Notes under the pieces: model-generated | The model's database searches: none | Told to the model about the DNA's origin: nothing | Seen by the model: the letters and a program-made list of their open reading frames with translations, nothing else | Assembly: GCA_043821445.1 (NCBI GenBank) | Contig: JBDRCT010000003.1 | Location: 5,440-69,439, forward strand | Direction of reading: 5' to 3' | Length of the DNA: 64,000 nt | From: Candidatus Omnitrophota bacterium | Lineage (GTDB): Bacteria > Omnitrophota > Omnitrophia > Omnitrophales > Aquincolibacteriaceae | Shown: positions 1 through 64,000 of the stretch, in pieces | Position numbering within the stretch: the stretch's first letter is position 1 | Layout: each line of letters starts with the position of its first letter | Program-made: the position numbers and the translations under genes

Positions 1-690
1 GGCACATTCCGCCACTTCGATCATGTAAAGAGGCTCATTCCGTTTGCCCCGATTCGACTGGGGCGCAAGGTACGGCCCATCGGTCTCAAGGAGCAGGCGG
101 TCCTTCGGGCAGAGCGCGCAGGCTTCACGCAACCTGTCGTTCTTTTTGTAGGTCAGGGCCCCACCGAACGCAATATGAAAACCGAGATCCAGATATTTTT
201 TCATGGTCCCGGCGTCCGAGGAATAGCAATGGAGCGTCCCCCGGTAAGGCAACCGGGTGTGTTCCCGGAGAATACGCAAAAGATCTTCGTAGGCATCACG
301 GCAGTGGATAATGATAGGCTTACGGTACTTGTCATACCAGCCAAGAAAGGTCCGCAGAAGTTTCTCCTGCACGTCGCGAGGCGAATGCTCGTGGAAATAG
401 TCCAGTCCCACCTCCCCGATCGCAACCACTTTGGGATGCGTTAATAGTTTTTCGAGTTCGGCAAGATCTTCGGGATTGGCTGTTTTTGTCTCATGGGGAT
501 GAAACCCGACTGCGGCATAGACTTCTGGATATTGTTCAGCGATCGCGATAGCTTTTTGGGAACCTTCCAAGTCGGTGCCGATATTCAGGAAAGAACTAAC
601 GCCCCCCCGAATGGCCCGCTCGATCACTTCCCGCCGGTCAGCATCATACTGGGGAAAATGCAGATGGATATGAGTGTCCGTCAAATTCAT
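1..690 (-). CDS. tatD: TatD family metal-dependent hydrolase (partial; C-terminus beyond window start)
   Basis: Reverse-strand translation from ATG at 690 gives MNLTDTHIHLHFPQYDADRREVIERAIRGGVSSFLNIGTDLEGSQKAIAI. This is the TatD N-terminal HxH motif. The start ATG overlaps the metG stop (ATGA). The ORF runs off the window edge, so it is absent from the ORF track. Confidence 0.8.
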   Translation of the reverse strand, partial: MNLTDTHIHLHFPQYDADRREVIERAIRGGVSSFLNIGTDLEGSQKAIAIAEQYPEVYAAVGFHPHETKTANPEDLAELEKLLTHPKVVAIGEVGLDYFHEHSPRDVQEKLLRTFLGWYDKYRKPIIIHCRDAYEDLLRILREHTRLPYRGTLHCYSSDAGTMKKYLDLGFHIAFGGALTYKKNDRLREACALCPKDRLLLETDGPYLAPQSNRGKRNEPLYMIEVAECA

Positions 691-2231
691 GACGTCTTCT
701 CATCAAGACGCGAAAAAAGCGGCTCTCCCCGTTGAATCACAACATCTGCCTTCACAATAGACTGTGCAAACTCATACACACGAGGAATTTCCCAGTCCAC
801 CGGCACCTGAAGACGAATTAAGATTTCTTTAGCAGTTTGAGGCAAAAAAGAAAGTAATAAAACCGCAATGTGAGCTACGCATTCAGATAGAACAGCTAAG
901 ATCTGTGCAAGCTCTTCTTTGCGCGATGAATCTTTTGCCACACTCCAGGGCTTCGTTTCCTCCACAAACTGATTCGCTAGAGTGATCACAGACCAAATAG
1001 CCGTTAATGCTTCGCGAGGATTGTAATTAAGCATATGCTCTTTAACTGCGTGCCAAAGAGCAAAAGTTTTCTGCATCAGCCGATCATTAATTAATAATTT
1101 ATCATTTATTTTCTGCGTTTTTCCATCGGAATATTTTTCGATCATGGATGCGACACGGTGCCAAAGATTGCCGAGACCATTGGCAAGATCGCTCGTATAG
1201 CGTTCCGCCAAAAGATCTTCAGAAAAAGTGCCGTCCAGACCGAGCGTCACTTCATTCAAAAGAAAGTACCGGAGTACATCACTACCGTATTTTTGGACAA
1301 GCGCAACTGGATCCACGACGTTCCCGGTTGACTTCGACATCTTGGCGCCGCCGATCTGCCACCACCCGTGGGCAAACACAAGTTTCGGCATTTCAATACC
1401 CATGGCTTTGAGCATGATCGGCCAGAAAATCGCGTGCTGGCGGAGAATATCTTTTCCTATTAATTGAAGGTCCGCCGGCCAAAGAGACTTGAATTTTTTA
1501 TCATCCGTCAGATATCCGGCGCCTGTCACATAATTCAAAAGTGCGTCAAACCAGACATAAACCACATGGTCCTTGGACCCCGGATATTCGACCCCCCAAG
1601 TAAGGCGCGCCTTCGGCCGGGTAATGCAGAGGTCTTCGAGCGGCTCTTTTAAAAATCCAAGCACTTCGTTCTTGCGATACTCCGGCTGAATAAAATCCGG
1701 ATTCTCTTGAATGTAGCTCACTAACCAGGACTGATAAGCGGACATCCTGAAAAAATAGTTTTCTTCTTCAAGGCGATCCACCTCGCGGCGACATTCAGGG
1801 CACTTCCCGTCCTTGAGCTGAAGTTCGGTCCAGAATGATTCGCAGGGCGTACAGTACCAGCCATGATACGAAGCCTTGTAAATGTCCTCTTTTGACTCAA
1901 GATCACTCAGGACTTTCTGGACCGTTTTTTTATGATAGTCATCGGTGGTACGGATAAAGTGATCATACCGGATCCCAAGCACGCGCCAGAGTTCCTTGAA
2001 CTGAGGCACGATCTCATCCACAAAAGCCTTGGGATCCTTGTGTTGTTCAAACGCGGCCTTCTGGACCTTGATCCCGTGCTCATCGGTCCCTGTGATGTAG
2101 AAAACTTTCTCTCCCATTATCCGGTGAAAACGCGCGAACGTATCGCACAGGATGCTCGTATAGGCATGGCCGATGTGCGGTTTGCCGTTCACATAATAAA
2201 TCGGCGTCGTCAGATAATACGTTTTCGTCAT
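687..2231 (-). CDS. metG: methionyl-tRNA synthetase (short form)
   Basis: 514 aa. HIGH motif (PIYYVNGKPHIGHAYT) and KMSKS motif (KMSKSTGN). Confidence 0.95.
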   Translation of the reverse strand: MTKTYYLTTPIYYVNGKPHIGHAYTSILCDTFARFHRIMGEKVFYITGTDEHGIKVQKAAFEQHKDPKAFVDEIVPQFKELWRVLGIRYDHFIRTTDDYHKKTVQKVLSDLESKEDIYKASYHGWYCTPCESFWTELQLKDGKCPECRREVDRLEEENYFFRMSAYQSWLVSYIQENPDFIQPEYRKNEVLGFLKEPLEDLCITRPKARLTWGVEYPGSKDHVVYVWFDALLNYVTGAGYLTDDKKFKSLWPADLQLIGKDILRQHAIFWPIMLKAMGIEMPKLVFAHGWWQIGGAKMSKSTGNVVDPVALVQKYGSDVLRYFLLNEVTLGLDGTFSEDLLAERYTSDLANGLGNLWHRVASMIEKYSDGKTQKINDKLLINDRLMQKTFALWHAVKEHMLNYNPREALTAIWSVITLANQFVEETKPWSVAKDSSRKEELAQILAVLSECVAHIAVLLLSFLPQTAKEILIRLQVPVDWEIPRVYEFAQSIVKADVVIQRGEPLFSRLDEKTS

Positions 2232-3094
2232 AAAGAAACCACTTTCTGAGACGGGAAAAGTCGCGCAAGCCTCATCGCAAGCCGGGTTGTCATCAGTTTC
2301 TGATTTACGTTCATGTCGAGCGCCGTCTTGGAGTCATAAAGAAGGTCCATGGCCTCGAGCCATAAGTTCACTTTTTCGGGGTCCGTGTCTTCTCCCGACA
2401 CAATCTGGTAGACCTTCTCACGGGAAAGCGCCATCAGACTATCCAGTTTTAGCTTTGCTTCATTGCGAGGGATCGACCCATAAGTTTCAAAGATCTCGCG
2501 GACCGGCAGGGCCTCAAGCGACCCTGCGCCCATCGGAACGGACGGAGATAACATTGGCATGAGACGGATCTCAAATGAACGCGACTGGATCGTCTCCAAG
2601 AGATTGTTCTTATTCTCTACTAGGAGGCAAAAAACCGTATTTGGGGGTGGTTCTTCAAGGGTTTTCAGAAAGGCGTTCGCCGCCACCTCGGGCAACCGTT
2701 CCGCATTCGGCACAATACAAACTTTCCATGCGCCTTCAAAAGGTTTCATGGACGCCCAGTGGATCGTCTCACGGACCGCCTCGATCTTGATCGACCGTTC
2801 AGTGAGGTCTTCCCCCACCCATCGAACATCCGGATATCCGTGCTTCCATATCCGCTGCAGAAGTCCGGTATCTTTAAAACTAAAAAGCTTGGGATCACGA
2901 CTTTCAAGCGCATAGGCAAACGCCACCGCAAACTCTTCTTTAATGTCCGTGCTGTGGCGTTCGCTGCCCATCTCGGCCATTTCCCCTTCATTCCCGCACC
3001 CGCTGAAAATATAGGAGGACGCGACACGTCCTTCCCGGATATGGGACTCAAGAATTCGAACCGCCAGTTTCTGGGTGTTATTGGCCAAAAACAC
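2228..3094 (-). CDS. holB: DNA polymerase III delta-prime subunit (clamp loader)
   Basis: 288 aa. AANAFLKTLEEPPPNTVFCLL and ETIQSRS (SRC-like) motifs. Position tmk-holB-metG-tatD matches the classical cluster. Confidence 0.8.
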   Translation of the reverse strand: MFLANNTQKLAVRILESHIREGRVASSYIFSGCGNEGEMAEMGSERHSTDIKEEFAVAFAYALESRDPKLFSFKDTGLLQRIWKHGYPDVRWVGEDLTERSIKIEAVRETIHWASMKPFEGAWKVCIVPNAERLPEVAANAFLKTLEEPPPNTVFCLLVENKNNLLETIQSRSFEIRLMPMLSPSVPMGAGSLEALPVREIFETYGSIPRNEAKLKLDSLMALSREKVYQIVSGEDTDPEKVNLWLEAMDLLYDSKTALDMNVNQKLMTTRLAMRLARLFPSQKVVSL

Positions 3095-3691
3095 GTTCGA
3101 GCCTTTCCCGGACTATTCCGCTCACCCATTCCATGGGTTTGCTGGTATCGAGCACGACCATGCGCCTGGGTTCTTTTTTTGCGAAAGCAAGAAATCCCCG
3201 CCGCACCCGCCGGTGAAAACTCAGAGCCTCACGTTCGATCCGGTCATGCCGGCCCCCACGCGCAAGGCCCTTGGCAATATCAATATCCAGCACAAAGGTG
3301 AGATCCGGCTTGAGCGTCCCCCGGACCAGCCGGCTTGCGTCTTCGATAGCCCTCAATGGGATCCTACGGCCAAACCCTTGATAGGCTCTTGTCGAATCTT
3401 CAAAACGGTCACAGATGACGACCTTGCCTTTCTTAAGCGCCGGAATGATCTTTTCATGAACGATCTGCGCGCGAGCGGCAAGATAAAGGAGCAACTCTGT
3501 CACGGGACCCATTTCCTTCAGATCTTTATCCAGAAGGATCGCGCGAATAGCTTCGCTGATGCGCGTACCGCCCGGTTCCCGGAGCATGACCACTGAACGG
3601 CCTTTCTCTTTCAGAAAAGCGACAGCCTTACGGATCTGCGTGCTCTTCCCGCTCCCCTCCGCGCCCTCGAATGTTATGAAATATCCTTTTT

Positions 3692-3695
<4 letters not shown>
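3078..3695 (-). CDS. tmk: thymidylate kinase
   Basis: 205 aa. P-loop FITFEGAEGSGKSTQ and LID region with DRFEDS. Confidence 0.9.
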
Positions 3696-5121
<1,426 letters not shown>

Positions 5122-5125
<4 letters not shown>

Positions 5126-6324
5126 GCGGTCACCCTTTTCATGCTCACCACAGCTTCACAGGTCACCGCCAGACCTTCTCCTTCGGGGCCGAGACCTTCC
5201 CGGGTGCGAGCTTTGATGGAGACGTCCTGTTCGGGAAGTTCGAGACACTTTGCGACACTTTTACGGATCCTGGACTTATGAGCGTAGAGTTTCGGGGATT
5301 CCAAAATAATGTTCGTATCCGCGTGAAAAGGGCGCCATCCCCGCTTTTTCGCTTCCGTGAGGATCACCCCAAGGATCTTCGTGCTGCGAATATTCTTGAA
5401 TTTCGGATCACGATCCGAAAACCACTCCCCGATATCTCCGGCCCCGATCGCACCCAGGATCGCATCCGCAAGCGTGTGCAACAGCGCATCGCCGTCCGAA
5501 TGACCCAGTGCACCTTTAGGCGATGGGATCACAACACCGCCAAGATAGAACCTGCGCCCTTTGACTAACCGGTGGGTGTCAAATCCGATCCCGACACGGA
5601 TTTCCCGAAAATTATTTTTTTCCGTTATAGCTTTGGCAAGCATCAGGTCCGTCAGGGTGGTAAGCTTCGGGTTCCAATCCCCGTGAGACACCACTCGCAC
5701 GCGAGCGCCGATTGCTTCCAAAAGGCTCGCTTCGTCCGTCGCCTCAAACGCCTTAGGGTTTTGCTTGTATGCTTTCAGAATGGTTTCACGCCGGACGAGC
5801 TGTGGCGTTTCAGCTTCGTAAAGTGTGCCGCGATCCACCGTTTCACGAATGCGTCCGTCTTCTGTTAGAACCTTCTTGATCGTCGGCACCACTTTGCGTG
5901 CCAAGATCACGCCCTCCCAACCTTTACCTGCTTTCAGGACTTGCCGGATCGCTTGGGGTGTCACGAGCGGCCGTGCCCCGTCATGCACCATGATCCACTC
6001 GGAGTGCGGGGAAGTTTTTTTAAGTGCGTTCCATACGGACTCGGCCCGGGTCTTGCCGCCCAAGATCCATCGGACCTTCAAACCCTGGATCGAACGCGCC
6101 CATCCCTTCACTTCCGGACCCATCTCGGGACTGATAGCAACGATCGTTTCATGGATCCCGGGGATCTTGGCAAAAGCCCGAAGAGTTCTGAGAAGCACCG
6201 GCTCTCCGTTCAGTCGATAAAAAAGCTTGGAAGCATGCGGAGAAACCTTCTTGGCAGAACGATCCAGGCTTTGTTGAAAACGACTACCAAGACCGGCGGC
6301 AGGAATGATGAGGGAGACTCGCAT
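5122..6324 (-). CDS. ispDF: bifunctional 2-C-methyl-D-erythritol 4-phosphate cytidylyltransferase / MEcPP synthase (IspD-IspF fusion)
   Basis: 400 aa. N-terminus IIPAAGLGSRF is the IspD nucleotide-binding motif. C-terminal half IRVGIGFDTHRL...HSDGDALLHTLADAILGA is the IspF signature. Confidence 0.9.
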
Positions 6325-6329
6325 TCACC

Positions 6330-7493
6330 CTACCTCCCTCCTTCGTGAATCTGGGAACTCTGCGAATTCGATGGATTCTGATAGGACTGATGGCTCTGCC
6401 GGTCATGACCGTTACGCGAACGGCGAGTATCATTCCCGTGACCGCCTCGATTATCGCGCCAACGCTCTGCACCGCGTTCCGGATAATGGCCATTATCATC
6501 GGAAAGTTTCGCGAAGATCATACGCCCGGCCTGCGTCTGGAGCACGCTCGTGATCGTAACTTTCACCGTATGGCCCAAACGGCGTTTGCCGTTATCCACC
6601 ACCACCATGGTCCCATCATCGAGATACGCCACACCTTGTTCATGCTCCTTGCCTTCTTTGAGGATCTTGATCTCCATCTCTTCCCCAGGCATGACCACGG
6701 GCTTCAGCGCATTCGCAAGATCGTTGATATTGAGAACTTTTACACCCTGCAGTTCGGCAACCTTATTGAGATTGTAATCATTCGTGAAAACCTTAGCCTG
6801 AAGTACTTGACCCATTTTAACCAGCTTGGCGTCCACGGTGTTAAATTCCGGAAAATCCAACTCGTGGATTTTCACCTTAATATTCGGATTGGACTGGATC
6901 GCGTTCAAAACATCGAGCCCGCGACGCCCACGAGCGCGTTTTAAGGGGTCCGACGAATCTGCGATGAGCTGCAACTCCTTCAACACAAAACGTGGCAGGA
7001 TCAGCTTGCTTGAAAGAAAATGCGTATTCGCGATGTCCGCGATGCGACCGTCGATAATAACACTCGTATCCAAAAGGATCATTTCCTCACTCGGACCTTT
7101 AGAATCAAGATGCACGAACGGGATCATCAAACTGAATTCATCTTGCCCGCGAAGGACCGTGATAATGCCGAGGTAGGAAAAAACGATCGCCGTTGCGATC
7201 CCGAAATTACGCGTGACTTCTGAGGTAAAATGGGCATAAACGACCACCATCATAAAAAGCCGGTGCGTCAGAAGCCCAAGCGCCAATCCCAGAATGACCG
7301 CAAGAATATTGCGGACCGTGTATTGTTTAAAAAAGATATCAATCGAAACGATGAGAATGCCGACCATCGCCCCGATGGCCGCCGAGATCCACTCGCTGTA
7401 AGGCACCTGAAGGTTCAAGAGCCACTGAATTTGCGCAAGATACCCGAACAGGGTACAGCCTAGAATAAAAATAAACCTTATGGCAAGAATCAT
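6330..7493 (-). CDS. membrane-anchored PIN + TRAM domain protein (YacL-like)
   Basis: 387 aa. Four N-terminal TM helices. PIN domain ([13 protein letters not shown]...). C-terminal TRAM-like barrel ([23 protein letters not shown]). Sits upstream of ispDF as yacL does in Bacillus. Has an R/H/Q/S-rich low-complexity C-terminal tail. Confidence 0.7.
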
Positions 7494-7565
7494 GATAACT
7501 GCTCCTTTGATGTTGTGCGTATAACGTGTATGAAAGATTCATATTCACCGGTTCCTTTGAACAGG

Positions 7566-8375
7566 TCATGCTAGAAAGAAAAAGTACCACTTTCTTTTGT
7601 CTTTCGAGTCTTTCTTAAGGAGCTTCCACGGATGCGCCCGCACATCCTTCACGAACGCTTCCATTTCCTTATAAAGCTCGTCTTCCATTAAGAGTTTCCC
7701 GAGCGTCCCATCTCCTTTTTCGACTTTTTCAAGGATGTTGCTCAAAGAAGCGCTGGAAGACTCGATATTCTGGAAACTTTGATGCACATCTCCATCCGCC
7801 TTGAGAGAAGTGTTCAACGCCCCACTCAGCGACGAAAGATTACTGATCAGGGTTTTGAGGTCCTCAATCGTCCCCTGATCGTCCATACCCGCCTTGAACT
7901 TGCCCAAGATCGCGGCAAGATGGTCCAAGATCTCATGCGCCCGGTCAATCAGTTCTTCCACCGCGACCAAAGGCACTCCTTCCACCAACGCTCTTTTATG
8001 GAGCAGTGGAAAAGTCCCGGGGTTCGGCGTGATCTCCACATGCGGCTCGCTCAAGACATGCGTGCCTCGTATCGTGAAGCTGTAATTTTCTCTGATTTCC
8101 ACTCCCTTTTCAATGAAAAGTTTGACCTTGACGCGATTATTCTGTTTCGCTTCATCATAAACGAGATCCAACTGGCTTACCTCCCCAACACGGACCCCCG
8201 CCATACGCACCGGCGCCCCTTTATTAAGAATGCTGACATAGTTAAACATCACATCCACGGTATATCCCGAACGAAATAAATAAACCCCGCTGACAAAAAA
8301 GAGCACTAACGTCAAAAAAATGAACCCGAGGATCACGAAAACCCCCACCGACACCTCATTACTTTTCTTTTTCAT
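7566..8375 (-). CDS. mlaD: MlaD (MCE-domain) phospholipid-transport periplasmic component
   Basis: 269 aa. N-terminal TM anchor plus MCE domain (YTVDVMFNYVSILNKGAPVRMAGVRVGEV). Operon with mlaF and mlaE. Confidence 0.8.
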   Translation of the reverse strand: MKKKSNEVSVGVFVILGFIFLTLVLFFVSGVYLFRSGYTVDVMFNYVSILNKGAPVRMAGVRVGEVSQLDLVYDEAKQNNRVKVKLFIEKGVEIRENYSFTIRGTHVLSEPHVEITPNPGTFPLLHKRALVEGVPLVAVEELIDRAHEILDHLAAILGKFKAGMDDQGTIEDLKTLISNLSSLSGALNTSLKADGDVHQSFQNIESSSASLSNILEKVEKGDGTLGKLLMEDELYKEMEAFVKDVRAHPWKLLKKDSKDKRKWYFFFLA

Positions 8376-9142
8376 AATAACTCCGTCTCCTTTTGCTGCT
8401 TATCCGTGATCGGACCCCGTGCCGATCCGGTAATGAATTGCTGAATGACCGGGTCGGGGGAATTTCGGATCTCATCGGGCGTCCCGATACCGATGATTCG
8501 TCCCTCAAAAAGCATGGCAATCCGGTTTGCCACTTTGTAAGCACTGGTCATATCGTGGGTCACCACGATCGAGATCACTTTGAGTTGTTTCTGCATCCTC
8601 AAAATAAGCTCATTAATGACGTCCGCATTGATCGGATCGAGGCCCGTGGTCGGCTCATCATAGAGAATGATCTTCGGTTCATTGCAAATCGCCCGTGCCA
8701 AACCCACCCTTTTTTTCATCCCCCCTGAAAGACTGGCAGGCATCAGATTCTCGATCCCCTCTAAACCCATCATACGCAACTTTTCCAAGACTTTCTGACC
8801 GATCACTTCCTCAGAAAGATTGGTGTGCTCAAAAAGAGAAAATCCGACATTCTCAAGCACGGTCAGAGAATCAAAGAGCGCGGCGCCCTGAAAGAGCATC
8901 CCGAGCTGTAACCGGAACTGGTCCTGCTCTTCCAGATTCATCGAGAACATAGAACGTCCGTCAATGCGAATATCTCCTTCATCAGGCTCCAAAATCGCCA
9001 TGATATGCTTCAGAAGAACACTTTTCCCACATCCCGACCGGCCGATGATCACGATAGTCTCCCCTTCCTTGATGGTCAGGTCGACCCCTTTCAGGACATG
9101 GTGTGTTCCAAACCACTTGTGAATGCCTTGGATATGGATCAC
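8372..9142 (-). CDS. mlaF: MlaF ABC transporter ATP-binding protein
   Basis: 256 aa. Walker A GRSGCGKS, signature LSGGMKKRVGLARA, Walker B ILYDEPTTGLD. Confidence 0.85.
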   Translation of the reverse strand: MIHIQGIHKWFGTHHVLKGVDLTIKEGETIVIIGRSGCGKSVLLKHIMAILEPDEGDIRIDGRSMFSMNLEEQDQFRLQLGMLFQGAALFDSLTVLENVGFSLFEHTNLSEEVIGQKVLEKLRMMGLEGIENLMPASLSGGMKKRVGLARAICNEPKIILYDEPTTGLDPINADVINELILRMQKQLKVISIVVTHDMTSAYKVANRIAMLFEGRIIGIGTPDEIRNSPDPVIQQFITGSARGPITDKQQKETELL

Positions 9143-9160
9143 GAAACACCGTTCTTCCGT

Positions 9161-9997
9161 TTAAAAGAAATAAAAGATCGCTGAAAAAAGTGCGTCCGAA
9201 GCAATGACCATGATAAGCGAAACTACTACCGCAAGCGTTGTCGCTCGTCCCACACCTTCGGCCCCCCCGCGGGCCGTAAATCCGAAATAGCATCCCACGA
9301 TCGAAATAATCCCTCCGAAGAAAAAGGCCTTGATGAGTCCCGTCACAACATCCTTGACCGCCAGCGCATCGATCCCGCGTTTGATGTACATGTGCGAACT
9401 CATACCAAGTTTGAAAACTGAAATGAGGTAGCCCCCGAACATCCCGATCACATCCGCATAGATGGTCAACAAAAAAAGCATGAACAACGCCGCGATAAAT
9501 CTCGGAATGACAAGATACTGGATGGGATTCGTCGCAAGAGCCTTCAGAGCGTCAATCTGTTCGGTCACCTTCATGGTCCCGAGTTCTGCGGCGATCGAAG
9601 CCCCCACACGCCCGGCCACTACCATCGACGTCAATACCGGTCCAAGTTCGCGGCATAGCGAAACCGATATCAAGTCCGCGGTAAATTTCTCTGCGGAAAA
9701 AAGGCGGAGTTGATAAGCCGATTGCAATGCAAGGACCATGCCTGTAAAAAATGCCGTAAGAAAAACCAAGGGAAGCGACTGCACGCCGATCTTATTCATC
9801 TGATCGAGCGTGGCCTTCCAACGGATCTTTTTGGAAACCAATAAAATGCAAGCGTCCTTAAAAAGAAGTGCGATCCCTCCGGCACCTTGAAAAATATCCA
9901 GACACTCCGCCCCAAACCTCTGGAGCCACATCCGGACCGATACGGCCCGCCTCAGATCACTCCAATCCGTCATAATTCTCCTCTGCCATCGATACAT
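9161..9997 (-). CDS. mlaE: MlaE ABC transporter permease
   Basis: 278 aa polytopic membrane protein immediately upstream of mlaF. MlaE-like conserved core (QSLPLVFLTAFFTGMVLALQSAYQL). Confidence 0.8.
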   Translation of the reverse strand: MYRWQRRIMTDWSDLRRAVSVRMWLQRFGAECLDIFQGAGGIALLFKDACILLVSKKIRWKATLDQMNKIGVQSLPLVFLTAFFTGMVLALQSAYQLRLFSAEKFTADLISVSLCRELGPVLTSMVVAGRVGASIAAELGTMKVTEQIDALKALATNPIQYLVIPRFIAALFMLFLLTIYADVIGMFGGYLISVFKLGMSSHMYIKRGIDALAVKDVVTGLIKAFFFGGIISIVGCYFGFTARGGAEGVGRATTLAVVVSLIMVIASDALFSAIFYFF

Positions 9998-10031
9998 TCA
10001 CAAAGTTCTACCCTTACAAGACTCTATGCCT

Positions 10032-11957
10032 TCAAAACTTCAGCTTAGGGCCGAAAAGGACCGCCGGTTCTTCTTTTTCTTCATCCTCGGTCTCACCCAC
10101 ACCGGCCCCGGAATTTGACCCCTCAGAACGGGCCTCCAGCACCGAGAGCTCTCCCCAATCACCAATCTTTGAACGGTTCAATTCCAGAGTACGGTCTTTT
10201 TTATGGAGGACCGCCTCGATGCCCTTCCAGATGACCAGATTGTCCGGCGTCTGTATTTTTACCCCCGCGAATATATTGTCAAGCTTCAAATCCAGGGCCC
10301 CGTTCAGAAAGAAAACGGTCCGGCCTTTCCAGATCTTAGAATCCCTCAACGGCAAGTAAGGAAGAAACCCACGAAGCTGAATGATACCACGGTCATAATC
10401 AAGTTGCCCCCATTTTCCGTTGTGAATGTTGAAAATGCCCGAAACCTCGGGCTTTGCGAGATCCCCCTCCACGGAAAGCGTCCCCTCCAGAAGCCCCCCG
10501 AGCGCCTTTGGTAAAGGTTTCGCCGCGAACTGGTGCACAGTTCCAAGGTCAAAATCCGCCACGCGCAACAGGAGTTTTAGGTCCGAATTTTTCCAGAACT
10601 TGGTCACTCGTCCCGTGATTTGGAATTTTTTCCCCCATGTGCTCCGAATACCTGTGATCCCGGCAGGGCTTAATTCAAAAAAACCCTTTAAGTCCTCGAA
10701 TGGCTGACGGTCCAAAATAAAATAATCAGTTTCGTACTCCCCTTTAAAAAAAAGATCGCGGCCGTTCCAATGCGGCGATACGGAATGAAGAAAAAGTTTC
10801 CCTTGTGTGACAAGATCCATGCCAAAAATCTTGATATGATCTAAATGAAAGTTGAACACAAAATCTAGCCCGCGAAGATTGGAGTGGATCGCCATCCGCT
10901 TTGCGCCTTTTTCAAAACTCAGTTCATAGTTTCCGCTGGCAAAGTCAAGTTCCCCCTGACCCTGGTACCCCGAGTCCAAAACGATCGAATCTATTACAAA
11001 ACGTTTCCGATCCTGGTGGACTTTCCCGCGGAAATCAAAAACCTGCCCCTCCATGGGTTGAAAAGCTCCCTTGAGTGTCTGATGCGGCAGACTCAACGCA
11101 AAATCCAGTTTCATCCACGGGGTACCTTTCCCGATCCGGACATGCGCATTCACTTCGGGCTGCCCCTCATGATTCAAAAAAGCTCCGGAAAGCTCCGCAT
11201 ACCATCCGTATAATGTCCCCTGCAAATCATTAAAAAAAAGATCGCTTCCCACCCAACGGACTTTTCCCTTGAGCGCTTTAAACGGGAGCGGAATATCCTG
11301 CGCGAGATCCATGGCATCCAGTTCCAGCCAAAGATCATGTGTACTCTTGGAAGGATCCACCACGCCATAAATGTGGACACGCCCGCTCACCATGCCGGTC
11401 ATGCGGGCGTGAACGTCTATCTGGACTTTTTTATCAAGAGACGGCAGGATCTTGCCTTCTACTTCTTTGAGCAGAATCTCCTTGCCAAGCGACGAAAGCA
11501 AATAACGGATCTCTCCCCCTTTAAAATCCAAAGATGGCATCGAAAGTCCGGAAACTCCACTAGCGGCATTCTCAAAATAGCGGTAAGGAAATTGATCCTG
11601 TTCGATTAGAACCGCGGGATTCTTCAACACTACACCCACAGGGGCATCGAACTTCCGGCTCCAGAGCTGTTTCAGATCATAGCGAAAAAGAAGGTGGTCG
11701 GCACGGATCAGCTGGGAACCGCCTCGCGCAGAAGGGGTTTCGATGAGGATCTTTTCAAGCGCCAGCTGGTTCAGATGGTAGGGCTTGATCTCGCCAATGT
11801 GGACCGTAGCCTTAAGATACTCCCCGACCCTTTGCTCAGCAAAACGCTTGAAATCCGGCGAATGCGCGATACGCCCCAGAAGAAAATTGAAAAGAAGCAC
11901 GCCGGTCACGAAGAAAAGCGTAAAGAAGAAAAGAACGGCCTTTAGGAAAGAACGCAT
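10032..11957 (-). CDS. AsmA-family / YhdP-like large membrane-anchored protein (outer-membrane lipid homeostasis)
   Basis: 641 aa. Single N-terminal TM helix, long beta-rich periplasmic region, acidic C-terminus. Lies next to the mla operon. Family assignment rests on architecture only. Confidence 0.45.
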   Translation of the reverse strand: MRSFLKAVLFFFTLFFVTGVLLFNFLLGRIAHSPDFKRFAEQRVGEYLKATVHIGEIKPYHLNQLALEKILIETPSARGGSQLIRADHLLFRYDLKQLWSRKFDAPVGVVLKNPAVLIEQDQFPYRYFENAASGVSGLSMPSLDFKGGEIRYLLSSLGKEILLKEVEGKILPSLDKKVQIDVHARMTGMVSGRVHIYGVVDPSKSTHDLWLELDAMDLAQDIPLPFKALKGKVRWVGSDLFFNDLQGTLYGWYAELSGAFLNHEGQPEVNAHVRIGKGTPWMKLDFALSLPHQTLKGAFQPMEGQVFDFRGKVHQDRKRFVIDSIVLDSGYQGQGELDFASGNYELSFEKGAKRMAIHSNLRGLDFVFNFHLDHIKIFGMDLVTQGKLFLHSVSPHWNGRDLFFKGEYETDYFILDRQPFEDLKGFFELSPAGITGIRSTWGKKFQITGRVTKFWKNSDLKLLLRVADFDLGTVHQFAAKPLPKALGGLLEGTLSVEGDLAKPEVSGIFNIHNGKWGQLDYDRGIIQLRGFLPYLPLRDSKIWKGRTVFFLNGALDLKLDNIFAGVKIQTPDNLVIWKGIEAVLHKKDRTLELNRSKIGDWGELSVLEARSEGSNSGAGVGETEDEEKEEPAVLFGPKLKF

Positions 11958-11974
11958 ACACGCATGCTCTCGTG

Positions 11975-14440
11975 CTACGTCGCTTTTTCAAAAGAGATCC
12001 TTTCCCCACGGATCTCCGCTATGATCTTATCACCCTCTTCGAACTTCCCGCCAAGGATCTCTTCAGCCAACACATTTTCAATATAACGCTGGATCGTCCT
12101 TTTAAGAGGGCGGGCCCCGAACACCGGATCATACCCCTGATCGATCAAGAACTTCAGAACCTCGTCGGAAAGGATCAGCTCCATTTTCTTGTCCTTGAGA
12201 CGATCATGCACTTCCTTGAGCTCGATATGAATGATCTGCTCCAGATCCTGGCGCGTCAACGGATGAAAAACGATCGTGTCATCGACGCGGTTCAGGAATT
12301 CCGGTCGGAAAACTTTTTTGGTTTCATCCAGAAGCTTTTGCTTCAATCCTTCGTAATCCATTTCGTCTTTTTTGGGCGCAAATCCGAGATCGCCTTGTTT
12401 CCGGATAAGATCCGCCCCGACATTCGAGGTCATGATCAAAATGGTATTTCGGAAATCCACCTTGCGACCGAAAGAATCCGTCAAACGCCCCTCTTCCATG
12501 AGCTGGAGAAGGATATTGAAAACATCCGGATGTGCCTTCTCGATCTCATCCAGGAGCACCACCGAATACGGACGCCGACGCACCTTCTCCGTCAGTTGCC
12601 CGCCCTCTTCATAGCCCACATACCCTGGAGGCGCCCCCACGAGACGCGAAACGTTGAATTTTTCTCCATACTCGGAGCAATCCACCACGACCACCGCATC
12701 TTGATCCCCGAACATGAAATCCGCAAGCGCACGGGCGAGAAGCGTCTTGCCGACACCGGTCGGGCCCAAAAAAATAAATGATCCTATGGGCCTACGAGGG
12801 TTACGAAGCCCGGAACGGGACCGGCGTACCGCGTGCGATATCGCACGGATCGCTTCGTCCTGGCCGATGATCTTCCTATGAAGCTCGTCTTCCATTTTTA
12901 GAAGACGCGCCGTTTCTTTTTCTTCGAGACGTGAAAGAGGCACGCCGGTCCACTTGGAGACCACGAATGCGATGTCCTCTTCCGTCACCTGGACTTCAAC
13001 CTCGGATTTGGATTCCTTCCAGCTCTTTTTCATTTTCTGGAGTTCTTCCTTGGCCTTACGTTCATCATCCCGCATTTTTGCGGCTTTTTCGAAATCCTGG
13101 GCCTTGATCGAAGCCTCTTTCTCGCGCCGAAGGGACTCGATCTCGGTTTCAGCTTTTTTCAAGTCCTTGGGCATGGTCGTAACGGACAATCTCGCGCGCG
13201 AAGCTGCTTCATCGATAATATCGATCGCTTTGTCCGGAAGGAACCGGCCGGAAATGTAGCGATCGGAAAGTTTCGCCGCAGCCTCAAGCGCCTCGTCAAG
13301 GATCTTCACCCGGTGATGAGCTTCATATTTGTCACGCAATCCCCTCAAGATCAGGATCGTATCTTCCACGGACGGAGGTTCCACGACCACGGTTTGAAAA
13401 CGGCGGGCCAGAGCCGCATCCTTTTCAATGTATTTCCGATATTCGTCAAGTGTCGTCGCCCCGATACACTGGATCTCACCGCGGGAAAGAGAGGGCTTCA
13501 AGATATTCGAAGCATCGATCGCACCCTCGGCGCCTCCGGCGCCGACCAGGGTATGCAATTCATCAATAAAGATCATGACATTTTCTGTGCGACGGATCTC
13601 ATCCATCACAGCTTTGATACGCTCCTCGAATTGGCCACGGTATTTCGTCCCCGCCACCATTAACGCAAGATCGAGCACGACGATTCGCTTATCCGCCAGG
13701 ATCTCCGGCACATCGCCGCCGATGATCATCTGTGCAAGACCTTCCACGATCGCAGTCTTTCCGACCCCTGCTTCCCCCAAAAGCACGGGGTTATTTTTTG
13801 TGCGCCGCGCGAGGATCTGGATCACACGCTGGATCTCGTCTTGTCGGCCTACAACTGGATCGAGTTTCCCTTCTCGAGCGAGTTGTGAAAGATCGCGACC
13901 AAACGCGTCAAGCGCGGGCGTTTTTGTCTTGGACTTCCCACCGGGACCGCCACCGGGACCGCCCATAGCGGATGACGGCATTCCGGGTTCCGCGTTCGGC
14001 GTCGTGGAACCCAAAAGTTTGATTACCTCGGAACGCACCTTGTTGAGGTCAAGCCCCACGTTCATGAGCACATGGCTCGCCACGCCCTCACCCTCTTTGA
14101 TGAGACCTAGAAGCAAATGCTCGGTCCCGATATAGTTATGCCCGAGGCGACGCGCCTCATCCATCGCCAACTCGATTACTTTCTTGGCCTTGGGCGTGAA
14201 CGGGATGTCTCCGGAAACAATCGTGCTGGGTCCGAATTGGACAAGTTTTTCAACTTCCAAGCGGATGGTATCAAGCGACAGTCCGAGATTCTGGAGTACC
14301 GCCGCCGCAACACTTTCCCCTTCCTTGATGAGCCCGAGCAAAATATGCTCCGTCCCGATGTAATCGTGATTGAATCTTTTGGCTTCTTCCTTGGCGAGAA
14401 TGATGACCTTACGAGCTCTTTCCGTGAAACGATCGAACAT
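11975..14440 (-). CDS. clpC: ATP-dependent Clp protease ATP-binding subunit ClpC
   Basis: 821 aa. Duplicated Clp_N repeats ([13 protein letters not shown]..., [12 protein letters not shown]...). Two AAA+ modules (GEAGVGKT; GPTGVGKT). UVR-like linker. Follows mcsA-mcsB. Confidence 0.95.
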
Positions 14441-14506
14441 GGTGAACCTCCAAATTAATTAAACCGTTGTAAGACTGACTATAATAACGGAGATTTATGC
14501 CATTCT

Positions 14507-15571
14507 CTAAAGAATGACTTTTGCAAAATATTCCCGAATACGAGAAGCACGACGGGCATCCCGCTCCGTGGCGCTAAGTTCTTTACCGCTCATCTTTTGA
14601 AGATGTGCCGGTTGAATCAAAAGAAAAAGCTGGTTCAAATCCGTGTGTGTCACCTGTTCTTCCAGGACCCCGACATCGATCCCGACCTGCACAAGTGACA
14701 AGAGCTGAATCGCCTCAGAGGAGGACATCATACGCGCGGACTTGAGCGTCGCCAGAGCCCGCCAAATCTGATCTTCCATTTTGCTTTTGCGTTTTTTCTT
14801 GAGATACTCCCGGGCCTCGCGTTCATGCGTGATCACCTGCCGAATGACGCCCTCAAGATTCGAAATGATCTCTTCTTCCGGCTGGCCCAATGTGATCTGG
14901 TTTGAAAATTGAAAAAAATTCCCACTCGCCTGTGTTCCTTCGCCGTAAAGTCCGCGCACTGCGAGATTAAGTTTTGAAAGAGCCTGCAACACTTTATGGA
15001 CCTGTTTGGTCAGAACAAGACTCGGCAGATGCAGCATACATGAGGCCCGGATGCCCGTTCCGACATTTGTCGGGCAAGCTGTCAAATACCCAAGCGTCCC
15101 GTCGAAGGCATAATCCAGGTCTTTTTCAAGTTCACTGTCGATCTCATCGGCAATACGCCAGGTTTCGACGAGATTGAGACCCGACTGGAACACCTGGAGC
15201 CGTAAATGGTCTTCTTCGATCATCATCAGACTCACCATTTCATCCGGCGTGATCGCGACCGCGCTTCTACCTTCTTCCAAAAAAAGCTCCCGGCTGACCA
15301 AATGGCGTTCGAGAAGAAATTTCCGGTCAAGTTCAGAAAGTTCCGTTGAAGAAATGAAGTAAACATTTTTAAGGAAATTCGATCTTTTGACCGCCTCTCC
15401 GACCTCTTGAATGATCGCAATGCGCTGCCCGCCCGCAAGGCGGCTTAAAAAAGGATATTTCGCGAGATTGCGCGCCATACGCAGGCGCGAGCTGATCACC
15501 ACGTCACTTTCAGGCCCCGTAGCGCGAAGCCAATTTACCGGCTGGTCAATAAAACGATCGATCTCATTCAT
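14507..15571 (-). CDS. mcsB: protein arginine kinase McsB
   Basis: Phosphagen-kinase active site CPTNVGTGIRAS. Plausible start is MNEIDRF at 15571; the tracked ORF extends further 5' into mcsA. Overlaps the mcsA stop by 8 nt. Confidence 0.85.
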   Translation of the reverse strand: MNEIDRFIDQPVNWLRATGPESDVVISSRLRMARNLAKYPFLSRLAGGQRIAIIQEVGEAVKRSNFLKNVYFISSTELSELDRKFLLERHLVSRELFLEEGRSAVAITPDEMVSLMMIEEDHLRLQVFQSGLNLVETWRIADEIDSELEKDLDYAFDGTLGYLTACPTNVGTGIRASCMLHLPSLVLTKQVHKVLQALSKLNLAVRGLYGEGTQASGNFFQFSNQITLGQPEEEIISNLEGVIRQVITHEREAREYLKKKRKSKMEDQIWRALATLKSARMMSSSEAIQLLSLVQVGIDVGVLEEQVTHTDLNQLFLLIQPAHLQKMSGKELSATERDARRASRIREYFAKVIL

Positions 15572-16085
15572 CTTTCGGTCTCTTTGCCTTTTTGAACTTG
15601 GCCAAAGCTTGTTTGATCTCGTCCCGCAAACGCGCCGCTTCCTCGAATGCTTCTTCTTGAATGCTTTTGCGGAGTTTTTCCTGTAGCTGGCGCAGGTCGT
15701 GGACGCTGCGCGTTTCCTTCGGAATACGGGATGGTTTTTTACCAACATGAGAACCTGAACGCTGGACCTGTTTGATGACGGTCGCAAGAGGTTTTTGAAA
15801 AGAAACATAGCATCCAGCGCAGCCGAGACGCCCGTTCTTGGCGAAATCCTCATAATTCATACCGCAATCTTTGCAGACAAGCGGTATTTTCTTGCCTAAA
15901 GCGTCTGGCGCCGTCTCAAGACCTGGCATACCGGCCAGCAGATCCCCAAAGTTGAAATAGGTCTTGAACTCCGTGCCTTTTTCTTCGGCGCACGCTTCGC
16001 AAATATGAACCTCGGCCATTTGGCCGTTGACGATCTCTGTCAGATGGATGGTCGCTTCTTTTGTACCGCAAATATTGCAGATCAT
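15564..16085 (-). CDS. mcsA: McsA (zinc-finger/UVR activator of McsB)
   Basis: Start MICNICGT...CEACAEEKG. Two CxxC pairs, second Cys cluster CKDCG...CAGCY, C-terminal UVR-like EEAARLRDEIK. Start ATG at 16085 is preceded by GGAG. Confidence 0.8.
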   Translation of the reverse strand: MICNICGTKEATIHLTEIVNGQMAEVHICEACAEEKGTEFKTYFNFGDLLAGMPGLETAPDALGKKIPLVCKDCGMNYEDFAKNGRLGCAGCYVSFQKPLATVIKQVQRSGSHVGKKPSRIPKETRSVHDLRQLQEKLRKSIQEEAFEEAARLRDEIKQALAKFKKAKRPKDE

Positions 16086-16113
16086 GATGGGCTGGCTCCG
16101 GACTCGCGAAGAA

Positions 16114-17040
16114 TCAAAGCGTGTAACGCACACCGTCTTTATGGGTCAGCGCATGAAAATCTTTGAGAAGCATATTCGTGATCTTCCCCGGCTTGCCCTC
16201 GCCGATCCCACGCCCGTCGATCTTCACGACCGGGATGACCTCCGCCGCTGTGCCGGTCAGGAATACCTCGTTCGCATTAAAAAGATCATGCCTCGTAATG
16301 ATACGTTCCTCAAAAGGCAACTTGATCCTTTCCGCGATCTCGAGAATAGCCTGGCGTGTGATGCCCCTGAGCGCTCCGAGATAAGTGGGTGGTGTGAGCA
16401 GGATATGGTCTTTTACCGTCTGCCCCTTACCTGTTTTTTTGATCATGAATACGTTGTCGCCGGTGCACTCCGTCACATAGCCCTGATGATTGAGCATGAG
16501 CGCTTCTATGCAGCCACCATTCTTGGCTTCGATCTTCGCCATGATATTGTTGAGATAGTTCAGGCTCTTGATCGAGGGGTTTACGGCTTCCGGAAGATTC
16601 CGCACCGTCGGCACGGTAATGATTTCCAGTCCTTTTTGATAAAGGACCTTGGGATAAAGTGCAATTTTATCCGTAATAATGAAGACCGTGGCCTTTTTGC
16701 AAAGCCAGGGCGAAAGCCCGAGATCCCCTACTCCGCGTGTCACCGCCACGCGAATATAAGCATCCATCAACCCATTCTTCTTGAGCGTTGAAAGGATCGC
16801 GGCTTTCATAGCCTTCTCGTCCATGGGGATCGTGAGCATCAGGGTATGCGCCGATTCCCAAAGCCGTTTCAAATGTTCATCCAGTTTAAAAACAAGTCCG
16901 TTATACGCACGTATCCCTTCAAAGACACCATCGCCGTACAAAAGTCCGTGATCAAAGATCGAGATCTTCGCTTCGCTTTTGGGATACCATTTGCCATCGA
17001 TATAAATCTGAAGTTCCATTTTCTTCTCCTGGGTTCTCAC
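16114..17040 (-). CDS. ilvE: branched-chain amino acid aminotransferase (PLP fold type IV)
   Basis: 308 aa. LLYGDGVFEGIRAY and EVFLTGTAAEVIPV motifs. Confidence 0.85.
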   Translation of the reverse strand: MRTQEKKMELQIYIDGKWYPKSEAKISIFDHGLLYGDGVFEGIRAYNGLVFKLDEHLKRLWESAHTLMLTIPMDEKAMKAAILSTLKKNGLMDAYIRVAVTRGVGDLGLSPWLCKKATVFIITDKIALYPKVLYQKGLEIITVPTVRNLPEAVNPSIKSLNYLNNIMAKIEAKNGGCIEALMLNHQGYVTECTGDNVFMIKKTGKGQTVKDHILLTPPTYLGALRGITRQAILEIAERIKLPFEERIITRHDLFNANEVFLTGTAAEVIPVVKIDGRGIGEGKPGKITNMLLKDFHALTHKDGVRYTL

Positions 17041-17775
17041 CTATAAAACAGGTTTATTGTTAATGATCGTTTCCGGGGCCGGAACCATCGACTGTCCGGG
17101 GACCAGGACCCCGTCCTGCAAACGATAGGAACGCTCACGCCTTGATGCCATCTCCTCATCGTGTGTCACGACCAGAAATGCCTGACCTTCCTGCCGATTA
17201 AGTTCATTCAAAAGCATCATCACCGAACTCGCGGTCTCAGGATCCAGATTCCCCGTGGGTTCATCACAAAGCACCACGGCCGGATGGTTTACAAGCGCCC
17301 GCGCGATCGCCACACGCTGCTGTTCACCACCGGAAAGTTCGGAGGGGTAATGGGTCCTGCGGTTCCAAAGACGCACGCGCTTCAGAACTTCCTTGACCCA
17401 CGGCTTATTGGGCTTCCCCGCGATCAGAGTCGGCAAAAGCACATTTTCAAAAACGGTCAATTCCGGAAGTAAATGATAGAACTGGAACACGAAACCCACT
17501 TGATGACTGCGCAGCCGCGCGAGTTCTTTTTCCGACATCTCGACCATATCCTTGCCTTCAAAGAAAATCTTCCCGTCAGTCGCCCGGTCCAAACCGCCAA
17601 GGATGTGCAGCAGGGTTGATTTTCCGCAACCCGACTTTCCGGTAATAAAAACCATCTCTCCCTTGCGAACGATCAATTGCACCGAGCGCAAGATCTGCAA
17701 GGTCCCGGCTGGCGTCTCGTAATTTTTACGGACATCGAATGCGCTTAGCAGGGGGGCTTCTACAATGTTACTCAT
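17041..17775 (-). CDS. lolD: LolD/MacB-type ABC transporter ATP-binding protein
   Basis: 244 aa. Walker A GKSGCGKSTL, signature LSGGEQQRVAIARAL, Walker B VLCDEPTGNLD. Confidence 0.8.
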   Translation of the reverse strand: MSNIVEAPLLSAFDVRKNYETPAGTLQILRSVQLIVRKGEMVFITGKSGCGKSTLLHILGGLDRATDGKIFFEGKDMVEMSEKELARLRSHQVGFVFQFYHLLPELTVFENVLLPTLIAGKPNKPWVKEVLKRVRLWNRRTHYPSELSGGEQQRVAIARALVNHPAVVLCDEPTGNLDPETASSVMMLLNELNRQEGQAFLVVTHDEEMASRRERSYRLQDGVLVPGQSMVPAPETIINNKPVL

Positions 17776-19075
17776 AGCGGAGCGCCTCCACGGGATTGAG
17801 GTTCGCCGCCCGGTGTGCCGGGTAAAAACCCGCCACCACCGCCACGATCAGCGCGAAACCGATGATGGTCAAAACATCCGGCATATGCACCTCGGATGGG
17901 ATACGGTCGAAAAGATAGATATCGCTCGGGAACACTTCAAGCCCAGTGGTTTTTTTAAGGAAATCCGCCACGGGGTTCAGATTGTACGCAAGGGCAAGCC
18001 CCATCACCGCCCCGAGCATGATCCCCAGAGATCCGATACTGAATCCTTCCATGACGAAGATCTTGCGAATGCTCATGCGTGTCGCACCTAGCGCCCGGAG
18101 GATCCCGATATCCTTGGTCTTTTCCATCACGACCATGGTGAGCGTTGAAATGATATTGAACGCCGCCACCAGGATAATGAGCCCGAGGAGGATCGTCATC
18201 ACGCTCTTTTCGACCTTGAGCGCCTGAAAGAAATTCTGGTTCATGTCATACCAGGAGCGGAAAAAATACTGATTTGAAAAATCCCCCGCGATCACCCACT
18301 TCCATTTCTCCGCATCGTCCACGTTCTTAAAGCGCATGCTGATCCCGGTAACCTTGGAGCCCATCTGATAGACCTTTTGCGCCTGCTCGATAGAGACAAG
18401 TGCAAGCGATGTGTCAAAATCGTTCATTCCTACGCGATAGATCCCGCGTACCAGGAAGGGCCAGGTCCGCACATGCATCGGGAGCGGAACGAACGGGTTC
18501 TCTGGCTCCGGAATGGGTGTGATCATATAGATCACGTCCCCCACTTGCGCGCCGAGCGAGGCCGCGAGATTTTCCCCGATAAAAACACTGCCGCGACGCG
18601 TTTCGATTTTACGTTTAAAGAACCAAAGGAACCGCTTACGCTCAATTTGAACGGAATCCTTAAAATTCAAAGTCCCGGACACCATGTTCTTCTCAAAGAT
18701 GCTCAGATCTTCTGCCTCTGGATCGATCCCCTTAACGACAACTCCGGTGGCATTCTTAGTGTTCCTGAGAATGGCTTGCCCCTCGACGAATCTTGATGCG
18801 GAGACAAGTCCCGGAATGTTATGCCTTCGGATCATGGCAAGATCACGATCCGCATCCTCGATCCCGTCCACTTTTTCGATCTTCAAGTGCGGCTGAACAC
18901 CCACGATCTTGTTTTTCAGCTCACGGTCAAACCCGCTCATCACCGCAAGCACCACGATCAGGGCCATGACCCCAATCGCCACTCCGCCAACCGAGATCAT
19001 AGAGATAAGTGAGATAAAACCCGTCTTGCGCCGCCGCGTCAGATGTCTTCCTGCGATAAAAGTTTCAAATCCCAT
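17768..19075 (-). CDS. LolC/LolE-family (FtsX/MacB-like) ABC permease
   Basis: 435 aa. N-terminal TM, large periplasmic MacB-PCD-like domain, three C-terminal FtsX-type TMs. Overlaps the lolD-like gene by 8 nt. Confidence 0.75.
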   Translation of the reverse strand: MGFETFIAGRHLTRRRKTGFISLISMISVGGVAIGVMALIVVLAVMSGFDRELKNKIVGVQPHLKIEKVDGIEDADRDLAMIRRHNIPGLVSASRFVEGQAILRNTKNATGVVVKGIDPEAEDLSIFEKNMVSGTLNFKDSVQIERKRFLWFFKRKIETRRGSVFIGENLAASLGAQVGDVIYMITPIPEPENPFVPLPMHVRTWPFLVRGIYRVGMNDFDTSLALVSIEQAQKVYQMGSKVTGISMRFKNVDDAEKWKWVIAGDFSNQYFFRSWYDMNQNFFQALKVEKSVMTILLGLIILVAAFNIISTLTMVVMEKTKDIGILRALGATRMSIRKIFVMEGFSIGSLGIMLGAVMGLALAYNLNPVADFLKKTTGLEVFPSDIYLFDRIPSEVHMPDVLTIIGFALIVAVVAGFYPAHRAANLNPVEALRYE

Positions 19076-19090
19076 GTGTTCCTTTCACCC

Positions 19091-19132
19091 TCATTACACA
19101 CCGGGTCTGGCATGCCAGACCCGGTGTGTAAT
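19091..19132. repeat. 42-bp perfect palindrome (19-bp GC-rich stem, 4-nt loop) between lysS 3' end and the lolC-like start
   Basis: cattacacaccgggtctgg catg ccagacccggtgtgtaatg is exactly self-complementary. No U-tract follows on either strand. Confidence 0.8.
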
Positions 19133-19137
19133 GGGTA

Positions 19138-20529
19138 TCATTCTATCACTTCAGTCGCTTTTTTTTCCGGTTTCAACTGAGGAAATAGGATCACGTCGCG
19201 GATGGAAGCTTGATTGGTAAGAAGCATGACCAGGCGATCAATTCCGATCCCAAGTCCACCGGCAGGCGGCATCCCGTATTCAAGCGCCATCAAGAAGTCT
19301 TCATCGACCTTTTTTGACTCTCCGATAAGCTCTTTTTGTTCCATGAGACGCTCGCGCTGAATCGAAGGATCGTTTAACTCAGAAAAGGCGTTGGCGATCT
19401 CCATCTTCGCGACAAAAAGTTCGAATCGGTATACCAACTCCGGATCCTCGGTCTTGGCCTTCGCCAGAGGGGTCATGACCGTCGGGTAATCAATCACAAA
19501 AACAGGGTCCCAAAAATCCTTCTCGACCTTCTCCCCGAAGATCTCGTTTAAAATATCAATATCGTCCATATTGTCAGTCACTTCGACGTGAAGTTTCTTC
19601 GCCGCTTCGCGCACATTCACCTTGCGGAAGTCCATGCCGGTCGCTTTTTCAAGCGCGCCATAAAAGGAAATGCGCTCCCAGGGCCGTTTAAAGTTCAAAG
19701 TTTTGTCGCCATACGGGATCTCATCTTTTCCGTAGAGCGTCGTCACAAGGTAATGCGTCAGTTCTTCCGTGATATTCATCATGTCCTCGTAATCCGCATA
19801 CGCCTGGTAAAGTTCCAGCATTGTAAATTCCGGATTATGACGGACGGAGATGCCTTCGTTTCTAAAATTGCGGTTGATCTCATAGACTTTTTCAAAACCG
19901 CCCACGAGAAGTCGCTTGAGATAAAGCTCCGGCGCCACGCGAAGGAAAAGATCGGTGTGGAGCGTGTGATGATGCGTGACAAAGGGCTTTGCCCTGGCAC
20001 CGCCGGCCAGGGGCTGCATCATGGGCGTTTCCACTTCCATGAAATCTTTTTTGTCGAGAAACGCGCGGATCTCGCGAATAATGCGACTACGCGCTTTAAA
20101 GGTCGCTCTCACCTCATCATTCGAGATCAGGTCGACATAACGGTGGCGGTAGCGGGTCTCCACATCCTTCAGGCCATGCCACTTCTCAGGTAATGTGCGG
20201 ACTATTTTGGAAAGGCGCTCGAATTTCTCAACTTTGATCGTGGGCTCCCCCGTCTTGGACTTAAAGAGTTCTCCCTCGAGCCCGAGGATGTCCCCCAGTG
20301 AAAGCCCCGTAAAGAACTTATAGCTCTCTTCGCCAAGTATATCCTGTTTGGCGTAGATCTGCATGCGTCCGCCCTCGTCTTTTAAGTCCGCAAACGCGCT
20401 TTTTCCCATATCACGACGGGTCATAAGACGTCCTGCCACACGTACTCTTCGCCCCTCCCGGAAATTCGCCAGGATCTCCACGAGAGAATCCTTGGGGAGA
20501 AATCTTTGCCCGTAATCCGTTATGCTCAT
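19138..20529 (-). CDS. lysS: lysyl-tRNA synthetase (class II)
   Basis: 463 aa. N-terminal OB anticodon-binding domain. Class II motifs (FRNEGIS..., GGLGIGIDRLVMLL). Confidence 0.9.
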   Translation of the reverse strand: MSITDYGQRFLPKDSLVEILANFREGRRVRVAGRLMTRRDMGKSAFADLKDEGGRMQIYAKQDILGEESYKFFTGLSLGDILGLEGELFKSKTGEPTIKVEKFERLSKIVRTLPEKWHGLKDVETRYRHRYVDLISNDEVRATFKARSRIIREIRAFLDKKDFMEVETPMMQPLAGGARAKPFVTHHHTLHTDLFLRVAPELYLKRLLVGGFEKVYEINRNFRNEGISVRHNPEFTMLELYQAYADYEDMMNITEELTHYLVTTLYGKDEIPYGDKTLNFKRPWERISFYGALEKATGMDFRKVNVREAAKKLHVEVTDNMDDIDILNEIFGEKVEKDFWDPVFVIDYPTVMTPLAKAKTEDPELVYRFELFVAKMEIANAFSELNDPSIQRERLMEQKELIGESKKVDEDFLMALEYGMPPAGGLGIGIDRLVMLLTNQASIRDVILFPQLKPEKKATEVIE

Positions 20530-20672
20530 TTAGACTTATCCTTATTCCTTGATGCAGAATGATTTAAGACGATTTAAGACGTTATTATATGTTAGTTTCC
20601 AGACGGGGTCAATTGACGGATAACCTCTATTTACCTTGACCCTCTTTCTCCATTTGCTATGATTCCACTCCT

Positions 20673-21830
20673 ATGGAATTCATCGCAAATGCCACGTTAT
20701 TTCTCCTCCTTTTCATCCTGGCAGGCTGGATCTATCGCAGCTGGCGATCGTTATCCGAATTGAAGCAAGCACCCATCTTGAAGCTCACGGGGTTTGCATC
20801 CCGTCAAGGAAAAGTTTCGATCCTTATTCCCGTTAAGAATGAAGAGAAAAATATCAAGGATTGCGTCCAACCTCTTCTCGCCCAACTTCGTGAGGGCGAT
20901 GAGATCCTTGTCGTCAATAACTGTTCCGTGGACAGAACAGAAGCGATCCTTAAGAAGCTGGGGGCCATTGAGATCCGATCCGAAGATCTAGCTGGAAATT
21001 CACGCGCAAAGTTCAAATACCTTAACACCCCCTCCACTCCAGGGGGATGGACGGGCAAGAATTTCGCCCTTTACCTCGGGATCGAACATGCGGCAGGCGA
21101 CTGGTTGCTTTTCACTGACGCGGATACTTGCCACGAACCCGGGAGCCTCAACGCCACCCTTTCCTTTGCAGAAGAACGGAAGCTCGACCTCTTAACACTC
21201 CTGCCTCGTTGCCTCGCCCACGGCTTTTGGGAAGAGGTGATCCAACCCTGCGCAATGGGCTACATGGGACTTTGGTTCCCCGTCCAAAAGATCAATGATC
21301 CAAGATCCAAGGTTTATTTCGGGAATGGACAATACTTGCTCGTACGTGCGGAACATCACCGGAAGATCGGCGGACACGAGGGCGTAAAGGAAGCCTTTCT
21401 TGAAGACTTTGCGTTGATGAAAAAGACAAAAGAAACGGGAGCCCGCGGGATGTGCGCTTTCGGAATGGAGATCTACGGCACAAGAATGTATGAATCGCTT
21501 GACGCAATCTGGCGAGGCTGGCGCCGGATCTTCCTTCACGCATTCGAACAAAAACCGGAACTGATCTTGAAATACGGCCTGAGCGTTTTTTTCTTTTCAG
21601 TTTTCCCTTTTATAGCGCTCGTCATACTCCCTAGATCTTTCTCCGCCTCTCTGCTTCTTTGCGTCTTGATCCTGGGCATAACTCTCGCGACCGCCTTCAA
21701 GGCCTACGCCATCGTCAAAGCTAGAAGGCGTTATGCCTTCCTACATCCACTCGCGGCACTGGTCTTCACGGCCATTCTCCTCGACGCCTTTCAAATGGCC
21801 CTTCTCAAACGCCAAACCCACTGGCGTTAA
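20673..21830 (+). CDS. family 2 glycosyltransferase, polytopic membrane protein
   Basis: 385 aa. N-terminal TM, GT-A domain (ILIPVKNEEKNI...VVNNCSVDRTEAI, TDADT DxD-like), three or four C-terminal TM helices. The only plus-strand gene; divergent from lysS. Confidence 0.75.
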   Translation: MEFIANATLFLLLFILAGWIYRSWRSLSELKQAPILKLTGFASRQGKVSILIPVKNEEKNIKDCVQPLLAQLREGDEILVVNNCSVDRTEAILKKLGAIEIRSEDLAGNSRAKFKYLNTPSTPGGWTGKNFALYLGIEHAAGDWLLFTDADTCHEPGSLNATLSFAEERKLDLLTLLPRCLAHGFWEEVIQPCAMGYMGLWFPVQKINDPRSKVYFGNGQYLLVRAEHHRKIGGHEGVKEAFLEDFALMKKTKETGARGMCAFGMEIYGTRMYESLDAIWRGWRRIFLHAFEQKPELILKYGLSVFFFSVFPFIALVILPRSFSASLLLCVLILGITLATAFKAYAIVKARRRYAFLHPLAALVFTAILLDAFQMALLKRQTHWR

Positions 21831-21840
21831 CACAAAAAAA

Positions 21841-21872
21841 GCGTTATCTTGAATTTTTGCCCAAGATAACGC
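21841..21872. terminator. bidirectional intrinsic terminator between convergent GT2 and small secreted protein genes
   Basis: 11-bp stem gcgttatcttg / caagataacgc with a 10-nt loop. Preceded by A7 on the plus strand, which reads as U7 on the minus-strand transcript. Confidence 0.7.
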
Positions 21873-21892
21873 CTTTGTGAAATAAGCGGGTC

Positions 21893-22219
21893 TTAGCGAG
21901 AACTACCCTTGTTCGCCTTGCAATTCTTAGAACTCGACTTTCCGCTTTTTTTGGAGGAAAATTTTTCGGTGGAATTCTTTTTTGTTTTTTCCTTTTTCGG
22001 CTTCTCTGTTTTTATTTCACTAGCTTTTGCCCCCGTAACATTCACCCCATCATTCGCTTGGCCGGTCGTTGCATTGCTCACGGAAGTTTCTTCCGTGACG
22101 GTCGCCTGAGAATCCACAGGGACCATCGGATCCAGGTCCTGGGAGATCTCCGCCTGGGCTCCGGGAACACACAAATTCAATAACATCAAAACCAACATCA
22201 CAATGACCATCTTTTTCAT
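21893..22219 (-). CDS. small secreted Lys/Ser-rich protein (hypothetical)
   Basis: 108 aa. Sec signal peptide MKKMVIVMLVLMLLNLCVPGAQA, then a low-complexity K/S/T-rich tail. Last gene of the lipid operon. Confidence 0.5.
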   Translation of the reverse strand: MKKMVIVMLVLMLLNLCVPGAQAEISQDLDPMVPVDSQATVTEETSVSNATTGQANDGVNVTGAKASEIKTEKPKKEKTKKNSTEKFSSKKSGKSSSKNCKANKGSSR

Positions 22220-22265
22220 TCAAGAATCTCCGTGGATTTGTTGGAGAACGTTCGCGCTGGTCTTT

Positions 22266-23363
22266 TCAGATTGCCAGATAACCCACCTTGACGGCGTAAC
22301 GGACCAGCGTCTTTAGAAAGGCGTGGTCGGTCTTCGGCATCGGGATCCCGGTACCGCGCAGGATCTCGCGGGTATTGGTGGTATCGAACGTAAGGTGCCC
22401 GTTCAAGTAGCCCAGATAAGGCTCCATCATCGCGAAGACCATTTGCTCTTGCGCTCCCATTTTGCTTTTTTTAAAATACTTCGGGTCGATCACCTCGATC
22501 GGAGGAATGGTCGAATATTCCTCTTCTCCCACCTGTAAGAGCATGCCGATTGAAGGCGGCTTGGACGCCACCACATGGAAAGTCTTATTAATGCTCCGCG
22601 GATTTTTAATGATCGCACAAGTCGCCCGGATCACGAAATCAATAGGCACAATATTGAACGTGTTCTCACGATGTGTGGGGATCTTTGAAAGAACTCCGTG
22701 AGCGAAAAGCTTGATGAAAGGATAGATCACATTGAAATCCGAGACTACGCCGGTCTCGGAATGGCCTACCACAATGCTCGGACGGATGATCGTGACCGGA
22801 AGACCCTTCGTCATTGCTTCGCGTACCTTGGTCTCGGCCTTGTATTTACTCGACTCATAGTAATTCGCAAACACAGGTTTGGCCGGAAGTTCATCCTCTT
22901 TGGAACAATGGTCCCACACGCTCCCGGCCACGAACGCTGTACTGAAATAGACGAACCGCTCAAGTTTTCCTTTTTTACGAAGATCCCAAGCCAGTTCGAG
23001 CGCGTGTTCCGTGCCTCCCACATTGATCTGCTGACATTCCTTTTCGGTCCCGTTCAAGGCCGTAAGTGCCGCAATGTGATAGAAAACCTTGCACTCGCGT
23101 TCCAGGTATTCAAGCTCAGTTTTTTTGATCCCAAATTTGTGATGGGTCACGTCCCCTTCGATCACATGGATGCGGGAACCCAGATGAGAATTAATGTCGA
23201 TCGAAGTAAGGATCTTTTTGACCCGCTCCAAATGGGAAGCGCGGTTCTTCGCGCGGGCCAGGAGCGCGATCTGGGCATTGGTGGTCCGGAGCAGTTCCTT
23301 GACAAGCTCCTGACCCAACACACCGGTGGCACCGGTCATAAAGATCACGTTATGCGTCATCAT
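22266..23363 (-). CDS. thioester-reductase-type SDR (NAD_binding_4 / fatty acyl reductase-like)
   Basis: 365 aa. Rossmann motif FMTGATGVLGQEL, YxxxK YESSKYKAE, FSTAFVAG and IRPSIVVG. These are characteristic of terminal reductase domains and acyl-CoA/ACP reductases. Confidence 0.7.
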   Translation of the reverse strand: MMTHNVIFMTGATGVLGQELVKELLRTTNAQIALLARAKNRASHLERVKKILTSIDINSHLGSRIHVIEGDVTHHKFGIKKTELEYLERECKVFYHIAALTALNGTEKECQQINVGGTEHALELAWDLRKKGKLERFVYFSTAFVAGSVWDHCSKEDELPAKPVFANYYESSKYKAETKVREAMTKGLPVTIIRPSIVVGHSETGVVSDFNVIYPFIKLFAHGVLSKIPTHRENTFNIVPIDFVIRATCAIIKNPRSINKTFHVVASKPPSIGMLLQVGEEEYSTIPPIEVIDPKYFKKSKMGAQEQMVFAMMEPYLGYLNGHLTFDTTNTREILRGTGIPMPKTDHAFLKTLVRYAVKVGYLAI

Positions 23364-24657
23364 ATCTCCTCAAAGCTAAACAAATGTTCTGACCTCCGAA
23401 CCCGAACGAGTTGGAGAGCGCTATATTCACATCCGAGCGCCGGGCCGTGTTCGGCACATAATCCAGATCGCACTCGGGATCCGGTTCTTCATAGTTGATC
23501 GTCGGCGGGATCACGGAATTACGCATGGCCATCAAACAAATAATCGCTTCGACCCCACCGGCCGCCGCGATCATGTGCCCGAGCATGGATTTCGTCGAGC
23601 TCACCGGAACTTTCGACGCGAAAGCGCCCATCACTTTTTTGATGACGAGGGTTTCCAGCAAATCGTTCACGGCGGTGGAAGTCCCGTGCGCATTAATATA
23701 ATCAATATTCTGAGGTCCAACGCAAGCTTTTTCCATAGCAATTTCCATAGCTCGTGCCGCGCCGCGGCCTTCGGGGTCCATATCCGTAAGACGGTATGCG
23801 TCCGCCGTCGAACCGTAACCCACGATTTCCCCATGGATCAGAGCCTTGCGCCTACGTGCGTGCTCCAGCTCTTCCAAGATCAACACCCCTGCGCCTTCGC
23901 CGATTACGAACCCATCCCGTTTTTTGTCGAACGGCCGCGAGGCTTTCTCAGGCTCCTCATTGCGGGTGGAAAGCGCCGTCAATAAACTAAATCCTGCAAC
24001 CCCCATCGGATAGATCATGGAATGGGAACCGCCTGCCATGATAACGTCGGCATCACCGCGCTTTATCCATTCAAAGGCTTCTCCGATCGCCTGTGACGAC
24101 GCCGCGCACGCCGTCAAACAATTCGAAACCGGCCCGCGAATATCAAAAAGACGTGTCAGGTGTGTCACGGTCATGAAGGGCTGATTTTCGAGCTCCCGCA
24201 AAGCACTCATATTCTTGATCGCCAATTGAAGATATTTCCCTTTATCTACAATGTCGGCGCCCCCGACGTTATCTTTCGTAAAAGACGGAACCAAAGTTTT
24301 AATGAACGGACCGAAATCAATCCCGCTGTCGCCTGCGCCAAAATAAATACCGAAACGGTTTGGATTTACGGCAAGCGGTTCCAGGCTGGCGCCTTTGTAA
24401 GCCTCCGCGGCGGCCTGAAGCGCGAAGAAAGTGCTCCGGCTCGCACAGCTGAGCGGCGGATTGCGCTCAAGCCATTTTTCAAATGAGAATCCCTTGACCT
24501 CACCTGCGATGCGCGTCGGAAAACGGCTCGCATCGAAAAGAGTAATGGGACCGATCCCCGACTTTCCTTGTGTCAAACGAAGCCAGGTATCACGCACCGA
24601 ATTTCCAAGGGGTGTGACGGCACCCATCCCAGTAACTACCACTCTACGCTTTAACAT
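23350..24657 (-). CDS. beta-ketoacyl-ACP synthase (KS-alpha, FabF-like; active-site Cys and both His present)
   Basis: 435 aa. TACAASSQAIGEA (Cys), NAHGTSTAVND (His), GHMIAAAG (His). Confidence 0.9.
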   Translation of the reverse strand: MLKRRVVVTGMGAVTPLGNSVRDTWLRLTQGKSGIGPITLFDASRFPTRIAGEVKGFSFEKWLERNPPLSCASRSTFFALQAAAEAYKGASLEPLAVNPNRFGIYFGAGDSGIDFGPFIKTLVPSFTKDNVGGADIVDKGKYLQLAIKNMSALRELENQPFMTVTHLTRLFDIRGPVSNCLTACAASSQAIGEAFEWIKRGDADVIMAGGSHSMIYPMGVAGFSLLTALSTRNEEPEKASRPFDKKRDGFVIGEGAGVLILEELEHARRRKALIHGEIVGYGSTADAYRLTDMDPEGRGAARAMEIAMEKACVGPQNIDYINAHGTSTAVNDLLETLVIKKVMGAFASKVPVSSTKSMLGHMIAAAGGVEAIICLMAMRNSVIPPTINYEEPDPECDLDYVPNTARRSDVNIALSNSFGFGGQNICLALRRYDDA

Positions 24658-25937
24658 TTTTTAAATACCAGGGACGCGTTTTGGCCGCCCAATCCGAATG
24701 TGTTCAGAACGGCCACGTTGACTTGGCAAGATTTCGCTTTATCCTTGACGAATGGCAATGAACATTCCGGATCCGGGCTCTCAAGATTGACGACCGGAGG
24801 CACCTGTCCCTTTTTCGTGGTCATGGCCGCAACCACCGCCTCCACGCTCCCGGTTCCATAAACCAGATTCCCGGTCACGGGTTTTACCGCGGTGACGTGA
24901 AGCTTTTTGAAAGTGGAGGCATAAAAAGAATGGACTGCGAGCGACTCCTGGACGTCCTCCTGCGGAATGCCGCTCCCGTTCGCCACAAGGACATCAACAT
25001 CCGCGGGTTCGAGCGCGGCATCTTCGAGGGCCCGGCGGATCGCCACGCGCTTTCCCGTAAAGTCATCCGAATCGCGCGGATCATAATTAAAATCCGAGGA
25101 GGATCCATACCCTACGATTTCAGCATAGATCGATGCCCCACGCTTTTTCGCACTTTCAAGAGATTCCAAGACCAAGATCCCCGCACCTTCTCCCAGCACG
25201 ATCCCGTCGTGTTTTTTGTCAAAAGGACAATAAGCTTTTTCAGGCAGCTCTTCGCGTGTCGAAAGAAGACCGAGAAGCTGGAAACGCGAGATCCCCATTG
25301 CGTTAAGCTTAGAGTCCGTGCCGCCCGCAAGCATGATGTCCGCATCCCCGCGCTCGACCACGCGGTACGCTTCTCCGATCGCTTGCGTGCCCGCGGCCGA
25401 AGACGTCGTGATGGTATTGTTCGGCCCCCGGAGCTGATTCGCAACGGAGATATGACAGGCCGGCATATTCGGGAGATATTTCAGGAACCAGAGAGGAAAA
25501 AGCGAGCGGATGCCATCTTGCCCGAACTTGGTCATGGAGAAATGTCCGTTCTCATCCAGACCATTCCTGAAGCCCACCCCAATTTCGTCGAGGTCGTTAT
25601 TGATGACCCCGGTCCCCAGCGTCACACCGATACGTGTGGGATCATAATGTTCCGGAGAAAGCTTGGCGTCTTTAAGCGCGAGGCGGCTTGCGGCAACGGC
25701 CATTTGGATCTCGCGGGACATCAGCTTGATGGATTTGCGGTTCTCGATGAATTCTTTCGGTTCGAACCCGGACAACATCCCAGCATATTTGAAAGAGGGA
25801 CAATGGAGCCTAAGAGGATCGGAGCTCTGGATCGCGGAACGCCCGTGAAGCGCAGCATCCCAGTAAGGTTCCCAGCCGTTCCCGCACGGCGTGATAACCC
25901 CGAAACCAGTGATCACGACACGGCGTTTTTTAGTCAT
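24651..25937 (-). CDS. KS-like chain-length-factor (CLF/KS-beta) partner
   Basis: KS fold. Active-site Cys replaced (TTSSAAGTQAIGEA) and both catalytic His replaced (LVANGSGIP; GNLVYGTGS). Start taken at MTKKRRVV (ATG 25937). 7-nt overlap with the KS-alpha gene. Confidence 0.8.
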   Translation of the reverse strand: MTKKRRVVITGFGVITPCGNGWEPYWDAALHGRSAIQSSDPLRLHCPSFKYAGMLSGFEPKEFIENRKSIKLMSREIQMAVAASRLALKDAKLSPEHYDPTRIGVTLGTGVINNDLDEIGVGFRNGLDENGHFSMTKFGQDGIRSLFPLWFLKYLPNMPACHISVANQLRGPNNTITTSSAAGTQAIGEAYRVVERGDADIMLAGGTDSKLNAMGISRFQLLGLLSTREELPEKAYCPFDKKHDGIVLGEGAGILVLESLESAKKRGASIYAEIVGYGSSSDFNYDPRDSDDFTGKRVAIRRALEDAALEPADVDVLVANGSGIPQEDVQESLAVHSFYASTFKKLHVTAVKPVTGNLVYGTGSVEAVVAAMTTKKGQVPPVVNLESPDPECSLPFVKDKAKSCQVNVAVLNTFGLGGQNASLVFKKC

Positions 25938-26016
25938 GATTACCTGCGCATTGTTTGATCCAGGACAACCATGACTGTCTGAGTCGCCCTGCATAAAGAA
26001 AAAAAAGACTTGGACA

Positions 26017-26532
26017 TCATGACGGTTGGTCGCCCTGTGTTATGGGCCGTCCCTCGATCTTGTTTTGAAGGATGGACGAGCCTCGCTCCGCTTCGCGAGC
26101 GGGTGGAAGGATCTTCTTGCGGATATTAAAATAATCCATGAAAGCCTCGTGAAATGTGATGGACTTCGTCTGCTCCGCGGAAAGACCGCTCACCGCCATG
26201 AGCAAAAGTTTCGCTCGTGCCACCAATCCTTCAGCACATGTGATCGTCGCTTCCAACCAGCCGCCTTCGGCCCCAAGACTTTCGGACCAAGCCTCGATCT
26301 GAAGGGGGGTGCCGGACTTCGGAATCTTTGTGATGGTCGCGTTTTCGATCTTTGCAAAAATGAGATCTTTTTGGTAATCACTTTCCGCACCGACCAAAAG
26401 ACCGCCGGTCTGCGCCATCATCTCAATAAAGAGAACTTCCGAACTATAGGGAGCTCGGGGGACTTTGGCGAAAGCAACGGCCTTTTCCCCTTTGCGGATC
26501 GAATAGACTTCTTCAAGAAGAAGCCAACGCAT
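26017..26532 (-). CDS. hotdog-fold (FabA/FabZ-like) dehydratase
   Basis: 171 aa. Single hotdog domain with the FIEMMAQTGGLLVG core. Embedded between the CLF and PPTase genes. Confidence 0.55.
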   Translation of the reverse strand: MRWLLLEEVYSIRKGEKAVAFAKVPRAPYSSEVLFIEMMAQTGGLLVGAESDYQKDLIFAKIENATITKIPKSGTPLQIEAWSESLGAEGGWLEATITCAEGLVARAKLLLMAVSGLSAEQTKSITFHEAFMDYFNIRKKILPPAREAERGSSILQNKIEGRPITQGDQPS

Positions 26533-26533
26533 G

Positions 26534-26974
26534 TTATCTCCAGATCATGGCCTGTGCGCCCACCAGGTCCCCGCTCCGGAAAAAATGCCCTTCCCCACGA
26601 TAAAGCTTCTTGGTGCGCCCGGTTCGCCATTCCATCTCAAAGTGATCGCCTCCGCATCGTTTCATCCGCATGTCTTGAAACCCCTCGAGCCCCATCCAGG
26701 CTTCACCGCATGCCTTGAAAAACGCTTCCTTGGCCGTAAAAAGTTCGGCAAATCCTTTCAGGGAAAGGTGATTGAAGGAACGGCGTTCCGAGAAATTCAG
26801 GAAACGCTCACGAACATAACCCCTGTGGCGAGAAAGGAATTGCCTTATACGATTGCGGGACACCAGATCAACACCCACGCCGCACAGTTTGGCGGGCCGT
26901 CCCACGATCGTTTTTTGAAAGCTGGACGAACCTTGTCCCAGACGGCGGGAGGATTTTCGTTTTACGAGCAGCAT
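26534..26974 (-). CDS. AcpS-type 4'-phosphopantetheinyl transferase
   Basis: 146 aa. GVGVDLVSRNRI (Mg/CoA site) and FTAKEAFFKACG (AcpS signature). True start may lie downstream of the tracked ATG. Confidence 0.7.
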   Translation of the reverse strand: MLLVKRKSSRRLGQGSSSFQKTIVGRPAKLCGVGVDLVSRNRIRQFLSRHRGYVRERFLNFSERRSFNHLSLKGFAELFTAKEAFFKACGEAWMGLEGFQDMRMKRCGGDHFEMEWRTGRTKKLYRGEGHFFRSGDLVGAQAMIWR

Positions 26975-27375
26975 TGATCGGAGCAGGAATTCTTGCCTAA
27001 GCGATCACTGAGATAACGAAGGAGCATCTTTACCGTAAAACAATCCGCCAACTTCGTGATCTGCGGATCTTTGGTGAATTCTTCAAGCTCAAGATAAGGG
27101 AGCTTCACGCGAAGTTCCGCAAGACCTTCCACCGTGACCACGCCTTCCCTCACGAAACGCTCATCATTTAAAAGATGGCTCGGAAAAAGATCGCCGGCTG
27201 GGATCTTGAGATCGAAAGCCTTTTCAAGGCGGAAAACGATATCGATAAAATCGATGGACTCCGCGCCAAGGTCCCGCTTCAGGGAAGCTTCCGGTGTGAT
27301 CTCGGATTCATCCACACCCAGCGCGCCAGCAAGTGTTTGCTGAACTTTCGTAAAGAGCTCTTTCTCCATGATCAT
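26962..27375 (-). CDS. acyl carrier protein with C-terminal extension
   Basis: 137 aa. ACP motif DLGAESIDFIDIV (Ser attachment site), followed by an extra ~60-aa tail ending with a Cys-rich SCSDQCCS. Confidence 0.8.
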   Translation of the reverse strand: MIMEKELFTKVQQTLAGALGVDESEITPEASLKRDLGAESIDFIDIVFRLEKAFDLKIPAGDLFPSHLLNDERFVREGVVTVEGLAELRVKLPYLELEEFTKDPQITKLADCFTVKMLLRYLSDRLGKNSCSDQCCS

Positions 27376-27397
27376 TCTAGCTTCCTTCCTAAGTTGT

Positions 27398-27826
27398 CTA
27401 TGACAATGCGGATGATTGCGGGTTCTTCACTCTGGCCAAAGTCAACTTGGCCGATACGGCGACATCGCCGTGGTAAAACAACTTCGCATCCCAGGTCGTT
27501 TCCTCGCCCTCGCTTTGCGTGAGCATGAGCCGGCTTTCCCATTCGTCGCCGGGCCTGAGATATTTCGTGAACCGGGTCGCGCGGATTTGCTTCAAAAAAT
27601 AATGCTGCCCCTCACCGCTCGCGATCGATGCCAAATACCGCTCTGCGGTCTGTTTAAGCATCTCAAGTGCCAGCACTCCGGGCAACACGGGAAATCCTGG
27701 AAAATGATCTTTAAAGAATTCGGAGTCTTCAGGAATACGGCCGCAGGCCGTAATCCCCTCTCCTTCTTTTATCCAAAGGACCTTTTCGATCGCAAGCGCT
27801 GTCATGATTAAAACTCCGGGAAACAA
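27398..27826 (-). CDS. FabZ-like 3-hydroxyacyl-ACP dehydratase
   Basis: 142 aa. Canonical HFPGFPVLPGVLALEMLKQ motif. Confidence 0.85.
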   Translation of the reverse strand: MFPGVLIMTALAIEKVLWIKEGEGITACGRIPEDSEFFKDHFPGFPVLPGVLALEMLKQTAERYLASIASGEGQHYFLKQIRATRFTKYLRPGDEWESRLMLTQSEGEETTWDAKLFYHGDVAVSAKLTLARVKNPQSSALS

Positions 27827-27873
27827 CCAACGTGGAAAGGGAAACGATTTTGATTTGCGACCGGCGTTCCCCG

Positions 27874-28503
27874 TTATCCGTTACTCTCTTTTTCCAAAAC
27901 ATAGATCCCGTTCAAAATTCGGAATCCCGAAAGCCAAGTATAAAAACTTTTAAAAGAACTGACTTCAAAACCAGCCGCTTTAAAAAACTCCTGCCACTCG
28001 CCATCCTTACGAAACTGATGCGGATGTGCCATGAATTCCACATTCAAAAGCCTGTCACGGCAAATGGTCCAGAACCGGCCGGCTGCATGATGATAAAGGT
28101 CCTCTACGACCACGACCTTCTGGCGCGTCACTCGCCGCACTTCTTTGAAAAGCGCCTGCGGATCCTGCGCGTGATGAAGCATGGTCATGAGAATCGTCAC
28201 ATTAAAACTTTGATCCGGGAACGGGATCTTGACGCCATCATACAGCACCACCGGCGCCTTCCGATAACCGGGGCTTACAACATCCAGAACCAGATGCTCA
28301 TGCCCCCGCGTCTTGAGAGGCCCGGCATAAAAACCCCAACCGCCGCCTAGATCCAGAATCCGGCTTTTCCGAGGGATCCGATTTTCAAAAAGCTGGACGA
28401 TCTTTTCTGCCCGGGTCTCAAGAGCGCTATGAGCGAAATACCTGACAATTCCGTCCAGCACCCGGCGCTGAAAGACCTGCAGATGATTCTTAATGATGTT
28501 CAC
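27874..28503 (-). CDS. class I SAM-dependent methyltransferase
   Basis: 209 aa. Motif I ILDLGGGWGFYAGPL. First gene of the lipid operon. Confidence 0.75.
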   Translation of the reverse strand: MNIIKNHLQVFQRRVLDGIVRYFAHSALETRAEKIVQLFENRIPRKSRILDLGGGWGFYAGPLKTRGHEHLVLDVVSPGYRKAPVVLYDGVKIPFPDQSFNVTILMTMLHHAQDPQALFKEVRRVTRQKVVVVEDLYHHAAGRFWTICRDRLLNVEFMAHPHQFRKDGEWQEFFKAAGFEVSSFKSFYTWLSGFRILNGIYVLEKESNG

Positions 28504-28554
28504 AATCTCGCTTGCAATAGTTTTTGAGCGTGAAATTATAGCATAGGCCTGTTT

Positions 28555-28674
28555 CCGCCCAAACTTTTATTTCTTTTCCATAAAGGTAGTCTGGACGGCC
28601 CCAATCTCAGCTAGGCTTCGATTGATAGGTATTGGGACCGCCCAAACTTTTATTTCTTTTCCATAAAGGTAGTC
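28555..28674. repeat. duplicated 37-bp element (two identical copies, 83-bp pitch) plus a second duplicated 17-nt motif in the leader of the lipid operon
   Basis: ccgcccaaacttttatttcttttccataaaggtagtc occurs at 28555-28591 and 28638-28674. tggacggccccaatct occurs at 28592-28607 and 28756-28771. A short palindrome ccctca/tgaggg lies at ~28730-28750. Confidence 0.75.
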
Positions 28675-28795
28675 GGCCCTGACTTTCCACTAGCTTTTTT
28701 GATGAGGAAGCCAGGACAGTCCCAACCAACCCTCAAATTAACCTGAGGGTCGGGGCTGGACGGCCCCAATCTTAGCGACGCTTCGCCCCGCTTCT

Positions 28796-29290
28796 TTATC
28801 GGGTAGAAGATCGGGGAAAAAGGTCCGTCTTGAGACAAGTCACATGATCGATAAAAAGAACGCCCTCCAGATGATCGACCTCATGCTCCACGCAAATCGC
28901 TTCAATCCCGGTGCTGATCTTTTCCTGGAATTCGCCGCGTTCGTTCTGCCAGCGAAAGCGGACCCACTTATGACGCTTCAGGAACGCCGTGTAATCCGGA
29001 AAGCTCATACAACCCTCCTTGCGCGCTTCCGGCTCTTTTTTTTCAAGGATCACGGGATTGACAAGGACGAGACGTTTTGTCCTCGGATCGCGTTTCGAAA
29101 CATCCACGATCGCAACGGCCTTCGCAACCCCGATCTGTGGCGCGGCAATCCCTATCCCGTGCGGTTGGCTTTTCATGGCACGAACCAAAGCAGCCACAAG
29201 CTTCAAGAGTGAACGGTCGAATACTGTGACCGCTTGTGTTTTTTTTCTGAGGATAGGATCGGGAAAAGTCCGGAGAAGAATGGGTTTCAT
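28796..29290 (-). CDS. def: peptide deformylase
   Basis: 164 aa. GIGIAAPQIG, EGCMSFP and HEVDHLEG motifs. Confidence 0.95.
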   Translation of the reverse strand: MKPILLRTFPDPILRKKTQAVTVFDRSLLKLVAALVRAMKSQPHGIGIAAPQIGVAKAVAIVDVSKRDPRTKRLVLVNPVILEKKEPEARKEGCMSFPDYTAFLKRHKWVRFRWQNERGEFQEKISTGIEAICVEHEVDHLEGVLFIDHVTCLKTDLFPRSSTR

Positions 29291-29296
29291 TGGAGA

Positions 29297-29848
29297 TTAT
29301 AAAGAAACACGTTCCAAGGGTTTGACCTGGATCTCGATCTTCAACTTTCTCGAGACATTCGCTAAAAGAGTTTTGAGCTCCGCCAGAACTCCTTTATCCG
29401 GGACATCCACTTCCAAGAGCATTGCGTAAGTGGTCTTGGCGCCCTTGCCTAAGATCCGGCTGTCGAGATCCGTAATGTTGACACCCATCCCCGCCAACGC
29501 GCGGCTCACTTCATAAACGATCCCGGTACGGTCCTTGCCGAATGCAGTGATCATGCAGGGAAGAGAGCCTTTTGCATGTTTTTTCCCACGTGGGATCTTC
29601 CCTTTCAACTCGGTCACATGACAATCCAGGGACCAGGGAATGCCCCTCAAGAGCTCCAAACCTTGCAGCACACGAACCCAAGACACAGGCGACGGAAGGC
29701 AGGCGGTCATCATCATGACGAATCGCCCTTCCAAAAGAGTCATGCTAATATCCTCAAGATTACATCCCCGGGCGAACAAAAGACCGCTTACTTTGGCGAT
29801 GATACCAGGCTTATCTTTACCACTGACCGTGATGAGGATTTTTTTCAT
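29297..29848 (-). CDS. tandem ACT-domain regulatory protein (GcvR-like)
   Basis: 183 aa. Two ACT repeats (ILITVSGKDKPGIIAKVS...; MITAFGKDRTGIVYEVS...). Confidence 0.6.
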   Translation of the reverse strand: MKKILITVSGKDKPGIIAKVSGLLFARGCNLEDISMTLLEGRFVMMMTACLPSPVSWVRVLQGLELLRGIPWSLDCHVTELKGKIPRGKKHAKGSLPCMITAFGKDRTGIVYEVSRALAGMGVNITDLDSRILGKGAKTTYAMLLEVDVPDKGVLAELKTLLANVSRKLKIEIQVKPLERVSL

Positions 29849-31371
29849 TTTTTCTTCTTACGCTCCAGATATTTGGATAGTTGTTCAAGTCCCTGATTAA
29901 GAAGCTGATCTGCCCCGCTCTGCAACAACTTTGAACCGATATAATTCAGGTCCGGCTGGACCGCGGCATTCGGGAAAACGCCGCTGTAACGGAACGGTAT
30001 CATGACTTGGCCGTTCCGGTCTGCGATCAATTCCATCTCGCGAATCTTTTTCATTAAATAAGCTGAAATGGCTTGAGATAACAACAACTGCATGGAACCT
30101 TCGACACGCTTGTCCAGGATCTCATAGGTCCCCTGGCCGGACAACTGATAGTTGGAATGTGTCAGCCGGAATTCGTTGATCTGCATGATCCCGGTCTGTA
30201 CCTCATACAACACTTGCAAGGACTGGAACGGCGTGTCACGCTCCTTTAACATTGCATTCAATTCCGGCGGAGGCTCCCCGCCCAGGACATTTGTGATCGC
30301 AAGCACCGGGGAAAGACGGTCAAAAACCTCTTTGATAAGATTCCGGTTCCTGAGAGCACCGTCCAGGATCTCGATCGTTCCCTGTCCCTTAAGAGATCGT
30401 TGGAGTGTGGCGGGATTCGCTCCCTCGAAAGAAAGTTGCGCCTTGGCACTAAGACGGCCGGTCATATAATCGCTCCTCTTATAAACGGCTGGAATCACCG
30501 ATTCCATGTCCAGGTCACGCACCTCAAGCGTCCCTTCAAAATGCGGCAGGTTGTCGATCAATTTGAGATGGCCTTTGAACATGGCCTTCTCAGGACCATA
30601 ACGGAGCAAAAGATCCAGCGATCGCAACCCAAGGTCCAGATCCCCCTCCGCTTCGAGATTTCTTTTCGAGGAGTTAAACACAGCCCCCCCCGCCGTAAAA
30701 TGGAACAATGATGCGGAAGCTTTCTGCCACACCTCGGCCTCCAGCTTTTCGATCTCCAGTCCATAGACTGGCTCGACTGTTTCGTCCGTAAAGTGAATGG
30801 ACGCATCCCGGACGAGGATCTTCCCAAGCTTGAATTCCCAACCTTGAGTAATGCGATTTAATTTCATTAACGAAATATTTTCGACTCCCTCCGAAACTTC
30901 GGCCGTCGGAAGAAGACTTCCCTGAGAGAGAGCGACCGCAACGGCCGGAGCAGGAGTGGCGGATTCTTTGACGACCTGAAAATTCCAGGCTCCTCCACGA
31001 TCGCGTTTGAGGAAGATCTCGGGACTCTGGATCACGATTTGAGACATGCTGAAATGCTTCTGGAAGGCCGAAGTCAGATCAGCGTCGATCCGGACCTGAT
31101 CACTTTGAAAGATTTTCTCGAGGCTCTTGGGATGATAGAACTTGAGACTGGCCACCTGAAGTTGCGGCTGGGGTTTCCATTGGAACTTGATATTGCCAAG
31201 CTCTGCGCGAAAACCGGTCTGCTGGGTGAGATGCTTTTCGAATTCCGCCCGGAACATATTGGGATCAAAGTTACGGATCGCAAAGTAACCCACCGCACCG
31301 AGAATCATTCCGAGGATCAAAAGTACGGCAAAAAGACCTCCCAGGAATTTCAGGAAACCTCGTAAGACCAT
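29845..31371 (-). CDS. AsmA-family membrane-anchored protein
   Basis: 508 aa. N-terminal TM (LFAVLLILGMILGAVGYFA), long periplasmic beta-rich region, K-rich C-terminus. Second AsmA-like paralogue in the window. Confidence 0.5.
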   Translation of the reverse strand: MVLRGFLKFLGGLFAVLLILGMILGAVGYFAIRNFDPNMFRAEFEKHLTQQTGFRAELGNIKFQWKPQPQLQVASLKFYHPKSLEKIFQSDQVRIDADLTSAFQKHFSMSQIVIQSPEIFLKRDRGGAWNFQVVKESATPAPAVAVALSQGSLLPTAEVSEGVENISLMKLNRITQGWEFKLGKILVRDASIHFTDETVEPVYGLEIEKLEAEVWQKASASLFHFTAGGAVFNSSKRNLEAEGDLDLGLRSLDLLLRYGPEKAMFKGHLKLIDNLPHFEGTLEVRDLDMESVIPAVYKRSDYMTGRLSAKAQLSFEGANPATLQRSLKGQGTIEILDGALRNRNLIKEVFDRLSPVLAITNVLGGEPPPELNAMLKERDTPFQSLQVLYEVQTGIMQINEFRLTHSNYQLSGQGTYEILDKRVEGSMQLLLSQAISAYLMKKIREMELIADRNGQVMIPFRYSGVFPNAAVQPDLNYIGSKLLQSGADQLLNQGLEQLSKYLERKKKK

Positions 31372-31814
31372 ACACCCTCGCCTTTTTTCCTGGCTTCCTC
31401 CTGAACTTTCAAGAACTTGGCTTTGTGGCCGAAGTCCTGGGTCTCGGCCACTTTGGCGGCGCCGATCTTCACCAGGAACTCATTGATCAAAACCTCTTGT
31501 TCATCGGGAACCTCGTCTAGCTTTGCGGGAAACTTCAAGTATTTTGCCTTGAGATACGCGTAGGCGAACTCCTTGGCTCCCGGCACGGGATTGGCGATCA
31601 ATTTAAGCTGCAGATCTTGCTTCTGAGCGAGCACGCGAAGAACCGAGATCCCTTCTGTGTCCATCTGAACCCCGACGAGGACCACCTGCTTGCCACTCTC
31701 AAGCGTCAACGTCCCGTCCGTCCCGACCTCCGTCACGATCTCTGCGCAAAGGCCAGAAGAAAAAAGACAGAGGCCGGACAAAAGCAAAAACAGCCATCGC
31801 TTTTTTGAGTTCAC
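31350..31814 (-). CDS. SNase (thermonuclease)-like lipoprotein
   Basis: 154 aa. Signal peptide plus Cys. The C-terminal ...EARKKGEGVWS resembles the staphylococcal-nuclease-family ending. Confidence 0.4.
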   Translation of the reverse strand: MNSKKRWLFLLLSGLCLFSSGLCAEIVTEVGTDGTLTLESGKQVVLVGVQMDTEGISVLRVLAQKQDLQLKLIANPVPGAKEFAYAYLKAKYLKFPAKLDEVPDEQEVLINEFLVKIGAAKVAETQDFGHKAKFLKVQEEARKKGEGVWSYEVS

Positions 31815-32242
31815 GACACCCTGACTCTTCCATCGTTATAATCTATCTCGTTCAAGCCAAGCTCCACGGTCCGGTACTTTTTCCGAAGGGCTTTCAGTTC
31901 TTCTTGACCCGCTGGCATATACTGGTAGTAACGCACCAGCTCTTTTTTATTTAATACCACGGCGTCGCTATAGGCGGCCGGGATGCTCCAGAACCAAGTT
32001 AACCACATGATGTTCCAGAGATATTTTTCGTCGGACCCATAAGCGAGATACCCATATCCCGCAAAGGGCAATAAGCATAGCCATGCGGCAACGGCAGGAT
32101 TCTTGATCTTCACATTGCAGGTATTGACCCCGTAGGATTTCAACTCATACACCGCATTTTTTTCGGATTGAGTGAGCGACACACATCCGGAAAGCATCAC
32201 CACCAGCAACAACACCGCATTCAATTTCAAGAAATGATCCAT
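31811..32242 (-). CDS. hypothetical lipoprotein
   Basis: 143 aa. Lipobox LSGC after the signal peptide. Hydrophobic W/Y-rich C-terminal segment. Confidence 0.4.
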   Translation of the reverse strand: MDHFLKLNAVLLLVVMLSGCVSLTQSEKNAVYELKSYGVNTCNVKIKNPAVAAWLCLLPFAGYGYLAYGSDEKYLWNIMWLTWFWSIPAAYSDAVVLNKKELVRYYQYMPAGQEELKALRKKYRTVELGLNEIDYNDGRVRVS

Positions 32243-32255
32243 TGTTCGATCCTCC

Positions 32256-33623
32256 TTACGGGGTTTGCGATTTACGGACTACGCTTTTTAACCATTCTAG
32301 AGCATCTTCCCTGTTTTTGAAACGACCTTCTAGCTGCAAAACATAAGCTTCTTCCAAAACCGGCTTCATCGCCCGTCCGGGTTTCATGCCGAGCTCCATG
32401 AGATCGTGCCCGTTCACAAGCGGCTCGGGTTTTAACTCTTCATGTTCATATTCCTTGAGCTTGTCCCGGAGGAACGCGAGATTGTCCAGCATCCCGTGGC
32501 TCGCGGTACAATCCAAACGATGGAGCTCCATTTCCTCTTCAAAATACGGACGGCTGATGAATTGCTTGAGTTTTCCTGCCCGCATCTTCTGCACATCCAT
32601 GAATCTCATATGATTGGCGATGCATTCCGAAACTCCCTCGGTCTCCTCGTTTGAAAAACGCAGCCGCCGCATGATCTCGCGGGCGATCTTCACGCCCTCG
32701 CCGGAATGCTCATAAAAGGTCAAACGGCCTTTGCGTATTGCGGACGTCTTGGGCTTTCCAATATCGTGAAAAAGCACGGAGAAAGCGAGAATGGCCGAAA
32801 CCGGAGGCCGAAGGTGCTCCAAAAGAAGCCGCGTATGTTCATAGACATCGCCTTCGGGATGAAAATTCTCGGGTTGCTTTACTCCGCGCATTGCTTCCAC
32901 TTCAGGTAGTATCTCTTTCATGAGCCCGGATTCTGAAAGCAGTGTGAACCCACGCGCCGCTCCGGATCGCGTAAAGATCTTCACAAGTTCTTCGCGGATT
33001 CGTTCGGGACTCACTTCGTGGATTTCGGGAGCCTTCTCACAAAGCGCCTCCCAGGTTTTCTTCTCGATCTCAAAACCAAGCGTTGAGGCAAAGCGGATCG
33101 CCCGGAGAAGTCGCAGTTTGTCCTCTTTAAAGCGAGCCGCGGGATCGCCGATGGCGCGTATCACCTTGAGGGGCAGATCTCTCATCCCCTCCACAAAATC
33201 AATCACCTTCTCCGCGAAGGGATCATAGAACATGCCGTTCACCGTAAAGTCGCGGCGCTTGGCGTCTTCTTCGGGTTGGCTAAATGAAACTCGGGTGGGA
33301 TGGCGACCGTCCTGGTAACCCCCTTCGCAACGGAAGGTCGCAACCTCAAAAGGGGTTTCTTCTTCAACCACGATCATCACGCCGAATTGCTTGCCGACGG
33401 GGATCGTCCGGTGAAAGATCTTTTCGACCTCTTCAGGCGTCGCGGTCGTGGCAATATCAAAATCCTGAGGCTTTTGACCTCTCAAATGGTCTCGGACACA
33501 ACCGCCCGCGAAATACGCGATATATCCCTTGTCTTTAAGGGTCTTCGCGATCGCGAGTGCCAGCCGTCCTTTTGATTCGCTGAGGTCCATCGGGCCCGGG
33601 GCCATATCGCTCCGTGATGTCAT
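32256..33623 (-). CDS. cca: CCA-adding enzyme / tRNA nucleotidyltransferase with HD domain
   Basis: 455 aa. Pol-beta head domain FAGGCVRDHLRGQKPQDFDIAT. HD domain FHDIGKP. Confidence 0.85.
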   Translation of the reverse strand: MTSRSDMAPGPMDLSESKGRLALAIAKTLKDKGYIAYFAGGCVRDHLRGQKPQDFDIATTATPEEVEKIFHRTIPVGKQFGVMIVVEEETPFEVATFRCEGGYQDGRHPTRVSFSQPEEDAKRRDFTVNGMFYDPFAEKVIDFVEGMRDLPLKVIRAIGDPAARFKEDKLRLLRAIRFASTLGFEIEKKTWEALCEKAPEIHEVSPERIREELVKIFTRSGAARGFTLLSESGLMKEILPEVEAMRGVKQPENFHPEGDVYEHTRLLLEHLRPPVSAILAFSVLFHDIGKPKTSAIRKGRLTFYEHSGEGVKIAREIMRRLRFSNEETEGVSECIANHMRFMDVQKMRAGKLKQFISRPYFEEEMELHRLDCTASHGMLDNLAFLRDKLKEYEHEELKPEPLVNGHDLMELGMKPGRAMKPVLEEAYVLQLEGRFKNREDALEWLKSVVRKSQTP

Positions 33624-33649
33624 GCATCAAAGTTCATCGGAAACCAGTA

Positions 33650-33970
33650 TCAGACGTTAAAAAAATCGCGGGCAGCTTTATCTCCCGCGGCTTTTTGATA
33701 ATCCAGATAATCGATCAACATGAGATCGGGCCGTTTTTCGCCGAGGCGCTTGGCTAGCTGAAACCGCTCGGAGGGGTGGGTTTCAAGACGCCGGCTCGCG
33801 ATATACTTGAACACCGTCCCGCATTTCGGGCAGGCCTTGGTATCGTAGGCGTTTATCCCAAGCTCGTTGCAAGAAGCACAATTGCCCGAAAGATCCCCGA
33901 TGATGAGGAGATTTTTTTTGACTTCCTCAAGCACAAAGGGTTTGTAAGTACGAAGGTAATGCTGGGCCAT
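33650..33970 (-). CDS. hypothetical zinc-ribbon protein
   Basis: 106 aa. CxxC...CxxC (CASCN...CPKCG). Confidence 0.35.
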   Translation of the reverse strand: MAQHYLRTYKPFVLEEVKKNLLIIGDLSGNCASCNELGINAYDTKACPKCGTVFKYIASRRLETHPSERFQLAKRLGEKRPDLMLIDYLDYQKAAGDKAARDFFNV

Positions 33971-33999
33971 GGCTTAAAACTCCTCATGAAAGGAACGGG

Positions 34000-34443
34000 C
34001 TATTTTTTGAATACGAGATCTCCAGCGCGGACGCGGGACTTTACTTCAACGCCAAAATCATCGCCTTTTCTGGCGATCATGACCGGCTGGTGATCGATCT
34101 GCATAGAAACAACCTTTTGCTTGAAATCTGTTGTATGGCCCTTAAACAGAAGCTCATCCCCGATCCGGATCTCCCCGGTCTTGATCTTGAGCACAGCGGC
34201 ATTCACATGCGGAAAATAATGTGTGACCTCCGCAGTCGGCAATGCCGCCAAAGCAACTTTCACCATTCTCGTCTGTTTTTTTACCGCGACTTTTTTTGAA
34301 ACTTTCTTCTTAGCCGGCCTGGCCGCTTTTTTCTTGCCAGGCTTGACCGTTTTCTTTTTAGAAACTTTCCCCTTGGATTTTGCAGTCTTCTTGAGTTTGG
34401 TCGAACCAAAAATAGCCTTACCGATCTTTTTCAAAAATTTCAT
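34000..34443 (-). CDS. histone H1-like Lys/Ala-rich DNA-binding-type protein with C-terminal beta-barrel domain
   Basis: 147 aa. N-terminal ~60 aa is a KKxxKP-type basic repeat tail, followed by a compact ~85-aa domain. Confidence 0.4.
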   Translation of the reverse strand: MKFLKKIGKAIFGSTKLKKTAKSKGKVSKKKTVKPGKKKAARPAKKKVSKKVAVKKQTRMVKVALAALPTAEVTHYFPHVNAAVLKIKTGEIRIGDELLFKGHTTDFKQKVVSMQIDHQPVMIARKGDDFGVEVKSRVRAGDLVFKK

Positions 34444-34472
34444 GATTTTTCCTCCGTTGGATGCGAAACGGT

Positions 34473-35555
34473 TTAAGAATCTTCTTCCAAAGAGATTTCT
34501 TTGGGCGCCGGCCCCGCGACCTGCCCCTGATGCTGTTCCAGAATATTCAGCCGGTTCCGCAATTTTTGGAACCGCTGTTCCGTTTTTTCATACGCTGTAC
34601 GAGCGTGAGCCAAATGCCCGCCGATCTTTTCAAAATCCGTCAAACACTGCTCAAGATCCACTTCCAGCTGACCTAAATTTTCAAGGATGATCTGCGCCGA
34701 GCGCTCGATTCTCATGCCCTTAAGCCCGCGCACGATCGACTGGAGATAGACATAAAAACTATTGGGCGAGACCGGGATCACCTTGCGCTTCATGGCATAC
34801 GCCGAAAGGCTTTCATTCTGAGCATCATCTTTAATGATGGTCTCATAATAGATACTTTCGGACGGAATATACATGAGAGCAAACTCAAAGGTCCCTTCCT
34901 CCGGCAGGATGTACTTCGCCCCGATATCATCGATGTGCTTCTTGACGTCCCGCCAGAACCCCTTACGGGCTTCGGCCTGCTTTTCGTCACTCCCTGCTTC
35001 CAAGATGCGCTTGAAATTCTCGAGCGGGAATTTCGCGTCCACCGGGATCAATCCTTCGCCGAGCCGGATCACGGCGTCCACCTGGGAACCGTTCGCAAAA
35101 CGGTACTGAAGCGCGAAATGATCTTCCGGAAGAATCTGGCGCAAAAGTTCCGCGAGGAGCAATTCGCCCATTCCGCCACGGAGTTTCGGGGCGCGGAGAA
35201 TGTCATGGAGGGATGAAATGTCTTTCCCGATATCCATCATGGACTGCGTGGCCTGCTGCAAAACACCGAGCCGGTGTTGAACATCTCCCATGATCTGGCG
35301 GTAATTCTGCTGGTTCTCCTGGAGAAACTGGGAATTCTGTTTCATCTGGTCATTCATCTGACGCGCAAGGGCTTGGATCTGGTCTTGCAAAGTCGTATGG
35401 AGATTATGGAGTTCTTGCTGGAGCTGAAGAAAGGGCTGGAAGGTCTTATCGTCGGCAGCGGCCCGCTTGGACAAACGCTGAAAAATCCAGAGGACTGCGG
35501 CGAGGCCGCAAAGGGACGCCACAACAGTGATGAGAACTAGCAGCGAGACATTCAT
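34473..35555 (-). CDS. rmuC: DNA recombination protein RmuC family
   Basis: N-terminal TM, long coiled coil, C-terminal RmuC-like region (FALMYIPSESIYYETI). Start taken at MNVSLL (ATG 35555). The upstream tracked extension would read through the intergenic hairpin. Confidence 0.6.
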   Translation of the reverse strand: MNVSLLVLITVVASLCGLAAVLWIFQRLSKRAAADDKTFQPFLQLQQELHNLHTTLQDQIQALARQMNDQMKQNSQFLQENQQNYRQIMGDVQHRLGVLQQATQSMMDIGKDISSLHDILRAPKLRGGMGELLLAELLRQILPEDHFALQYRFANGSQVDAVIRLGEGLIPVDAKFPLENFKRILEAGSDEKQAEARKGFWRDVKKHIDDIGAKYILPEEGTFEFALMYIPSESIYYETIIKDDAQNESLSAYAMKRKVIPVSPNSFYVYLQSIVRGLKGMRIERSAQIILENLGQLEVDLEQCLTDFEKIGGHLAHARTAYEKTEQRFQKLRNRLNILEQHQGQVAGPAPKEISLEEDS

Positions 35556-35625
35556 AGGCGGATTATAAACTATTATTGTCTCGATGTCATTGCAGGGTTG
35601 CGTAACTCGTGCCACAGCCCACCCG

Positions 35626-35654
35626 CCACGCACCACGTGGCCCGTGGTGCGTGG
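35626..35654. terminator. GC-rich hairpin (12-bp stem, 5-nt loop) downstream of rne/rng; possible factor-dependent terminator or processing site
   Basis: ccacgcaccacg tggcc cgtggtgcgtgg. No U-tract follows. Confidence 0.5.
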
Positions 35655-35694
35655 TTCGTGGAACAGATAATTTTATGTCCATCGAGCATTCGTA

Positions 35695-37419
35695 CTATTT
35701 AATAAACGTAATATTGATATCTTCGCGGTGCGCGGTCGGCTCGGAATAGATCGAAATACGACTGCCCGTGTTCTTCTCGAGGAATCGTAGCGCTTTCTTT
35801 TCCTGCTGGAGCAGGCGTTCCGCAACATCCGGGTGCACATACGCATTCACGATGCGGTCCCTGGAATCCTTCAGGGACTTGCGCAATTCCCGGATGACCT
35901 GGATCGACATAGTCGCGGTCGACTTGATATTGCCCTTGCCCTCACAATACGGGCAGGTGTCGTAGACTGCGCTCTCAAGCGATGGGCGCATTCTCTGGCG
36001 CGTCATCTGGATCAGCCCAAGTTCGGAAACCTGCACCAAGTGTGTCTTGGCGCGATCTTTGCTCACCGCCTCTTTAAAAATATTAAAGAGGTTGCGGCGA
36101 TGCTGCCCTTGTTCCATATCGATAAAATCGATCACGATGATCCCGCCGACGTCCCGGAGCCGGAGCTGGCGCGCGATCTCCTGCGCGGCCTCGACGTTGT
36201 TCTTATACACGGTCTCCTCAAGACCCCGGTTGTTCCCGGTGAACTTCCCGGTATTCACATCGATCGCTACAAGACCCTCGGTCTGTTCGATCACGATATA
36301 ACCGCCCGACTTAAGATAAACATTCTTTTGGAACGTTCGCTCGATCTCTTTTTCGATCCCGTGACGTTCAAAGAGACTTCCCTTTTCCTTCGCGAACTCG
36401 ATATTGAGATCCTGCCCCGGCATATAGACCGAGATGAAGCGCTTAAGCTTCTTGAAGATCTCGGGATGATCCACTACGATCTTGGTGGTTTCTTCGTTCA
36501 CGTGATCACGGACCACGCGTTCCACAAGGCCGAGCTCCTGATGGATCATCACGGGCGCTTTTTTGGCCGAGATCATGCCGTGAATCTTCTTCCACAGCCG
36601 GATCAAATAACGGATATCCCGTGTAAAATCCGCGTCACTTCTTCCTTCCGCATTCGTCCGCACAATGAACCCAACGCCCTTCGGGATCTCCAGGCTTCTG
36701 AAGATACCCCGGATCCGCTCGCGTTCCGAACGGCTCTCCACACGCCGCGAGATCCCGATCTTTGATTCGCCGGGCATCATCACAAGATAACGTGCCGGGA
36801 TCGAAAATTGTGTCGTAAGGCGTGGCCCCTTGTTCCCGAGCGGTTCTTTGACGACCTGCACAATAACCTTCTGTCCGACTTTGAGGACCTCTTCGATCCT
36901 CGGACGCCGCTGATGCTGATAATGCTGTTGCGGTGGCTGATTCCGGCCCCCTTGTCGTCCCCCTTGCTGATGATGCCTCCCGCGCCCGCGGTCCCGTCCC
37001 CCGTGACGTCCCTGACCCCGCCCCTGCCCCTGAGGTTGTCCTGGTACTTGACCATGAACTTGGCCCGGTACCGGGGGCTGTGCCTGGAGATTGCCTTCAA
37101 CAACAACGCCTTCGGGGGGCTTTACTTCGGTGACTGTTCCTTCCGTTTTTTTCTCTTCCCCATCGTCAAATTCCGCATCGAGATCCAGTGGCGAGCGAAG
37201 CGCGTCGCCGACGTAAAGAAAACCGTCTTTCCCAGTCCCGATATCCACGAACGCAGCGTCGATCCCCGGGATCACGGTCTTCACGATCCCTTCGTAGATA
37301 TTCCCGAAAAGCTTCTTCGAGTCCCCGCGCTCGATATAGAATTCCTCAAGCCGGCCATCCTCGAGAATGGCGACTTGTTTTTCATTAGCATCCTGTGAAA
37401 TTAAAATTTTTCTTTCCAT
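35695..37419 (-). CDS. ribonuclease E/G family endoribonuclease
   Basis: 574 aa. S1 domain (VDIGTGKDGFLYVGD). RNase E/G catalytic core (DVGGIIVIDFIDM, Zn-link CPYCEGKG). Carries an internal Gly/Gln/Arg-rich low-complexity insert. Confidence 0.85.
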   Translation of the reverse strand: MERKILISQDANEKQVAILEDGRLEEFYIERGDSKKLFGNIYEGIVKTVIPGIDAAFVDIGTGKDGFLYVGDALRSPLDLDAEFDDGEEKKTEGTVTEVKPPEGVVVEGNLQAQPPVPGQVHGQVPGQPQGQGRGQGRHGGRDRGRGRHHQQGGRQGGRNQPPQQHYQHQRRPRIEEVLKVGQKVIVQVVKEPLGNKGPRLTTQFSIPARYLVMMPGESKIGISRRVESRSERERIRGIFRSLEIPKGVGFIVRTNAEGRSDADFTRDIRYLIRLWKKIHGMISAKKAPVMIHQELGLVERVVRDHVNEETTKIVVDHPEIFKKLKRFISVYMPGQDLNIEFAKEKGSLFERHGIEKEIERTFQKNVYLKSGGYIVIEQTEGLVAIDVNTGKFTGNNRGLEETVYKNNVEAAQEIARQLRLRDVGGIIVIDFIDMEQGQHRRNLFNIFKEAVSKDRAKTHLVQVSELGLIQMTRQRMRPSLESAVYDTCPYCEGKGNIKSTATMSIQVIRELRKSLKDSRDRIVNAYVHPDVAERLLQQEKKALRFLEKNTGSRISIYSEPTAHREDINITFIK

Positions 37420-37733
37420 GACCTTCTTGATCCTTTCGTTTGATCCATTAAAATGTCGTCATTCTGAGTCTGATGCTTTCTTGCGAAAGCAAGAATCAGA
37501 CGAAGAACCTCAAAACGAGATCCTTCTCCCGCCCTCGGCGGGATCAGGATGACGCGGCTTTTTGTTAAGGCTCTCAGTGAGGGCCTATTTATTTGCGGTG
37601 AAAACTGCGGAACTTAGGCGGGTGTAAAGCTTGTGGAAAGAAAAAGCGTCAACTTATTCCGAGGCGGATCTTTAACGAACCTTAAGGCCTGTCGGGGGCC
37701 TTCCTAAAAGAACCTAAAAGACCGGACCTGAGT
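37420..37733 (-). promoter_or_regulatory. structured ~310-nt leader/5' UTR of rne plus terminator hairpin of the upstream pilus operon
   Basis: Two hairpins at the secretin stop (accggacctga gt tcaggccggt, 37721-37743) and aaggcc...ggcctt. A GAAA-tetraloop hairpin ttcttgc gaaa gcaagaa lies within an extended imperfect stem around 37470-37510. A cccgcc ctc ggcggg hairpin is also present. Confidence 0.45.
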
Positions 37734-39410
37734 TCAGGCCGGTTTGTCCTTGTTCGTATCGTCCGAGACTGCTGGTTTCTCAGAATCTTTCACGCCCGGC
37801 GCGGCATCCGTGGCAGCCGTTTTTTGCTGGGCTTGAGCATCTTTTGACTGGTCATTCTTCCCGTCAACTTTGGCACCCGCAGGCTGTCCCTGCGAATCCA
37901 CCGTAGTAACTGTTACAAAAAAGAGCGTTTCGTTTTTACTATTATCTGCCATATCCTGTCGCTTGGAGCGGAACAATTTCCCCAGCAGAGGGATATTCCC
38001 CAAAAAAGGCACTTTATCTTCTGTCGAACCCACACTATCTGACATCAATCCGCCGATCGCAATGGTCTGGCCGCTTTGGATCAATACCTGGGTCATCGCT
38101 TTGGTGATGTTGAAGGAGGGCGCTGCCAATCCTCCAGCACCCGGAATGAATGTGATCAGAGGACCGGCACTGCTTATTTCCGGCTTCAGGTCGACAAGAA
38201 TCTCCTCGGCCGAATTAATGTGGGGCGTAACATTCAAAACAATGCCCAAATTTCTGTAATTATAGCCAGACACTTCCATACTGCCGGTCGTTTCGTTCCT
38301 TTCAAAATTTGGGATCGGATAGTCCGACCCCACCTGAATACTGGCCTTCTGATTATTCAGGACAACGATCCGCGGATTGGAAATCACCTTCGTATTGACC
38401 CGGGTCTCCAGAAAATTTAACATTGCAGAAAAACTCGAGAAATCCAAAGTACCGTACTGAAGGGAAGGCGTATCCCCTGCTACCTTAGCCACATAAGGAA
38501 GGCCACGCGCATCGACTGGATTCACTACGTAATCTGCCACGGCGACGGCGCCGCCAGAGGTGGATCCCGCTAAAACTGGGAAAAACTGATTCAACGCCGG
38601 CGAAGGAGCTTCGGATGTTTGAGTAAATGGAAATGTTGTGGGACGAGTACTTCCGCTGGTAAGCCCGCCCGCAACATTCCAATCAATGCCAAGGTTTTCG
38701 ATATTAGAAACCTCTGTATTAACGATCTTGGAATCGATAAAAGCCTGGGAAGTAATCTTATCGAGTTTTTTGATCACTTCCCCGATGCGGTAGAGGTTCG
38801 TGGGGATGTCGGTCACGACAAGCATGTTGGTACGCTCCGAAGACTTTATCTTGCCGCGCTCACTCAGCATATCCATGACCGAGGCCTGGATCTCCTTGGC
38901 CTTGGAATAATTCAGGACAAAGGTCTTTGTCTCGACCGGCTCGAGTTTCATTTCTTCGCGGGTCGTCACACGGATAATGTTCCCATCGCGTTCGAAAACA
39001 TAGTTATAGGTCCTCAAGATGACACTGAGCGCTTTTTCCCAGGGAACATTATCCAACCGAACGGTCACAAGACCCTTCACCTCCGGACCGGTCACAATGT
39101 TGACGTTACTTTTCATGCTTAGCACGCGAAGCACGCTTCCGATGTCCGCATCCTTGAAATCCAAGCTGATCGTGTCATCCTCGGCTACCGGACCAGACGC
39201 CGCGGCAGGCGCTGAAGCCGCTTCCGGCACAGAAGCCGTTTGCGTTACTGCGACCGGATTGGGGTCTGCGGCAAGGACGACACCGGCCACACAAAAGAGA
39301 CACGGGAGCAATACAAGAAAAACGGATGTCCACGGTCTTGCAGCCTGGGCCTTTTGCGAAGGCGGGATAAAATGATGAGACGTTTGTTTCATGAAGTTCA
39401 CGAGCTCCAT
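37734..39410 (-). CDS. pilQ: type IV pilus / T2SS secretin (PilQ/GspD family)
   Basis: 558 aa. C-terminal secretin domain (VLIQSGQTIAIGGLMSDSV...VPFLGNIPLLGKLFRS). N0/N1-type N-terminal domains. Confidence 0.85.
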   Translation of the reverse strand: MELVNFMKQTSHHFIPPSQKAQAARPWTSVFLVLLPCLFCVAGVVLAADPNPVAVTQTASVPEAASAPAAASGPVAEDDTISLDFKDADIGSVLRVLSMKSNVNIVTGPEVKGLVTVRLDNVPWEKALSVILRTYNYVFERDGNIIRVTTREEMKLEPVETKTFVLNYSKAKEIQASVMDMLSERGKIKSSERTNMLVVTDIPTNLYRIGEVIKKLDKITSQAFIDSKIVNTEVSNIENLGIDWNVAGGLTSGSTRPTTFPFTQTSEAPSPALNQFFPVLAGSTSGGAVAVADYVVNPVDARGLPYVAKVAGDTPSLQYGTLDFSSFSAMLNFLETRVNTKVISNPRIVVLNNQKASIQVGSDYPIPNFERNETTGSMEVSGYNYRNLGIVLNVTPHINSAEEILVDLKPEISSAGPLITFIPGAGGLAAPSFNITKAMTQVLIQSGQTIAIGGLMSDSVGSTEDKVPFLGNIPLLGKLFRSKRQDMADNSKNETLFFVTVTTVDSQGQPAGAKVDGKNDQSKDAQAQQKTAATDAAPGVKDSEKPAVSDDTNKDKPA

Positions 39411-39423
39411 TGTATCACAAAAC

Positions 39424-39795
39424 CTATGCTTTTTCCTCTTCCCTTATCCAAAGCGTTTTTTCTTCCCCCCCCACAGAAATGACGACATGGTCCTTCAATA
39501 TCTTAACGACCGTTGCATCTCCCACAGTTTCACCCTTCAAATAGGACTTTCCGTTCAAAATGGCCATCGAATGTTCGCCCGGATCATAGATAATACCTTC
39601 CAGTTTAACGCCGGATGAGGTTGTGGACACTGAAGTGTTGTCGCCCCCGTCGAGCGGCACAAAGGGATCCCGCCTGTTACCGGAATCGTAAAGAACTTCA
39701 GAAGCGGCAAACACCCCCGACGCCAGAGCTAGCAGTGCTATCGCCAAAAAAAATGCGCTCTTCTTACTTCTTAGCATTCGCCACCTTCTTAGCAC
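39424..39795 (-). CDS. pilP: PilP-like pilot protein
   Basis: 123 aa. Signal peptide plus a small beta-domain (VKLEGIIYDPGEHSMAILNGKSYLKGETVGDATVVKI). Position between pilO and pilQ. Confidence 0.55.
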   Translation of the reverse strand: MLRRWRMLRSKKSAFFLAIALLALASGVFAASEVLYDSGNRRDPFVPLDGGDNTSVSTTSSGVKLEGIIYDPGEHSMAILNGKSYLKGETVGDATVVKILKDHVVISVGGEEKTLWIREEEKA

Positions 39796-40447
39796 CCGCT
39801 GCCTTCTTCGTCTTCGCGGGTGGCGCCACTTGCGGCGGAGCTTTCAGGATCGCCCAAAGCTTCAGCTCCGCAATATGCCGTCCCGGCGTTTTTTTATCCG
39901 GCACGACCTCGAGGCTCTGTATTCTTAAAAGTTTTCCATGACTCTCAATGCGGCTCATCAAATTGCCAAGGTCATGATAGCCGCCGTGCACCGTGAATTC
40001 ATAGCCACGCGGTTGATATTTCAAGTGATAGGGTGCCGGAAAAGCCACTTTCGCGGTCAAAGGCTTCGAGGTCAACACTTCCACGCGCGACTCACTCGCC
40101 ATTTTTGAAGCGGAGCCCAACAATAGATCCATATCCTCGACCGTAAAAACACGAGCCCAGGTACTTTCAATGAGCGAACCGAACACCTTCTGATTCTCTT
40201 CCCATTCCGGCCGTTTCTTATTCAGGTCATTGACCTGGCGGATCTGAGTTTCCATGCTTTGAATATCACGCCGGAGCATGGGACGCTCGATCCAAGCCGG
40301 AATGACCAGAAAAACCACCAACAATAAAAAACCTATCGCACACAAAAAACCGACCACCCAGGTTTTTTTATCGACACTTTTCAGAAATGCTATAACATCG
40401 GCAAAAGGCAGGTTGAGCGGCTTCATGGTTTGGAGGTCACTCCCCAT
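39764..40447 (-). CDS. pilO: PilO
   Basis: 227 aa. Single TM, coiled coil, periplasmic domain, K/A-rich tail. Gene order pilM-N-O-P-Q. Confidence 0.6.
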   Translation of the reverse strand: MGSDLQTMKPLNLPFADVIAFLKSVDKKTWVVGFLCAIGFLLLVVFLVIPAWIERPMLRRDIQSMETQIRQVNDLNKKRPEWEENQKVFGSLIESTWARVFTVEDMDLLLGSASKMASESRVEVLTSKPLTAKVAFPAPYHLKYQPRGYEFTVHGGYHDLGNLMSRIESHGKLLRIQSLEVVPDKKTPGRHIAELKLWAILKAPPQVAPPAKTKKAAGAKKVANAKK

Positions 40448-41001
40448 TCAATTTGAGCGACAAAAATGGTCCCTTCCGTCTTTTCGTTGGCCCTTTTAGA
40501 AGTCGCTACCGCGACGGATGTTTGGAGCGGCAATTTCGTTTTCAGTTTCTGGAAATATTCCTCGATCTGTTCAATGCCGGTCTGTGTGCGGGATGCCAAC
40601 ACCACACCCTCCAGGGTCAACCGGCATCCACCGCCTTCCCGCTCCACTTTGAGTTCTGTAAGCCATCCCCTTGGAGGCAGGAAATCGCTCGCCCAAAAAA
40701 GTATCTGGGTGATGGGTTCCTTATTGAGCACGTTCGTTTCCAGAAAATCTTTTTCGCCCTTCATTTCAACCGCAACCTGCTGCTCCAGGGTCTTCAGCTG
40801 TGCCATGAGGGGACTCAACCTCGCCCATTCCTTACGCACGCCTTCGTAGGCAGAGCGCGCCTTGAGATAGTCTCCGTAGAAAAAAACCGTCATAAGAAGA
40901 AAAAGCACCCCGGCCAGAAGAGCCAGTGGAATATAGGGAATGCGCGTCGCGTTCGATTTCCCTTTCAGGAGCTCCTGAGGCAAAAGATTGATCTTGATCA
41001 T
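40423..41001 (-). CDS. pilN: PilN
   Basis: 192 aa. Starts MIKINLLPQE (PilN signature), then a TM. Confidence 0.75.
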   Translation of the reverse strand: MIKINLLPQELLKGKSNATRIPYIPLALLAGVLFLLMTVFFYGDYLKARSAYEGVRKEWARLSPLMAQLKTLEQQVAVEMKGEKDFLETNVLNKEPITQILFWASDFLPPRGWLTELKVEREGGGCRLTLEGVVLASRTQTGIEQIEEYFQKLKTKLPLQTSVAVATSKRANEKTEGTIFVAQIEWGVTSKP

Positions 41002-42095
41002 TCTTCGCGAAGCCCCAGTCCCAGCGCTACGGGTAAGAGAGATGTATTCGTTTTGAGAAGTTCGGGATCAACGCCCGGGGCCCATTTGATCTTCGGAAGG
41101 ATGTCCATAGTCACGACCGGGATCTGCAATCCTTCGCTTAATGCCTTCAAAACGGCGGGATGAGACACTACACCGCTCAAAAAGAGTTTTGCGACAGGTT
41201 TCGATTGTCCGGATTGATCATGATAATAGTCAAAAGAAACACGCAGGTCCCGGATCAACCCTTCAAGACTTTCCGTGATCGCTTGCACTTCATCGGGCGC
41301 CAGAGTTCCATTATTTTCAAAAAGATTTTCGATCTTTTCATCCGCGAGACTGGAACGGGTCTTGAACCGCTTGAAAAGATCGTAGGCCCCGTAAGAAATG
41401 TCACGGACAAAGCGGGGCTTCCCTTCCCGGATGATCCCGAGGGTTGATATCTCAGTGCCAAGGTCCAAAATGCCGCTGTGCCTAGAGAAATCTTCGAGGT
41501 GAAAATATTCCAAGGCGGCCATCGCCGAAAGAATGTCGACGTCCACCACCGACAGGCGGCATTCCAAATTACGGAAGATCTCAAGCGTCGGCTCAAGTTC
41601 CTGGCGTTTGATGGCGACCAACATTACTTCCATCTTTACGCCGTCATCGGTCGCGAAGGCCTCCTCCACCACCGCACAATCGAGCACCACATCGTTCAGC
41701 TCGAACGGAATGTACTGCTCGGCTTCGTATTTCATGGCACTGCGGAGATCATCGGCTTTCATTTTCGGAAAAGGGATGAAACGGATCACAACTCCGTGCC
41801 CCTTGAGGGCCACGCGGATCCCGTCCTTCCGGAACTTCTTTCCGTCCAGGAACGGTTTCAGGATCAAGGACGGTTTCTGGTCCTGGGAAGCGTTCTTGAT
41901 AATATCGAGATGATGAACAAAAAGATGTCCGGGACGTTTTTCAAGTTCAAGCAGTACCGTCCGCATGCGGCCAAGATCACACGCCGTGACCTTAGAAACC
42001 GCCGTTTTTTTCGACAGGATCATGGATGTAACACCATTTAAAAAATTTGAGAACTGTTGATCGGGCGAAGCCAACTTGTTGGAATCGTTATTCAT
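40998..42095 (-). CDS. pilM: PilM (actin-like ATPase)
   Basis: 365 aa. FtsA/actin fold. Upstream of pilN with a 4-nt overlap. The true start is probably internal to the tracked ORF. Confidence 0.7.
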   Translation of the reverse strand: MNNDSNKLASPDQQFSNFLNGVTSMILSKKTAVSKVTACDLGRMRTVLLELEKRPGHLFVHHLDIIKNASQDQKPSLILKPFLDGKKFRKDGIRVALKGHGVVIRFIPFPKMKADDLRSAMKYEAEQYIPFELNDVVLDCAVVEEAFATDDGVKMEVMLVAIKRQELEPTLEIFRNLECRLSVVDVDILSAMAALEYFHLEDFSRHSGILDLGTEISTLGIIREGKPRFVRDISYGAYDLFKRFKTRSSLADEKIENLFENNGTLAPDEVQAITESLEGLIRDLRVSFDYYHDQSGQSKPVAKLFLSGVVSHPAVLKALSEGLQIPVVTMDILPKIKWAPGVDPELLKTNTSLLPVALGLGLREE

Positions 42096-42133
42096 GAGAG
42101 AGAGATTAACAGAAAATCTCCAAGAAAACAGCC

Positions 42134-42168
42134 AAAAAAAACCCGCCCTGCTTTTTTCAAGCAGGGCG
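42134..42168 (-). terminator. Rho-independent terminator of the pilin gene
   Basis: On the minus transcript: 10-bp stem cgccctgctt / aagcagggcg with a 5-nt loop, followed by U8. Confidence 0.85.
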
Positions 42169-42201
42169 AGTCGAAAACCACTTTGTCTTGTTCCTTACTG
42201 A

Positions 42202-42681
42202 TTACCCACCAATGGCCGTACCACCCGCGCAACCCGTATCGGCCGCGGTCGGCGCTACACCTGCCGTCGGACCATAAACAACACCCGCCTGGTCAATGCA
42301 GTAGGTGTTTTCCGCAGCAGCCGTCGGCGTCGCCAGCAGAGAATACGTGCTGGAAGGAGAGGCGACCGTAAGGTACGTCAGAGTGAACCCATGCTTGACT
42401 CCGGCTTCGACCCACGAATCATCAAGATACGCAGGGCCCGTCGCCGGAGCGGTCGTCAATGCGGCAATATCAGCCGGATAGTCCGGAGGATTCTGCGCGG
42501 CACGATAACTTTCAGCAGCTCCGCTGAATGTCCTCAGATCCGACTTGATGGCACCCTCATTGGCATTGATTCGCGCCCGGAGAAGATTGGGGATGGCAAT
42601 AGCGGCCAAGAGCCCGATGATCGCAACTACGATCATGATCTCCACCAGCGTAAAACCCTTCCTATTTAATTTGATAAACAT
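42202..42681 (-). CDS. pilA: type IV pilin (prepilin with N-terminal methylation motif)
   Basis: Start MFIKLNRKGFTLVEIMIVVAIIGLLAAIAIP is a class III signal (G|FTLVE). ATG at 42681 is preceded by AGGAGG. The tracked ORF has a 23-aa upstream extension. Confidence 0.85.
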   Translation of the reverse strand: MFIKLNRKGFTLVEIMIVVAIIGLLAAIAIPNLLRARINANEGAIKSDLRTFSGAAESYRAAQNPPDYPADIAALTTAPATGPAYLDDSWVEAGVKHGFTLTYLTVASPSSTYSLLATPTAAAENTYCIDQAGVVYGPTAGVAPTAADTGCAGGTAIGG

Positions 42682-42872
42682 GTTATTCCTCCTGTTTCTA
42701 TGTTTGCCACTGCCTACTACTAGCCTAAGCTGGTATACATCATACGACAATACGTTGGATAACTAAACTAGTTTTTTTGTTATCCGAGTTATATCCCACA
42801 ACTTTAATAAGCATCACTGAAGGGCCCTGAGGCAGATTCCTGCATGTTTTTGCGTCGGGAGGAAGGATTTCC

Positions 42873-44114
42873 TTATTTGATCGCCTGAGTAAGCGTAAGG
42901 ATGGGAAGAAAGAGAGCGATCACGATACCGCCGATCACGATACCCAGAAAAGCAATAATGAGCGGTTCGATGAGAGATGTAAGACCGGAAACAGCAGTGT
43001 CCACTTGGGTGTCATAAAAGTCCGCGATCTTTGTAAGCATCTCTTCCAATTCTCCGGTTTCTTCTCCGATCGCGATCATACGAACGACCATGGAGGGAAA
43101 GATATCGCTTTTCTCGAGTGGGCTGGCAATGCTTTCTCCGCGCTTCACGGATCCCATAAGATCCGTAATGACTTTTTCGATCCGGGCATTCCCTGAAGTT
43201 TTAGAAACGATCTCCAGAGCCGCGAGGATCGCCACGCCGCTACGCAATAGCGTGGAAAGTGTGCGCGCAAACTTGCTAACCGCCACTTTTAAAATGATCG
43301 GGCCGAAGATAGGCATGCGAAGTGTGAAGGAGTCCCAAGGCAACCGGCCCATCGGAGAGCGAACGAATTGCCGGAACAGGAAAATACTTCCGCCCAGGAC
43401 GGAGAGGATCCACCACCAATTCGCCGCAAGATAGTTACTGATACTGATCAGGATCTGAGTTGGCGTAGGCAGTTTTGCGTTGAGACCTTCAAAGATCGTT
43501 GCGAACTGCGGGATCACGAAGGCAAGCATGAAGAACGTGATCCCGAAGGCCATGACCGAAACGGCCGTCGGGTACATCACCGCAGCTTTGACCTTTTTTT
43601 GAAGGGCGCTGGACTTTTCGAAATAATGGGCCACGCGGTCCAGGATCTCCTGCAACTTCCCGCTCATCTCACCCGCACGGACCATATGAATGAAAAGCGC
43701 CGAAAAGACTTTTTGGTGCACTTGCATAGCTTCGGAAAGACTTTTACCGGTTTGGAGGTCGCTATGCATCCTCCGAAGAACCAGCCGGAACTTCTCCTTA
43801 TCCATCTGTCCGGCGAGAATGTCCAGAGCCTGGATCAAGGGGATCCCTGCTGCGACGAGCGTGGCCATTTGCCTTGAAAAGATCACAAGGTCGTCCAACT
43901 TGATTTTCCCGGACTTTCCCTGCCGGATCTTGGGAGGGGCCGACCCCTTCTGAATACTCAGGATGGCAGATCCCTTCTTGGCCTGTTCCACACGGACTAC
44001 AAGATAGCCCTGCGTCTTCAGCTGGTGGACGAGCTCTTGCACGTCCTGGGCGTCCTGGAAGCCCTTCAGATCTTTTCCCGTCTTATCCTTGACCCAATAT
44101 TCAAACGATGGCAT
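42873..44114 (-). CDS. pilC: type IV pilus platform protein PilC / GspF family
   Basis: 413 aa. Two T2SSF repeats. Three TM segments. Confidence 0.9.
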   Translation of the reverse strand: MPSFEYWVKDKTGKDLKGFQDAQDVQELVHQLKTQGYLVVRVEQAKKGSAILSIQKGSAPPKIRQGKSGKIKLDDLVIFSRQMATLVAAGIPLIQALDILAGQMDKEKFRLVLRRMHSDLQTGKSLSEAMQVHQKVFSALFIHMVRAGEMSGKLQEILDRVAHYFEKSSALQKKVKAAVMYPTAVSVMAFGITFFMLAFVIPQFATIFEGLNAKLPTPTQILISISNYLAANWWWILSVLGGSIFLFRQFVRSPMGRLPWDSFTLRMPIFGPIILKVAVSKFARTLSTLLRSGVAILAALEIVSKTSGNARIEKVITDLMGSVKRGESIASPLEKSDIFPSMVVRMIAIGEETGELEEMLTKIADFYDTQVDTAVSGLTSLIEPLIIAFLGIVIGGIVIALFLPILTLTQAIK

Positions 44115-44117
44115 AGC

Positions 44118-45812
44118 TCACTCCCGGCTTGCAACGCGAAGCACTTCCTCGAGCGTGGTCACCCCGGATTTAAAGAGTCCCAGTGCGTTCTCGAAGAGTG
44201 TCTCCATTCCCTTTTCAACGGCAAGCTGATGAATAACATTACTCGATTTTTTCCGGATTACAAGCTCCCGGATGTCCGGGTCCACAAGCAGCACTTCACT
44301 TGCGCCGGTCCTGCCAAAATATCCCGTCATGTTGCACTTGATACAACCCTTTCCCGTGAACGGGGCGATCCTGTCCAATTCCGACTTGGAAAATTTACAG
44401 CGAAACAGGACTTCCGCGGGTATGACGGCCGGGGCCCTGCAATTCGGGCAGATCTTCCTGAGTAGACGCTGGGCGCCAACGCATACGACCGACGAGGCGA
44501 TCAAAAAAGGCTCCACTCCCATATCGATAAGACGTGTCATCGCACCGGCCGCGCTATTCGTATGAAGTGTGCTGAACACTAGGTGCCCGGTCAAGGCGGC
44601 TTTTACCGCAATATCGGCAGTCTCCGAATCGCGGATCTCTCCCACCAGTACAATGTCCGGACTTTGGCGCAAGAGAGCGCGTAAACCGTTCGCGAACGTA
44701 AGCCCGATCTCCGGTTGCACCTGCGTCTGCGTGATCCCTTCAACCTGATATTCGACAGGATCCTCTACGGTCATTAAATTCTTTTGCGGCGTGTTCAGAG
44801 AGTTAAGGATCGAATATAGAGTGGTGGATTTCCCACTGCCCGTCGGCCCGGTGATCAGGATCATCCCATAAGGCTTTTTGACCGCCTCAGCAAGAGCACG
44901 CGTCGGTTTTTCCGTAAAACCAAGCTTGTCAAGCCCCGTCCTGATCCCGCTCCGGTCCAGAACGCGCAACACCATTTTCTCGCCGAAATAGGTTGGCAAC
45001 ACGGAAACACGAAAATCGATCTGCCGGTCCTTGAGTAATAACCGGAACCGCCCGTCCTGGGGTAAACGTTTTTCAGTAATATCCAAAAGAGAAATGATCT
45101 TCGCCCGCGCCACGAGAGCGGGATAAAGCTCCAAGGAATGAGAAAACGACTCTTTCAAAACCCCGTCGACACGGTACCGAATACGGAATTCTTTTTCATA
45201 AGGCTCGAAATGGATGTCGGACGCGCGCGATTTGAGGGCTTTTTCGAGAATGAAGTTGACCATCTTGATGACGGGTGCATCATCGACTCCGGCCTGCACG
45301 ACAGACGGCAACTCCGTTTCATTCTCTCTGACAAGCTCCAGGCTGTCTGCGTCTTTTTCGGTAATGAACTCAGAAAAGTTTTTGCTTTCCGCGTAATGGT
45401 CGCTGATGGCAGCGGCGATCCGTGCAGGCGTGACCAATACCGGACTCACATCGCATCCCGTCAGATGCTTGATATCATCGAAAACCCTCAGTTGGAATGG
45501 ATCGCTTGTGGCCACGGTCACAAGTTTCCCGACGCGTCCTACCGGAAAAACATGATGCAGCTCAATGAATTTCCGTGAAAACATCCTCAGGACTTCTAGA
45601 TCGAACTGCATTCCGTGGAGATTCAAGGTGGGGATCTCAAGTTGAGCGCTCAAAAAATCCATGACCTCTTCTTCCAACAGGATCTTTTCTGAGAGGATAA
45701 TTTTCAAAATGCTTTCATTGTGTTTCTGTGCCGTCTGTTCCAAACGGTCACACTCCCCGTCGGAAAGCCCCATTGTTTTCACCCATGCTCGAACGATTTG
45801 CTTGTCGATCAT
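44118..45812 (-). CDS. pilB: type IV pilus assembly ATPase PilB / GspE family
   Basis: 564 aa. N-terminal T2SSE_N domain. Walker A ITGPTGSGKSTT. Tetracysteine CPNC...CIKC. Confidence 0.9.
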   Translation of the reverse strand: MIDKQIVRAWVKTMGLSDGECDRLEQTAQKHNESILKIILSEKILLEEEVMDFLSAQLEIPTLNLHGMQFDLEVLRMFSRKFIELHHVFPVGRVGKLVTVATSDPFQLRVFDDIKHLTGCDVSPVLVTPARIAAAISDHYAESKNFSEFITEKDADSLELVRENETELPSVVQAGVDDAPVIKMVNFILEKALKSRASDIHFEPYEKEFRIRYRVDGVLKESFSHSLELYPALVARAKIISLLDITEKRLPQDGRFRLLLKDRQIDFRVSVLPTYFGEKMVLRVLDRSGIRTGLDKLGFTEKPTRALAEAVKKPYGMILITGPTGSGKSTTLYSILNSLNTPQKNLMTVEDPVEYQVEGITQTQVQPEIGLTFANGLRALLRQSPDIVLVGEIRDSETADIAVKAALTGHLVFSTLHTNSAAGAMTRLIDMGVEPFLIASSVVCVGAQRLLRKICPNCRAPAVIPAEVLFRCKFSKSELDRIAPFTGKGCIKCNMTGYFGRTGASEVLLVDPDIRELVIRKKSSNVIHQLAVEKGMETLFENALGLFKSGVTTLEEVLRVASRE

Positions 45813-47578
45813 GGGCCGCCCCCTCTGGGTGGTAACCCAGCATCCGCTATCGTAACGCGGAAAACCTCATCGAGCGATGTTTCGCCCGTTAGGGCCTTTT
45901 GGACCGCAGATTCGCGCAGCGTGTTCATTCCGTGTTCTCGGGCTCTGGCCTTGATCGCATCCGCGGACGCACCTTGCATGATCAGCTCCAAGATATCCGG
46001 CTTCATTTCCAGGATCTCGGTGATCACGCTCCGGCCCTGATATCCCAGTTGGCGGCACTGCGAACAGCCTTTGGCTTTCCAGAGCTGGACCTTCTTTTTC
46101 GGATCCAGGTTCAGGAACTTATACATATCCGGTTCTAGATCGTATGCGAAGCGGCAACGCGGGCAGAGGCGGCGCACCAAACGCTGGGCCGAGATCATCA
46201 GCACCGTCGACGCAATCAGGAACGGCTCTAGTCCCAAATTCGCCATGCGGGTCACAGAACTCACCGCATCGTTGGTGTGAAGCGTGCTCAAAACGAGATG
46301 ACCCGTAAGCGCGGCCTTGACGGCGATATCGAGCGTTTCCGCATCGCGGATCTCCCCGATCAAGATAATGTCAGGATCTTGACGCAGGATCGAACGGAGA
46401 GCCGCGGGAAACGTCAACCCAATGGATTCGCGAACATTGACCTGATTGATACCGGCTATCTGATATTCCACAGGATCCTCGACGGTCGTGATATTGACCT
46501 GTGGAGAATCCAAATACTTAAGGACCGAATAAAGTGTGGTCGTCTTCCCGCTCCCGGTCGGCCCGGTCACGAGGATCATCCCATGCGGCTTCTTGGCGGA
46601 AGTCCGGATCACCTCCTGCTCTGATGCCGTAAACCCGAGTTTTTGAATGTCATGAGACTGTGCCCCGGTATCCAAAATGCGTAAGCAAACTTTTTCGCCG
46701 AAGCTGGAAGGCAATATGGAAACGCGCATGTCCACTTCCCGGCCCTGAGTTCTCACTTTAAAACGGCCATCCTGAGGCACTCGATGCTCCGCAATATTGA
46801 GCTGACTCATGATCTTGACGCGGGAAACAATGGCATCGCCAAAACTTTTTTGGGGTCTTACGATCTCTTCGAGAATACCGTCAATGCGCATGCGGATCCG
46901 GACAAAACCTTCCCAGGGTTCAATGAAAATATCGCTCGCACGGCGACGCACCCCCTCCACGAGCGCCATGTTGACAAGTTTCACGACTGGGGCCTGGTTC
47001 GCCTGCTCCATGAGGTCCGAGGCCTGCTGCTGCTTATCGAAGATCGCTTCGCTTTCGACCATATGGGCAAGAGAGATGAGGTCTTCGGTGCCTTCATCCG
47101 GAACGGGTTCTTCCAAGACAGCGGTCTCTCCCTGATAGGATTTCTGTATGTATTCCTTGAGCTGGGAATATTCCGCCACCGAGACCCGGATACGCTTTCC
47201 GGTCAAGGAGTGAAGTTCATCCAAAGTCTTTAGATTGGTCGGATTCGCAACCGCGACCGTCAACGTATTTTCATAGAGAACGATCGGGAGACACACATAG
47301 GCCTCCGCGATCTTCCGGGGAATGAGTTCCAGGACTTCTTTGTGAATGATAAGCATTTTGAGACTGACGATACGATAGCCGTACTCTTTACAAAGAATGT
47401 CCACGAGTTTTTTTTCGTCGCATTTTCCTTTCTGAAGAAGAATGTCCAGAAAATGGAGCTTTTTCGAGCTCTTGGCCTGCTCCTGGATCGCCTGCTGAAG
47501 TTCCCCTGAATTGACGACCCCGAACCGAAGAAGGGCTTCTTTCAGGTCCGGCAATGAACTTCGCTTGGGGTCCGTCAT
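45809..47578 (-). CDS. second GspE/PilB-family secretion ATPase (paralogue)
   Basis: 589 aa. N-terminal T2SSE_N-like domain. Walker A VTGPTGSGKTTT. Tetracysteine CPRCR...CSQCR. 4-nt overlap with pilB. Confidence 0.85.
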   Translation of the reverse strand: MTDPKRSSLPDLKEALLRFGVVNSGELQQAIQEQAKSSKKLHFLDILLQKGKCDEKKLVDILCKEYGYRIVSLKMLIIHKEVLELIPRKIAEAYVCLPIVLYENTLTVAVANPTNLKTLDELHSLTGKRIRVSVAEYSQLKEYIQKSYQGETAVLEEPVPDEGTEDLISLAHMVESEAIFDKQQQASDLMEQANQAPVVKLVNMALVEGVRRRASDIFIEPWEGFVRIRMRIDGILEEIVRPQKSFGDAIVSRVKIMSQLNIAEHRVPQDGRFKVRTQGREVDMRVSILPSSFGEKVCLRILDTGAQSHDIQKLGFTASEQEVIRTSAKKPHGMILVTGPTGSGKTTTLYSVLKYLDSPQVNITTVEDPVEYQIAGINQVNVRESIGLTFPAALRSILRQDPDIILIGEIRDAETLDIAVKAALTGHLVLSTLHTNDAVSSVTRMANLGLEPFLIASTVLMISAQRLVRRLCPRCRFAYDLEPDMYKFLNLDPKKKVQLWKAKGCSQCRQLGYQGRSVITEILEMKPDILELIMQGASADAIKARAREHGMNTLRESAVQKALTGETSLDEVFRVTIADAGLPPRGGGP

Positions 47579-47593
47579 GATCGCCTTTTCATA

Positions 47594-48037
47594 TCAGGAT
47601 GTCTCGTGATAAATGAAAAAGATCGCATTCAGAACTTCGGAGATCCGGGCAAGGAACACCTGGGGAATGCGCCCGGTCATCGTCCGGATCTTCTCAACGG
47701 CCGTGTCGTTCATGGGGTCCGTCATCGCGACATACACCTTTTTATGATCGCAATCGAACGCTACAACCATGTTCTCATGGCAAAAACCCGCCGTCAGCAT
47801 ACCGGCCATGTCGGGATTGATCGCGTAATTCCTAAGCGGGATATAAGGCATTTTGAACTGCCTGCACAAAGCGCCGATCAGCGACTCCTCGTCCACAAGC
47901 TTTTTTTCAATGAGGATCTGGCCGATCATGCCGCCCTTTTCTTTCTGAAAGGCAAGGGCCTCCTCCAACTGAGCTTTGGACAAAAGCCCATCCTCGATCA
48001 AGATCTCTCCGATCTTTTTCTTTTTTTTGGGTTCCAT
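47594..48037 (-). CDS. standalone T2SSE_N / MshEN-like domain protein
   Basis: 147 aa. KIGEILIEDGLLSKAQLEEALAFQ and MIGQILIEKKLVDEESLIGALCRQ match the tandem L-rich 24-residue motifs of MshEN-type c-di-GMP-binding domains. Sits immediately upstream of the tandem ATPases. Confidence 0.55.
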   Translation of the reverse strand: MEPKKKKKIGEILIEDGLLSKAQLEEALAFQKEKGGMIGQILIEKKLVDEESLIGALCRQFKMPYIPLRNYAINPDMAGMLTAGFCHENMVVAFDCDHKKVYVAMTDPMNDTAVEKIRTMTGRIPQVFLARISEVLNAIFFIYHETS

Positions 48038-48116
48038 TTTACCCCTTGTTCAATTCACTTATCTTTAAGTAACGGCACAAGTTGTAAAGAATTTTATGTT
48101 TTTTGCCCGTACTTCC

Positions 48117-48842
48117 CTAAAAAAACCGCTGGAGAGGACATCTTTCACAGCGGGGAACTTTCCGGCAATGATCTTTCCCCGTCCGGACGATCTGGGCGTG
48201 GAAATCGTTATAAAGGTCCCGGTTTTCCGGCAATGCCCGCATGAAGATCTCCCGCCATTGTTCATAGGTGTCACGGTCTTTGGCCAGCCCATGTCTGGAA
48301 AAGATCCTTTTGGTGTAAGCGTCGATCACGAAGGACATCTTACCCAACGCGTAAAGAAGGATGGAATCTGCCGTCTCAGGTCCCACTCCTTTGACAGTGA
48401 GAAGTTTTTTGCGAAGCACAGGCATTGTTTTCCGTTTCAGTTTTGAAAGATCACCCCGGCATTCCTGTTCCAAAAAATCCATGAAAGCCTTGAGCCGGTC
48501 CGCCTTGACGTTGAAGTATCCGGACGGCCGGATCAACTGTGAAAGCTTCTTTGCCGGGATCCGGCGCAGGGCTTCAAACGAAAGCTTCCTGGCTTCCTTT
48601 AGATTCAGAATCGCTTGTTCGACATTCGTCCAGGCGGTATTCTGCGTCAGGATCGCCCCGATCATAACCTCAAAAGGGGTGTCCCCCGGCCACCACCGCT
48701 GATGTCCAAAAGCCTTCCGCAAGGCCGTGTAAACCAGGCGAAGCTGTGAAGTTTTAAGTTTACGCTTTTTTTGACAAGGGATAGGTTTCAAGGATCTCAT
48801 ACCGAACGCCTTCCGGAAGAAGGTGACTTTGATAGAGAACAA
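48117..48842 (-). CDS. endonuclease III-family (HhH-GPD) DNA glycosylase-like protein
   Basis: HhH-GPD motif LLTVKGVGPETADSILLYALG...VIDAYTKRIF. N-terminus probably starts at MRSLKP (48800). C-terminal Cys cluster is incomplete (3 Cys). Confidence 0.7.
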   Translation of the reverse strand: MFSIKVTFFRKAFGMRSLKPIPCQKKRKLKTSQLRLVYTALRKAFGHQRWWPGDTPFEVMIGAILTQNTAWTNVEQAILNLKEARKLSFEALRRIPAKKLSQLIRPSGYFNVKADRLKAFMDFLEQECRGDLSKLKRKTMPVLRKKLLTVKGVGPETADSILLYALGKMSFVIDAYTKRIFSRHGLAKDRDTYEQWREIFMRALPENRDLYNDFHAQIVRTGKDHCRKVPRCERCPLQRFF

Positions 48843-49353
48843 AATGATCTGCGGTTTTTGCCGGGGTCGGCCATTCGAACGGGATCTTCGTCATGAGCGG
48901 CTTAAAATCTTTGCTTTTCCACTTCACGCGACCAATCGTCGCATGCGGCTGGAACGGCCTTGCTTCGATCTCAAAGCCAAGCGTCCGAACCTCCCCCTGA
49001 ATAGCCTTTTGCAAGGAAAGAAGTTTTCCGGCGTGTTCCTCGACCTTAAGCCAAATAATATTCGGCCTTTCAAGGCTTGGGAATCCCCCGACCCGGCCCA
49101 AGCTCAAATGAAGAGGTGAAAAAAGAGACGCTACCTTTTTGGAAAAAAGACGGATTAGTTCGACCTCTTTTGTGGAAACGGAGCCGAAAAAATGAAGCGT
49201 CAGATGGACCTTCAAGGGCTCGACCCATCGGACACCGGAAACCTCGTGGCGAAGCGGGCCCAGGAGGTTCTCTATTTCTTGACGGAAGATCTCATGGAGA
49301 GGAATCGCGAGGAATACCCGCGCCCGGGCCTGTTTTAGCAGATCTTCCGCCAT
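48760..49353 (-). CDS. thpR: RNA 2',3'-cyclic phosphodiesterase (2H family, ThpR/LigT)
   Basis: 197 aa. Two HxT/S motifs (VHLTLHFFG; PHATIGRV). Confidence 0.85.
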   Translation of the reverse strand: MAEDLLKQARARVFLAIPLHEIFRQEIENLLGPLRHEVSGVRWVEPLKVHLTLHFFGSVSTKEVELIRLFSKKVASLFSPLHLSLGRVGGFPSLERPNIIWLKVEEHAGKLLSLQKAIQGEVRTLGFEIEARPFQPHATIGRVKWKSKDFKPLMTKIPFEWPTPAKTADHFVLYQSHLLPEGVRYEILETYPLSKKA

Positions 49354-50555
49354 AGGTATTCAAGCGCTTTCGTCGCGGCCTTCTCCTGGATCTGATGACG
49401 CTCCCCCCAGAAAACATGCTTCCAGGTCCGGACCGTTCCGTCAGGTGACGCAAGACCGATATAAACAAGGCCAACCGGTTTCCGGGAACTTCCACCGCCG
49501 GGCCCGGCAATCCCTGTAATGCCGACGCCGAAATTGGATCCCATGCGGATACGGACCGATTTTGCGAGCAGCGAAGCGACCTCTGCTGAAACCTCCCCGC
49601 GCTCCCGGATGAGTGTTTTCGGAACGCCAAGATCCGTTTTCACGTCCGCATGGTACGTAATCACTCCCCCGCGAAAATAAGCGCTGGCTCCGGAATACGC
49701 CGTAATGCGCGAGGCCAAAAGCCCGCCTGTGCAGCTTTCCGCGACGGCCAGTGTTTGCTTTTTTCTTGTCAGGATCTTTCCGATCACGATGGAAAGAGGC
49801 GTTTCATCCCAGCCGTAAATCCAGTTCTTGAGCCGGGTCGCGATCTTTCTTTTGAGCCGCCCGAGAACAGTGGTTTTCTCCGAAAGAATGCAGATCGCGA
49901 TCTCACCGGCCGAGGGATAGATCCCGAAATCGAACGGATCGTCAAAAAAATCTTTTCCGAGCCTTTTCATCACATCGGGTTCCGAAATACCGACTATTCT
50001 TACGATCAATTTCCGGCTTTTAAAAAGGTTCCCGTACTTCTTTTTCAGGAATGGCAGGACCACGTCAAAATACATGTTTTGAAGCTCCGAAGGAACGCCG
50101 GGAAGCGCGATCACGATCTTGGATCCGGTCTCGACCAAAAATCCGAGCGCGATCCCAAAACGATTAACGAGGGGTTTCGCGTTCTCGGGATAAAAGGCTT
50201 CGCGTTTGACAAGAGGAGGAATGCGTTTACCGTAACGTTTATAGACTTTTTGCAAATGGCTGTACTGCCGGGCTGAAAAAACAAGGGGGACCTTGAAATG
50301 CGCGGCGATACCTTCACGGGTCACATCATCGGGCGTCGGCCCGAGCCCCCCCATCATGATGACCAGATCCACGCGACGGAGCACCTCGCCCAGCCGGAAA
50401 CGGATTGCCTCCATCGAATCCGGGCAGACGCCGTGGGAGATGACCTCGAACCCGAGGCCGGAGAGCTCACGGCCGAGGAATGCGGCATTTGTGTTGACCA
50501 CGCTCCCGCGCAAAACTTCATTGCCGACAGAGAGGATAGCGGCCGTGGGCTTCAT
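49335..50555 (-). CDS. cinA: CinA (competence/damage-inducible; MoCF-like + CinA C-terminal domain)
   Basis: 406 aa. N-terminal MoaB/MogA-like domain ILSVGNEVLRGSVVNTNAAFL. C-terminal CinA domain. Confidence 0.9.
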   Translation of the reverse strand: MKPTAAILSVGNEVLRGSVVNTNAAFLGRELSGLGFEVISHGVCPDSMEAIRFRLGEVLRRVDLVIMMGGLGPTPDDVTREGIAAHFKVPLVFSARQYSHLQKVYKRYGKRIPPLVKREAFYPENAKPLVNRFGIALGFLVETGSKIVIALPGVPSELQNMYFDVVLPFLKKKYGNLFKSRKLIVRIVGISEPDVMKRLGKDFFDDPFDFGIYPSAGEIAICILSEKTTVLGRLKRKIATRLKNWIYGWDETPLSIVIGKILTRKKQTLAVAESCTGGLLASRITAYSGASAYFRGGVITYHADVKTDLGVPKTLIRERGEVSAEVASLLAKSVRIRMGSNFGVGITGIAGPGGGSSRKPVGLVYIGLASPDGTVRTWKHVFWGERHQIQEKAATKALEYLWRKIC

Positions 50556-51565
50556 TTGAAGATCACGAACAGGATAATCCAGGCATAGAGCCCGGCACCG
50601 AGATCATCGGCCATGATACCCCAGTAACGCGGAATACGCTCAAGCGACCGCACGGGGAAAGGTTTAAATACGTCAAAAACGCGAAACAAAACGAACCCCA
50701 AGATCGCAGAAGACCAGGTGATCGGGATCAGCATGAACGTTACGAAAATACCGCAGACTTCGTCGATCACAATGTATTGTGGGTCCGGGTCCGGATCCGT
50801 GATCCGTTCATAAGCCAAAGCGCCCCACACGACAAAAAACACAAAAACCGCCCCGTAAAGCCCGCTACTCCACCGGGTCAGAAAAACTAGAAGAACACCG
50901 AGCAAACTTCCCCACGTCCCGGGAGCCCTCGGAAAGAGCCCCACCCCAGCCGCAAGAACGAACCTGTTGAATGCTTCGGATTCGAAATGAGCCCGTTGGT
51001 TCCAGAGGAACATGCCGCCTGAGATGATCGTCAATGCGACCGTCGTGATCAACAGGACCGGAAGAAGATAATAAAGCATACCCGTCACTACATCGAGCGC
51101 GGGATAAGGGTTCAGAAGTAAATAGGCAAAAGCGATCCACACCGTGACCGTCTGAAAACCGAATTTCAATTTGCCCATCATTTCGGCACCCAAGGACTTC
51201 CCTTCGAGAAGCCACCCGGTCCGGCAGAATGTCACCAGGATCTCACGGATAAAGATCGGAACCACCCACCAGATCGAATAAAAATGGAGGGCCGCAAAAG
51301 CAGCCATCGGCGCTAAGATCAGGATCTTGTCATTAAAAGGATCGATCCACTTGCCAAAGTCGGATTCAAGTTTGTACTGACGGGCGATCCAACCATCGAA
51401 ATAATCGGTGATCGCACCTACGATGAACAAAATAAAAGCCCAAAGATGTCCCGACGGGCTCGGCCGCAGGATCAAGAACGGTAGAGAAAGCCCGATCAGT
51501 CCCCGCGCGATGCTCAGCACGTTCGGGATCAGGAGAGAGTATTTATATTTCGCCCACGAGGTCAT
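50552..51565 (-). CDS. pgsA: PgsA-PgpA fusion: CDP-diacylglycerol--glycerol-3-phosphate 3-phosphatidyltransferase fused to phosphatidylglycerophosphatase A
   Basis: 337 aa. N-terminal CDP-alcohol phosphatidyltransferase motif DYFDGWIARQYKLESDFGKWIDPFNDK. C-terminal PgpA-like motif LFRVFDVFKPFP...YWGIMADDLGAGLYA. Lies upstream of cinA, as pgsA-cinA in Bacillus. Confidence 0.75.
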   Translation of the reverse strand: MTSWAKYKYSLLIPNVLSIARGLIGLSLPFLILRPSPSGHLWAFILFIVGAITDYFDGWIARQYKLESDFGKWIDPFNDKILILAPMAAFAALHFYSIWWVVPIFIREILVTFCRTGWLLEGKSLGAEMMGKLKFGFQTVTVWIAFAYLLLNPYPALDVVTGMLYYLLPVLLITTVALTIISGGMFLWNQRAHFESEAFNRFVLAAGVGLFPRAPGTWGSLLGVLLVFLTRWSSGLYGAVFVFFVVWGALAYERITDPDPDPQYIVIDEVCGIFVTFMLIPITWSSAILGFVLFRVFDVFKPFPVRSLERIPRYWGIMADDLGAGLYAWIILFVIFK

Positions 51566-52874
51566 AGTCTTGTGTATCCGTGATCTTGACGGTGTAAAAT
51601 TTTCCGACTGTTATTTCTTTTGCCGTTCGGATAAGAACACTGCCGTCTACTTCCGGCGCGTCCATGAAGGAACGCCCCGTCCACAAATTTGGATCTTTCT
51701 CATTCTGCGTCTCGACTAGCACCCGGAGCTCTTTGCCGAGATAACGGCGGTTCACTTCCCGCGCGATCTCCTGCTGCAACCGCATGGCCCGGTGATAGCG
51801 CTCTTCTTTGATCTTTTCGGGAACCTGTCCGGAGAATTCCGCGGCTGGGGAACCCTCTTCCTGAGAATACCGGAAAATCCCGAGGCGTTCGAATTTCGTC
51901 TCGCGCATGAAAGTCAGAAGCTCTTCAAAATCTTCTTCCGTCTCGCTCGGGAATCCCACGATAAAACTCGTCCGGATCACCACCCCGGGAATCATGGCCC
52001 GCAACTTCCGTACGAGCTCCGCGGTCTGCTTCTTCGTATTCCCCCGCCGCATAGCTTTGAGTATTTTATCACTAATATGTTGGAGCGGTAAGTCTATGTA
52101 GCGGCAGACCTGTTTTGACTTTGCGACGGCCCGGATGATCTCATCCGTCAGCGTCGAAGGATAAGTGTAAAGAAGACGCACCCACTTGACACCCCGCACC
52201 GTCCCTAAGGCTTCCAAGAGTTGTGGTAAGAGTGACTTGCCGGCATAATCCCATCCGAATCTCGTGATATCCTGACCGATCACGACAAGCTCCTTGGCGC
52301 CTTCGTCTGCCAATTGCTCCGCTTCCCGGACAAGGTCCGCGATGTGACGGGAACGGTAACGTCCGCGTAGCTTGGGGATCACGCAAAAGGAGCACACATG
52401 ATCGCACCCTTCCGAGATCTTAAGATAACGGAAATGAGGAGGCGTCAGAGAGATGCGCGCTTCATCGGCCCCGGCAAGATAACCGGCCTTGTGAACGCTG
52501 ACAAATTTCTTCCCATCCGTGACTTTTTTCAGGACTTCGGCGATTCGCATATAGTCCCCGGAACCGATAAAAGCGTCGACTTCGGGGAATTCTTTCTGGA
52601 GTTCCTCCGCATACCGCTGGACCAGACATCCCACCACGACCACTCCGAGCAGTTTCTTTTTTTTCTTCAGCTCGAGCAGTTTCAGAAGCGCGTCGATCGA
52701 CTCCTGCTTGGCGTCCCGGATGAACCCGCAGGTATTAAGCAGCACCACATCGCTTTTTTTGATATCTTGTGTGATCGAATAATGAGCACCCCGGACCTTC
52801 CCCAGAATGACCTCGCTATCCACGAGCGTCTTGGAACATCCCAAGGACATGATCCCAACTTTGATCTCTTTCAT
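51543..52874 (-). CDS. rimO: ribosomal protein S12 methylthiotransferase RimO (radical SAM MTTase with TRAM domain)
   Basis: 443 aa. N-terminal MTTase domain VGIMSLGCSKTLVDSE. Radical SAM CDHVCSFC. C-terminal TRAM. Confidence 0.75.
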   Translation of the reverse strand: MKEIKVGIMSLGCSKTLVDSEVILGKVRGAHYSITQDIKKSDVVLLNTCGFIRDAKQESIDALLKLLELKKKKKLLGVVVVGCLVQRYAEELQKEFPEVDAFIGSGDYMRIAEVLKKVTDGKKFVSVHKAGYLAGADEARISLTPPHFRYLKISEGCDHVCSFCVIPKLRGRYRSRHIADLVREAEQLADEGAKELVVIGQDITRFGWDYAGKSLLPQLLEALGTVRGVKWVRLLYTYPSTLTDEIIRAVAKSKQVCRYIDLPLQHISDKILKAMRRGNTKKQTAELVRKLRAMIPGVVIRTSFIVGFPSETEEDFEELLTFMRETKFERLGIFRYSQEEGSPAAEFSGQVPEKIKEERYHRAMRLQQEIAREVNRRYLGKELRVLVETQNEKDPNLWTGRSFMDAPEVDGSVLIRTAKEITVGKFYTVKITDTQDYDLVGEI

Positions 52875-52986
52875 TTTAAAAACTCCGTCCGTTTACTGGA
52901 AGACAAAAACAGCGGCATTGTAAGGTTTTTCCGTATGGAATAGGAAGGTTTTTATCAGCTTACGCGCTAGTCTTTTGAGAGATCGT

Positions 52987-55900
52987 TTACGCGGCAGACT
53001 GGATCGCCTGCAACGCCTGCATTGCGATTACCAGCATCTTGCTCAAAGCATCCTGGCTGAACGAACGGAAACCATTTTCATCTTTCTCTCCGTTGAGTAC
53101 TTCCTTGATCGCATCGACCTCGCTCGCGCTCAGGATTCGCTGGGACACGATGGACGCAAGGGTCGAAGTCGCGACCCGGCGGCTCACATCCGTACTATAA
53201 GGCTCCTTGATCATGAGCCCCCTGCCTGTATCCGTCTTGAACACTTTCAAAAATTGATCGGAACCCATAAAGACATAACCCAGTGGCCCTCTGGAAATCG
53301 CCGGCATTGTTTTCATTTTCGAGGTGATAAAATTATTCAGAGCAGTTTCCGGATTATTCTTATCGACCACGATGATATCAAAACGTTTTTCGGCGTTTAA
53401 TTCCTTAAGAGTTTTTGCTAATCGCTGCTCCATTCCCCTCTTTCGTTGCTCTGCTGCCGCAACTTCAGCCGCACCGTCCGCCATCAACACCATAACCTTC
53501 CCTTGCATTTTATTAACCAATGTCCCGAGATCTGCGGGCTCAATGATCGCATCCGCAGGCACGAGCTCAATCTCAAGCCCCTGCTTGTCCATGATTTCAA
53601 TTTGGGTCGTTTTCCCAAATAATGCTCCTGCCAACCCAGTAAAGACATCCCGAATAGCGGTGACCCAACCCGCGGTTTTCGCAGCGCTCGCGTTCGCAAG
53701 TTGCACAATAACATCAGCCATTTGCTCCGCCTTCAACCCGTCATCGAACACCATCCCCGCCACCGCCGCTACAATGACCGGCCCTTTCGCTCCCTGAACC
53801 TCCAGATTATTCACTGCCTCGACATTTGGCCCAATTTTAGCCTGCTCGACAACCAACATATCAGCAGGTGAGATTGCTTCACGAACGACCCTCATCTCGG
53901 AGCGTTGAGTTCCCGGCTCAGCTCCCGGAGATTCGGTTTCAAGGCGCTTTCCAACGGCCTTGAGTTCAGCCGCAACACGAGTTTTTTCGATTTTTGCTGC
54001 TTCAGCTTCGCGCACCTCAGAACGTTTCTCCGTCCCAGGCGCTCCACCCGGCATCTGATCGGTAAATTCCCTTTCAACAAAATCGTTCAACTTATCGATG
54101 CTGACTTCCTCCAGATCCCTGAAGGTCGCGAACATCTTCCTGGCCCCTTCCGCCCAGGATTCCTTTACTTTGGGCGGCTCACTCTCCCAAATAGCCAACA
54201 AGTCACTCACCGTCCTCCAGCGGGCATACTCATTTTCTCCCCTCCCGCCGTTCATCTTGAACCGGTCATAAATGGCGCCGGGATTGGCTTCCAAAACATA
54301 TTTTTGTATCGGGATGTACTTACCCTTAATTCCTGACAAGACCGCGAACCCTTTTTGCTGCGCCAGCCCCAACGCAACACAGAGAAGTGCTAATCCCGGA
54401 TGGAGCCCAATGCGCTGCGGAAAGGTCTCCCGAATCTGTTCCTTTTGATTAAGCCCGCCCGTGATCACAGCCACTCTCAATGCTTCACCGTTCTCTGCCT
54501 GCTGAGTATCAACGCCGATGCGATAGATCCATTGGGTCCTCTCACCTATCGCCTCCCCGATGGCTATGAGAACCCCGGAGGAGCCTTTCCCGAAGCCATA
54601 GCGCATTTCGATCAAGTAGGGTGTGCCACTGATACGCGCGATCTGTACGGATTGACGTCTCCGGAACTCCGGAGCGAACATCTGTTCCATTTTTTTCATA
54701 TTCTGTGTCGCCAAAACTAATTTTGTTTTGCTATCAAGTCCCGGCGGCAGATTGTAAAAAAACCGCCCTTGAGGATTCTGATCGATACGATATTGGCTCA
54801 AATAGGTCCTGAAAAAATCCTCGAAAACTTCGGCGGGAACGTTCCGCGGCACGACCTGGTTCTCCATCATCCACTCGAACAAGCTCCCGGTCTGCTTCTC
54901 TTCGATCTCCATGCTTTCCCGGAGCTTTTGGGACAAAAGCTTTAGCAGCTCATCGCAGGGTTTTTTTGTGAATGCCCGGATCCTGAAAATATAGTCCAGG
55001 GTTTGTTGGACCAGATCGAGCCTAAGCGGCTCACCCGCCGAAGGACTCAAAAGCCATGAAGCAATCTCATTCGCCTTCTCGTTCGAAAGGATCTGCCGTT
55101 TCTTGACGGAAACCGTCAGATACCCCAAAATATCCTCCCGCGTCTCGGAGCGAGCTGAAGGTATGGCCTCTTTAAGATGACCTGCGAGAGACTCCAAATA
55201 GGCTTCATCCACTTGCGGACCGACCCAATCGGGAGACTTTGTGAGATAGACTTTAGGATCGGGCTGGAGACCGTAGCGGTTCAGGAAATCCAAAAGCGGT
55301 GTGCTTTGTTTCCCGAAGTTATTTGGGTCGGTGTGATACCCTGCAGTTCCTAGTTCCTTTCTCATGTTCACCGTAATCCACTCCGGCGGCGACTCTTGGA
55401 GCGAATAAGCGTCAGCACAAACGGTCACGAATGTTTCGGTTCCAAAGATCTTCCCGGCCAGTTGATCCAGCTCCTTACCCTTCAGTTCAACGATCACAGG
55501 CCTGAACCACCATCCTATCTTTTGCATCGTCCAAATACGAATCGCCACAGGGCCCAGGATCTTTTCTGATGGCGGAACATGGACAAAATAAGTGATAAGT
55601 CCTTCGCGTAAAGCACGCGACCCCCAGTTCCCTTCGTTAATGGGTACTAAATATTGCTGCGTCCACGTTCCAACATCCGGATGGGCGTCAAAATTCACCA
55701 GGATCGGCAAAGCGGGGTTGGCCTCCCCCCGTTGTTTTCTCTCGCGGAACCGCTCCCGGAGATAATCTAAGACCCCGTCATGGGTCTCGATCGTGACCAC
55801 TTCTGTCCCAACTTTCGTCAGGACTCCTTTTCGCATTTCGGAGCGGGAAACGGGCTTTTCAGCAATGAGTTCGGAATAAGGCACGCGACGGCCGCCGAGT

Positions 55901-58900
55901 TCGTCTAGGGATTGTCTGGCTTTTTCGCGCTGAGCCTTGTAGAAAAGAAAAAGAAGCGCGGGAGCTTTGGCGGGGTTGAATCTGGCAATCTTACCGTATT
56001 TCCCTTCGTCCACGTCCATGGCCTTTTCGAGATCTTCCGGGGAAACCGCCTTTACCACATCCGAAAGCCACGCCGCCATCTTCATAACATTATCGATCTT
56101 TTGAAGAGGAGTGAGTTGAGAAGCGAGTCCGTTGAGACGCTCCAGGTCTGCTTGCTGGGCAATGATCAACAGAAGTATGGGAGATGTCGTTTCCGGAGTA
56201 CCCGGGATTTTTTTAAGTTCCTCTTCTAACTTCAACCCCGCCTTGTCAAATGTTTCGATGGTGGTGGGCGGACCACGATTCCTTTGGACATCCCCATGAA
56301 AAACTTCCACTATTTCGTCCGGGGCCACCCGGAAGATGATCTCTCCCCTTTCAAGCATCTCTGGGACCGTCTCTTCATCTTTGACCCCAAAAAGTTCGCG
56401 GGCGCTCCCGGAAACGGCTGTAATGGCCTGATCTCCGCCTTTATAGCCAACCCCGTCCATGTTTTGATATTCATGGAAGGCTCTCGGGATCGCCTGTCCC
56501 TTGTAACCCAGAACAATGAGGTGTCTCGTTTCCTTAATATCAACTTTCCGCGCTGCCTCCTGTCCCGCTCCTTCGGTTAAGAGACCTGTAAGGGTGTCGA
56601 TGATCTTCGGGTCCCTTTTTTCAGAGCTCGATGCCCGTTCTGCGAGCTTTTTCGACACCTCTTCGATCTTGTCCCGAGTCACTTCCTTTTTAACAAAAAT
56701 CCCGACTTTCACCTGATTCCTTTTCTTTTTAGCTTCCGAAAGTGCGTCATTGGCCAGCCACATCGCGCACTCATCAAAAAGTTCTATGCGCTCAGGCCTT
56801 AAAGTTTCTACGTCATCCTTTATATAAGTCCAATAATTGCCGCCGTCCTCGTGCTTAACGTCTTTCATCACCTCTTTAAAATAGTCCAGCACCCCGGACT
56901 GTTCCGGGAATTCAGGGTTCCCGGCAGCAGGAGCCGCTCCGATAGAAATAGTGAGAAATCCCCATTTTTGGGGAGTTGCGTTTTCAGATTGGATCTTTTC
57001 AAATCGGATCTCGTGAAGCTGATCGCCTTCCAGATTCAGTTTCGTATGAAGATCTCGCAAAAAGTCCTGCCATTTTCCCTCAGCATCTAACTTCCTCCGA
57101 TCGACACGGATGTATGTGCTCCCCGCATAAAGCACTGCGCTAAGTACGGAAGCATATTCTTTTGATTCGAAAATCTTCGCTTCATTTTCAGTAAGCGTTT
57201 TCTCCACTTCTAAAACCGCATAGCGTCCAAAAAATTCTTCATTGAGGTCTCGCAGGAAATTCTCCAGATCTTCTTGGGTAACTTTCCTTGCGGGAACGAA
57301 TATGATTTCATCGCCTCCAACACCCCGGTAAACTTCTAGGCCATATTTTTTGGCGATCACAAGTATCGTTTTCCGGTAATCGAGAACGGGTGAGTCTTTG
57401 GGCGTGATAAGATGCTCACCCGATCTTTCCAGGCTCATGACCCCCACGATGCCTTTCCCGCCGAGTGCGAGATTCTTGGCGCCGATCTTATCGAAATCCG
57501 ACATATAAAAACGGAAATTTTGAAGATCCGTCACACTTGGGTGTGCCCGCAGATATTTCAAACGTTGTTCCTTTCCGTCGTCCTGTGTTCCCCAGCCGTC
57601 CGATGATTTGAAAGCGTCCGGTTCAACACGAATTCCCAATTTTTCAGCTGTCTCAGGCGTCAATCGCGTGCTTGCGGGAATGGTAACCGTTTCAATTTCT
57701 CCGGTTTCCGAATTCCGGTGCGTGATCTTGAGGCCACCCTCTACTGCTACCTGGAGGTTCAGCAAATCTGCTACTGCCGCTTTGTGACTTGTCGGCGGAC
57801 TCGAATAGACATCGACAGCGCCGCCTTCTCTCATGGCCACTTCCAGCCCCCGAAGCTGCTCATTGATCTCGTCGATCTTCTCCTGTGTTATTTTCTCTGT
57901 CCGCATCTCGGAGCGTGGGAAAGCCATCAAAGCCGTTGCCGGTGTTTGCTGGGTGAACCGGTCCCCGGTATCGCCGCCATCAACAAAAAGAGCCTCCTTG
58001 ATGTCATAGGTGGTGTGCCAGTTTTCTAATGCCTCTATAAGCTTAGCCGTGGTCGGTCCCGTCCAACCAAAAATATCCCAGCCAAAAATATCCAGAGTGT
58101 GGACCCTTCCGCTTGGATCTACCCCCACAACGCTTTTCCGGCCTGAGAAAATACTTTTATGCCAATTCTCAATATTAGGATTCAAATTTCCTTCCGTGAT
58201 AGCCATGGGACCGGCCTGAAAACCTTGCGCCCATTGCTCTTTCGGGTAATTCTCCGGACGAAAGCCTTCTGCTGGCCTGATAAGCACGTCTCCGTTCCTG
58301 TTCAGTAGAAAAATTCCTTTCAACATGGCTGATCCGTTTTCTATGAATGCCCTATCCTGAGCATCCTCGCTCAACCGGAACCACCCTATGGCTCTCCTGC
58401 TTATCTCCCTAAAAGGATTGGCGTTCGAGACGTAGGTCCACCCCTCAGCCAGCAGTTGTTTGATATCCTTCCGTTCCACAATGCGGAACTCATATTTTTT
58501 GGGATCGAATTCGCGGGTCCCTTCGCTACTCCAATGATCGACCGTTGCCTTCTGTGCCACCCCAATCCCAAGAGACAAACCAAGAGCCCCCAGCAACAAG
58601 TTCCGCCTTGAGAAGATTTGAACCTCTTCCTGCCGCATCTCGGAACGCCCCTTGCCTTTGGGCGTGGCAGCTTTTCCGGCTTTTGCTTTTTGTGGACTGG
58701 GTTTCACGGTTTTCGGAGGGGTCTTTAAAATAGGATCCAGTTGTCGCGCGTACTGATTGAGCTCTGGGGTCAACCGTTCTACGGTATCTTTCGCATCGCG
58801 AACGGCCTTTGCCGCCTCGTTTTTGATCATTTCCCATTCGGCCGCCGTGTACCCTTTGTTGGAATAACCTTCCAGTTTTTTAAGCATTCGGCCGGCCTCA

Positions 58901-61900
58901 CCGAGATACCCCGTTTCAAGTTTTGCAAGGTTCCTTAGATTAATAGAAATGCGGTTCCTATATTGTTGAAGCTTCTTAAGATTGCGTTCTTTAGCGGGTT
59001 TATCCATTTCTCCCCGAATTGCTTCCGCAAGCGACTCGGCATCCCGGATCCTGCGAAGCGAGTTGGTAAGGGGCACGTTGACATGTTCGACCTGGTAGAG
59101 ATCCACCGTGAGATTCTTGAAAAGTGCGGCCGTTTGCTTCCGGTAACTGTCGCTTAAGGCTTCGCCCATCGTTCGTTCCACCAACTCTGCCGCAAACGCT
59201 TTAACGGCAACCGCTTTTAGGTAGGTCGCAAGCCCGTAATGAAGGTCGGCTTCCTCCCCCTCGTTCCTGGGCTTTGCGGTATCTCCCAGGTAAGGCGTAT
59301 TGTATTTCCTGTGGAACCGCGGCCACCCATCCTTCTCCCCGGGCCGGCCGGCAACATCCTGGGCTGAGGGTTCCATACGAATGAGGATAAACAGCCGCCA
59401 CAGGAGATGCTGCAACGTCGGGTCCGACGCGATACTTTCACGAACCCTGGCCGTTTCCGGTCTCCCCCTCTTTTTCTTTCTTATATTGTCTAAGTCCAGG
59501 GTGTTATATGTTGGGGACTTAAGCGCCTTATAAAAAGCGTCCACGCCGGGCGTCCAATTCTTTTCGATGAGCTGCCTAACAGGACTGCCTTCAGGAGCCA
59601 TCATTGCTTCGCGAAAAACGTCGACCGCCGATTGGGCTTCGATCTGGAAGGGGCCGGCCGCAGGACCTTTTTTCTTTTGATAGGGTTCGAACGTCGGATT
59701 TTCGAGATAGGTCAGATAGATCGCAGCGAACGCCAGATGCTGGATGCGCTCGGCACGTTCTTTTTCAGAAATGCCGGGATAAAGTGTCCTCTCGGAATCC
59801 CTTAAGAAAACCATGGTGTCCAGGTAGTGACGGACAATACGCTGCATCCGTTCGTCCTGTATATTCTCCGTATCGATCGCCGTCAAATCGCCTTGCAGCG
59901 CTTCAAGATCAAATGGGGTAAGTGCCCTCACCGGCGCGACGAGGGCCGTACTGACCGTCGAAGGTTTGCCTGGCAGCAATGCATTGTGAAACACGTAATA
60001 GACCGCCCCCCCAATCAGCAACACCAATGACAGTGTACCGATCACAAGCGTTCGTTTGATACGGGCAAGTTCGGACTTGGGAATTATGATCCTTAGCCGT
60101 ACTTTATCCTCATCCCGAATTTCGGAGCGGGAATTCTGAACGGCCCAATTGATGACTGCCTGGGACAGTTGACCGGGATAGGCGTTGATCAGGCCGGAGC
60201 TCGATATGCTGAAGACAACAACACTGTCTGGAACGGGCGGCGTTTTGTAACCGTCCGAATTGGGGTCGTATCGTGTTACCGCCAGCGGCACAGAGGCTGC
60301 CTTCGCGGGATCATATTTTGGGGGGTCGAAAACATAATATCGGGTTTTGAAAAATTCGGCGGTTTCAACGCGGGTAACGTTCTCCTCCGCCAAAAAGCTC
60401 CTGCTTCCAGCCAAACCCTGCTGGTAATGCGCCATATGGATCAATTCGTGGAGAAGGGTCCCTGTAAATATCTCCCATGCCGCGTTCCGGTCTTTTAGCA
60501 CCCAATCCAGAGCGCCCTGATCGACCGCGATAAGCTGCGAGTACGCCCGCCCACCTGCCCCACCTCCGGGCCTGTCTGTGCTATTGGGACTGACAAAGAC
60601 ATGATTTTGCCAATTGGGATCTGCCAGCAGGTCCCGGACAACGGGATCTCTGCTATTGGGCGCCATCGCCGCGATCTCTGCCCACGCTTCTTCCAGGACC
60701 TTTTTCGCTTCAGCCGGGAGATCACGGAATGCGGTATATCCAACCGGTATATCGCTCGGTGCAACTACCGAGAGGCCCCGCGCCCCCTGGCTGCAGGCCG
60801 TTCCCGCGGTCATCACAAACGCTGCAACAGGCGCGGTCCTCGCCCAAAACACCGGATTCGAAAAGTTTAGCGATGCCGCGAGAAGTACTAATGAGGCGTT
60901 CCGTTTTAATTTTGCGGAAACTCCCCGCACCCTAGGGGCAGAAGTCTCTACCTTGGCCTGCCGGCCCGCAGCGATCCATGCTTCATCCCAAACCCGGCGA
61001 ATCTCCTCTTCACGTTTTTCCAGGCCTGGAATTACATCATAAATGAACACGGCCTTTTCATCCCGCATCTCGGAGCGGCCACTAAACAACTCCGGATGTT
61101 TTCGGAGTATCCTATCGATCATCGGGCGGGCTGCTTGTTCCGCAAGCAGGGATCTTCTTATCCTTTTGTATCTTTCGATAAGCTTCGCACGAACTTCCAG
61201 TGAAACCCGCTGATCGCCCACTAGTTGGAGAAACTTCATGTTCTCTCTTGAAGCGCTAAAAAGGTCGTCCACGGACCCGTCCTCATTGAACCTGTCCCAA
61301 TGGTCATTCTTTTTGTTTTCTTCGCCGGCCAAACCCGCTAAAACGTTAATCGTTGTTTCTTTCCCGGCAGATCGCAACATCGCGGCTAATGTGGCCTTAA
61401 AATCTTCCTTATGCGCTCCCCGGTCGTCGAGGAGGGCCGCGTCCAACGCACTAAAGGCAGCAATGGGATCAGGGTCTTCCCCAAGCATCCGGATCGCCTG
61501 CCCTAAAGCCTTCCCATAAGTCAATTCCCGACGCTTGACCTTCTCCTCGAGCCAGAAAAAAAAGTCTTTTCGAAATTGTTCCCCACGTCCCGGCTCCCGA
61601 CTTAGTTGATCCATTTCGGTCAAGGCTTGGATATAAACCTCATCCATCGTTTCGGGCGTGGAACCACGGATCAGCTCCTTCCAGTGCGCCTCCATCTCCC
61701 GAAAAGCTTCGGAGTCCAAAGGACTGGCAGGTGACGACCTTGGACCTTCCGTTCGAGGGATCGCTGGGGAGACTTGACCTGCGTCGGGAGCTTTTTCGAG
61801 GAGTTCCTCCAGCCGCGCGATCTCGGCATCCATGCCGGCAAGAACTTCTTCTTTTGTAGCGATCGGGTCGATCCGACCGCTTGCGCCATTGAACTGGATC

Positions 61901-63990
61901 CCGCCCTTGTTAAACGCCAGATGACCGGGATCGCCCTCGTCCACATCAATGATAAAAACCCGGTTGTTTGCGCGAAATAATTTCTTCAAGTGGATATGTG
62001 CACCAACAATTCCGGCACAGCCAAGTCTCGTCAAGTAATTATCAAGAACAGCTTCATTGACCCGGGGCTCGGCACCGTCAACGGAGGAGCCGAAGAATTG
62101 ATCAATCCAGTCTTTTTTCTTGGCCCAAAATATATCTTTTGCGCTCAAAAAATACCCTGTCAGATGATCCTGATTGGCTTTTATTTCCAACCTCGGATCG
62201 TTCTCTAACCCCTTTTGAATGGCCGACCATTCTTCCCCAAGCCTCTCCAATGCTTCCCGGTCGATCGTGGGATTTCCGTCCTTGTTCATGGGAATACCGG
62301 CATGGACATGAAGGAACCCGCGCTCGTCCTCGGCAAAAAGTTTGAAATTCCGAACCATCCAGAGAGCCAGCTCTTGAACAGAGGAAAGATCCCGGACCAG
62401 CCAATCCGCTGCATAACCGCCAACCTTCTGTTCTGCTTCATTCATTTCCTTTAATGACTCTAAGAGCATTCTTTCGTCACCTGTCTTGCGTGCCTGGCTA
62501 TATTTTTGGATTGCCCGTCGATATTTAATTGCTGCTTGATTTGCCGCCTCGACTTCTCCCGGCCGGAATGGAAATCCAAACTCCTTGAGCGTTGCACAGG
62601 CGCCATTGATAATCCAATCCGTAAACGTACTCGGATCCTTTAATAGAACGGATTCGATCATAAAAACATCGTGGTTCCCGAGGAATAGGTCAACCTTGAT
62701 ATTGGGATGATCTTGGGTAAGTTGGACCAGTTCCTGAAAGATCTCCCAGACCCTTTTGTTTTGGCCTCCGCGGTCAAATCCGTCTCCGTGACCCATGATG
62801 TGAAGGGGCTTCCCGGTCCTGGCAGCTTCCTTTGCCTCCGACAGGATCGCTTCCAGATCCCCCACTTTCCCGTGCTTATCCCCGAATGTTAATATCTCGG
62901 GAATTTCACGGCCCTCCGCATCACGACCTGTTGCAATACGCTCCTGGGAACCTTTCAGGTAGTCGATCCTTTTTCTGTAATACTCTTTCGTTCCTGGCAC
63001 CTCCCGCATTTCGGAACGGGTAACGGGAGGCTGTTGTTCTTCGGCTTTTGGCGCCACCGTTGATCCGGCATTTATGTTAAGTTCTGCTAGAGCATTAATT
63101 AATGCATTGATCCGCGCGGATCTTTCCGCGTCTAGGCGATCTACATTTTGTTCTTTGACTACTTTTAAAGCCTGCAGGACCGTCGCTCCTAGAGCCTGTT
63201 GCCGTGTCCGTATCAAGCTCAAAACATCTTCCGGTTTTCCCCCAAGGACGCGCTGAAGATCCTGGGGATCGATCGAAGCCACATCGCGTACGGCTTGAAC
63301 CAGGAACTCAGGACCCGCTTCACTCAACGCTTTCAACACCAAGGGACCATCGAATGAGAACGGCGTACCGATCGGCTGGATTCCGGCAGCATTGGTCAGG
63401 TCATAGAGGACATAGTAGCGGCGTCCGTCGATCGTGGAAATACCGACATTATGGTCCAGTTTAAAATCGGTGGCCCCGGTAAGCGCCAAAAACGCCAGGA
63501 TCTTCTCGATCCCCGAAGTACGCGGGTCAGCCAACTCCGGCAAAGTCAGATCGTTTGCATCACGGGACAAAATGGCGGTCACAGAATTCAGAGAATTGAT
63601 GTCGTAGCGCAAACCCATAATCTGCGCGTTCCAATATCTGGAAAATTTTTCGGGCATTGATAAATCTTCCACAGAGATCTCGGTCCAGCGCGGTATGTTT
63701 ACACCCGCAAGCGCTGCTAACTGATACCCTCTCTTTTCTTTCTGCATTTCTGAAGGTGTGTCCAGTTTTAGGTACCATTTTTCATTCGTGGTCCTGTCGT
63801 TGACGTACCAGGCGTATTCCGGAGCTCTTTTCAAAACCTCTAAATCGACCGCTTTGGGAAACACCGCCGCGGCTCCCCCTTGATCCCGCACTTCGGACCG
63901 GGAAAGAACTTTCTTCAAACCCAAGTTGAGTTTGTGTTTTAACTCCTCCGTGAATTCCTCCGGGATGATCTTTCCCGTAGGCAACTTCAC
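52987..63990 (-). CDS. giant 3,667-aa multi-enzyme polyprotein; modules separated by conserved R-S-E-[MVIT]-R junctions
   Basis: Uninterrupted 11,004-nt ORF. Junction copies at aa 32, 326, 973, 1289, 1783, 2027, 2717, 2948, 3324 and 3364.
Modules:
- aa 36-325: kinase-like (TDFKLDHNVGIS...YVLYDL).
- aa 330-972: PPP metallophosphatase (GDxHG-like HIMGHGDGFDRGG; GNHD; VHAGIP; GAHIH).
- aa 977-1288: HExxH metallopeptidase (TLLHELIHMAHY).
- aa 1293-1782: TM signal-anchor plus possible lysozyme-like region.
- aa 1787-2026: Tat-like signal (SRRNLLLGALGLSLGIGVAQKA) plus phosphodiester-glycosidase-like (ALFVDGGDTG).
- aa 2031-2716: GGDEF-like palm (SDFDKIGAKN...RGVGGDEIIF).
- aa 2721-2947: DAHxD motif (LVNFDAHPDVG).
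- aa 2952-3323 and aa 3368-3667: unknown. Confidence 0.8.
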   Translation of the reverse strand: MKLPTGKIIPEEFTEELKHKLNLGLKKVLSRSEVRDQGGAAAVFPKAVDLEVLKRAPEYAWYVNDRTTNEKWYLKLDTPSEMQKEKRGYQLAALAGVNIPRWTEISVEDLSMPEKFSRYWNAQIMGLRYDINSLNSVTAILSRDANDLTLPELADPRTSGIEKILAFLALTGATDFKLDHNVGISTIDGRRYYVLYDLTNAAGIQPIGTPFSFDGPLVLKALSEAGPEFLVQAVRDVASIDPQDLQRVLGGKPEDVLSLIRTRQQALGATVLQALKVVKEQNVDRLDAERSARINALINALAELNINAGSTVAPKAEEQQPPVTRSEMREVPGTKEYYRKRIDYLKGSQERIATGRDAEGREIPEILTFGDKHGKVGDLEAILSEAKEAARTGKPLHIMGHGDGFDRGGQNKRVWEIFQELVQLTQDHPNIKVDLFLGNHDVFMIESVLLKDPSTFTDWIINGACATLKEFGFPFRPGEVEAANQAAIKYRRAIQKYSQARKTGDERMLLESLKEMNEAEQKVGGYAADWLVRDLSSVQELALWMVRNFKLFAEDERGFLHVHAGIPMNKDGNPTIDREALERLGEEWSAIQKGLENDPRLEIKANQDHLTGYFLSAKDIFWAKKKDWIDQFFGSSVDGAEPRVNEAVLDNYLTRLGCAGIVGAHIHLKKLFRANNRVFIIDVDEGDPGHLAFNKGGIQFNGASGRIDPIATKEEVLAGMDAEIARLEELLEKAPDAGQVSPAIPRTEGPRSSPASPLDSEAFREMEAHWKELIRGSTPETMDEVYIQALTEMDQLSREPGRGEQFRKDFFFWLEEKVKRRELTYGKALGQAIRMLGEDPDPIAAFSALDAALLDDRGAHKEDFKATLAAMLRSAGKETTINVLAGLAGEENKKNDHWDRFNEDGSVDDLFSASRENMKFLQLVGDQRVSLEVRAKLIERYKRIRRSLLAEQAARPMIDRILRKHPELFSGRSEMRDEKAVFIYDVIPGLEKREEEIRRVWDEAWIAAGRQAKVETSAPRVRGVSAKLKRNASLVLLAASLNFSNPVFWARTAPVAAFVMTAGTACSQGARGLSVVAPSDIPVGYTAFRDLPAEAKKVLEEAWAEIAAMAPNSRDPVVRDLLADPNWQNHVFVSPNSTDRPGGGAGGRAYSQLIAVDQGALDWVLKDRNAAWEIFTGTLLHELIHMAHYQQGLAGSRSFLAEENVTRVETAEFFKTRYYVFDPPKYDPAKAASVPLAVTRYDPNSDGYKTPPVPDSVVVFSISSSGLINAYPGQLSQAVINWAVQNSRSEIRDEDKVRLRIIIPKSELARIKRTLVIGTLSLVLLIGGAVYYVFHNALLPGKPSTVSTALVAPVRALTPFDLEALQGDLTAIDTENIQDERMQRIVRHYLDTMVFLRDSERTLYPGISEKERAERIQHLAFAAIYLTYLENPTFEPYQKKKGPAAGPFQIEAQSAVDVFREAMMAPEGSPVRQLIEKNWTPGVDAFYKALKSPTYNTLDLDNIRKKKRGRPETARVRESIASDPTLQHLLWRLFILIRMEPSAQDVAGRPGEKDGWPRFHRKYNTPYLGDTAKPRNEGEEADLHYGLATYLKAVAVKAFAAELVERTMGEALSDSYRKQTAALFKNLTVDLYQVEHVNVPLTNSLRRIRDAESLAEAIRGEMDKPAKERNLKKLQQYRNRISINLRNLAKLETGYLGEAGRMLKKLEGYSNKGYTAAEWEMIKNEAAKAVRDAKDTVERLTPELNQYARQLDPILKTPPKTVKPSPQKAKAGKAATPKGKGRSEMRQEEVQIFSRRNLLLGALGLSLGIGVAQKATVDHWSSEGTREFDPKKYEFRIVERKDIKQLLAEGWTYVSNANPFREISRRAIGWFRLSEDAQDRAFIENGSAMLKGIFLLNRNGDVLIRPAEGFRPENYPKEQWAQGFQAGPMAITEGNLNPNIENWHKSIFSGRKSVVGVDPSGRVHTLDIFGWDIFGWTGPTTAKLIEALENWHTTYDIKEALFVDGGDTGDRFTQQTPATALMAFPRSEMRTEKITQEKIDEINEQLRGLEVAMREGGAVDVYSSPPTSHKAAVADLLNLQVAVEGGLKITHRNSETGEIETVTIPASTRLTPETAEKLGIRVEPDAFKSSDGWGTQDDGKEQRLKYLRAHPSVTDLQNFRFYMSDFDKIGAKNLALGGKGIVGVMSLERSGEHLITPKDSPVLDYRKTILVIAKKYGLEVYRGVGGDEIIFVPARKVTQEDLENFLRDLNEEFFGRYAVLEVEKTLTENEAKIFESKEYASVLSAVLYAGSTYIRVDRRKLDAEGKWQDFLRDLHTKLNLEGDQLHEIRFEKIQSENATPQKWGFLTISIGAAPAAGNPEFPEQSGVLDYFKEVMKDVKHEDGGNYWTYIKDDVETLRPERIELFDECAMWLANDALSEAKKKRNQVKVGIFVKKEVTRDKIEEVSKKLAERASSSEKRDPKIIDTLTGLLTEGAGQEAARKVDIKETRHLIVLGYKGQAIPRAFHEYQNMDGVGYKGGDQAITAVSGSARELFGVKDEETVPEMLERGEIIFRVAPDEIVEVFHGDVQRNRGPPTTIETFDKAGLKLEEELKKIPGTPETTSPILLLIIAQQADLERLNGLASQLTPLQKIDNVMKMAAWLSDVVKAVSPEDLEKAMDVDEGKYGKIARFNPAKAPALLFLFYKAQREKARQSLDELGGRRVPYSELIAEKPVSRSEMRKGVLTKVGTEVVTIETHDGVLDYLRERFRERKQRGEANPALPILVNFDAHPDVGTWTQQYLVPINEGNWGSRALREGLITYFVHVPPSEKILGPVAIRIWTMQKIGWWFRPVIVELKGKELDQLAGKIFGTETFVTVCADAYSLQESPPEWITVNMRKELGTAGYHTDPNNFGKQSTPLLDFLNRYGLQPDPKVYLTKSPDWVGPQVDEAYLESLAGHLKEAIPSARSETREDILGYLTVSVKKRQILSNEKANEIASWLLSPSAGEPLRLDLVQQTLDYIFRIRAFTKKPCDELLKLLSQKLRESMEIEEKQTGSLFEWMMENQVVPRNVPAEVFEDFFRTYLSQYRIDQNPQGRFFYNLPPGLDSKTKLVLATQNMKKMEQMFAPEFRRRQSVQIARISGTPYLIEMRYGFGKGSSGVLIAIGEAIGERTQWIYRIGVDTQQAENGEALRVAVITGGLNQKEQIRETFPQRIGLHPGLALLCVALGLAQQKGFAVLSGIKGKYIPIQKYVLEANPGAIYDRFKMNGGRGENEYARWRTVSDLLAIWESEPPKVKESWAEGARKMFATFRDLEEVSIDKLNDFVEREFTDQMPGGAPGTEKRSEVREAEAAKIEKTRVAAELKAVGKRLETESPGAEPGTQRSEMRVVREAISPADMLVVEQAKIGPNVEAVNNLEVQGAKGPVIVAAVAGMVFDDGLKAEQMADVIVQLANASAAKTAGWVTAIRDVFTGLAGALFGKTTQIEIMDKQGLEIELVPADAIIEPADLGTLVNKMQGKVMVLMADGAAEVAAAEQRKRGMEQRLAKTLKELNAEKRFDIIVVDKNNPETALNNFITSKMKTMPAISRGPLGYVFMGSDQFLKVFKTDTGRGLMIKEPYSTDVSRRVATSTLASIVSQRILSASEVDAIKEVLNGEKDENGFRSFSQDALSKMLVIAMQALQAIQSAA

Positions 63991-64000
63991 GGCACTATTC

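Follow-up and report, generated by a model that had tools for sequence, protein, structure and literature searches.

The stretch of DNA analysed here, referred to as the window, carries a compact operon of eight genes which, with a probability of roughly 55%, would encode a specialised lipid synthase derived from fatty acid synthesis (FAS) and releasing its product reductively. This reading builds on domain identities, catalytic residues, gene order and neighbouring genes. The product is probably an envelope glycolipid; an alkyl glycoside in particular is put forward only tentatively. The window comprises 64,000 nucleotides of a Candidatus Omnitrophota bacterium (GCA_043821445.1, contig JBDRCT010000003.1, positions 5,440 to 69,439 of the forward strand; GTDB lineage Bacteria; Omnitrophota; Omnitrophia; Omnitrophales; Aquincolibacteriaceae). 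All coordinates follow window numbering. The operon runs from 28503 to 22266 on the minus strand, its genes being arranged head-to-tail in the transcription order MT, DH1, ACP, AcpS-type PPTase, DH2, CLF, KS and TR. The features of the locus are the following.

27874–28503, minus strand: MT, class I SAM-dependent methyltransferase, first gene of the operon (Pfam Methyltransf_11/23/25)
27398–27826, minus strand: DH1, FabZ/ApeI-like 3-hydroxyacyl-ACP dehydratase (Pfam FabA)
26962–27375, minus strand: ACP of 137 amino acids (PP-binding)
26534–26974, 5' end uncertain, minus strand: AcpS-type phosphopantetheinyl transferase, PPTase (Pfam ACPS)
26017–26532, minus strand: DH2, hotdog-fold partner (weak FabZ match in NCBIfam)
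24651–25937, minus strand: CLF, Cys-less FabF paralogue (N- and C-terminal ketoacyl-synt domains)
23350–24657, minus strand: KS, FabF-like ketosynthase (matches to TIGR03150 fabF and PRK07314)
22266–23363, minus strand: TR, stand-alone thioester reductase (NAD_binding_4, TIGR01746)
21893–22219, minus strand: small K/S-rich ORF with signal peptide, co-directional with the operon and outside 22266–28503
21837–21876, minus strand: terminator-like hairpin (17 bp) separating the operon end from the convergent GT2 (consensus scan only)
20673–21830, plus strand: polytopic GT2, GT21/HpnB/CruG-like, convergent to the operon
20636–20663: promoter-like site of GT2 (consensus scan only)

All nine open reading frames of the preliminary description are present on the minus strand, exactly at or close to the positions first assigned to them. 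Its picture of a compact FAS/PKS-like operon that combines a KS/CLF pair and two hotdog proteins with an ACP and PPTase of its own, a methyltransferase and a thioester-reductase-type SDR is borne out by matches in Pfam and NCBIfam and to solved structures. The genes of CLF and KS overlap by 7 nt and those of KS and TR by 14 nt; the remaining gaps in the operon measure 1–79 nt. Of the nine-gene operon originally proposed, the eight genes from MT to TR stand. The ninth, the small secreted ORF, has no family match in Pfam or NCBIfam and is shared by just five to six close relatives (52–67% identity over about 45 amino acids); it is probably lineage-specific and outside the system.

The order of the eight genes is identical in all 25 related loci in which all eight were detected. 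This arrangement is far beyond chance and identifies a real operon across the uncultured phylum Omnitrophota. It is found phylum-wide in small genomes, beside SecA, Lnt and LolDE, a retention equally compatible with a core and a specialised function. Planctomycetia share the core (DH1, ACP with its insertion, PPTase, DH2, CLF and KS) in combination with different off-loading and tailoring genes; one type of these loci adds FabG, a hexapeptide transferase, a HAD protein and a class III aminotransferase, while in Kolteria an alpha/beta-hydrolase and a GH3 protein are encoded beside the core. Specialised pathways typically pair a constant core with variable release steps in this way. Among Omnitrophota, too, the tailoring genes vary; they include B12-radical SAM enzymes, a fatty acid desaturase, an aldo-keto reductase and a second GT2.

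KS is FabF-like. It reaches 488.9 bits on TIGR03150 (fabF), 5 bits short of the cutoff of 493.75, with the match falling into two stretches, and it passes the PRK07314 subfamily model (479.8 bits, cutoff 387). Its Cys-His-His triad is intact, it shares 42% identity with E. coli FabF, and its top solved-structure match is B. subtilis FabF with 389 bits. CLF is 37% identical to KS, has homologues of 428 amino acids, and likewise finds FabF as its top solved-structure match (286 bits). Both proteins share an insertion of about 15–19 residues that is missing in E. coli FabF. The Cys-less CLF keeps its originally assigned coordinates, its triad positions now being read as Ser/Asn/Asn; relatives mostly have Ser/Asn/His. 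Where KS has its active-site Cys, the CLF of the window has Ser; the Omnitrophota relatives show Ser, Ala, Thr or Val there and Planctomycetia Ala, Glu or Asp, whereas the CLF of type II aromatic PKS has Gln. The earlier label "type II PKS" names the wrong lineage, since KS and CLF score much higher against FabF than against the KS/CLF structures of type II PKS or of ishigamide synthesis (KS/CLF 238/169 bits for 7f27, 214/175 for Iga11 and 268/162 for actinorhodin). Judged from these comparisons, both proteins are FabF-derived, not of the type II PKS type and probably not of the aryl-polyene type either; they would act as a heterodimer.

DH1 matches Pfam FabA with 46 bits and the NCBIfam FabZ model with 68.8 bits, under the cutoff of 113, and shares about 30% identity with E. 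coli FabZ. Its His motif (DHFPGFPVLPG) and Glu motif (LEMLKQ) are kept in every homologue, and DH1 is predicted to be catalytically competent. Translation probably starts at 27805, as suggested by a 135-amino acid homologue in locus L001. DH2 has no Pfam match and only a weak NCBIfam FabZ match of 29 bits. Described earlier as a second hotdog dehydratase, it is a hotdog-fold protein; the catalytic His, however, is missing, most Omnitrophota homologues having Lys, Arg, Ser or Thr in its place. The Glu (IEMMAQT), by contrast, is invariant. DH2 is thus probably a non-catalytic partner, which would imply a one-site DH1/DH2 heterodimer.

The PP-binding match of ACP covers residues 10–64 only, and all NCBIfam ACP cutoffs are missed (57 versus 71 bits; the AcpM model gives 28 bits, cutoff 146). 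Alignment to E. coli AcpP places an insertion of about 48 residues between helices III and IV (residues ~65–112); it is conserved from Omnitrophota to Planctomycetia and is folded in the AF2 model (pLDDT 86). The extra length formerly described as a long C-terminal tail is real and does end in a short, Cys-rich C-terminus (CSDQCCS), but it consists mostly of this internal insertion before helix IV. None of the solved ACP structures contains the insertion, all ACP matches in the PDB being 65–101 amino acids long and without it; the specialised ACP of R. palustris, with 94–101 amino acids, is devoid of it. The PPTase matches Pfam ACPS with 43 bits and stays under the cutoffs of TIGR00556 (38 versus 45) and TIGR00516 (31 versus 60). 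Its homologues have 94–133 amino acids. As the ACPS domain begins only at about residue 31, the 5' end of the gene is uncertain.

The MT family is confined to Omnitrophota, with 143 matches in 5.8 billion proteins, and no NCBIfam model comes near its cutoff on MT. Its AF2 model (pLDDT 92) has only generic class I methyltransferases as PDB neighbours, and the structure-based search gave no pointer to the substrate. Natural MT-DH1 fusion proteins exist (P0501, P0505), such fusions being found on 12 contigs. TR scores 192 bits on NAD_binding_4 and 174 bits on TIGR01746, the latter under the cutoff of 213; its top solved-structure matches are the MxaA reductase domain, followed by R domains of PKS and NRPS. 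The translation contains both GATGVLG, corresponding to the NAD(P)-binding motif TGxxGxxG, and YESSK, corresponding to the catalytic YxxxK. With both motifs and its similarity to R domains, TR qualifies as a predicted thioester reductase.

Within the 64-kb window, a KR, a malonyl transferase and an ER are not encoded, so that the system leans on genes elsewhere. The absence of KR, ER, AT and TE that had been claimed holds for the window but not, as regards ER, for its relatives, in which a FabL-type enoyl reductase lies divergently upstream of the operon in 22 of 27 loci (316 bits on NF005975, cutoff 328). This adjacency weakens the assumption of a "presumably unsaturated" chain and argues for a saturated chain instead of a polyene. 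Apart from the FabL-type SDR, none of fabD, fabG, fabH and plsX occurs in the window or in Omnitrophota-type loci; a dedicated KR, an adenylating starter enzyme and a thioesterase are encoded neither in the window nor in 35 related loci, and cyclase/aromatase genes neither in the operon nor among its neighbours.

The polytopic GT2 was correctly placed on the other strand past the operon end; it is convergent, its end lies 436 bp from the TR stop, and it is a conserved neighbour in the relatives, where it is found within 4 kb downstream of TR in 23 of 26 loci. It matches Glycos_transf_2 and Glyco_transf_21 of Pfam and, far under cutoff, HpnB (133 bits) and CruG (118 bits) of NCBIfam; GT21, HpnB and CruG are lipid-acceptor glycosyltransferases. 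In Planctomycetia-type loci, GT2 and FabL shift together to the opposite side of the core, and L085-type loci contain a second kind of GT2. As the order GT2-LysRS-LolE-LolD is also conserved, the adjacency may partly reflect frozen synteny. An MMPL exporter is encoded downstream in 10 of 18 related loci.

According to the proposed pathway, the AcpS-type PPTase would activate the insertion-bearing ACP at Ser40. The pair of FabF-derived KS and Cys-less CLF, comparable to the anammox amxFabF2/amxFabFmut heterodimer, would lengthen the ACP-bound chain with malonyl units, with CLF setting its length; the pair may prime itself by decarboxylation of malonyl-ACP. Ketoreduction would be performed by a borrowed FabG encoded elsewhere, and dehydration by DH1, contributing His and Glu, together with the His-less DH2 in a one-site dehydratase. 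The FabL-type enoyl reductase, which adjoins the operon in most relatives and is displaced from the present window, would saturate the chain. MT, in some relatives fused to DH1, would modify the ACP-bound intermediate, presumably by methylation. The chain would be freed by TR as an aldehyde or alcohol, the alcohol may then be glycosylated by the membrane-bound GT2, and the MMPL/HAE3 pump present in many relatives would export the product to the envelope.

The best analogue of this system is the FabF-derived, KS/CLF-like anammox heterodimer amxFabF2/amxFabFmut, for which decarboxylation of malonyl-ACP has been shown (bioRxiv 10.64898/2026.05.19.726425, 2026 preprint). Anammox cluster I (amxACP, amxFabZ, amxFabF2/amxFabFmut; Rattray 2009, PMC2649909) likewise has a Cys-less FabF paralogue directly upstream of the active KS, a dedicated non-canonical ACP, a variant FabZ and a host of the PVC superphylum; B12-radical SAM genes are shared with some Omnitrophota relatives only. 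The pairs are nevertheless not orthologous: KS and CLF score 389 and 286 bits against FabF, but 297 and 172 bits against 9s5h_B and 9s5h_C, which would represent the anammox heterodimer. The triad is replaced by Ser/Asn/Asn(His) here and by Val or Thr with Asn, Glu or Cys in anammox bacteria. Unlike cluster I, the operon includes a His-less DH partner, the ACP insertion, AcpS, TR and GT2; its MT is of another type (no AmxMT1 match), and a phytoene-desaturase homologue is present in cluster I but not in the window.

In heterocyst glycolipid biosynthesis, a thioester reductase frees a long-chain alcohol, from which a glycosyltransferase makes the envelope alkyl glycoside. This release-then-glycosylation logic is the one proposed here; the type I PKS modules of Hgl, its other glycosyltransferase family and the DevBCA exporter, however, are absent from the Omnitrophota locus. 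The rhizobial cluster acpXL-fabZXL-fabF2XL-fabF1XL-lpxXL comprises its own ACP, FabZ and two FabF paralogues and obtains KR and ER from primary FAS. The operon resembles this cluster in the dedicated ACP and FabZ and the two FabF paralogues, but differs in lacking an LpxXL acyltransferase, in its ACP type and in reductive release. Mycobacterial FAS-II (KasA/B, HadAB/BC, AcpM) combines one catalytic and one non-catalytic hotdog protein, an enlarged ACP and a remodelled KS acyl channel, a likeness by analogy only, with no sequence relationship beyond superfamilies.

With respect to a specialised role, several features speak in favour: DH1, ACP and PPTase lie far under the curated FabZ, ACP and AcpS cutoffs, KS and CLF share their insertion, MT-DH1 fusions exist, and TR is nearest to the alcohol-forming reductase domain of MxaA. 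Against it, KS is near the FabF cutoff and could be the working FabF of the cell.

This last point leads to the rival view, considered unlikely, that the operon is the housekeeping type II FAS core of Omnitrophota, in which KS (alone or with CLF), DH1/DH2, ACP, AcpS and the neighbouring FabL make ordinary acyl chains, with TR and MT as a side branch. It would agree with the near-cutoff score of KS on fabF (488.9 versus 493.75) and its passing of PRK07314, with a PPTase of the AcpS and not the Sfp type, with FabL adjoining the operon in 22 of 27 relatives, with the phylum-wide occurrence in a housekeeping neighbourhood, and with the ability of the anammox KS/CLF-like pair to initiate by malonyl-ACP decarboxylation. 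The KO table of Seymour et al. 2023, a presence/absence record whose KOfam thresholds differ from those of NCBIfam and whose three Omnitrophota genomes are not established carriers of the operon, cuts both ways: it contains no ER KO (K00208, K02371, K10780, K00209) for these genomes and FabH in one of the three, while the listing of fabZ, acpP and acpS for all of them suggests separate canonical copies. Further evidence against a housekeeping FAS is that curated cutoffs are missed by DH1 (68.8/113), ACP (57/71) and PPTase (31/60) and narrowly for FabF, that a primary ACP of 137 amino acids, 48 of them forming an insertion, would be without precedent, that fabD, fabG and plsX never adjoin in Omnitrophota-type loci, that a translationally coupled TR would drain primary FAS, and that Planctomycetia combine the core with other release genes. 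Kuenenia provides a precedent of a full canonical FAS beside divergent FabF paralogues, and R. baltica also has Cys-less FabF paralogues (PMC2649909).

A role like that of ElbD, in which fatty aldehyde or alcohol from the operon would enter ether-linked glycerolipids instead of a glycoside and GT2 would be unrelated, is improbable. TR is of the alcohol-forming reductase type, ElbD homologues are reported for 93 and Mss homologues for 15 of 267 Omnitrophota MAGs (PMC11868695), and B12-radical SAM genes are added in some relatives; an alkyl-DHAP synthase, an acyltransferase or a glycerol-linked enzyme, however, is encoded in none of the loci examined, a GT2 stays with the core through rearrangements, and L085-type loci have a second kind of GT2.

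Aryl-polyene synthases are reported to work with the pairs ApeO/ApeC (KS/CLF) and ApeI/ApeP (DH/DH'), an architecture matched by KS/CLF and the two hotdog proteins of the operon. An aryl-polyene-like or highly reducing type II PKS releasing a conjugated polyene as a polyenal or polyenol pigment is still very improbable. DH1 homologues do carry a PF22818 ApeI-like match in precomputed annotation, the window does not encode an ER, and the dedicated ACP, MT, a glycosyl/acyl transferase and an MMPL-type exporter are also features of aryl-polyene clusters, whose further components include ApeE, ApeQ and ApeB. Against this stand the FabF lineage of KS/CLF (389/286 bits, far above 7f27, Iga11 and actinorhodin), the reductive release, the FabL-type ER beside the operon in most relatives, whose role in the pathway is putative, and the lack of a KR (ApeQ), an adenylating starter enzyme (ApeH) and a thioesterase (ApeK). 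The original statement that neither the aryl-polyene nor the heterocyst-glycolipid gene set is matched is upheld. A ladderane-type cluster, the label given by antiSMASH to some BGCs of Omnitrophota MAGs (PMC9902471), is effectively refuted for the window: despite the cluster I-like logic of FabF, Cys-less FabF, ACP and FabZ and the weak TIGR04072 matches of radical SAM genes in some relatives, radical SAM and phytoene-desaturase-like genes are absent from the window, KS/CLF are not orthologous to amxFabF2/amxFabFmut, with 9s5h_B and 9s5h_C scoring under FabF, and ladderanes are known only from anammox bacteria.

For the specialised synthase with reductive release, a highly speculative extension would be that it provides methyl-branched fatty alcohols for lipids of anaerobic Omnitrophota that are ether-linked and possibly span the membrane (brGDGT-like). 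If this were true, MT would introduce the methyl branches, the alkyl donor would come from TR, and tail modification or coupling would fall to the B12-radical SAM enzymes encoded beside the operon in some lineages.

The operon is read on the minus strand from MT at 28503 to TR at 22266. All ORFs named in the preliminary description were recovered on this strand, and their family assignments held when compared with family libraries. Overlaps amount to 7 nt between CLF and KS and to 14 nt between KS and TR.

Features of the operon and of its 3' flank (window coordinates)
27874-28503, minus strand: MT, class I methyltransferase
27398-27826, minus strand: DH1, FabZ-like; start probably at 27805, from a 135-aa homologue in the related locus L001
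26962-27375, minus strand: ACP, family match
26534-26974, minus strand: AcpS-type PPTase; domain from about residue 31, hence 5' end uncertain
26017-26532, minus strand: DH2, second hotdog protein, without Pfam match and with a weak FabZ NCBIfam match
24651-25937, minus strand: CLF, Cys-less KS-like, family match
23350-24657, minus strand: KS, FabF-like, family match
22266-23363, minus strand: TR, NAD_binding_4 thioester-reductase-type SDR, family match
21893-22219, minus strand: small ORF with signal peptide, 3' of TR
21837-21876: 17-bp terminator-like hairpin between the small ORF and GT2
20673-21830, convergent to the operon: GT2, polytopic

The small secreted ORF, which had been counted as an operon member, is restricted to a few close relatives and lies probably outside the system. 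Outside the operon, the 64-kb window contains neither further homologues of KS, DH, ACP, FabG, FabD, FabH or FabI nor any Rfam match, and tblastn searches of all loci with E. coli AcpP, FabG, FabD, FabZ, FabH and FabI queries revealed none of the canonical FAS genes in the vicinity of the operon. In the window 53 ORFs were called, all but three on the minus strand, with two of these three being short and doubtful; the GC skew is negative throughout (1-64000). A giant ORF of 3667 aa (52987-63990, minus strand) displays no recognizable domain besides a weak Metallophos match. At L001, an ORF of 7691 aa is located directly upstream of the operon, and giant ORFs of Omnitrophota are tabulated in the supplement of Seymour et al. 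2023. Also on the minus strand are a 337-aa fusion of a PgsA-like CDP-alcohol phosphatidyltransferase with a PgpA phosphatase (50552-51565) and, as read from translations alone, a putative type IV pilus/type II secretion set (~37700-48000) comprising a secretin, PilM/N/O-like proteins, a pilin, a PilC-like protein and two GspE/PilB-like ATPases.

KS contains an intact Cys-His-His triad, while that of CLF reads Ser/Asn/Asn in the window and Ser/Asn/His in most relatives. When compared with solved proteins, KS scored 389 bits with B. subtilis FabF, 297 with chain 9s5h_B (presumably of the anammox heterodimer), 268 with the actinorhodin KS, and 214 with Iga11; the corresponding values for CLF were 286 with FabF, 172 with chain 9s5h_C, and 162 with the actinorhodin CLF. 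By sequence, both proteins are much nearer to FabF than to any PKS-type protein. KS remains 5 bits under the FabF equivalog cutoff and matches the model in two stretches because of an insertion of ~15-19 residues, which is common to KS and CLF, follows the GSGIGG region of E. coli FabF, and is also found in the Planctomycetia homologues. That region of FabF lines the acyl pocket.

The Cys residue is missing from all 82 recovered members of the CLF family, designated 'PNMPACH', which includes lone Planctomycetes copies with Asp or Glu at this position. At the Planctomycetota loci L045-L082, such lone Cys-less FabF paralogues, with Asp/Glu, PNMPACH and the same insertion, occur without an adjacent active KS. 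Relatives number at least 590 among species-representative genomes, and Cys-less FabF paralogues in R. baltica were noted by Rattray et al. (PMC2649909). Most matches of a profile search among 1.84 billion representatives were multi-KS megasynthases, KS-CLF fusions or Cys-less FabF-like proteins without a name. Fusions of ~790-880 aa, in which an active C-H-H KS is followed by a triad-less KS-like domain, are common among metagenomic representatives (protein clusters P0123, P0124, P0126, P0140 and others).

DH1 retains the His and Glu residues of FabZ; DH2 retains Glu, and its His is replaced by Lys, Arg, Ser or Thr in most Omnitrophota. Since each active site of the FabZ dimer is composed of the His of one subunit and the Glu of the other, a DH1/DH2 pair would possess one active site. 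The ACP had been credited with a long C-terminal tail; alignment with E. coli AcpP instead locates the surplus of ~48 residues between helix III and helix IV. This insertion is kept from Omnitrophota to Kolteria and Gemmatales, is predicted as a folded sub-domain in the AlphaFold model (pLDDT 86), and is absent from every matching solved ACP, all of which are 65-101 residues long. The C-terminus itself (26962-26985) carries a Cys-rich motif (CSDQCCS, with CSDKCCS and CSGTC as variants in the family), which is modelled as disordered by AlphaFold, occurs in close relatives only and is absent from the distant ACPs of the family.

The best solved relative of TR is the alcohol-forming MxaA reductase domain. 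MT belongs to an Omnitrophota-restricted family with 143 matches in 5.8 billion proteins. With its model (pLDDT 92), the fold search matched generic class I methyltransferases only, BioC ranking 38th, and AmxMT1 was not found among the matches of the sequence search. MT is tied to ACP-bound chemistry by natural MT-DH1 fusions (clusters P0501 and P0505, 364 and 342 aa; L083 10001-11095, L084 6784-7878), of which P0501 is present on 12 contigs, the operon being standard in other respects.

CLF shares 88-97% identity with its closest homologues (95-97% with the best), and those that bear a name all belong to Candidatus Omnitrophota MAGs. Exact matches were found neither for CLF nor for MetRS, Tmk and the giant ORF of the window; only the ACP has a 100% identical match in the collection. 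The set from MT to TR is complete in 25 of the 35 Omnitrophota-type loci examined, with the same gene order in all 25. While this order is constant, the flanks vary among lineages. Most have SecA-Lnt-(AKR)-<FabL upstream and <GT2-(MMPL)-LysRS-LolE-LolD downstream; the upstream flank is Def-ACT-AsmA in the window, and DnaG is located upstream in the ADurb.Bin292 lineage. The AsmA/YhdP/DUF748-type protein of the window (29845-31371, minus strand) is encoded two genes upstream of the operon, and an AsmA-family gene is also found near the Planctomycetia-type cluster of L032 (1127-2209). Proteins of this family have been linked to the delivery of lipids to the outer membrane.

The FabL SDR is encoded divergently, less than 3 kb upstream of MT, in 22 of 27 loci and reaches 316 bits with the model for FabL enoyl-ACP reductase (cutoff 328), well over its own FabG scores; its absence from the window is due to rearrangement of the upstream region. 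Its association with the operon argues for a saturated chain and not for the unsaturated polyene initially suspected. GT2 (GT21/HpnB/CruG-like) is found less than 4 kb downstream of TR in 23 of 26 loci, with an MMPL/HAE3 transporter next in 10 of 18. The conservation of these lipid-type components suggests that the alcohol released by TR would be glycosylated by GT2 and exported by MMPL, following the same logic as heterocyst glycolipids. Occasional extra neighbours are an aldo-keto reductase (10/27) and a fatty acid desaturase (3/26), and in some Omnitrophota the operon is flanked by one to three B12-radical SAM genes and a second kind of GT2. These B12-binding enzymes are HpnJ/BchE-like with weak 'lipid biosynthesis B12/rSAM' matches, and the second GT2 is AglJ-like (L085/L086 15153-20408; L012; L027 3270-4877).

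A second architecture, present in Planctomycetia and some Omnitrophota-labelled MAGs, shares the core of DH1, insertion-containing ACP, PPTase, DH2, CLF and KS. It does not include MT and TR, which strictly co-occur (26 loci each, none of the second architecture), and adds FabG (286 bits, cutoff 298), a hexapeptide transferase, a HAD protein and a class III aminotransferase; GT2 and FabL have shifted together to the opposite side of the core. In the cultured Kolteria novifilia, an alpha/beta-hydrolase and a GH3 enzyme come after DH1-FabG-ACP-DH2-CLF-KS.

As judged from sequence, the core is a putative FabF-lineage elongation module, in which KS has a CLF-like partner, the two dehydratases would form a one-site pair, and a special ACP comes with a PPTase of its own. 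The release and tailoring enzymes to which this core is coupled differ by lineage. Evidence for a specialised lipid pathway comes from this modularity, the scores of DH1, ACP and PPTase under the thresholds of primary-metabolism models, the KS/CLF insertion and the coupled TR, taken together. That the operon would be the housekeeping fatty acid synthase of the Omnitrophota is considered unlikely. Seymour et al. 2023 list fabD, fabG, fabZ, acpP, acpS, plsX and lpx genes for 3/3 Omnitrophota genomes in their KO table, which is indirect evidence of separate canonical copies, albeit as a table of presence and absence, hence without FabF copy numbers, for genomes not tied to the operon; DH1, ACP and PPTase of the operon would probably miss KO-type thresholds. 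However, the same table holds no ER orthologue group in the three genomes and FabH in one of them, and because of this, its presence-only nature and the missing link to the operon, a minor probability is retained for a housekeeping role. The supplements of the Ace Lake paper contain no fab terms. If it were the sole fatty acid synthase of the phylum, the operon would represent an unusual primary FAS.

As a specialised lipid pathway, the operon works most like a combination of the anammox FAS-like KS/CLF with heterocyst-glycolipid-style reductive release and glycosylation. The nearest biochemical precedent for its KS/CLF, albeit not orthologous, is the anammox pair amxFabF2/amxFabFmut, a KS/CLF-like heterodimer which decarboxylates malonyl-ACP and was presented as the first CLF of any fatty acid pathway (2026 preprint, bioRxiv 10.64898/2026.05.19.726425). 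Assignment of the operon to the aromatic type II PKS, the aryl-polyene or the ladderane clusters was rejected after tests against the traits of each class. The 'ladderane' label reported from antiSMASH for clusters in Omnitrophota MAGs (PMC9902471) may well stand for this operon, and so may the ElbD homologues of 93/267 Omnitrophota MAGs (PMC11868695).

From this family it would follow that the CLF-partner principle in fatty-acid-type pathways is far wider in the PVC superphylum, with separate evolution from FabF; further unusual parts are the His-less dehydratase partner and the ACP with its predicted folded 48-residue insertion. The Omnitrophota occur widely, have not been brought into culture and consist for the most part of ultra-small bacteria. 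A testable biomarker for the phylum and a handle on its envelope biology would be provided by a conserved operon whose predicted product is a distinctive lipid, a chain-length-controlled and methyl-modified alcohol or glycoside.

Follow-up and report, generated by a model that had tools for sequence, protein, structure and literature searches.

Several described systems pair an intact ketosynthase (KS) with a catalytically dead homologue. In actinorhodin-type KS-alpha/KS-beta systems (1TQY), the tunnel of the heterodimer sets chain length. ApeO/ApeC of aryl polyene (APE) biosynthesis and Iga11/Iga12 of ishigamide biosynthesis are heterodimers of a KS and a chain-length factor (CLF) encoded in FAS-like clusters of Gram-negative bacteria. 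The PUFA and heterocyst-glycolipid synthases, with an ACP-thioester-reductase (HglB) and a glycosyltransferase (HglT), combine an active and a dead KS with reductive release of a fatty alcohol, which is glycosylated to an envelope glycolipid. The precedent closest to the locus described here comes from anammox bacteria, in which the amxFabFmut gene lies just upstream of amxFabF2 in the ladderane 'Cluster I'. The 2 proteins co-purify and are active only together, residues of the dead subunit line the tunnel in their crystallographic heterodimer, and the cap region of amxFabFmut is disordered when the protein is alone and ordered in the heterodimer (bioRxiv 10.64898/2026.05.19.726425; PDB 9S5H/9S5I). 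Rhodopirellula baltica also has FabF paralogues with Asp or Glu in place of the active-site Cys (RB3714 and RB4527; Rattray et al. 2009, PMC2649909).

MAGs of Omnitrophota have been reported with antiSMASH 'ladderane' clusters, to which no function was assigned. To our knowledge, nothing is known about the lipids of this phylum, and our search for literature on a separate FAS II in Omnitrophota returned nothing usable. Here we analyze a 64-kb stretch of DNA from a Candidatus Omnitrophota bacterium (the window), in which a KS paralogue without the Cys-His-His triad had been predicted upstream of an intact KS.

Results

A FabF paralogue with a Ser-Asn-Asn triad

The longest minus-strand open reading frame at this position spans 24651–25994, and the TTSSAAG, LVANGSGIP and GNLVYGTGS motifs are all encoded within it. 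The start at 25937 was preferred to that at 25994, since a length of about 428 amino acids is shared by nearly all of the 120 closest homologues. The resulting gene (24651–25937, minus strand) encodes a protein of 428 amino acids with the N- and C-terminal ketoacyl-synt Pfam domains, hereafter the dead KS. To check for mis-registered motifs, the protein was aligned residue by residue with HMMER to the solved FabF structures of S. aureus (2GQD), T. thermophilus (1J3N) and B. subtilis (4LS5). In these alignments, the catalytic Cys of 'TACATG' corresponds to the second Ser of TTSSAAG, the first His of 'AHGTST' to the Asn of ANGSG, and the second His of 'TGHLLG' to the Asn of TGNLV. The register is therefore correct and the Cys-His-His triad reads Ser-Asn-Asn, which bears out the original prediction. 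Other changes affect Thr305 (replaced by Ser; FabF numbering), Thr307 (by Ile) and the gating residue Phe400 (by Leu), while Lys335 and Glu349 are retained, and the cap region contains a 14-amino-acid insertion relative to FabF. Considering the 8 catalytic and gating sites of FabF, the dead copies hold only Lys335 and mostly Glu349. An exact-sequence look-up of the dead KS protein found no match on record. Database annotations currently call such genes 'beta-ketoacyl-ACP synthase family protein' or 'synthase II'.

The dead KS is coupled to an intact ketosynthase

The neighbouring gene (23350–24657, minus strand) encodes a FabF-like KS of 435 amino acids, the candidate KS-alpha, hereafter the live KS. 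As had been predicted, it retains the TACAAS, AHGTST and GHMIAAAG motifs; numbered on this protein, the catalytic residues are C184, H324, K356 and H361. Counterparts of T305, T307, E349 and F400 are also present, so that the protein has all 8 FabF sites. These sites are invariant among 58 partner KS sequences, save one alignment gap at F400. The live KS passes the NF005589 ('KAS II') cut-off (479.8 bits versus 387) and lies under the TIGR03150 equivalog cut-off by just 5 bits.

The 2 genes share the 7 nucleotides ATGTTAA (24651–24657, minus strand), exactly the overlap that had been reported, which are read as ...AAA AAA TGT TAA at the end of the dead KS and as ATG TTA AAG at the start of the live KS, implying that their translation is coupled. 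This stop/start overlap (1–14 nt) is present in 47 of 64 related loci, and in 10 more the genes are separated by 0–4 nt. In operon-type loci, the live KS directly follows the dead KS wherever the contig continues. Natural fusions of a Cys-His-Lys-His KS with a dead KS, of approximately 800–880 amino acids, also occur among the nearest relatives.

The dead KS is a FabF-derived analogue of chain-length factors

The dead KS scored 287 bits against S. aureus FabF, well above Iga11 (175 bits), the anammox dead FabF (9S5H_C, 171.8 bits) and the actinorhodin CLF (1TQY_B, 161.5 bits). It stays under the cut-offs of the FabF equivalog TIGR03150 (359.9 versus 493.75) and of NF005589 (358.3 versus 387), and it lacks the Cys-His-His, Thr305, Thr307 and Phe400 residues used to assign proteins to FabF. 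The Pfam N and C domains and an AF2 monomer model (pLDDT 87; TM 0.85–0.89 to FabF structures) show the full two-half thiolase fold of KAS II. Canonical FabFs are the closest structural match of this predicted fold, and the cap is the part modelled with low pLDDT. In functional terms, the protein has the features of a KS-beta/CLF, since it is a Cys-less KS homologue with an adjacent, co-translated intact KS in a cluster with a dedicated acyl carrier protein (ACP). On these sequence comparisons, both KS proteins are FabF derivatives and the dead copy is a FabF-derived CLF analogue, not an orthologue of the aromatic PKS CLFs or of ApeC. The earlier designation 'chain-length-factor type' thus applies to the protein as a Cys-less KS paralogue coupled to an intact KS, but not as a member of the PKS CLF or ApeC families.

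Membership of known families was considered for each candidate. ApeC was rejected because it is half the size, whereas the dead KS has both Pfam halves, and because the operon has no third KS. The aromatic type II PKS CLFs were rejected on the presence of Ser, not Gln, at the Cys position and on the lower score of 1TQY_B relative to FabF. Orthology with amxFabFmut (Kuste3606/9S5H_C) was rejected because its score is under that of every canonical FabF, and there was no VNKE-type protein among the 150 nearest representatives. Membership of a ladderane cluster was rejected for the absence of amxFabFmut orthology and of any adjacent radical-SAM or phytoene-desaturase gene within 10 kb; the sole radical-SAM gene in the window (51543–52874) encodes a RimO/MiaB-type methylthiotransferase.

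The dead KS is under purifying selection and its triad was lost stepwise

The substitutions of the dead KS recur among its 30 closest homologues and, together with strong purifying selection, this shows that they are not a chance reading. The dN/dS ratios are 0.044–0.066 for the dead KS and 0.044–0.088 for the live KS, and purifying selection on the dead copy is thus as strong as on the live one. More than 100 homologues, with identities as low as 56%, have an unbroken reading frame. The dead KS evolves faster than its partner, with a mean column entropy of 1.01 versus 0.74. Its conservation peaks at residues 106–120, 136–165 and 196–225, in the cap and the N-terminal half, and is lower at the former His and Phe motifs. 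This pattern points to the interface.

Family trees were built by neighbour-joining without bootstrap. Lys335 is invariant in the family and the second His is kept by most members. The former Cys position is most often Ser, and exchanges between Ser and Ala (once Thr) have occurred there many times across the tree. This recurrent exchange led us to reject Ser as a replacement nucleophile. Across related genomes, the triad is lost stepwise, from C-H-H through S-H-H and S/A-N-H to S-N-N. With the Lys included, the orthologues of L037–L040 read S-H-K-H. The T307 and F400 sites are already changed in one member with a full triad; Cys is lost next, then His303 and finally His340. The family thereby seems to preserve the sequence of decay of a KS active site once its partner has taken over. 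Catalytic loss is not universal in the family, because Cys-His-Lys-His is still present at the 'dead' position in one member (P0119) and in one deeper relative (L041). One nested full-triad member may represent a reversal. Gene conversion from the neighbouring KS was rejected as the source of the P0119 triad, which has dead-type flanks (TTSCAAG and VAHGSGIP) and single-nucleotide changes.

The KS pair belongs to a conserved operon with a dedicated carrier protein and a thioester reductase

The operon encodes, in order, a methyltransferase, a FabZ-like dehydratase, an extended ACP, an AcpS-type 4'-phosphopantetheinyl transferase (PPTase), a His-less FabZ-like hotdog protein, the dead KS, the live KS and a thioester reductase, all on the minus strand. 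The first gene (27874–28503) encodes a class I SAM-dependent methyltransferase (Methyltransf_11/23/25) conserved in Omnitrophota loci. Its similarity to DVU_1556 and BioC is weak and far under the cut-offs, and a BioC-like malonyl-ACP methyltransferase that masks the primer was rejected as unsupported (23.5 bits versus a cut-off of 185). The dehydratase (DH1, 27398–27826, PF07977) is a FabZ/ApeI-like 3-hydroxyacyl-ACP dehydratase; its catalytic His and Glu are intact (HFPG...PGVL..E, aligned to E. coli FabZ 6N3P) and its orthologues bear precomputed ApeI-like matches. The dedicated ACP (26962–27375, 137 amino acids), which is conserved in the operon, matches PF00550 on residues 10–64 only, has a C-terminal extension of approximately 55 amino acids and scores under all AcpP equivalog cut-offs. 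The PPTase gene (26534–26974, PF01648 4.4e-11) is present in most related operon loci. The degenerate hotdog protein (HD2, 26017–26532) has no Pfam match and weak NCBIfam FabZ matches; alignment to FabZ 8AYD shows that its catalytic His is replaced by Lys while the Glu is kept. In nearly every related operon locus, HD2 immediately precedes the dead KS, and it is probably a silent partner of the dehydratase.

Downstream of the live KS, and overlapping its stop codon, is a gene for a stand-alone thioester (acyl-ACP) reductase of the NAD_binding_4/terminal R-domain type (22266–23363; PF07993 1.3e-56; TIGR01746 173.6 bits), similar to the R domain of MxcG. Among Omnitrophota loci with 47% identity or more, every one whose contig runs past the KS has this gene next. 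The last operon gene (21893–22219, minus strand) encodes a Ser/Lys-rich protein of 108 amino acids with a signal-peptide-like N-terminus, and is confined to the subclade of the window (L002–L007, L009–L010, L012 and L016–L018). A terminator-like hairpin with a 17-bp stem followed by a T-run (21837–21876, minus strand) separates the operon end from a convergent gene on the plus strand (20673–21830, PF00535) for a membrane GT2 glycosyltransferase of the HpnB/CruG-like, lipid-acceptor type (133 bits for HpnB and 118 bits for CruG, both under the cut-off). In most of the Omnitrophota loci with enough sequence on that side, the GT2 gene has this position and orientation.

Gene order and coupling are conserved across 2 phyla, and the tailoring genes attached to the shared core are quite different in Planctomycetia. 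Assemblies with the operon include those of contigs JAZDFE010000028 and PLLJ01000034 and GCA_030698625.1. The locus is set among housekeeping genes, with conserved synteny and without compositional anomaly. The operons of relatives add genes for a KR (in most), an AKR and an MMPL protein. Homologues of these 3 genes were found neither in the 64-kb window nor nearby in its closest relatives (L002 and L003); a housekeeping FabG and FabD would have to serve the pathway, unless it is incomplete here. None of the 80 loci has FabD, FabH or FabI in the operon, and no other fab gene is present within the window.

Discussion

Comparison with described KS/dead-KS systems

As in the anammox pair, the gene for a full-length dead subunit with a FabF fold and a mutated triad immediately precedes that for an intact FabF-like KS, and the cluster also encodes a dedicated ACP and a variant of FabZ. 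The PVC group includes both organisms, and canonical FabF is the closest structural neighbour of either dead subunit. The anammox triad is, however, Val/Thr-Asn-Glu and not Ser-Asn-Asn, and in place of the radical-SAM and phytoene-desaturase genes the Omnitrophota locus has genes for the PPTase, a second hotdog, the methyltransferase, the thioester reductase and the GT2. With actinorhodin-type systems the locus shares an intact KS, an adjacent Cys-less homologue and coupled translation, but the dead copy precedes the live one, opposite to the actinorhodin-type order, the Cys position has no Gln, and the operon encodes reductive-loop enzymes (a DH, plus a KR in relatives) and neither cyclases nor aromatases. 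In APE clusters, too, an ApeI-like dehydratase cooperates with a second hotdog, and methyltransferase, GT2 and MMPL genes are present. In contrast to the ApeO/ApeC and Iga11/Iga12 systems, there is here no ApeR-type second KS, no aryl-starter adenylation enzyme and no thioesterase, and release would fall to the thioester reductase. The Glu-His-Lys-Asn pattern of RB4527 is found again in loci such as L063 and L068, but the Cys-less FabFs of Planctomycetes that we inspected are orphans, without adjacent KS or operon. The proposed logic of an active and a dead KS, reductive release and glycosylation is shared with the PUFA and heterocyst-glycolipid synthases, and the KS-dead-KS fusions among the relatives of the window protein resemble their KS-CLF didomains. 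Those synthases are multidomain type I-like megasynthases, whereas the system described here is fully dissociated (type II).

Proposed function

We consider it likely that the dead KS belongs to a dedicated FAS-like pathway of type II, as the KS-beta-type, non-catalytic half of a KS heterodimer. By analogy with the anammox pair, it would be made in step with the downstream intact KS and assemble with it into a 1:1 heterodimer, in which only the live subunit would load the acyl chain on its Cys and decarboxylate malonyl-ACP. The dead subunit would provide a dimer interface and a helix-loop-helix cap sealing the partner's acyl tunnel, thereby stabilizing the KS and setting which chains are extended and to what length. 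The pathway would use its own ACP and PPTase, the FabZ-like dehydratase with the His-less hotdog, the methyltransferase and, in most relatives, a KR. The thioester reductase would free the ACP-bound product reductively as an aldehyde or alcohol, which would probably be glycosylated next by the adjacent GT2 and, in relatives, exported by the MMPL protein. Judging from the gene neighbourhood, which is also the basis for the proposed product and GT2 function, the operon probably makes a specialised envelope lipid.

The original prediction also took the KS-alpha/KS-beta arrangement as the hallmark of type II iterative systems and not of primary FAS. The coupled intact KS, the own ACP and PPTase, the dehydratase(s) and the thioester reductase agree with such a system, but the arrangement itself does not diagnose a PKS: because the anammox amxFabF2/amxFabFmut heterodimer is FAS-like, a KS/dead-KS pair no longer distinguishes PKS from FAS. 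That the pair does not serve primary FAS is plausible in view of the gene content, namely the dedicated extended ACP, the reductive release enzyme and the glycosyltransferase, with no FabD, FabH or FabI and no KR in the window.

Alternative explanations

The pair could instead be the housekeeping elongating KS, with primary type II FAS running on a FabF/dead-FabF heterodimer and the other operon genes being mere neighbours from lipid metabolism. A live KS this similar to FabF (NF005589 passed, TIGR03150 missed by 5 bits), the housekeeping surroundings with their conserved synteny and unremarkable composition, a 64-kb window without another fab gene and the FAS-like chemistry started by the anammox heterodimer would all fit. 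We nevertheless judge it unlikely: the ACP is atypical in its length, its C-terminal extension and its scores under every AcpP cut-off, the co-operonic thioester reductase would destroy the acyl thioester that phospholipid synthesis requires, and the pair keeps company with a lipid-type GT2 and an MMPL exporter. The lack of FabD, FabH and FabI from the operon in 80 of 80 loci also argues against it, as do the different tailoring genes on the same core in Planctomycetia, which are typical of a specialised cassette. It is quite improbable that the dead KS acts without the neighbouring KS, as a homodimeric acyl-ACP binding, sequestering or scaffold protein or as a regulator. S. brodae amxFabFmut expressed alone does crystallise as a homodimer, and Planctomycetia contain orphan Cys-less FabF-like genes in unrelated contexts without an adjacent KS; however, the KS is directly downstream in every operon-type locus with a continuing contig, mostly with the stop/start overlap, the cap/interface region is the most conserved part of the dead KS, and neither anammox protein is active alone.

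Residual chemistry would require the Ser to act as an acyl-O-enzyme nucleophile, in an acyltransferase-like manner, or the protein to prime the chain as a KSQ-type malonyl-ACP decarboxylase. The predominance of Ser at the Cys position, the invariant Lys335 and the second His of most family members could be read in this way, and malonyl-ACP decarboxylation has been reported for aromatic PKS CLFs with Gln at the Cys position. Against this stand the replacement of Ser by Ala in many separate branches and by Thr in one, the absence of Gln at the Cys position, and the loss from the window protein of both His, Thr307 and Phe400, which serve malonyl binding, decarboxylation and the oxyanion hole, and we regard such chemistry as highly improbable. 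A decaying, functionless duplicate, a pseudogene in the making, might likewise lose catalytic residues progressively along a lineage and evolve faster than its partner, as the entropies show. This explanation is effectively refuted by the integrity of the reading frame in more than 100 homologues, a dN/dS of approximately 0.05 and the coupling and gene order kept in 2 phyla, and the confidently predicted fold also speaks against it.

Implications

A non-catalytic KS-beta-type subunit in a heterodimeric KS would make this a second, independent FabF-derived KS/dead-KS system beside that of anammox bacteria. The natural intermediates of the family (C-H-H, S-H-H, S/A-N-H and S-N-N) offer a testbed for heterodimerisation before catalytic loss and for chain-length residues, and the ordinary synthase names carried by dead copies are a warning to annotators. 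We tentatively propose that the DH, ACP, PPTase, His-less hotdog, dead KS and live KS form an undescribed lipid cassette of the PVC group, in which both condensation and dehydration would take place on obligate active/dead heterodimers; its combination in Omnitrophota with reductive release, glycosylation and MMPL export could yield a fatty- or polyene-alcohol envelope glycolipid. Omnitrophota are widespread and almost wholly uncultured, and a conserved, chromosomally anchored operon predicts that they make a dedicated lipid. The operon is a concrete target for heterologous expression and lipidomics and, if the proposal is true, the envelope glycolipid could be a biomarker for this uncultured phylum.

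A ketosynthase paralogue without the catalytic triad precedes an intact ketosynthase

The gene at 24651–25937 (minus strand) codes for a FabF paralogue of 428 aa (dead KS) and lies upstream of the gene for an intact FabF-like ketosynthase of 435 aa (live KS; 23350–24657, minus strand). The original prediction was that the upstream protein lacks the Cys-His-His triad, and the 3 motifs on which it was based (TTSSAAG, LVANGSGIP, and GNLVYGTGS) are present in this ORF. Residue-level HMMER alignments to the solved FabFs 2GQD, 1J3N, and 4LS5 set the register, excluded that the motif positions had been misassigned, and gave Ser-Asn-Asn in place of the triad: the catalytic Cys column is occupied by the second Ser of TTSSAAG, the first His column by the Asn of ANGSG, and the second by the Asn of TGNLV. 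The dead KS also differs from FabF at Thr305 (Ser), Thr307 (Ile), and Phe400 (Leu) and keeps Lys335 and Glu349. The live KS bears TACAAS, AHGTST, and GHMIAAAG, as predicted, and all 8 FabF residues, which are invariant across 58 partner KS sequences except for one alignment gap at F400. It scores above the NCBIfam KAS II subfamily cut-off, and the dead KS below both FabF models. The 2 genes share the sequence ATGTTAA, which is the predicted 7-nt overlap.

The longest start of the dead KS ORF is at 25994; however, a length of approximately 428 aa is shared by nearly all the 120 nearest homologues, which makes the start at 25937 likely. A 353-aa ORF on the opposite strand (24897–25958, plus strand), wholly within the gene, is most likely a shadow ORF. 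Against 5 orthologues, dN/dS was 0.044–0.066 for the dead KS and 0.044–0.088 for the live KS, which indicates at the sequence level that the dead KS gene is functional and not decaying. The AlphaFold2 model of the dead KS (pLDDT 87) matched canonical FabFs best (TM 0.85–0.89), with low confidence only at residues 111–120, 141–160, and 281–290.

The closest dead KS homologues (56–95% identical) come from Candidatus Omnitrophota MAGs wherever the source is named. A locus scan with one genome per species returned 80 loci, in which identity to the dead KS was 40–97% for Omnitrophota and 37–45% for Planctomycetia. The window is collinear with 2 of these loci (L002 and L003) over 21 kb at 86–91% nucleotide identity, and its GC content revealed no island. 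Downstream of the operon lie housekeeping genes (AspRS, Lol-like ABC, BCAT, McsB/ClpC, Mla), with a 641-aa ORF without Pfam match between ClpC and Mla (10032–11957, minus strand). The upstream housekeeping flank comprises Def, AsmA, CCA enzyme, RmuC, RNase G, and a type IV pilus/T2SS-like block (37734–48037, minus strand) encoding a secretin, a T2SS-C-like protein, PilM, a prepilin-type protein, a T2SS-F protein, 2 MshEN-containing T2SS-E ATPases in tandem, and, separately, a 147-aa protein with MshEN alone. The window also contains an apparent fusion of a PgsA-like CDP-alcohol phosphatidyltransferase with phosphatidylglycerophosphatase A (PgpA) (337 aa, 50552–51565, minus strand) and a giant ORF of at least 3667 aa (52987–63990, minus strand) that continues beyond its end.

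The dead KS as a probable partner subunit of the live KS

In operon-type loci, the live KS gene directly follows the dead KS gene wherever the contig continues; 47 of the 64 junctions overlap by 1–14 nt and 10 have a gap of 0–4 nt. The former Cys position of the dead KS family is mostly Ser; numerous separate branches have Ala there and one has Thr, every change being a single-nucleotide step from TCN. As judged from these exchanges, the position needs only a small side chain and no nucleophile. Conservation of the dead KS is maximal at residues 106–120, 136–165, and 196–225 (column entropy 0.18–0.60, vs. 0.69–1.74 in the regions with the former His and Phe motifs), while the most conserved part of the live KS is the Cys block. 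Segment 106–165 forms a helix-loop-helix cap with a 14-residue insertion relative to FabF, and the live KS has a larger insertion (approximately 19 residues) at the same place.

The closest precedent of the pair is the anammox amxFabF2/amxFabFmut heterodimer, in which both proteins co-purify and are active only together, and in which the cap segment of the dead subunit, disordered in the homodimer, becomes ordered and provides Phe135, Thr138, and Val139 to the KS tunnel (bioRxiv 10.64898/2026.05.19.726425). The 2 systems agree in gene order and in the full-length FabF fold, and each has a dedicated ACP and a FabZ. However, dead KS and amxFabFmut are not orthologous (171.8 bits), and the radical-SAM and desaturase neighbours of the anammox type are absent beside the window operon. 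For Omnitrophota MAGs, antiSMASH 'ladderane' calls with no assigned function have been reported. Among the nearest representatives, P0123, P0126, P0154, P0158, P0166, P0179, P0201, and P0230 are natural fusions (approximately 800–880 aa) in which a single chain carries an intact KS and then a triad-less one. Altogether, gene pairing, constraint on the partner, exchange at the Cys site, the conservation pattern, the cap, the anammox precedent, and the fusions support that the dead KS is a non-catalytic partner subunit that stabilizes the KS and shapes its tunnel, in a heterodimer that we infer.

The dead KS had also been proposed to be of the chain-length-factor type. By function it would be a chain length factor, but it falls outside the PKS CLF family: its Cys position carries no Gln, and its score is 161.5 bits against 1TQY_B vs. 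287 against FabF. Likewise, the KS-alpha/KS-beta logic of type II iterative systems holds, but both proteins derive from FabF and the pair resembles FAS; the proposal that it lies outside primary FAS is plausible. The observation was thus confirmed and its interpretation partly supported. ApeC, only half the size, was rejected as an identity of the dead KS.

The triad was lost stepwise

Almost all of the nearest clusters at 50% identity consist of FabF-like proteins without the Cys, and their residue sets vary widely. The dead copies stand together in a neighbour-joining tree (no support values), apart from the partner KS block and canonical FabF-like sequences. Residues at the Cys, His303, Lys335, and His340 positions show that the triad was lost stepwise along the lineage to the window. 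At 45% identity, L041 (6622–7914) has Cys-His-Lys-His, yet its Thr307 is already Ile, its Glu349 Gln, and its Phe400 Leu; L037–L040 (47–49%) have Ser-His-Lys-His, the group of 55–80% identity Ser/Ala-Asn-Lys-His, and the group of at least 81% Ser-Asn-Lys-Asn. The codons follow a path of single steps (TGT to TCN to GCN; CAY to AAY). P0117 (L083, 2279–3565) has Cys-Asn-Lys-His at the dead KS position. P0119 (L082, 5433–6725) has Cys-His-Lys-His at the same operon position and is nested among Ser-Asn-Lys-His sequences; its full triad was therefore either regained or retained while related sequences lost theirs in parallel.

Cys-less FabF paralogues were noted in Planctomycetes in 2009 (PMC2649909), and their Glu-His-Lys-Asn type recurs here among orphan genes of Planctomycetia (L061, L063, L064, L066–L070, L072, L076–L078, and L080), which have Glu or Asp at the Cys position. 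No KS, ACP, or dehydratase gene adjoins these orphans, and in the 3 loci scanned for neighbours (L066, L068, and L078) these are unrelated (RND pump, SecA, DprA).

The operon, its variants, and the proposed pathway

The operon (minus strand) starts with a class I methyltransferase (MT, 27874–28503), followed by the FabZ/ApeI-like dehydratase DH1 with intact His and Glu (27398–27826), a 137-aa ACP (26962–27375), an AcpS-type PPTase (26534–26974), and HD2 (26017–26532), a hotdog protein with weak similarity to FabZ, where Lys substitutes for the catalytic His and the Glu is retained. The PP-binding domain of the ACP spans only residues 10–64, and its C-terminal extension (approximately 55 aa) is conserved in length in relatives (ACP of approximately 130 aa). 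The dead KS and live KS genes lie between HD2 and a stand-alone thioester reductase of the NAD_binding_4/R-domain type (TR, 22266–23363). The last gene encodes a small Ser/Lys-rich secreted-looking protein (21893–22219), and a 17-bp hairpin with a T-run (21876–21837) closes the operon, convergent with a membrane GT2 that resembles HpnB and CruG (20673–21830).

Omnitrophota relatives of at least 47% identity have the order [AKR] SDR/KR(-), MT, DH, ACP, PPTase, hotdog, dead KS, KS, TR, GT2(-), MMPL, although the scan did not detect DH1 in L037–L040. The KR (SDR), AKR, and MMPL genes found beside the operon in most of these relatives are absent from the window, the interval 28504–28795 included, which has the Ser/Lys-rich ORF instead, and from the vicinity of the operon in L002 and L003. 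The core DH-(KR)-ACP-PPTase-hotdog-dead KS-KS is also present in a more distant group, made up of Planctomycetia together with some Omnitrophota. In L043 (12576–19097 and 4337–7358), the genes after this core encode a HAD phosphatase, a class III aminotransferase, an adenylate-forming enzyme, an LPG-synthase-type membrane protein, and GlmS, which suggests an amino- or sugar-linked lipid as product. This variant, with a dead copy of the Ala-Ser/Cys-Lys-Phe type, also occurs in L042, L048, and L050. Release and tailoring enzymes thus vary around the core, which behaves as a cassette. FabD, FabH, and enoyl reductase are absent from all 80 loci scanned.

The window operon probably encodes a dedicated pathway. 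The KS pair would build a chain on the dedicated ACP; a KR, which relatives encode in the operon and for which this organism presumably uses FabG, would process it, and DH1 would dehydrate it with the His-less HD2. Two points suggest pairing of DH1 and HD2: the FabZ active site combines the His of one subunit with the Glu of its neighbour, and ApeI-type dehydratases provide a precedent. Like ApeI-type pairs, this heterodimer would have only one complete active site. DH1/HD2 is a second active/dead pair, HD2 being encoded directly upstream of the dead KS. The thioester reductase would free the chain as an aldehyde or alcohol, which the lipid-type GT2 would glycosylate and, in relatives, MMPL would export. 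The chain may be saturated or polyenic; the operon encodes no enoyl reductase.

After the anammox work, a KS/dead KS pair is not greatly surprising to a specialist. The value of this one lies in a conserved operon of an uncultured phylum, its second active/dead pair, and a natural series of intermediates in the loss of the triad.

Follow-up and report, generated by a model that had tools for sequence, protein, structure and literature searches.

The stretch of DNA analyzed here (the window) is 64 kb long, and homologs of a methyltransferase (MT) that it encodes assign its host to Candidatus Omnitrophota, with the closest protein being 89% identical. We focused our attention on the 292-nt spacer between def and MT, which the initial annotation had described as the repeat-bearing leader of a lipid operon, situated 3′ of def and directly 5′ of the MT start codon. 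This position between the two genes is correct, and all genes around the spacer are encoded on the minus strand:

28796-29290, minus strand, def
27874-28503, minus strand, class I SAM methyltransferase (MT), with a GTG start

Genes for a FabA/ApeI-like dehydratase, an acyl carrier protein, a phosphopantetheinyl transferase, and a hypothetical protein lie 3′ of MT, after which the lipid operon continues with two ketoacyl synthases (KAS) and an NAD_binding_4 reductase. We found no tRNA or tmRNA relic, as an attachment site might leave, in the 64-kb window. A coding region across the repeats was considered and rejected, because the extensions annotated in relatives lie in differing frames and the window has stop codons. 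Several MT homolog entries (P0008, P0059, P0003, P0012, and others) carry spurious N-terminal extensions of 20-100 residues, which arise because gene callers read through the open promoter/repeat region in two different frames.

The repeats themselves were readily recovered. The two perfect copies of a 37-mer, CCGCCCAAACTTTTATTTCTTTTCCATAAAGGTAGTC, lie at a spacing of 83 nt (28555-28591 and 28638-28674) and are the only two in the window; no third copy was found in the 64 kb with up to three mismatches, and shuffled sequences gave a 37-mer match in 0/100 cases. The tandem duplication is thus genuine and specific to this locus. The second repeated motif, TGGACGGCCCCAATCT, likewise occurs exactly twice (28592-28607 and 28757-28772), and the similarity around it reaches 30 nt at 90% identity, between a box that we name B (28591-28620) and a box B′ (28756-28785). 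The long inverted repeat around the first pair is real and longer than initially reported: its arms (28589-28605 / 28631-28647) are 17 nt each, with 14 Watson-Crick pairs and 3 positions that are G.U on the minus strand. The short palindrome ccctca/tgaggg is also present (28726-28735 / 28744-28753). These elements, together with a 17-nt segment (x) that lies between the 37-mer copies, are as follows:

28555-28591, minus strand, proximal 37-mer, a putative upstream promoter half spanning about -63 to -27; the same bases form the loop and 3′ arm of a hairpin, H1
28638-28674, minus strand, distal 37-mer, a putative second copy of the promoter half, not followed by a -10 at a workable distance
28591-28620, minus strand, B box and flank (cgaagcctagctgagATTGGGGCCGTCCAG), the 5′ arm of H1 and 3′ arm of a 17-bp hairpin
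28756-28785, minus strand, B′ box, 90% identical to B and, by its def-side flank, orthologous to the single B of relative L001
28621-28637, minus strand, x (TCCCAATACCTATCAAT), between the 37-mer copies, a candidate relic of the leader of an SDR gene
28589-28647, minus strand (the operon-sense strand), the 17-bp hairpin, in which GTTTGGGCGGTCCCAAT pairs with ATTGGGGCCGTCCAGAC

The B box is kept beside the A tract in relatives, and neither x nor B occurs elsewhere in the window. Tandem Repeats Finder reported nothing for the spacer, because the second unit retains only 37 of the 83 nt. Two further repeats were seen elsewhere in the window. A perfect 42-nt palindrome with 21-nt arms and no spacer (CATTACACACCGGGTCTGGCA / TGCCAGACCCGGTGTGTAATG) sits at 19092-19133, flanked by genes for an FtsX-type permease and a class II aminoacyl-tRNA synthetase, and a 154-nt direct repeat of 75% identity, with copies 1715 nt apart (44727-44880 and 46442-46595), probably reflects paralogous genes.

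A conserved promoter-like sequence lies between all of these repeats and the MT start codon. An alignment of 30 loci anchored on the -10 revealed that the -35 position is occupied by a conserved TTGGG preceded by a conserved A-run, and the corresponding elements of the window are:

28543-28535, minus strand, extended -10 TGCTATAAT, conserved before the MT start
28557-28562, minus strand, -35-like TTGGGC, 16 nt upstream of TATAAT
28563-28579, minus strand, A-rich UP-like tract that precedes TTGGGC

In 30/34 Omnitrophota loci, TGCTATAAT is found 34-47 nt 5′ of the MT start, invariant or with one mismatch, and it keeps this position whether the upstream neighbor is def, a divergent SDR gene, or a gene for a 2083-aa protein. 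As in an extended -10, TGn stands directly 5′ of a TATAAT-like hexamer at 28543-28535, and this is the only occurrence of TGNTATAAT in the window. The minus-strand end of the region reads ...ATTGGGGCCGTCCAG ACTACCTTTATGGAAAAGAAATAAAAGTTTGGGCGG AAACAGGCCTA TGCTATAAT ttcacgctcaaaaactattgcaagcgagatt GTG. We infer from this arrangement that transcription of the operon starts near 28528, leaving a 5′ UTR of ~25 nt; the fixed 34-47-nt distance from TGCTATAAT to the MT start codon is consistent with such a start. We likewise infer that the proximal 37-mer is promoter DNA, providing TGCTATAAT with its UP-like A-rich tract and its -35-like hexamer, TTGGGC. A generic promoter scan reported no promoter in this region, because TTGGGC matches TTGACA at only 3/6 positions; the TTG is conserved in relatives.

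The likeness to Escherichia coli sigma-70 promoters with an extended -10 and an UP element includes the TGnTATAAT sequence, a weak -35-like hexamer separated from it by 16 nt, a stretch rich in A around -40 to -55, and a short fixed distance to the start codon across 30 genomes. Unlike in those promoters, the UP/-35 half is here duplicated 83 nt upstream with no second -10, the -35 region doubles as the 3′ arm of a conserved hairpin, and the start in this uncultivated phylum is a predicted one. Because transcription would reach the conserved TGCTATAAT only after passing all of the repeats, these probably lie upstream of the transcription start and outside the transcript leader, and the proposal that they form part of a leader is likely mistaken. 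We also rejected a second promoter within the distal unit: no -10-like hexamer follows the distal TTGGGC at 16-18 nt, with TATCAA coming only 12 nt after it, and the promoter scan found none. Readings of the repeats as IHF-, sigma-54-, ECF-, or LysR-type sites were dropped, as no matches were apparent by eye.

The number of repeat units varies among relatives. The def-MT spacer measures 127 nt in L001, 210 nt in L011, and 292 nt in the window, and relatives whose MT is 84-89% identical carry one, two, or three units. A single B-A-promoter unit occurs in L001, L007, L016, and L002/L014, and the 25-nt core of the proximal 37-mer is present as a single copy at the same position in L001, L007, L016, L002, and L026; the distal 37-mer copy is absent from L001, L007, and L016. 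Other relatives (L009/L011, L012, L021/L056, and L051-54) have a second A copy, then the 17-nt x, and then B-A-promoter, and many have no B or x near the promoter. Removing 165 nt from the window (28591-28755, from B′ to B) leaves a spacer of 127 nt that aligns to L001 with no gap (109/127 identical), and removing the 83 nt between the 37-mers yields a translation that reproduces the N-terminal extension of P0003, an arrangement that we read from the protein translation only. Since these two deletions reproduce the relatives, the array appears to change by recombination between direct repeats.

The pattern of identity among the copies bears on their age. The window distal 37-mer matches the window proximal copy at 37/37 positions versus 28/37 for the L011 distal copy, and the L021 distal core matches its own proximal core at 21/25 positions versus 17/25 for the window. 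Copies from the same genome are more alike than orthologous copies, and the perfect identity of the 37-mers points to recent duplication or gene conversion. Counter to the explanation that we favor below, the distal 25-nt core and x are identical in the window and L011, with flanks that differ by ~8-12%, which could mean that the distal unit is under selection. L016, the closest relative in the genome collection, carries a relic of a second def 3′ end (gcttctatccgataa) ~60 nt past the real def stop (L016:2230-2400, 5′ of MT), and this relic shows that the spacer is prone to small duplications.

In L015, L019, L022, L024, L025, and L028, x directly adjoins the ATG of an SDR gene that is divergent from MT. 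Its reverse complement, ATTGA(A/T)AGGTATTGGGA, brings a Shine-Dalgarno-like AGG to the position immediately 5′ of the SDR ATG in these relatives, and the SDR-sense strand reads ...ATTGAAAGGTATTGGGACT ATG. The divergent SDR arrangement is found in the most distant relatives, and we take it to be ancestral for that reason. No SDR (adh_short/KR) gene is present in the 64-kb window; L002 carries one at 1980-2738. The def-side junction of the window array cuts a unit inside its second loop. In the window lineage, the SDR gene has given way to a block that comprises polyA polymerase, SNase, AsmA-like, ACT, and, at its end, def.

Read on the window plus strand, the 83-84-nt period corresponds to a cassette of two hairpins. 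The first, H1, is formed by CCGCCCAAAC / GTCTGGACGG around a T-rich loop, and the second, H2, by CCCCAAT / ATTGGGA around a loop that holds the AGG. This fold was predicted in 11/11 instances collected, with at least five different H1 stem sequences at the same position. Counted on an alignment that was fitted to the covariance model itself, 85.8% of cells were paired versus 73.3% in shuffles, with slid controls far lower, and there were 56 double-change cells versus 21.7 in shuffles, 0/500 of which scored as high. Matches to the covariance model, R1, suggest three units in the window:

28555-28638, plus strand, unit I, complete, with H1 at 28555-28564 / 28589-28598 and H2 at 28600-28605 / 28631-28636
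28642-28717, plus strand, unit II, degenerate except for the H1 5′ arm and loop that constitute the distal 37-mer
28722-28805, plus strand, unit III, truncated: the palindrome (28726-28753), then B′, cut in the H2 loop at the def 3′ end

Unit I scored 95.7 bits (E = 2e-22) and is a member of the R1 training set, unit II scored 24.9 bits (E = 2e-4) and includes a B-like TTGGGACTGTCC at 28714-28725, and unit III gave a marginal 17.0 bits (E = 0.02). A local alignment of the intervening y segment alone (28675-28755) to one period was not significant (P = 0.14). The three-unit model rests on the R1 matches, which are driven in part by the 37-mer and B′, and on the deletion variants of the P0003 and L001 type.

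We considered whether the boxes might be operators, as the initial annotation had proposed for the duplicated copies. The 12-mer TTGGGRCYGYCC has four exact matches within 177 nt (28593-28769; three direct, one inverted) and none elsewhere in the 64 kb, compared with ~0.1 expected by chance on both strands of 64 kb. A dimeric or oligomeric pathway-specific regulator might bind these sites and control both the MT operon and the SDR and glycosyltransferase genes of relatives, with duplication adding sites; two of them can be read as palindromes (TTGGGCGGTCCCAA and TTGGGGCCGTCCAG), boxes similar to B recur in both orientations 5′ of three functionally linked genes, and B is centered ~70 nt upstream of the putative transcription start. 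The copies are related by duplication, however, so that their clustering is not independent evidence. The distance of B from the promoter also varies (-102 in some loci, -190 to -290 in others), with many relatives having no B near the promoter, and L001, L007, and L016, the closest relatives, do not have the distal sites, which are evidently dispensable there. Pfam scans of 19 neighboring proteins revealed no DNA-binding regulator domain, although a regulator may be encoded farther away, and arms that lie 27 nt apart with compensatory changes are a better fit for hairpins. The fourfold repetition of the 12-mer thus stands, and its service as a set of operators seems unlikely to us.

Folding behavior differs between the two strands. 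On the minus strand, for which the initial annotation had suggested a fold, the 292-nt spacer has a minimum free energy (MFE) of -104.2 kcal/mol (z = -3.5), versus -83.6 kcal/mol (z = -1.1) on the plus strand. The same bias holds for the 17-bp hairpin, which is also found in L011 (-32.2 kcal/mol, z = -5.8, on the minus strand and -19.5 kcal/mol, z = -0.8, on the plus strand), and for H1 (z = -3.6 and -0.6, respectively). The minus strand folds better because, read in the sense of the operon, all positions that depart from Watson-Crick pairing are G.U. Such strand-biased folding hints at an RNA role that our preferred explanation leaves unused: transcripts that read through from def may fold into the 17-bp hairpin and H1 and thereby terminate, insulate, or stabilize the def message, or alternative pairings may tune read-through. 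In the predicted structures, B pairs either with the distal A end and x or with the proximal A end, and the two pairings are mutually exclusive (centroid versus MFE). Several observations make an operon-sense RNA improbable nonetheless. First, on the operon-sense strand neither hairpin is followed by a U-tract. Second, one-unit relatives that also have def upstream do not possess the long hairpin. Third, the cassettes before SDR, a GT2 glycosyltransferase gene, and KAS are oriented opposite to the operon-sense strand. Finally, the wobble bias has a neutral account, in which one arm is held constant as the -35 region and the drifting arm is almost all C and A (one G), so that most transitions give G.U.

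The suggestion of a tandem riboswitch or attenuator was not borne out. There was no match to Rfam 15 at the gathering threshold in the whole window. At E ≤ 10, the region 28300-29000 gave only chance-level matches (best E-values 1.9 and 4.9), and the best sub-threshold families were wcaG (16.4 bits; threshold 42) and SNORD28 (18 bits; threshold 50). Tandem riboswitches and attenuators share with this array duplicated structured segments in which mutually exclusive helices are possible. The array differs in lying upstream of the -10 TGCTATAAT, and hence, to the extent that the predicted promoter is right, outside the transcribed 5′ leader; it also has no family match and no terminator U-tract, and its tandem layout is not conserved, orthologous operons having one, two, or three units.

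Copies of the same cassette were found before other start codons of the lipid cluster. At the SDR gene, L002, L012, L023, L027, and L029 have TATCTTATCGCCC directly followed by ATG, with no leader, and the cassette lies between the two in six other loci. At the GT2 glycosyltransferase gene of L009 and L055, the cassette sits between an extended -10-like TGTTATGAT and the ATG. The window ortholog (20673-21830) has no cassette in 20530-20672, and its -10 sits 9 nt from the ATG; this gene looks (nearly) leaderless (TTGACC-16 nt-TGCTATGAT-9 nt-ATG). Between the hypothetical gene and the first KAS (hyp-KAS), the spacer is filled in the window, L001/L055, L007, L016, and L017, and it is empty in L002 and L056, which have an ATGA stop/start overlap instead. 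The hyp-KAS cassette has an H1-like hairpin (GTCCAAGTC / GACTTGGAC) around a T-rich loop, followed by AAGGA and ATG; the window copy scores 18.4 bits against R1 and has a decayed stem. The true start of the window KAS is probably the ATG at ~25934 rather than 25994. The copies at the latter two genes are:

L009:1735-1905, plus strand, GT2 cassette, two units
L055:17769-17866, minus strand, GT2 cassette, one unit
25933-26017 of the window, minus strand, hyp-KAS cassette
L001:5403-5484, hyp-KAS cassette
L007:2491-2559, hyp-KAS cassette
L016:4903-4977, hyp-KAS cassette
L017:2481-2565, hyp-KAS cassette

Filled and empty sites thus occur at four places of the lipid cluster of relatives, including SDR, GT2, and hyp-KAS. 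Such a pattern might suggest a non-autonomous mobile element, similar to a miniature inverted-repeat transposable element (MITE), that transposes into start-codon regions, with the window array made of nested or tandem insertions. The unit is ~84 nt long and has no coding capacity, the filled sites at SDR, GT2, and hyp-KAS show short flank duplications, and the unit ends in short inverted sequences (TCCCAA ... TTGGGA). These ends, however, are only 6-7 nt long and also form the H2 stem, and the flank duplications at the three polymorphic sites (AT, CTAT, and ATGAC) vary in length from 2 to 5 bp, so that no target-site duplication of fixed length was found at SDR, GT2, or hyp-KAS. All copies seen fall within one lipid cluster: exact, mismatch, nhmmer, and covariance-model searches of the 64-kb window found none in its other ~50 kb, and those in 218 kb of relatives' loci were confined to this cluster, with none in the 10 kb upstream in L055 and L056. 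The promoter A tract and TTGGG box are ancestral and not inserted, and no transposase partner is known. Further copies of the 37-mer, expected of a dispersed element, were sought and none was found in the 64 kb; an exact search with its 25-mer core had no match in a 596-Gb reference genome collection. In a metagenome collection, a 22-mer core matched the orthologous L009 site and two unrelated AT-rich sequences, and nothing else. The miniature inverted-repeat idea survives insofar as a hairpin cassette occupies some sites and is absent from the corresponding sites of other relatives; a dispersed high-copy repeat is not seen in either 64 kb or 596 Gb, and transposition as a MITE-like element appears very unlikely.

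The closest counterparts of the cassette are probably the small palindromic repeats found between bacterial genes, ERIC and Correia elements among them. ERIC/IRU, REP/BIME, RUP, and the Correia elements of Neisseria are also short non-coding imperfect inverted repeats that fold into hairpins, occupy intergenic or intercistronic sites, and are polymorphic for presence or absence between related genomes. Correia elements carry promoter-like boxes at their ends, and one end of the cassette here would serve as the -35 region of its neighbor. Unlike ERIC, REP, RUP, and Correia elements, the cassette is very low in copy number and was seen in one gene cluster only, forms tandem arrays with an 83-nt period and no target duplication of fixed length, ends in sense orientation with a Shine-Dalgarno-like AGG before the start codon, and has no sequence similarity to any Rfam family. 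We regard it as a low-copy hairpin cassette family that was not previously described; a literature search on intergenic repeats of Omnitrophota or on MITEs that carry ribosome-binding sites found nothing relevant. Phase-variable promoter repeats are alike in that the number of upstream units varies in close relatives through recombination between direct repeats. The units here differ in being long (83 nt) and few (one to three) and in lying upstream of the -35 rather than within the spacer.

Our preferred explanation, to which we give a probability of about 60%, is that the 292-nt spacer is a polymorphic local tandem array, part promoter and part fossil leader, whose copies were recently duplicated or converted. 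About three units of the 83-84-nt two-hairpin cassette would have been amplified locally, immediately upstream of a sigma-70-type extended -10. The proximal 37-mer would work as promoter DNA for TGCTATAAT, and the distal 37-mer would be the same promoter half duplicated without its -10. The 17-nt x would be the fossil ribosome-binding leader of an ancestrally divergent SDR gene, later replaced by the def block through rearrangement. Recombination between direct repeats would then gain and lose units, giving the one, two, or three seen in close relatives. The identity of the 37-mers would reflect recent duplication or gene conversion and not a conserved paired regulatory architecture, and the distal units would most likely be dispensable passengers that at most modulate the promoter.

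A broader reading, which we hold tentatively and consider rather doubtful, is that the 84-nt unit is one member of a cassette family, so far undescribed, that carries two hairpins and a Shine-Dalgarno-like sequence, is restricted to one gene cluster, and offers an RNA-level handle for co-regulation. If so, cassettes would be gained and lost exactly between the transcription start (or the upstream stop codon) and the start codon, and each gain or loss would switch SDR, GT2, and KAS between leaderless or overlapping translation and translation from a structured leader. Co-regulation of the lipid/glycolipid cluster would act on RNA through the hairpins that its genes have in common, and the window array would combine the SDR leader fossil with a co-opted promoter part.

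A perfect repeat before an operon, however striking, can arise as a side effect of repeat-mediated duplication in a promoter region and need not be a paired regulatory device, a useful caution when uncultivated genomes are screened for repeats. The alignment of relatives gives a first comparative promoter footprint in Candidatus Omnitrophota, with an extended -10, a weak -35, and an A-tract, and a small hairpin cassette comes and goes before the start codons of one lipid gene cluster. If this cassette does function at the RNA level, it would offer a compact natural means of adding a structured, ribosome-binding leader to a gene.

Follow-up and report, generated by a model that had tools for sequence, protein, structure and literature searches.

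The closest known systems to the locus described here are the PilF motor of Thermus thermophilus, the PilB/TfpB pair of Acinetobacter baylyi and the FimX-PilZ-PilB system of Xanthomonas (7LKO). The MshEN domain is defined by a tandem pair of 24-residue motifs with a 5-residue spacer between them (PMC5013675). In Vibrio cholerae MshE (5HTL), where this domain is the N-terminus of the ATPase, G11 and G40 occupy position 3 of the motifs and their mutation abolishes c-di-GMP binding (PMC5013675); G11L, G40I and A41 are all known to abolish or obstruct it (PMC5013675; PMC12002112). PilF carries three GSPII domains in cis on one polypeptide, of which GSPII-B (8PDK) binds c-di-GMP with a Kd of 6 nM with Lys and Leu, and no Arg, at motif position 1 (PMC11731258). 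The extended consensus at this position is R, K or L, and the Arg-free combination of Lys with a hydrophobic residue has been called a predictor of very high affinity (PMC11731258). The consensus motif alone is insufficient, given that PilF GSPII-A fails to bind even when its consensus is restored (PMC12002112). In A. baylyi, two PilB-family assembly ATPases, PilB and TfpB, apparently serve a single platform (PMC11656802), which raises the question of whether two extension ATPases can share one machine. The c-di-GMP sensor of Xanthomonas is separate from the motor and reaches it via the PilB N-terminal domain, the receptor being an EAL-domain protein with a PilZ adaptor. Even model organisms have yet to reveal how N-terminal MshEN/N1 domains couple c-di-GMP to pilus extension (PMC11656802).

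We analyzed a 64-kb stretch of DNA (the window) from a member of Candidatus Omnitrophota, a phylum in which nearly all members have type IVa pili, with a presumed role in host attachment (PMC10066038). Judged by gene content and order, a minus-strand cluster in the window is the core operon of a type IVa pilus machine, running from a small MshEN gene through ATPase A, ATPase B, PilC and a pilin to PilMNOP and the secretin. First in the operon is the gene for a stand-alone MshEN-domain protein of 147 aa (47594..48037; Pfam MshEN, 46.9 bits), a predicted c-di-GMP receptor hereafter called the small protein; it ends 15 nt upstream of ATPase A, with a ribosome-binding site, AAGGGG. PilB-type ATPase A (45809..47578; 589 aa; Pfam T2SSE 462 bits, MshEN/T2SSE_N 66.6 bits) and PilB-type ATPase B (44118..45812; 564 aa; T2SSE 449 bits, MshEN/T2SSE_N 65.3 bits) share a 4-nt overlap (ccATGAtc), which suggests translational coupling of two genes that are predicted to be co-transcribed, and the stop codon of B lies 3 nt short of pilC. 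The PilC platform protein (42873..44114; 413 aa) matches Pfam T2SSF in two stretches (217 bits) and scores about 400-409 bits with the NCBIfam models for PilC and GspF. Next comes a type IV pilin with a prepilin GFxxxE domain (42202..42750; N_methyl motif, 35.5 bits), the true start of which is probably an internal MFIKLNRKGFTLVE at about 42681, and directly past it lies a terminator-like hairpin of 14 pairs followed by a T-run (42140..42172). The PilM-to-PilQ block (37734..42095) comprises PilM (40998-42095; Pfam PilM_2), a PilN-like protein (40423-41001), PilO (39764-40447; Pfam PilO), a PilP/GspC-like protein (39424-39795; Pfam T2SSC) and the PilQ secretin (37734-39410; Pfam Secretin/STN/Secretin_N), and its gene order is kept in related loci. 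All these features are on the minus strand.

A preliminary description of this DNA had named two tandem full-length ATPases of 564 and 589 aa overlapping by 4 nt, each with a T2SSE_N domain, Walker boxes and a tetracysteine motif, and directly upstream a 147-aa protein made of an MshEN-like domain only. The reading frames were recovered at those positions on the minus strand, Pfam and motif alignment identified the same elements in both ATPases, and MshEN was the sole domain that Pfam detected in the small protein. Its suggestion of a secretion or pilus motor that a second messenger controls by way of a detached receptor can be narrowed: PilC, PilMNOP, secretin and pilin point to a type IVa pilus rather than a secretion system, no GspL/M or GspH-K genes were found by Pfam among the locus neighbors, which are of PilM/N/O type, and all the computed evidence favors a pilus with a receptor, the binding by which is predicted.

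Classification of the ATPases was based on NCBIfam and PDB scores; matches from a plasmid collection were mostly GspE. TIGR02538 (PilB) is the best-scoring family for both (A, 617.5 bits; B, 635.4 bits), below its equivalog cut-off of 675.65, followed by TIGR02533 (GspE; 590 and 589 bits, below the cut-off of 630.25); neither protein is a TfpB equivalog (NF053534; 475.7 and 458 bits, below the cut-off of 850), and among solved structures PilB of Geobacter and Myxococcus comes nearest (484 bits for A, 499 bits for B). Both have the N1D-N2D-CTD architecture, which in A consists of an N1D with a degenerate c-di-GMP motif, an N2D and a CTD with the tetracysteine motif. A and B each retain Walker A and B, the Asp and His boxes, the Arg fingers and the four Cys, with no variation in these catalytic motifs across 43 orthologs of A and 37 of B; both enzymes are predicted to be catalytically competent.

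The preliminary description had also stressed the lack of a retraction ATPase, and a tblastn search indeed detected no third, PilT-like ATPase in the 64-kb window. The observation does not extend to the phylum: PilT homologs are abundant in Omnitrophota, and in four related loci (L031, L039, L042 and L043) PilT is encoded directly upstream of the same operon, although a comparison of accession numbers placed none of ten PilT proteins in the same NCBI accession block as a clade-1 small protein. The missing PilT would be accounted for if A or B had become the retraction motor, but this is highly improbable. Members of the PilT/PilU class are expected to be ~350 aa long and to lack the N1D and the tetracysteine motif, whereas A and B both possess the N1 domain and tetracysteine zinc motif that characterize extension ATPases and score 179.5 and 197.7 bits against the PilT family (TIGR01420), below its cut-off of 319; moreover, the PilT adjoining this A-B pair in the four loci is bona fide.

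To place the operon in its phylum, 47 related loci were fetched and gene order was judged in those complete enough to show it. The order small gene, A, B, PilC was seen in every sufficiently long locus of both deep Omnitrophota clades, in which the small protein is 60-92% (clade 1) and 30-42% (clade 2) identical. In clade 2, PilT sometimes occupies the position immediately upstream. The first ATPase in each locus always best matches A and the second always B, and a neighbor-joining tree recovers A as monophyletic in 179 of 200 bootstraps and within-clade groupings of A with B in just 0 and 2 of 200. On this evidence, A and B are anciently diverged PilB-type assembly ATPases, and their duplication predates the split of the two clades. 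Of 16 clade-1 loci, 14 as called retain the ATGA overlap between the two genes, the two exceptions probably being start-codon miscalls of the ORF caller. This arrangement bears on whether A and B are simply neighbors with different outputs, for instance one driving pilus extension and the other secretion or DNA uptake, or each handling its own pilin. Bacteria with several PilB homologs usually assign each to its own machine (PMC11656802), and A and B are just 42% identical overall and 21% in their N1 domains; yet the locus holds a single PilC, a single PilMNOP set and a single secretin, the tandem order persists across the sampled Omnitrophota loci, the overlap is largely retained, and a machine with two extension motors has a precedent in A. 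baylyi (PMC11656802). We therefore regard separate outputs as distinctly unlikely. Compared with the A. baylyi pair, the Omnitrophota ATPases are encoded in tandem by overlapping genes, with an MshEN protein alongside, in an order conserved across the sampled loci.

The motors and the small protein differ in their predicted capacity to sense c-di-GMP. Against the NCBIfam c-di-GMP_motif model (NF053729; cut-off 38), the small protein scores 60.9 bits and A 24.3 bits, and B is unmatched. The Gly3 positions of A and B are replaced by Lys or His, and in motif II of B by Leu, and the N-terminal MshEN domains of both ATPases in the window's lineage have lost the c-di-GMP-binding residues. The predicted loss of binding in the motors is clear only for the window's clade, because in clade 2 many A and some B orthologs pass the model at 38-68 bits despite Gly-to-Thr/Ser changes. 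The small proteins of all 52 relatives pass it.

That the small gene is real is indicated by more than 120 homolog clusters at 60-95% identity, almost all exactly 147 aa long. Its architecture alone is not special, since databases contain many such free-standing MshEN proteins. Motif I (residues 8-31, KIGEILIEDGLLSKAQLEEALAFQ; 47945..48016, minus strand) and motif II (residues 37-60, MIGQILIEKKLVDEESLIGALCRQ; 47858..47929, minus strand) are arranged in tandem around the canonical 5-residue spacer KEKGG (47930-47944, minus strand). Gly3 of both motifs (G10 and G39) is invariant in 118 family members and in 52 proteins spanning both clades, and the hydrophobic triads (positions 2, 17 and 21) and Gln24 are present as I9, L24, L28 and Q31 in motif I and I38, L53, L57 and Q60 in motif II; G10, L24, L28, Q31, G39, L53, L57 and Q60 are invariant among the 118. 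Position 1 of motif I is Lys in 72 and Arg in 42 of these members (Lys8 in the window copy), and that of motif II is Leu in 106 and Met in 8 (Met37); K8 falls within the published R/K/L set, and M37 is hydrophobic yet outside it. The turn Gly at position 10 is found in motif I (G17), whereas motif II has Lys there (K46), the family distribution being Lys 80, Asn 20, Arg 6 and Gly 3. Both Gly3 and both Gln24 are kept in 50 of 51 small proteins, most of which also retain the KEKGG spacer. The two 24-residue motifs quoted in the preliminary description are exact and carry the expected Gly and Gln, but have Lys8 and Met37 rather than Arg at position 1. It had held that the absence of the conserved Arg or Gln would speak against MshEN: both Gln (Q31 and Q60) are there and Arg is formally missing, a test outdated by the 6 nM binding of Arg-free PilF GSPII-B (PMC11731258). 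By its residues, the small protein is a complete MshEN domain with a full two-motif pocket of the Arg-free form, Lys plus a hydrophobic residue.

The structural comparison is consistent with this assignment. An AlphaFold (AF2) model of the small protein (pLDDT 88.4) has as its best Foldseek matches 5htl and 8pdk, both c-di-GMP-bound (probability 1.00), with TM-scores of 0.78/0.82 and about 0.76/0.81, respectively, and supports a fold like that of c-di-GMP-bound MshEN; the alpha3-turn-alpha4 element is still formed despite K46. The protein thus resembles the V. cholerae MshE domain in its two-subdomain fold, motifs, spacer and Gly, Leu and Gln ligand contacts. It differs from MshE in being free-standing and in having Lys and Met in place of the two stacking Arg, and Lys in place of the second turn Gly. 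With PilF GSPII-B it shares a pocket that dispenses with Arg, motif I supplying Lys and motif II a hydrophobic residue.

The model and the conservation also bear on a rival explanation, namely that the small protein works without ligand as a structural adaptor, in the manner of the 'landing pad' PilF GSPII-A, with an N-subdomain that serves protein-protein contacts. GSPII-A is near-consensus and fails to bind even after restoration, motif II of the window copy departs from the consensus with Met at position 1 and Lys at position 10, and no c-di-GMP turnover gene was found in the 64-kb window. Nevertheless, GSPII-A lacks both Gln and one Gly, all of which the small protein has; in the model, helix alpha1 begins at residue 9 without an N-terminal extension, that is, without an extended, capped helix; and the positions contacting the ligand in 5htl and 8pdk (both Gly3, the Leu triads and both Gln24) are conserved in 50-52 of 52 relatives, a set spanning some 35% identity overall. 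Conservation within the small protein also peaks in the N-subdomain, with 50% identity between clades against 28% for the C-subdomain; the corresponding region retains 24% in A and 18% in B, and the ATPase cores 55-57%. Finally, most clade-2 loci have a gene of the HAMP-GAF-GGDEF family immediately before the small gene, mostly with a degenerate signature (e.g., GDNEF, GDHEF). Overall, a purely structural role seems unlikely, and c-di-GMP reception is the reading we prefer.

Within the window, no GGDEF, EAL or HD-GYP gene was recognized. A diguanylate cyclase in a neighboring giant ORF was considered and is unsupported: the ORF contains a conserved YRGxGGDE(I/F) segment, but Pfam finds no GGDEF domain even at E = 10, hhalign to clade-2 GGDEF domains recovers only a 16-residue DxLTGL stretch (probability 55%), and a database search with the segment returned no matches. 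Other candidates were likewise rejected. A 'symbiotic' F-type ATPase has been reported near an Omnitrophota pilus locus (PMC10066038); here, the ORFs at 29845-31371 and 32256-33623 resemble AsmA and CCA/poly(A) polymerase. The idea that conserved stop-codon read-through joins the small protein to A was discarded, since the two ORFs share a frame in the window, but those of L001, L002 and L004 do not. A representative-library search yielded no Rosetta-stone fusions of the small protein, the top matches (1042-1080 aa) being PilF-like ATPases with four MshEN repeats.

Collectively, these results suggest that pilus building is switched by a stand-alone signal receptor. The arrangement we propose, in which our confidence is evenly poised, is a pilus machine with two motors whose own sites have decayed and a detached c-di-GMP receptor acting in trans. 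Beyond the fold, residues, conservation and synteny observed, we infer that the small protein binds c-di-GMP and then acts on a partner. Its C-terminal subdomain, a homolog of the PilB/GspE N1 docking domain, would supply the surface through which it contacts the motors or the PilM/PilC platform, and this contact would license or tune pilus extension. As in Xanthomonas, a separate sensor would reach the motor via the PilB N-terminal domain, although the predicted Omnitrophota receptor is a copy of the motor's own N-domain. As in PilF, binding and non-binding domains would be mixed in one pilus motor, but the three MshEN-type domains reside on three polypeptides, the small protein as predicted binder and A and B as degenerate counterparts. 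A more elaborate and decidedly doubtful version has A and B joined in one hetero-oligomeric motor (e.g., A3B3) or acting in strict succession on PilC, with the c-di-GMP-loaded small protein as a detachable third N1 module that chooses the paralog; if true, a PilF-like triple-GSPII motor would have been split into three polypeptides, giving tiny predatory or parasitic cells a switchable host-attachment pilus. The simpler proposal of a detached receptor is biochemically testable without cultivating the organism, since the three proteins are small, soluble and easily expressed. Omnitrophota would offer a natural experiment: the sensor domain stands physically apart from two motors, both with sensor sites that have decayed in this lineage, and the layout is common to two deep clades of an ultra-small, probably host-dependent phylum.

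The pilus operon of the window occupies the minus strand, and its tandem ATPases and detached MshEN protein, as set out in the preliminary description, were borne out in every detail (ORFs, Pfam domains and ATGA overlap). First in transcription order is an endonuclease-III-like gene (48117–48842), separated by a gap of 79 nt from the small ORF (47594–48037), which has an AAGGGG ribosome-binding site and encodes a 147-aa protein with Pfam MshEN alone. ATPase A (589 aa; 45809–47578) starts 15 nt past the small ORF and is joined through the ATGA overlap to ATPase B (564 aa; 44118–45812), both being matched by Pfam MshEN and T2SSE. The pilC gene (42873–44114) lies 3 nt downstream of B, followed by a pilin gene (42202–42750), a strong terminator-like hairpin (42140–42172), and genes for PilM, PilN-like, PilO, PilP/GspC-like and secretin proteins (37734–42095, minus strand). 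Adjoining the secretin gene, an RNase E/G-like protein (35695–37419, minus strand) carries near residue 120 a Gly-, Arg- and Gln-rich low-complexity insert (…GQGRGQGRHGGRDRGRGRHHQQGGRQGGRNQ…) about 70 residues long. The small ORF ends (TGA) in the frame in which A begins (ATG) five codons later (window 47576–47596), and we considered whether read-through could fuse the two into a PilF-like product carrying a pair of MshEN domains; this frame relation is lost in the related loci L001, L002 and L004, so that the shared frame is probably due to chance.

Both ATPases scored highest against the PilB equivalog model of NCBIfam (A, 617.5 bits; B, 635.4 bits; both below the cut-off of 675.65), with GspE as the second-best model, and fell far under the cut-offs of the PilT (179 and 198 bits; cut-off 319) and TfpB (476 and 458 bits; cut-off 850) models. 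The nearest solved structures are the PilB proteins of Geobacter and Myxococcus (484 bits for A, 499 for B), whereas A and B, which are 42% identical, match each other at 429 bits on the same scale, less than either matches solved PilB. No variation was seen among 43 A and 37 B orthologues at the Walker A Lys, the Asp-box Glu residues, the Walker B Glu, the second His-box His, the two Arg fingers or any of the four Cys, and given this invariance of catalytic residues both proteins should be active enzymes. The locus holds a single platform with two intact PilB paralogues. Precedent for one machine with two extension motors is provided by PilB/TfpB of A. baylyi (PMC11656802).

The small protein has homologues in more than 120 clusters, at 60–95% identity and nearly all exactly 147 aa long, and every named homologue derives from Candidatus Omnitrophota; no database record of the exact sequence was found. 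Type IVa pili have been reported as near-universal in Omnitrophota, with a proposed role in host attachment, in a study that makes no mention of PilB, PilT or c-di-GMP (PMC10066038). A pattern scan with one genome per species yielded 47 loci for comparison (L-numbered), nearly all from Omnitrophota MAGs, along with one Coprococcus locus of ordinary PilB-PilT-PilC arrangement. Nine of them (L022, L026, L028, L030, L038, L039, L042, L044 and L048) are labelled “uncultured Planctomycetales/Planctomycetia bacterium”, yet carry the Omnitrophota-type trio; either these MAGs are mislabelled or the arrangement reaches beyond Omnitrophota. The loci include clade 1, to which the window belongs and in which the small protein is 60–92% identical to the window copy, and a distant clade 2, in which identity to the window is 30–42% for the small protein and 44–54% for the ATPases. 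Every sufficiently long locus of both clades runs from the small gene through A-like and B-like genes to pilC, and the first ATPase always has its best match in A and the second in B. In a neighbour-joining tree, A is monophyletic across both clades (179 of 200 bootstraps) and within-clade groupings of A with B are nearly nil (0 and 2 of 200), which indicates that the A/B duplication predates the split of the clades. The ATGA overlap is retained in 14 of 16 clade-1 loci as called, the other two probably being start-codon miscalls by the ORF caller.

The detached MshEN domain is strongly conserved and its predicted pocket is intact. In the window copy, KIGEILIEDGLLSKAQLEEALAFQ and MIGQILIEKKLVDEESLIGALCRQ are separated by the spacer KEKGG, and the protein scores 60.9 bits against the NCBIfam c-di-GMP_motif model (cut-off 38), which is passed by all 52 small proteins compared (E ≤ 1e-9). 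Gly3 and Gln24 of both 24-residue motifs are kept in 50 of 51 small proteins, most of which also have the KEKGG spacer, and all 118 family members keep G10, G39, L24, L28, Q31, L53, L57 and Q60. The motifs had been described as fitting the MshEN consensus, with loss of its conserved Arg and Gln positions as the point that would speak against binding. This needs correction in part: the Gln residues are present (Q31 and Q60), and the Arg residues are not, the first residues being Lys8 and Met37. Across the 118 members, position 1 is K or R in motif I, and L (106) or M (8) in motif II. The missing Arg is not disqualifying because Arg mutants of MshE still bind, with an affinity shift of less than five-fold, in contrast to poor, if any, binding by G11L and G40I (PMC5013675), and because PilF GSPII-B, a 6 nM binder, has K167 and L196 at the two position-1 sites (PMC11731258), where the small protein has Lys8 and Met37. 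The authors of the latter study widen the consensus to (R/K/L), a set that excludes Met, and suggest that a hydrophobic residue at the first position may predict very high affinity (PMC11731258). In the small protein, Lys takes the place of the second turn Gly.

A consensus motif alone is insufficient for binding, as seen in PilF GSPII-A, and contacts between the subdomains, together with a capped extension of helix alpha1, can block the site (PMC12002112). The AlphaFold2 model of the small protein (pLDDT 88.4) comprises a four-helix N-subdomain and an alpha/beta C-subdomain, with helix alpha1 beginning at residue 9 and having no GSPII-A-type extension; the PDB structures it matches best are MshE (5htl, TM-score 0.78/0.82) and PilF GSPII-B, both with c-di-GMP bound. 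In the C-subdomain, C86, H87 and H144 are invariant in clade 1 and C96 nearly so, and the corresponding residues are not conserved in clade 2; the clade-1 residues could form a lineage-specific metal or redox site.

Constraint between the clades is asymmetric. Between-clade identity is 50% in the N-subdomain of the small protein, which contains the ligand site, and 28% in its C-subdomain, compared with 24% and 18% in the equivalent N-subdomain regions of A and B, respectively, and 55–57% in the ATPase cores. In the window, A scores just 24.3 bits against the c-di-GMP_motif model (cut-off 38) and B has no match to it. Judged from the sequences, loss of c-di-GMP binding by the motor N-domains appears clear in the window’s clade. 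In clade 2 it is only probable, because many A and some B N-termini pass the motif HMM (38–68 bits), although their Gly3 places are occupied by Thr, Ser, Ile or Arg, and Gly3 has been singled out as important, Ala there already obstructing the pocket (PMC12002112).

The reported lack of PilT holds for the 64-kb window and not for this kind of system. PilT is widespread in Omnitrophota, and four clade-2 loci encode a PilT-sized ATPase (354–378 aa, T2SSE only) immediately 5′ of the small gene (L031:5943–7079, L039:2138–3235, L042:8884–9948 and L043:8834–9898). Most clade-2 loci (L022–L045) also have directly upstream of the small gene a ~475-aa HAMP-GAF-GGDEF protein (for example, L043:7393–8811 and L024:8542–9963); where both are present, the PilT-type gene sits between the GGDEF-family gene and the small gene, the order in L043 being GGDEF, PilT, MshEN, A, B, PilC. 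In these loci the operon has a c-di-GMP-family signalling gene joined to it. The canonical GGDEF signature occurs only in L043 (Pfam GGDEF, 108 bits), other clade-2 loci having GDNEF, GDHEF, SWDEF, SSDEF and similar and lacking the RxxD I-site; given both features, most copies are probably not active cyclases. Four clade-2 loci encode between B and PilC a second small MshEN protein of 150–160 aa (L025:14056–14520, L026:13991–14467, L030:13976–14428 and L033:6079–6561), with both Gly and both Gln retained.

Upstream of the pilus operon, five genes away, a giant ORF (52987–63990, minus strand; at least 3667 aa) reaches the window edge, its sole Pfam match being Metallophos (residues 366–450). 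Around residue 2222 it contains VYRGVGGDEIIFV, preceded by DFDKIGAKNLA and followed by DTLTGLL, and the segment reads GGDEF in the conserved counterparts of L003 and L004; its GGDEF/palm-like look has no HMM support.

MshEN domains commonly occur as proteins of their own, ~24 of the top 150 representative matches being 145–180 aa long, and PilF-like ATPases with several GSPII domains, up to four repeats, exist; fission of such an ATPase is a plausible origin of the detached domain. Paired extension motors and control by c-di-GMP in trans have each been described before; among the papers retrieved in our literature searches, none reports a detached predicted binder accompanying a tandem PilB pair with decayed sites, conserved in two deep clades of Omnitrophota. 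Docking on the stator has been proposed for the N1 domain, and in Xanthomonas a separate c-di-GMP receptor reaches PilB via the PilB N-domain (7lko). Binding of c-di-GMP to a cis MshEN domain is needed for the function of MshE and PilB and leaves the in vitro ATPase rate unaltered (PMC11656802). Building on these three precedents, we consider it fairly likely that the small protein would bind c-di-GMP and, with the balance of probabilities about even, that it would act in trans, with either the motors or the PilM/PilC platform as its target, thereby gating pilus extension.
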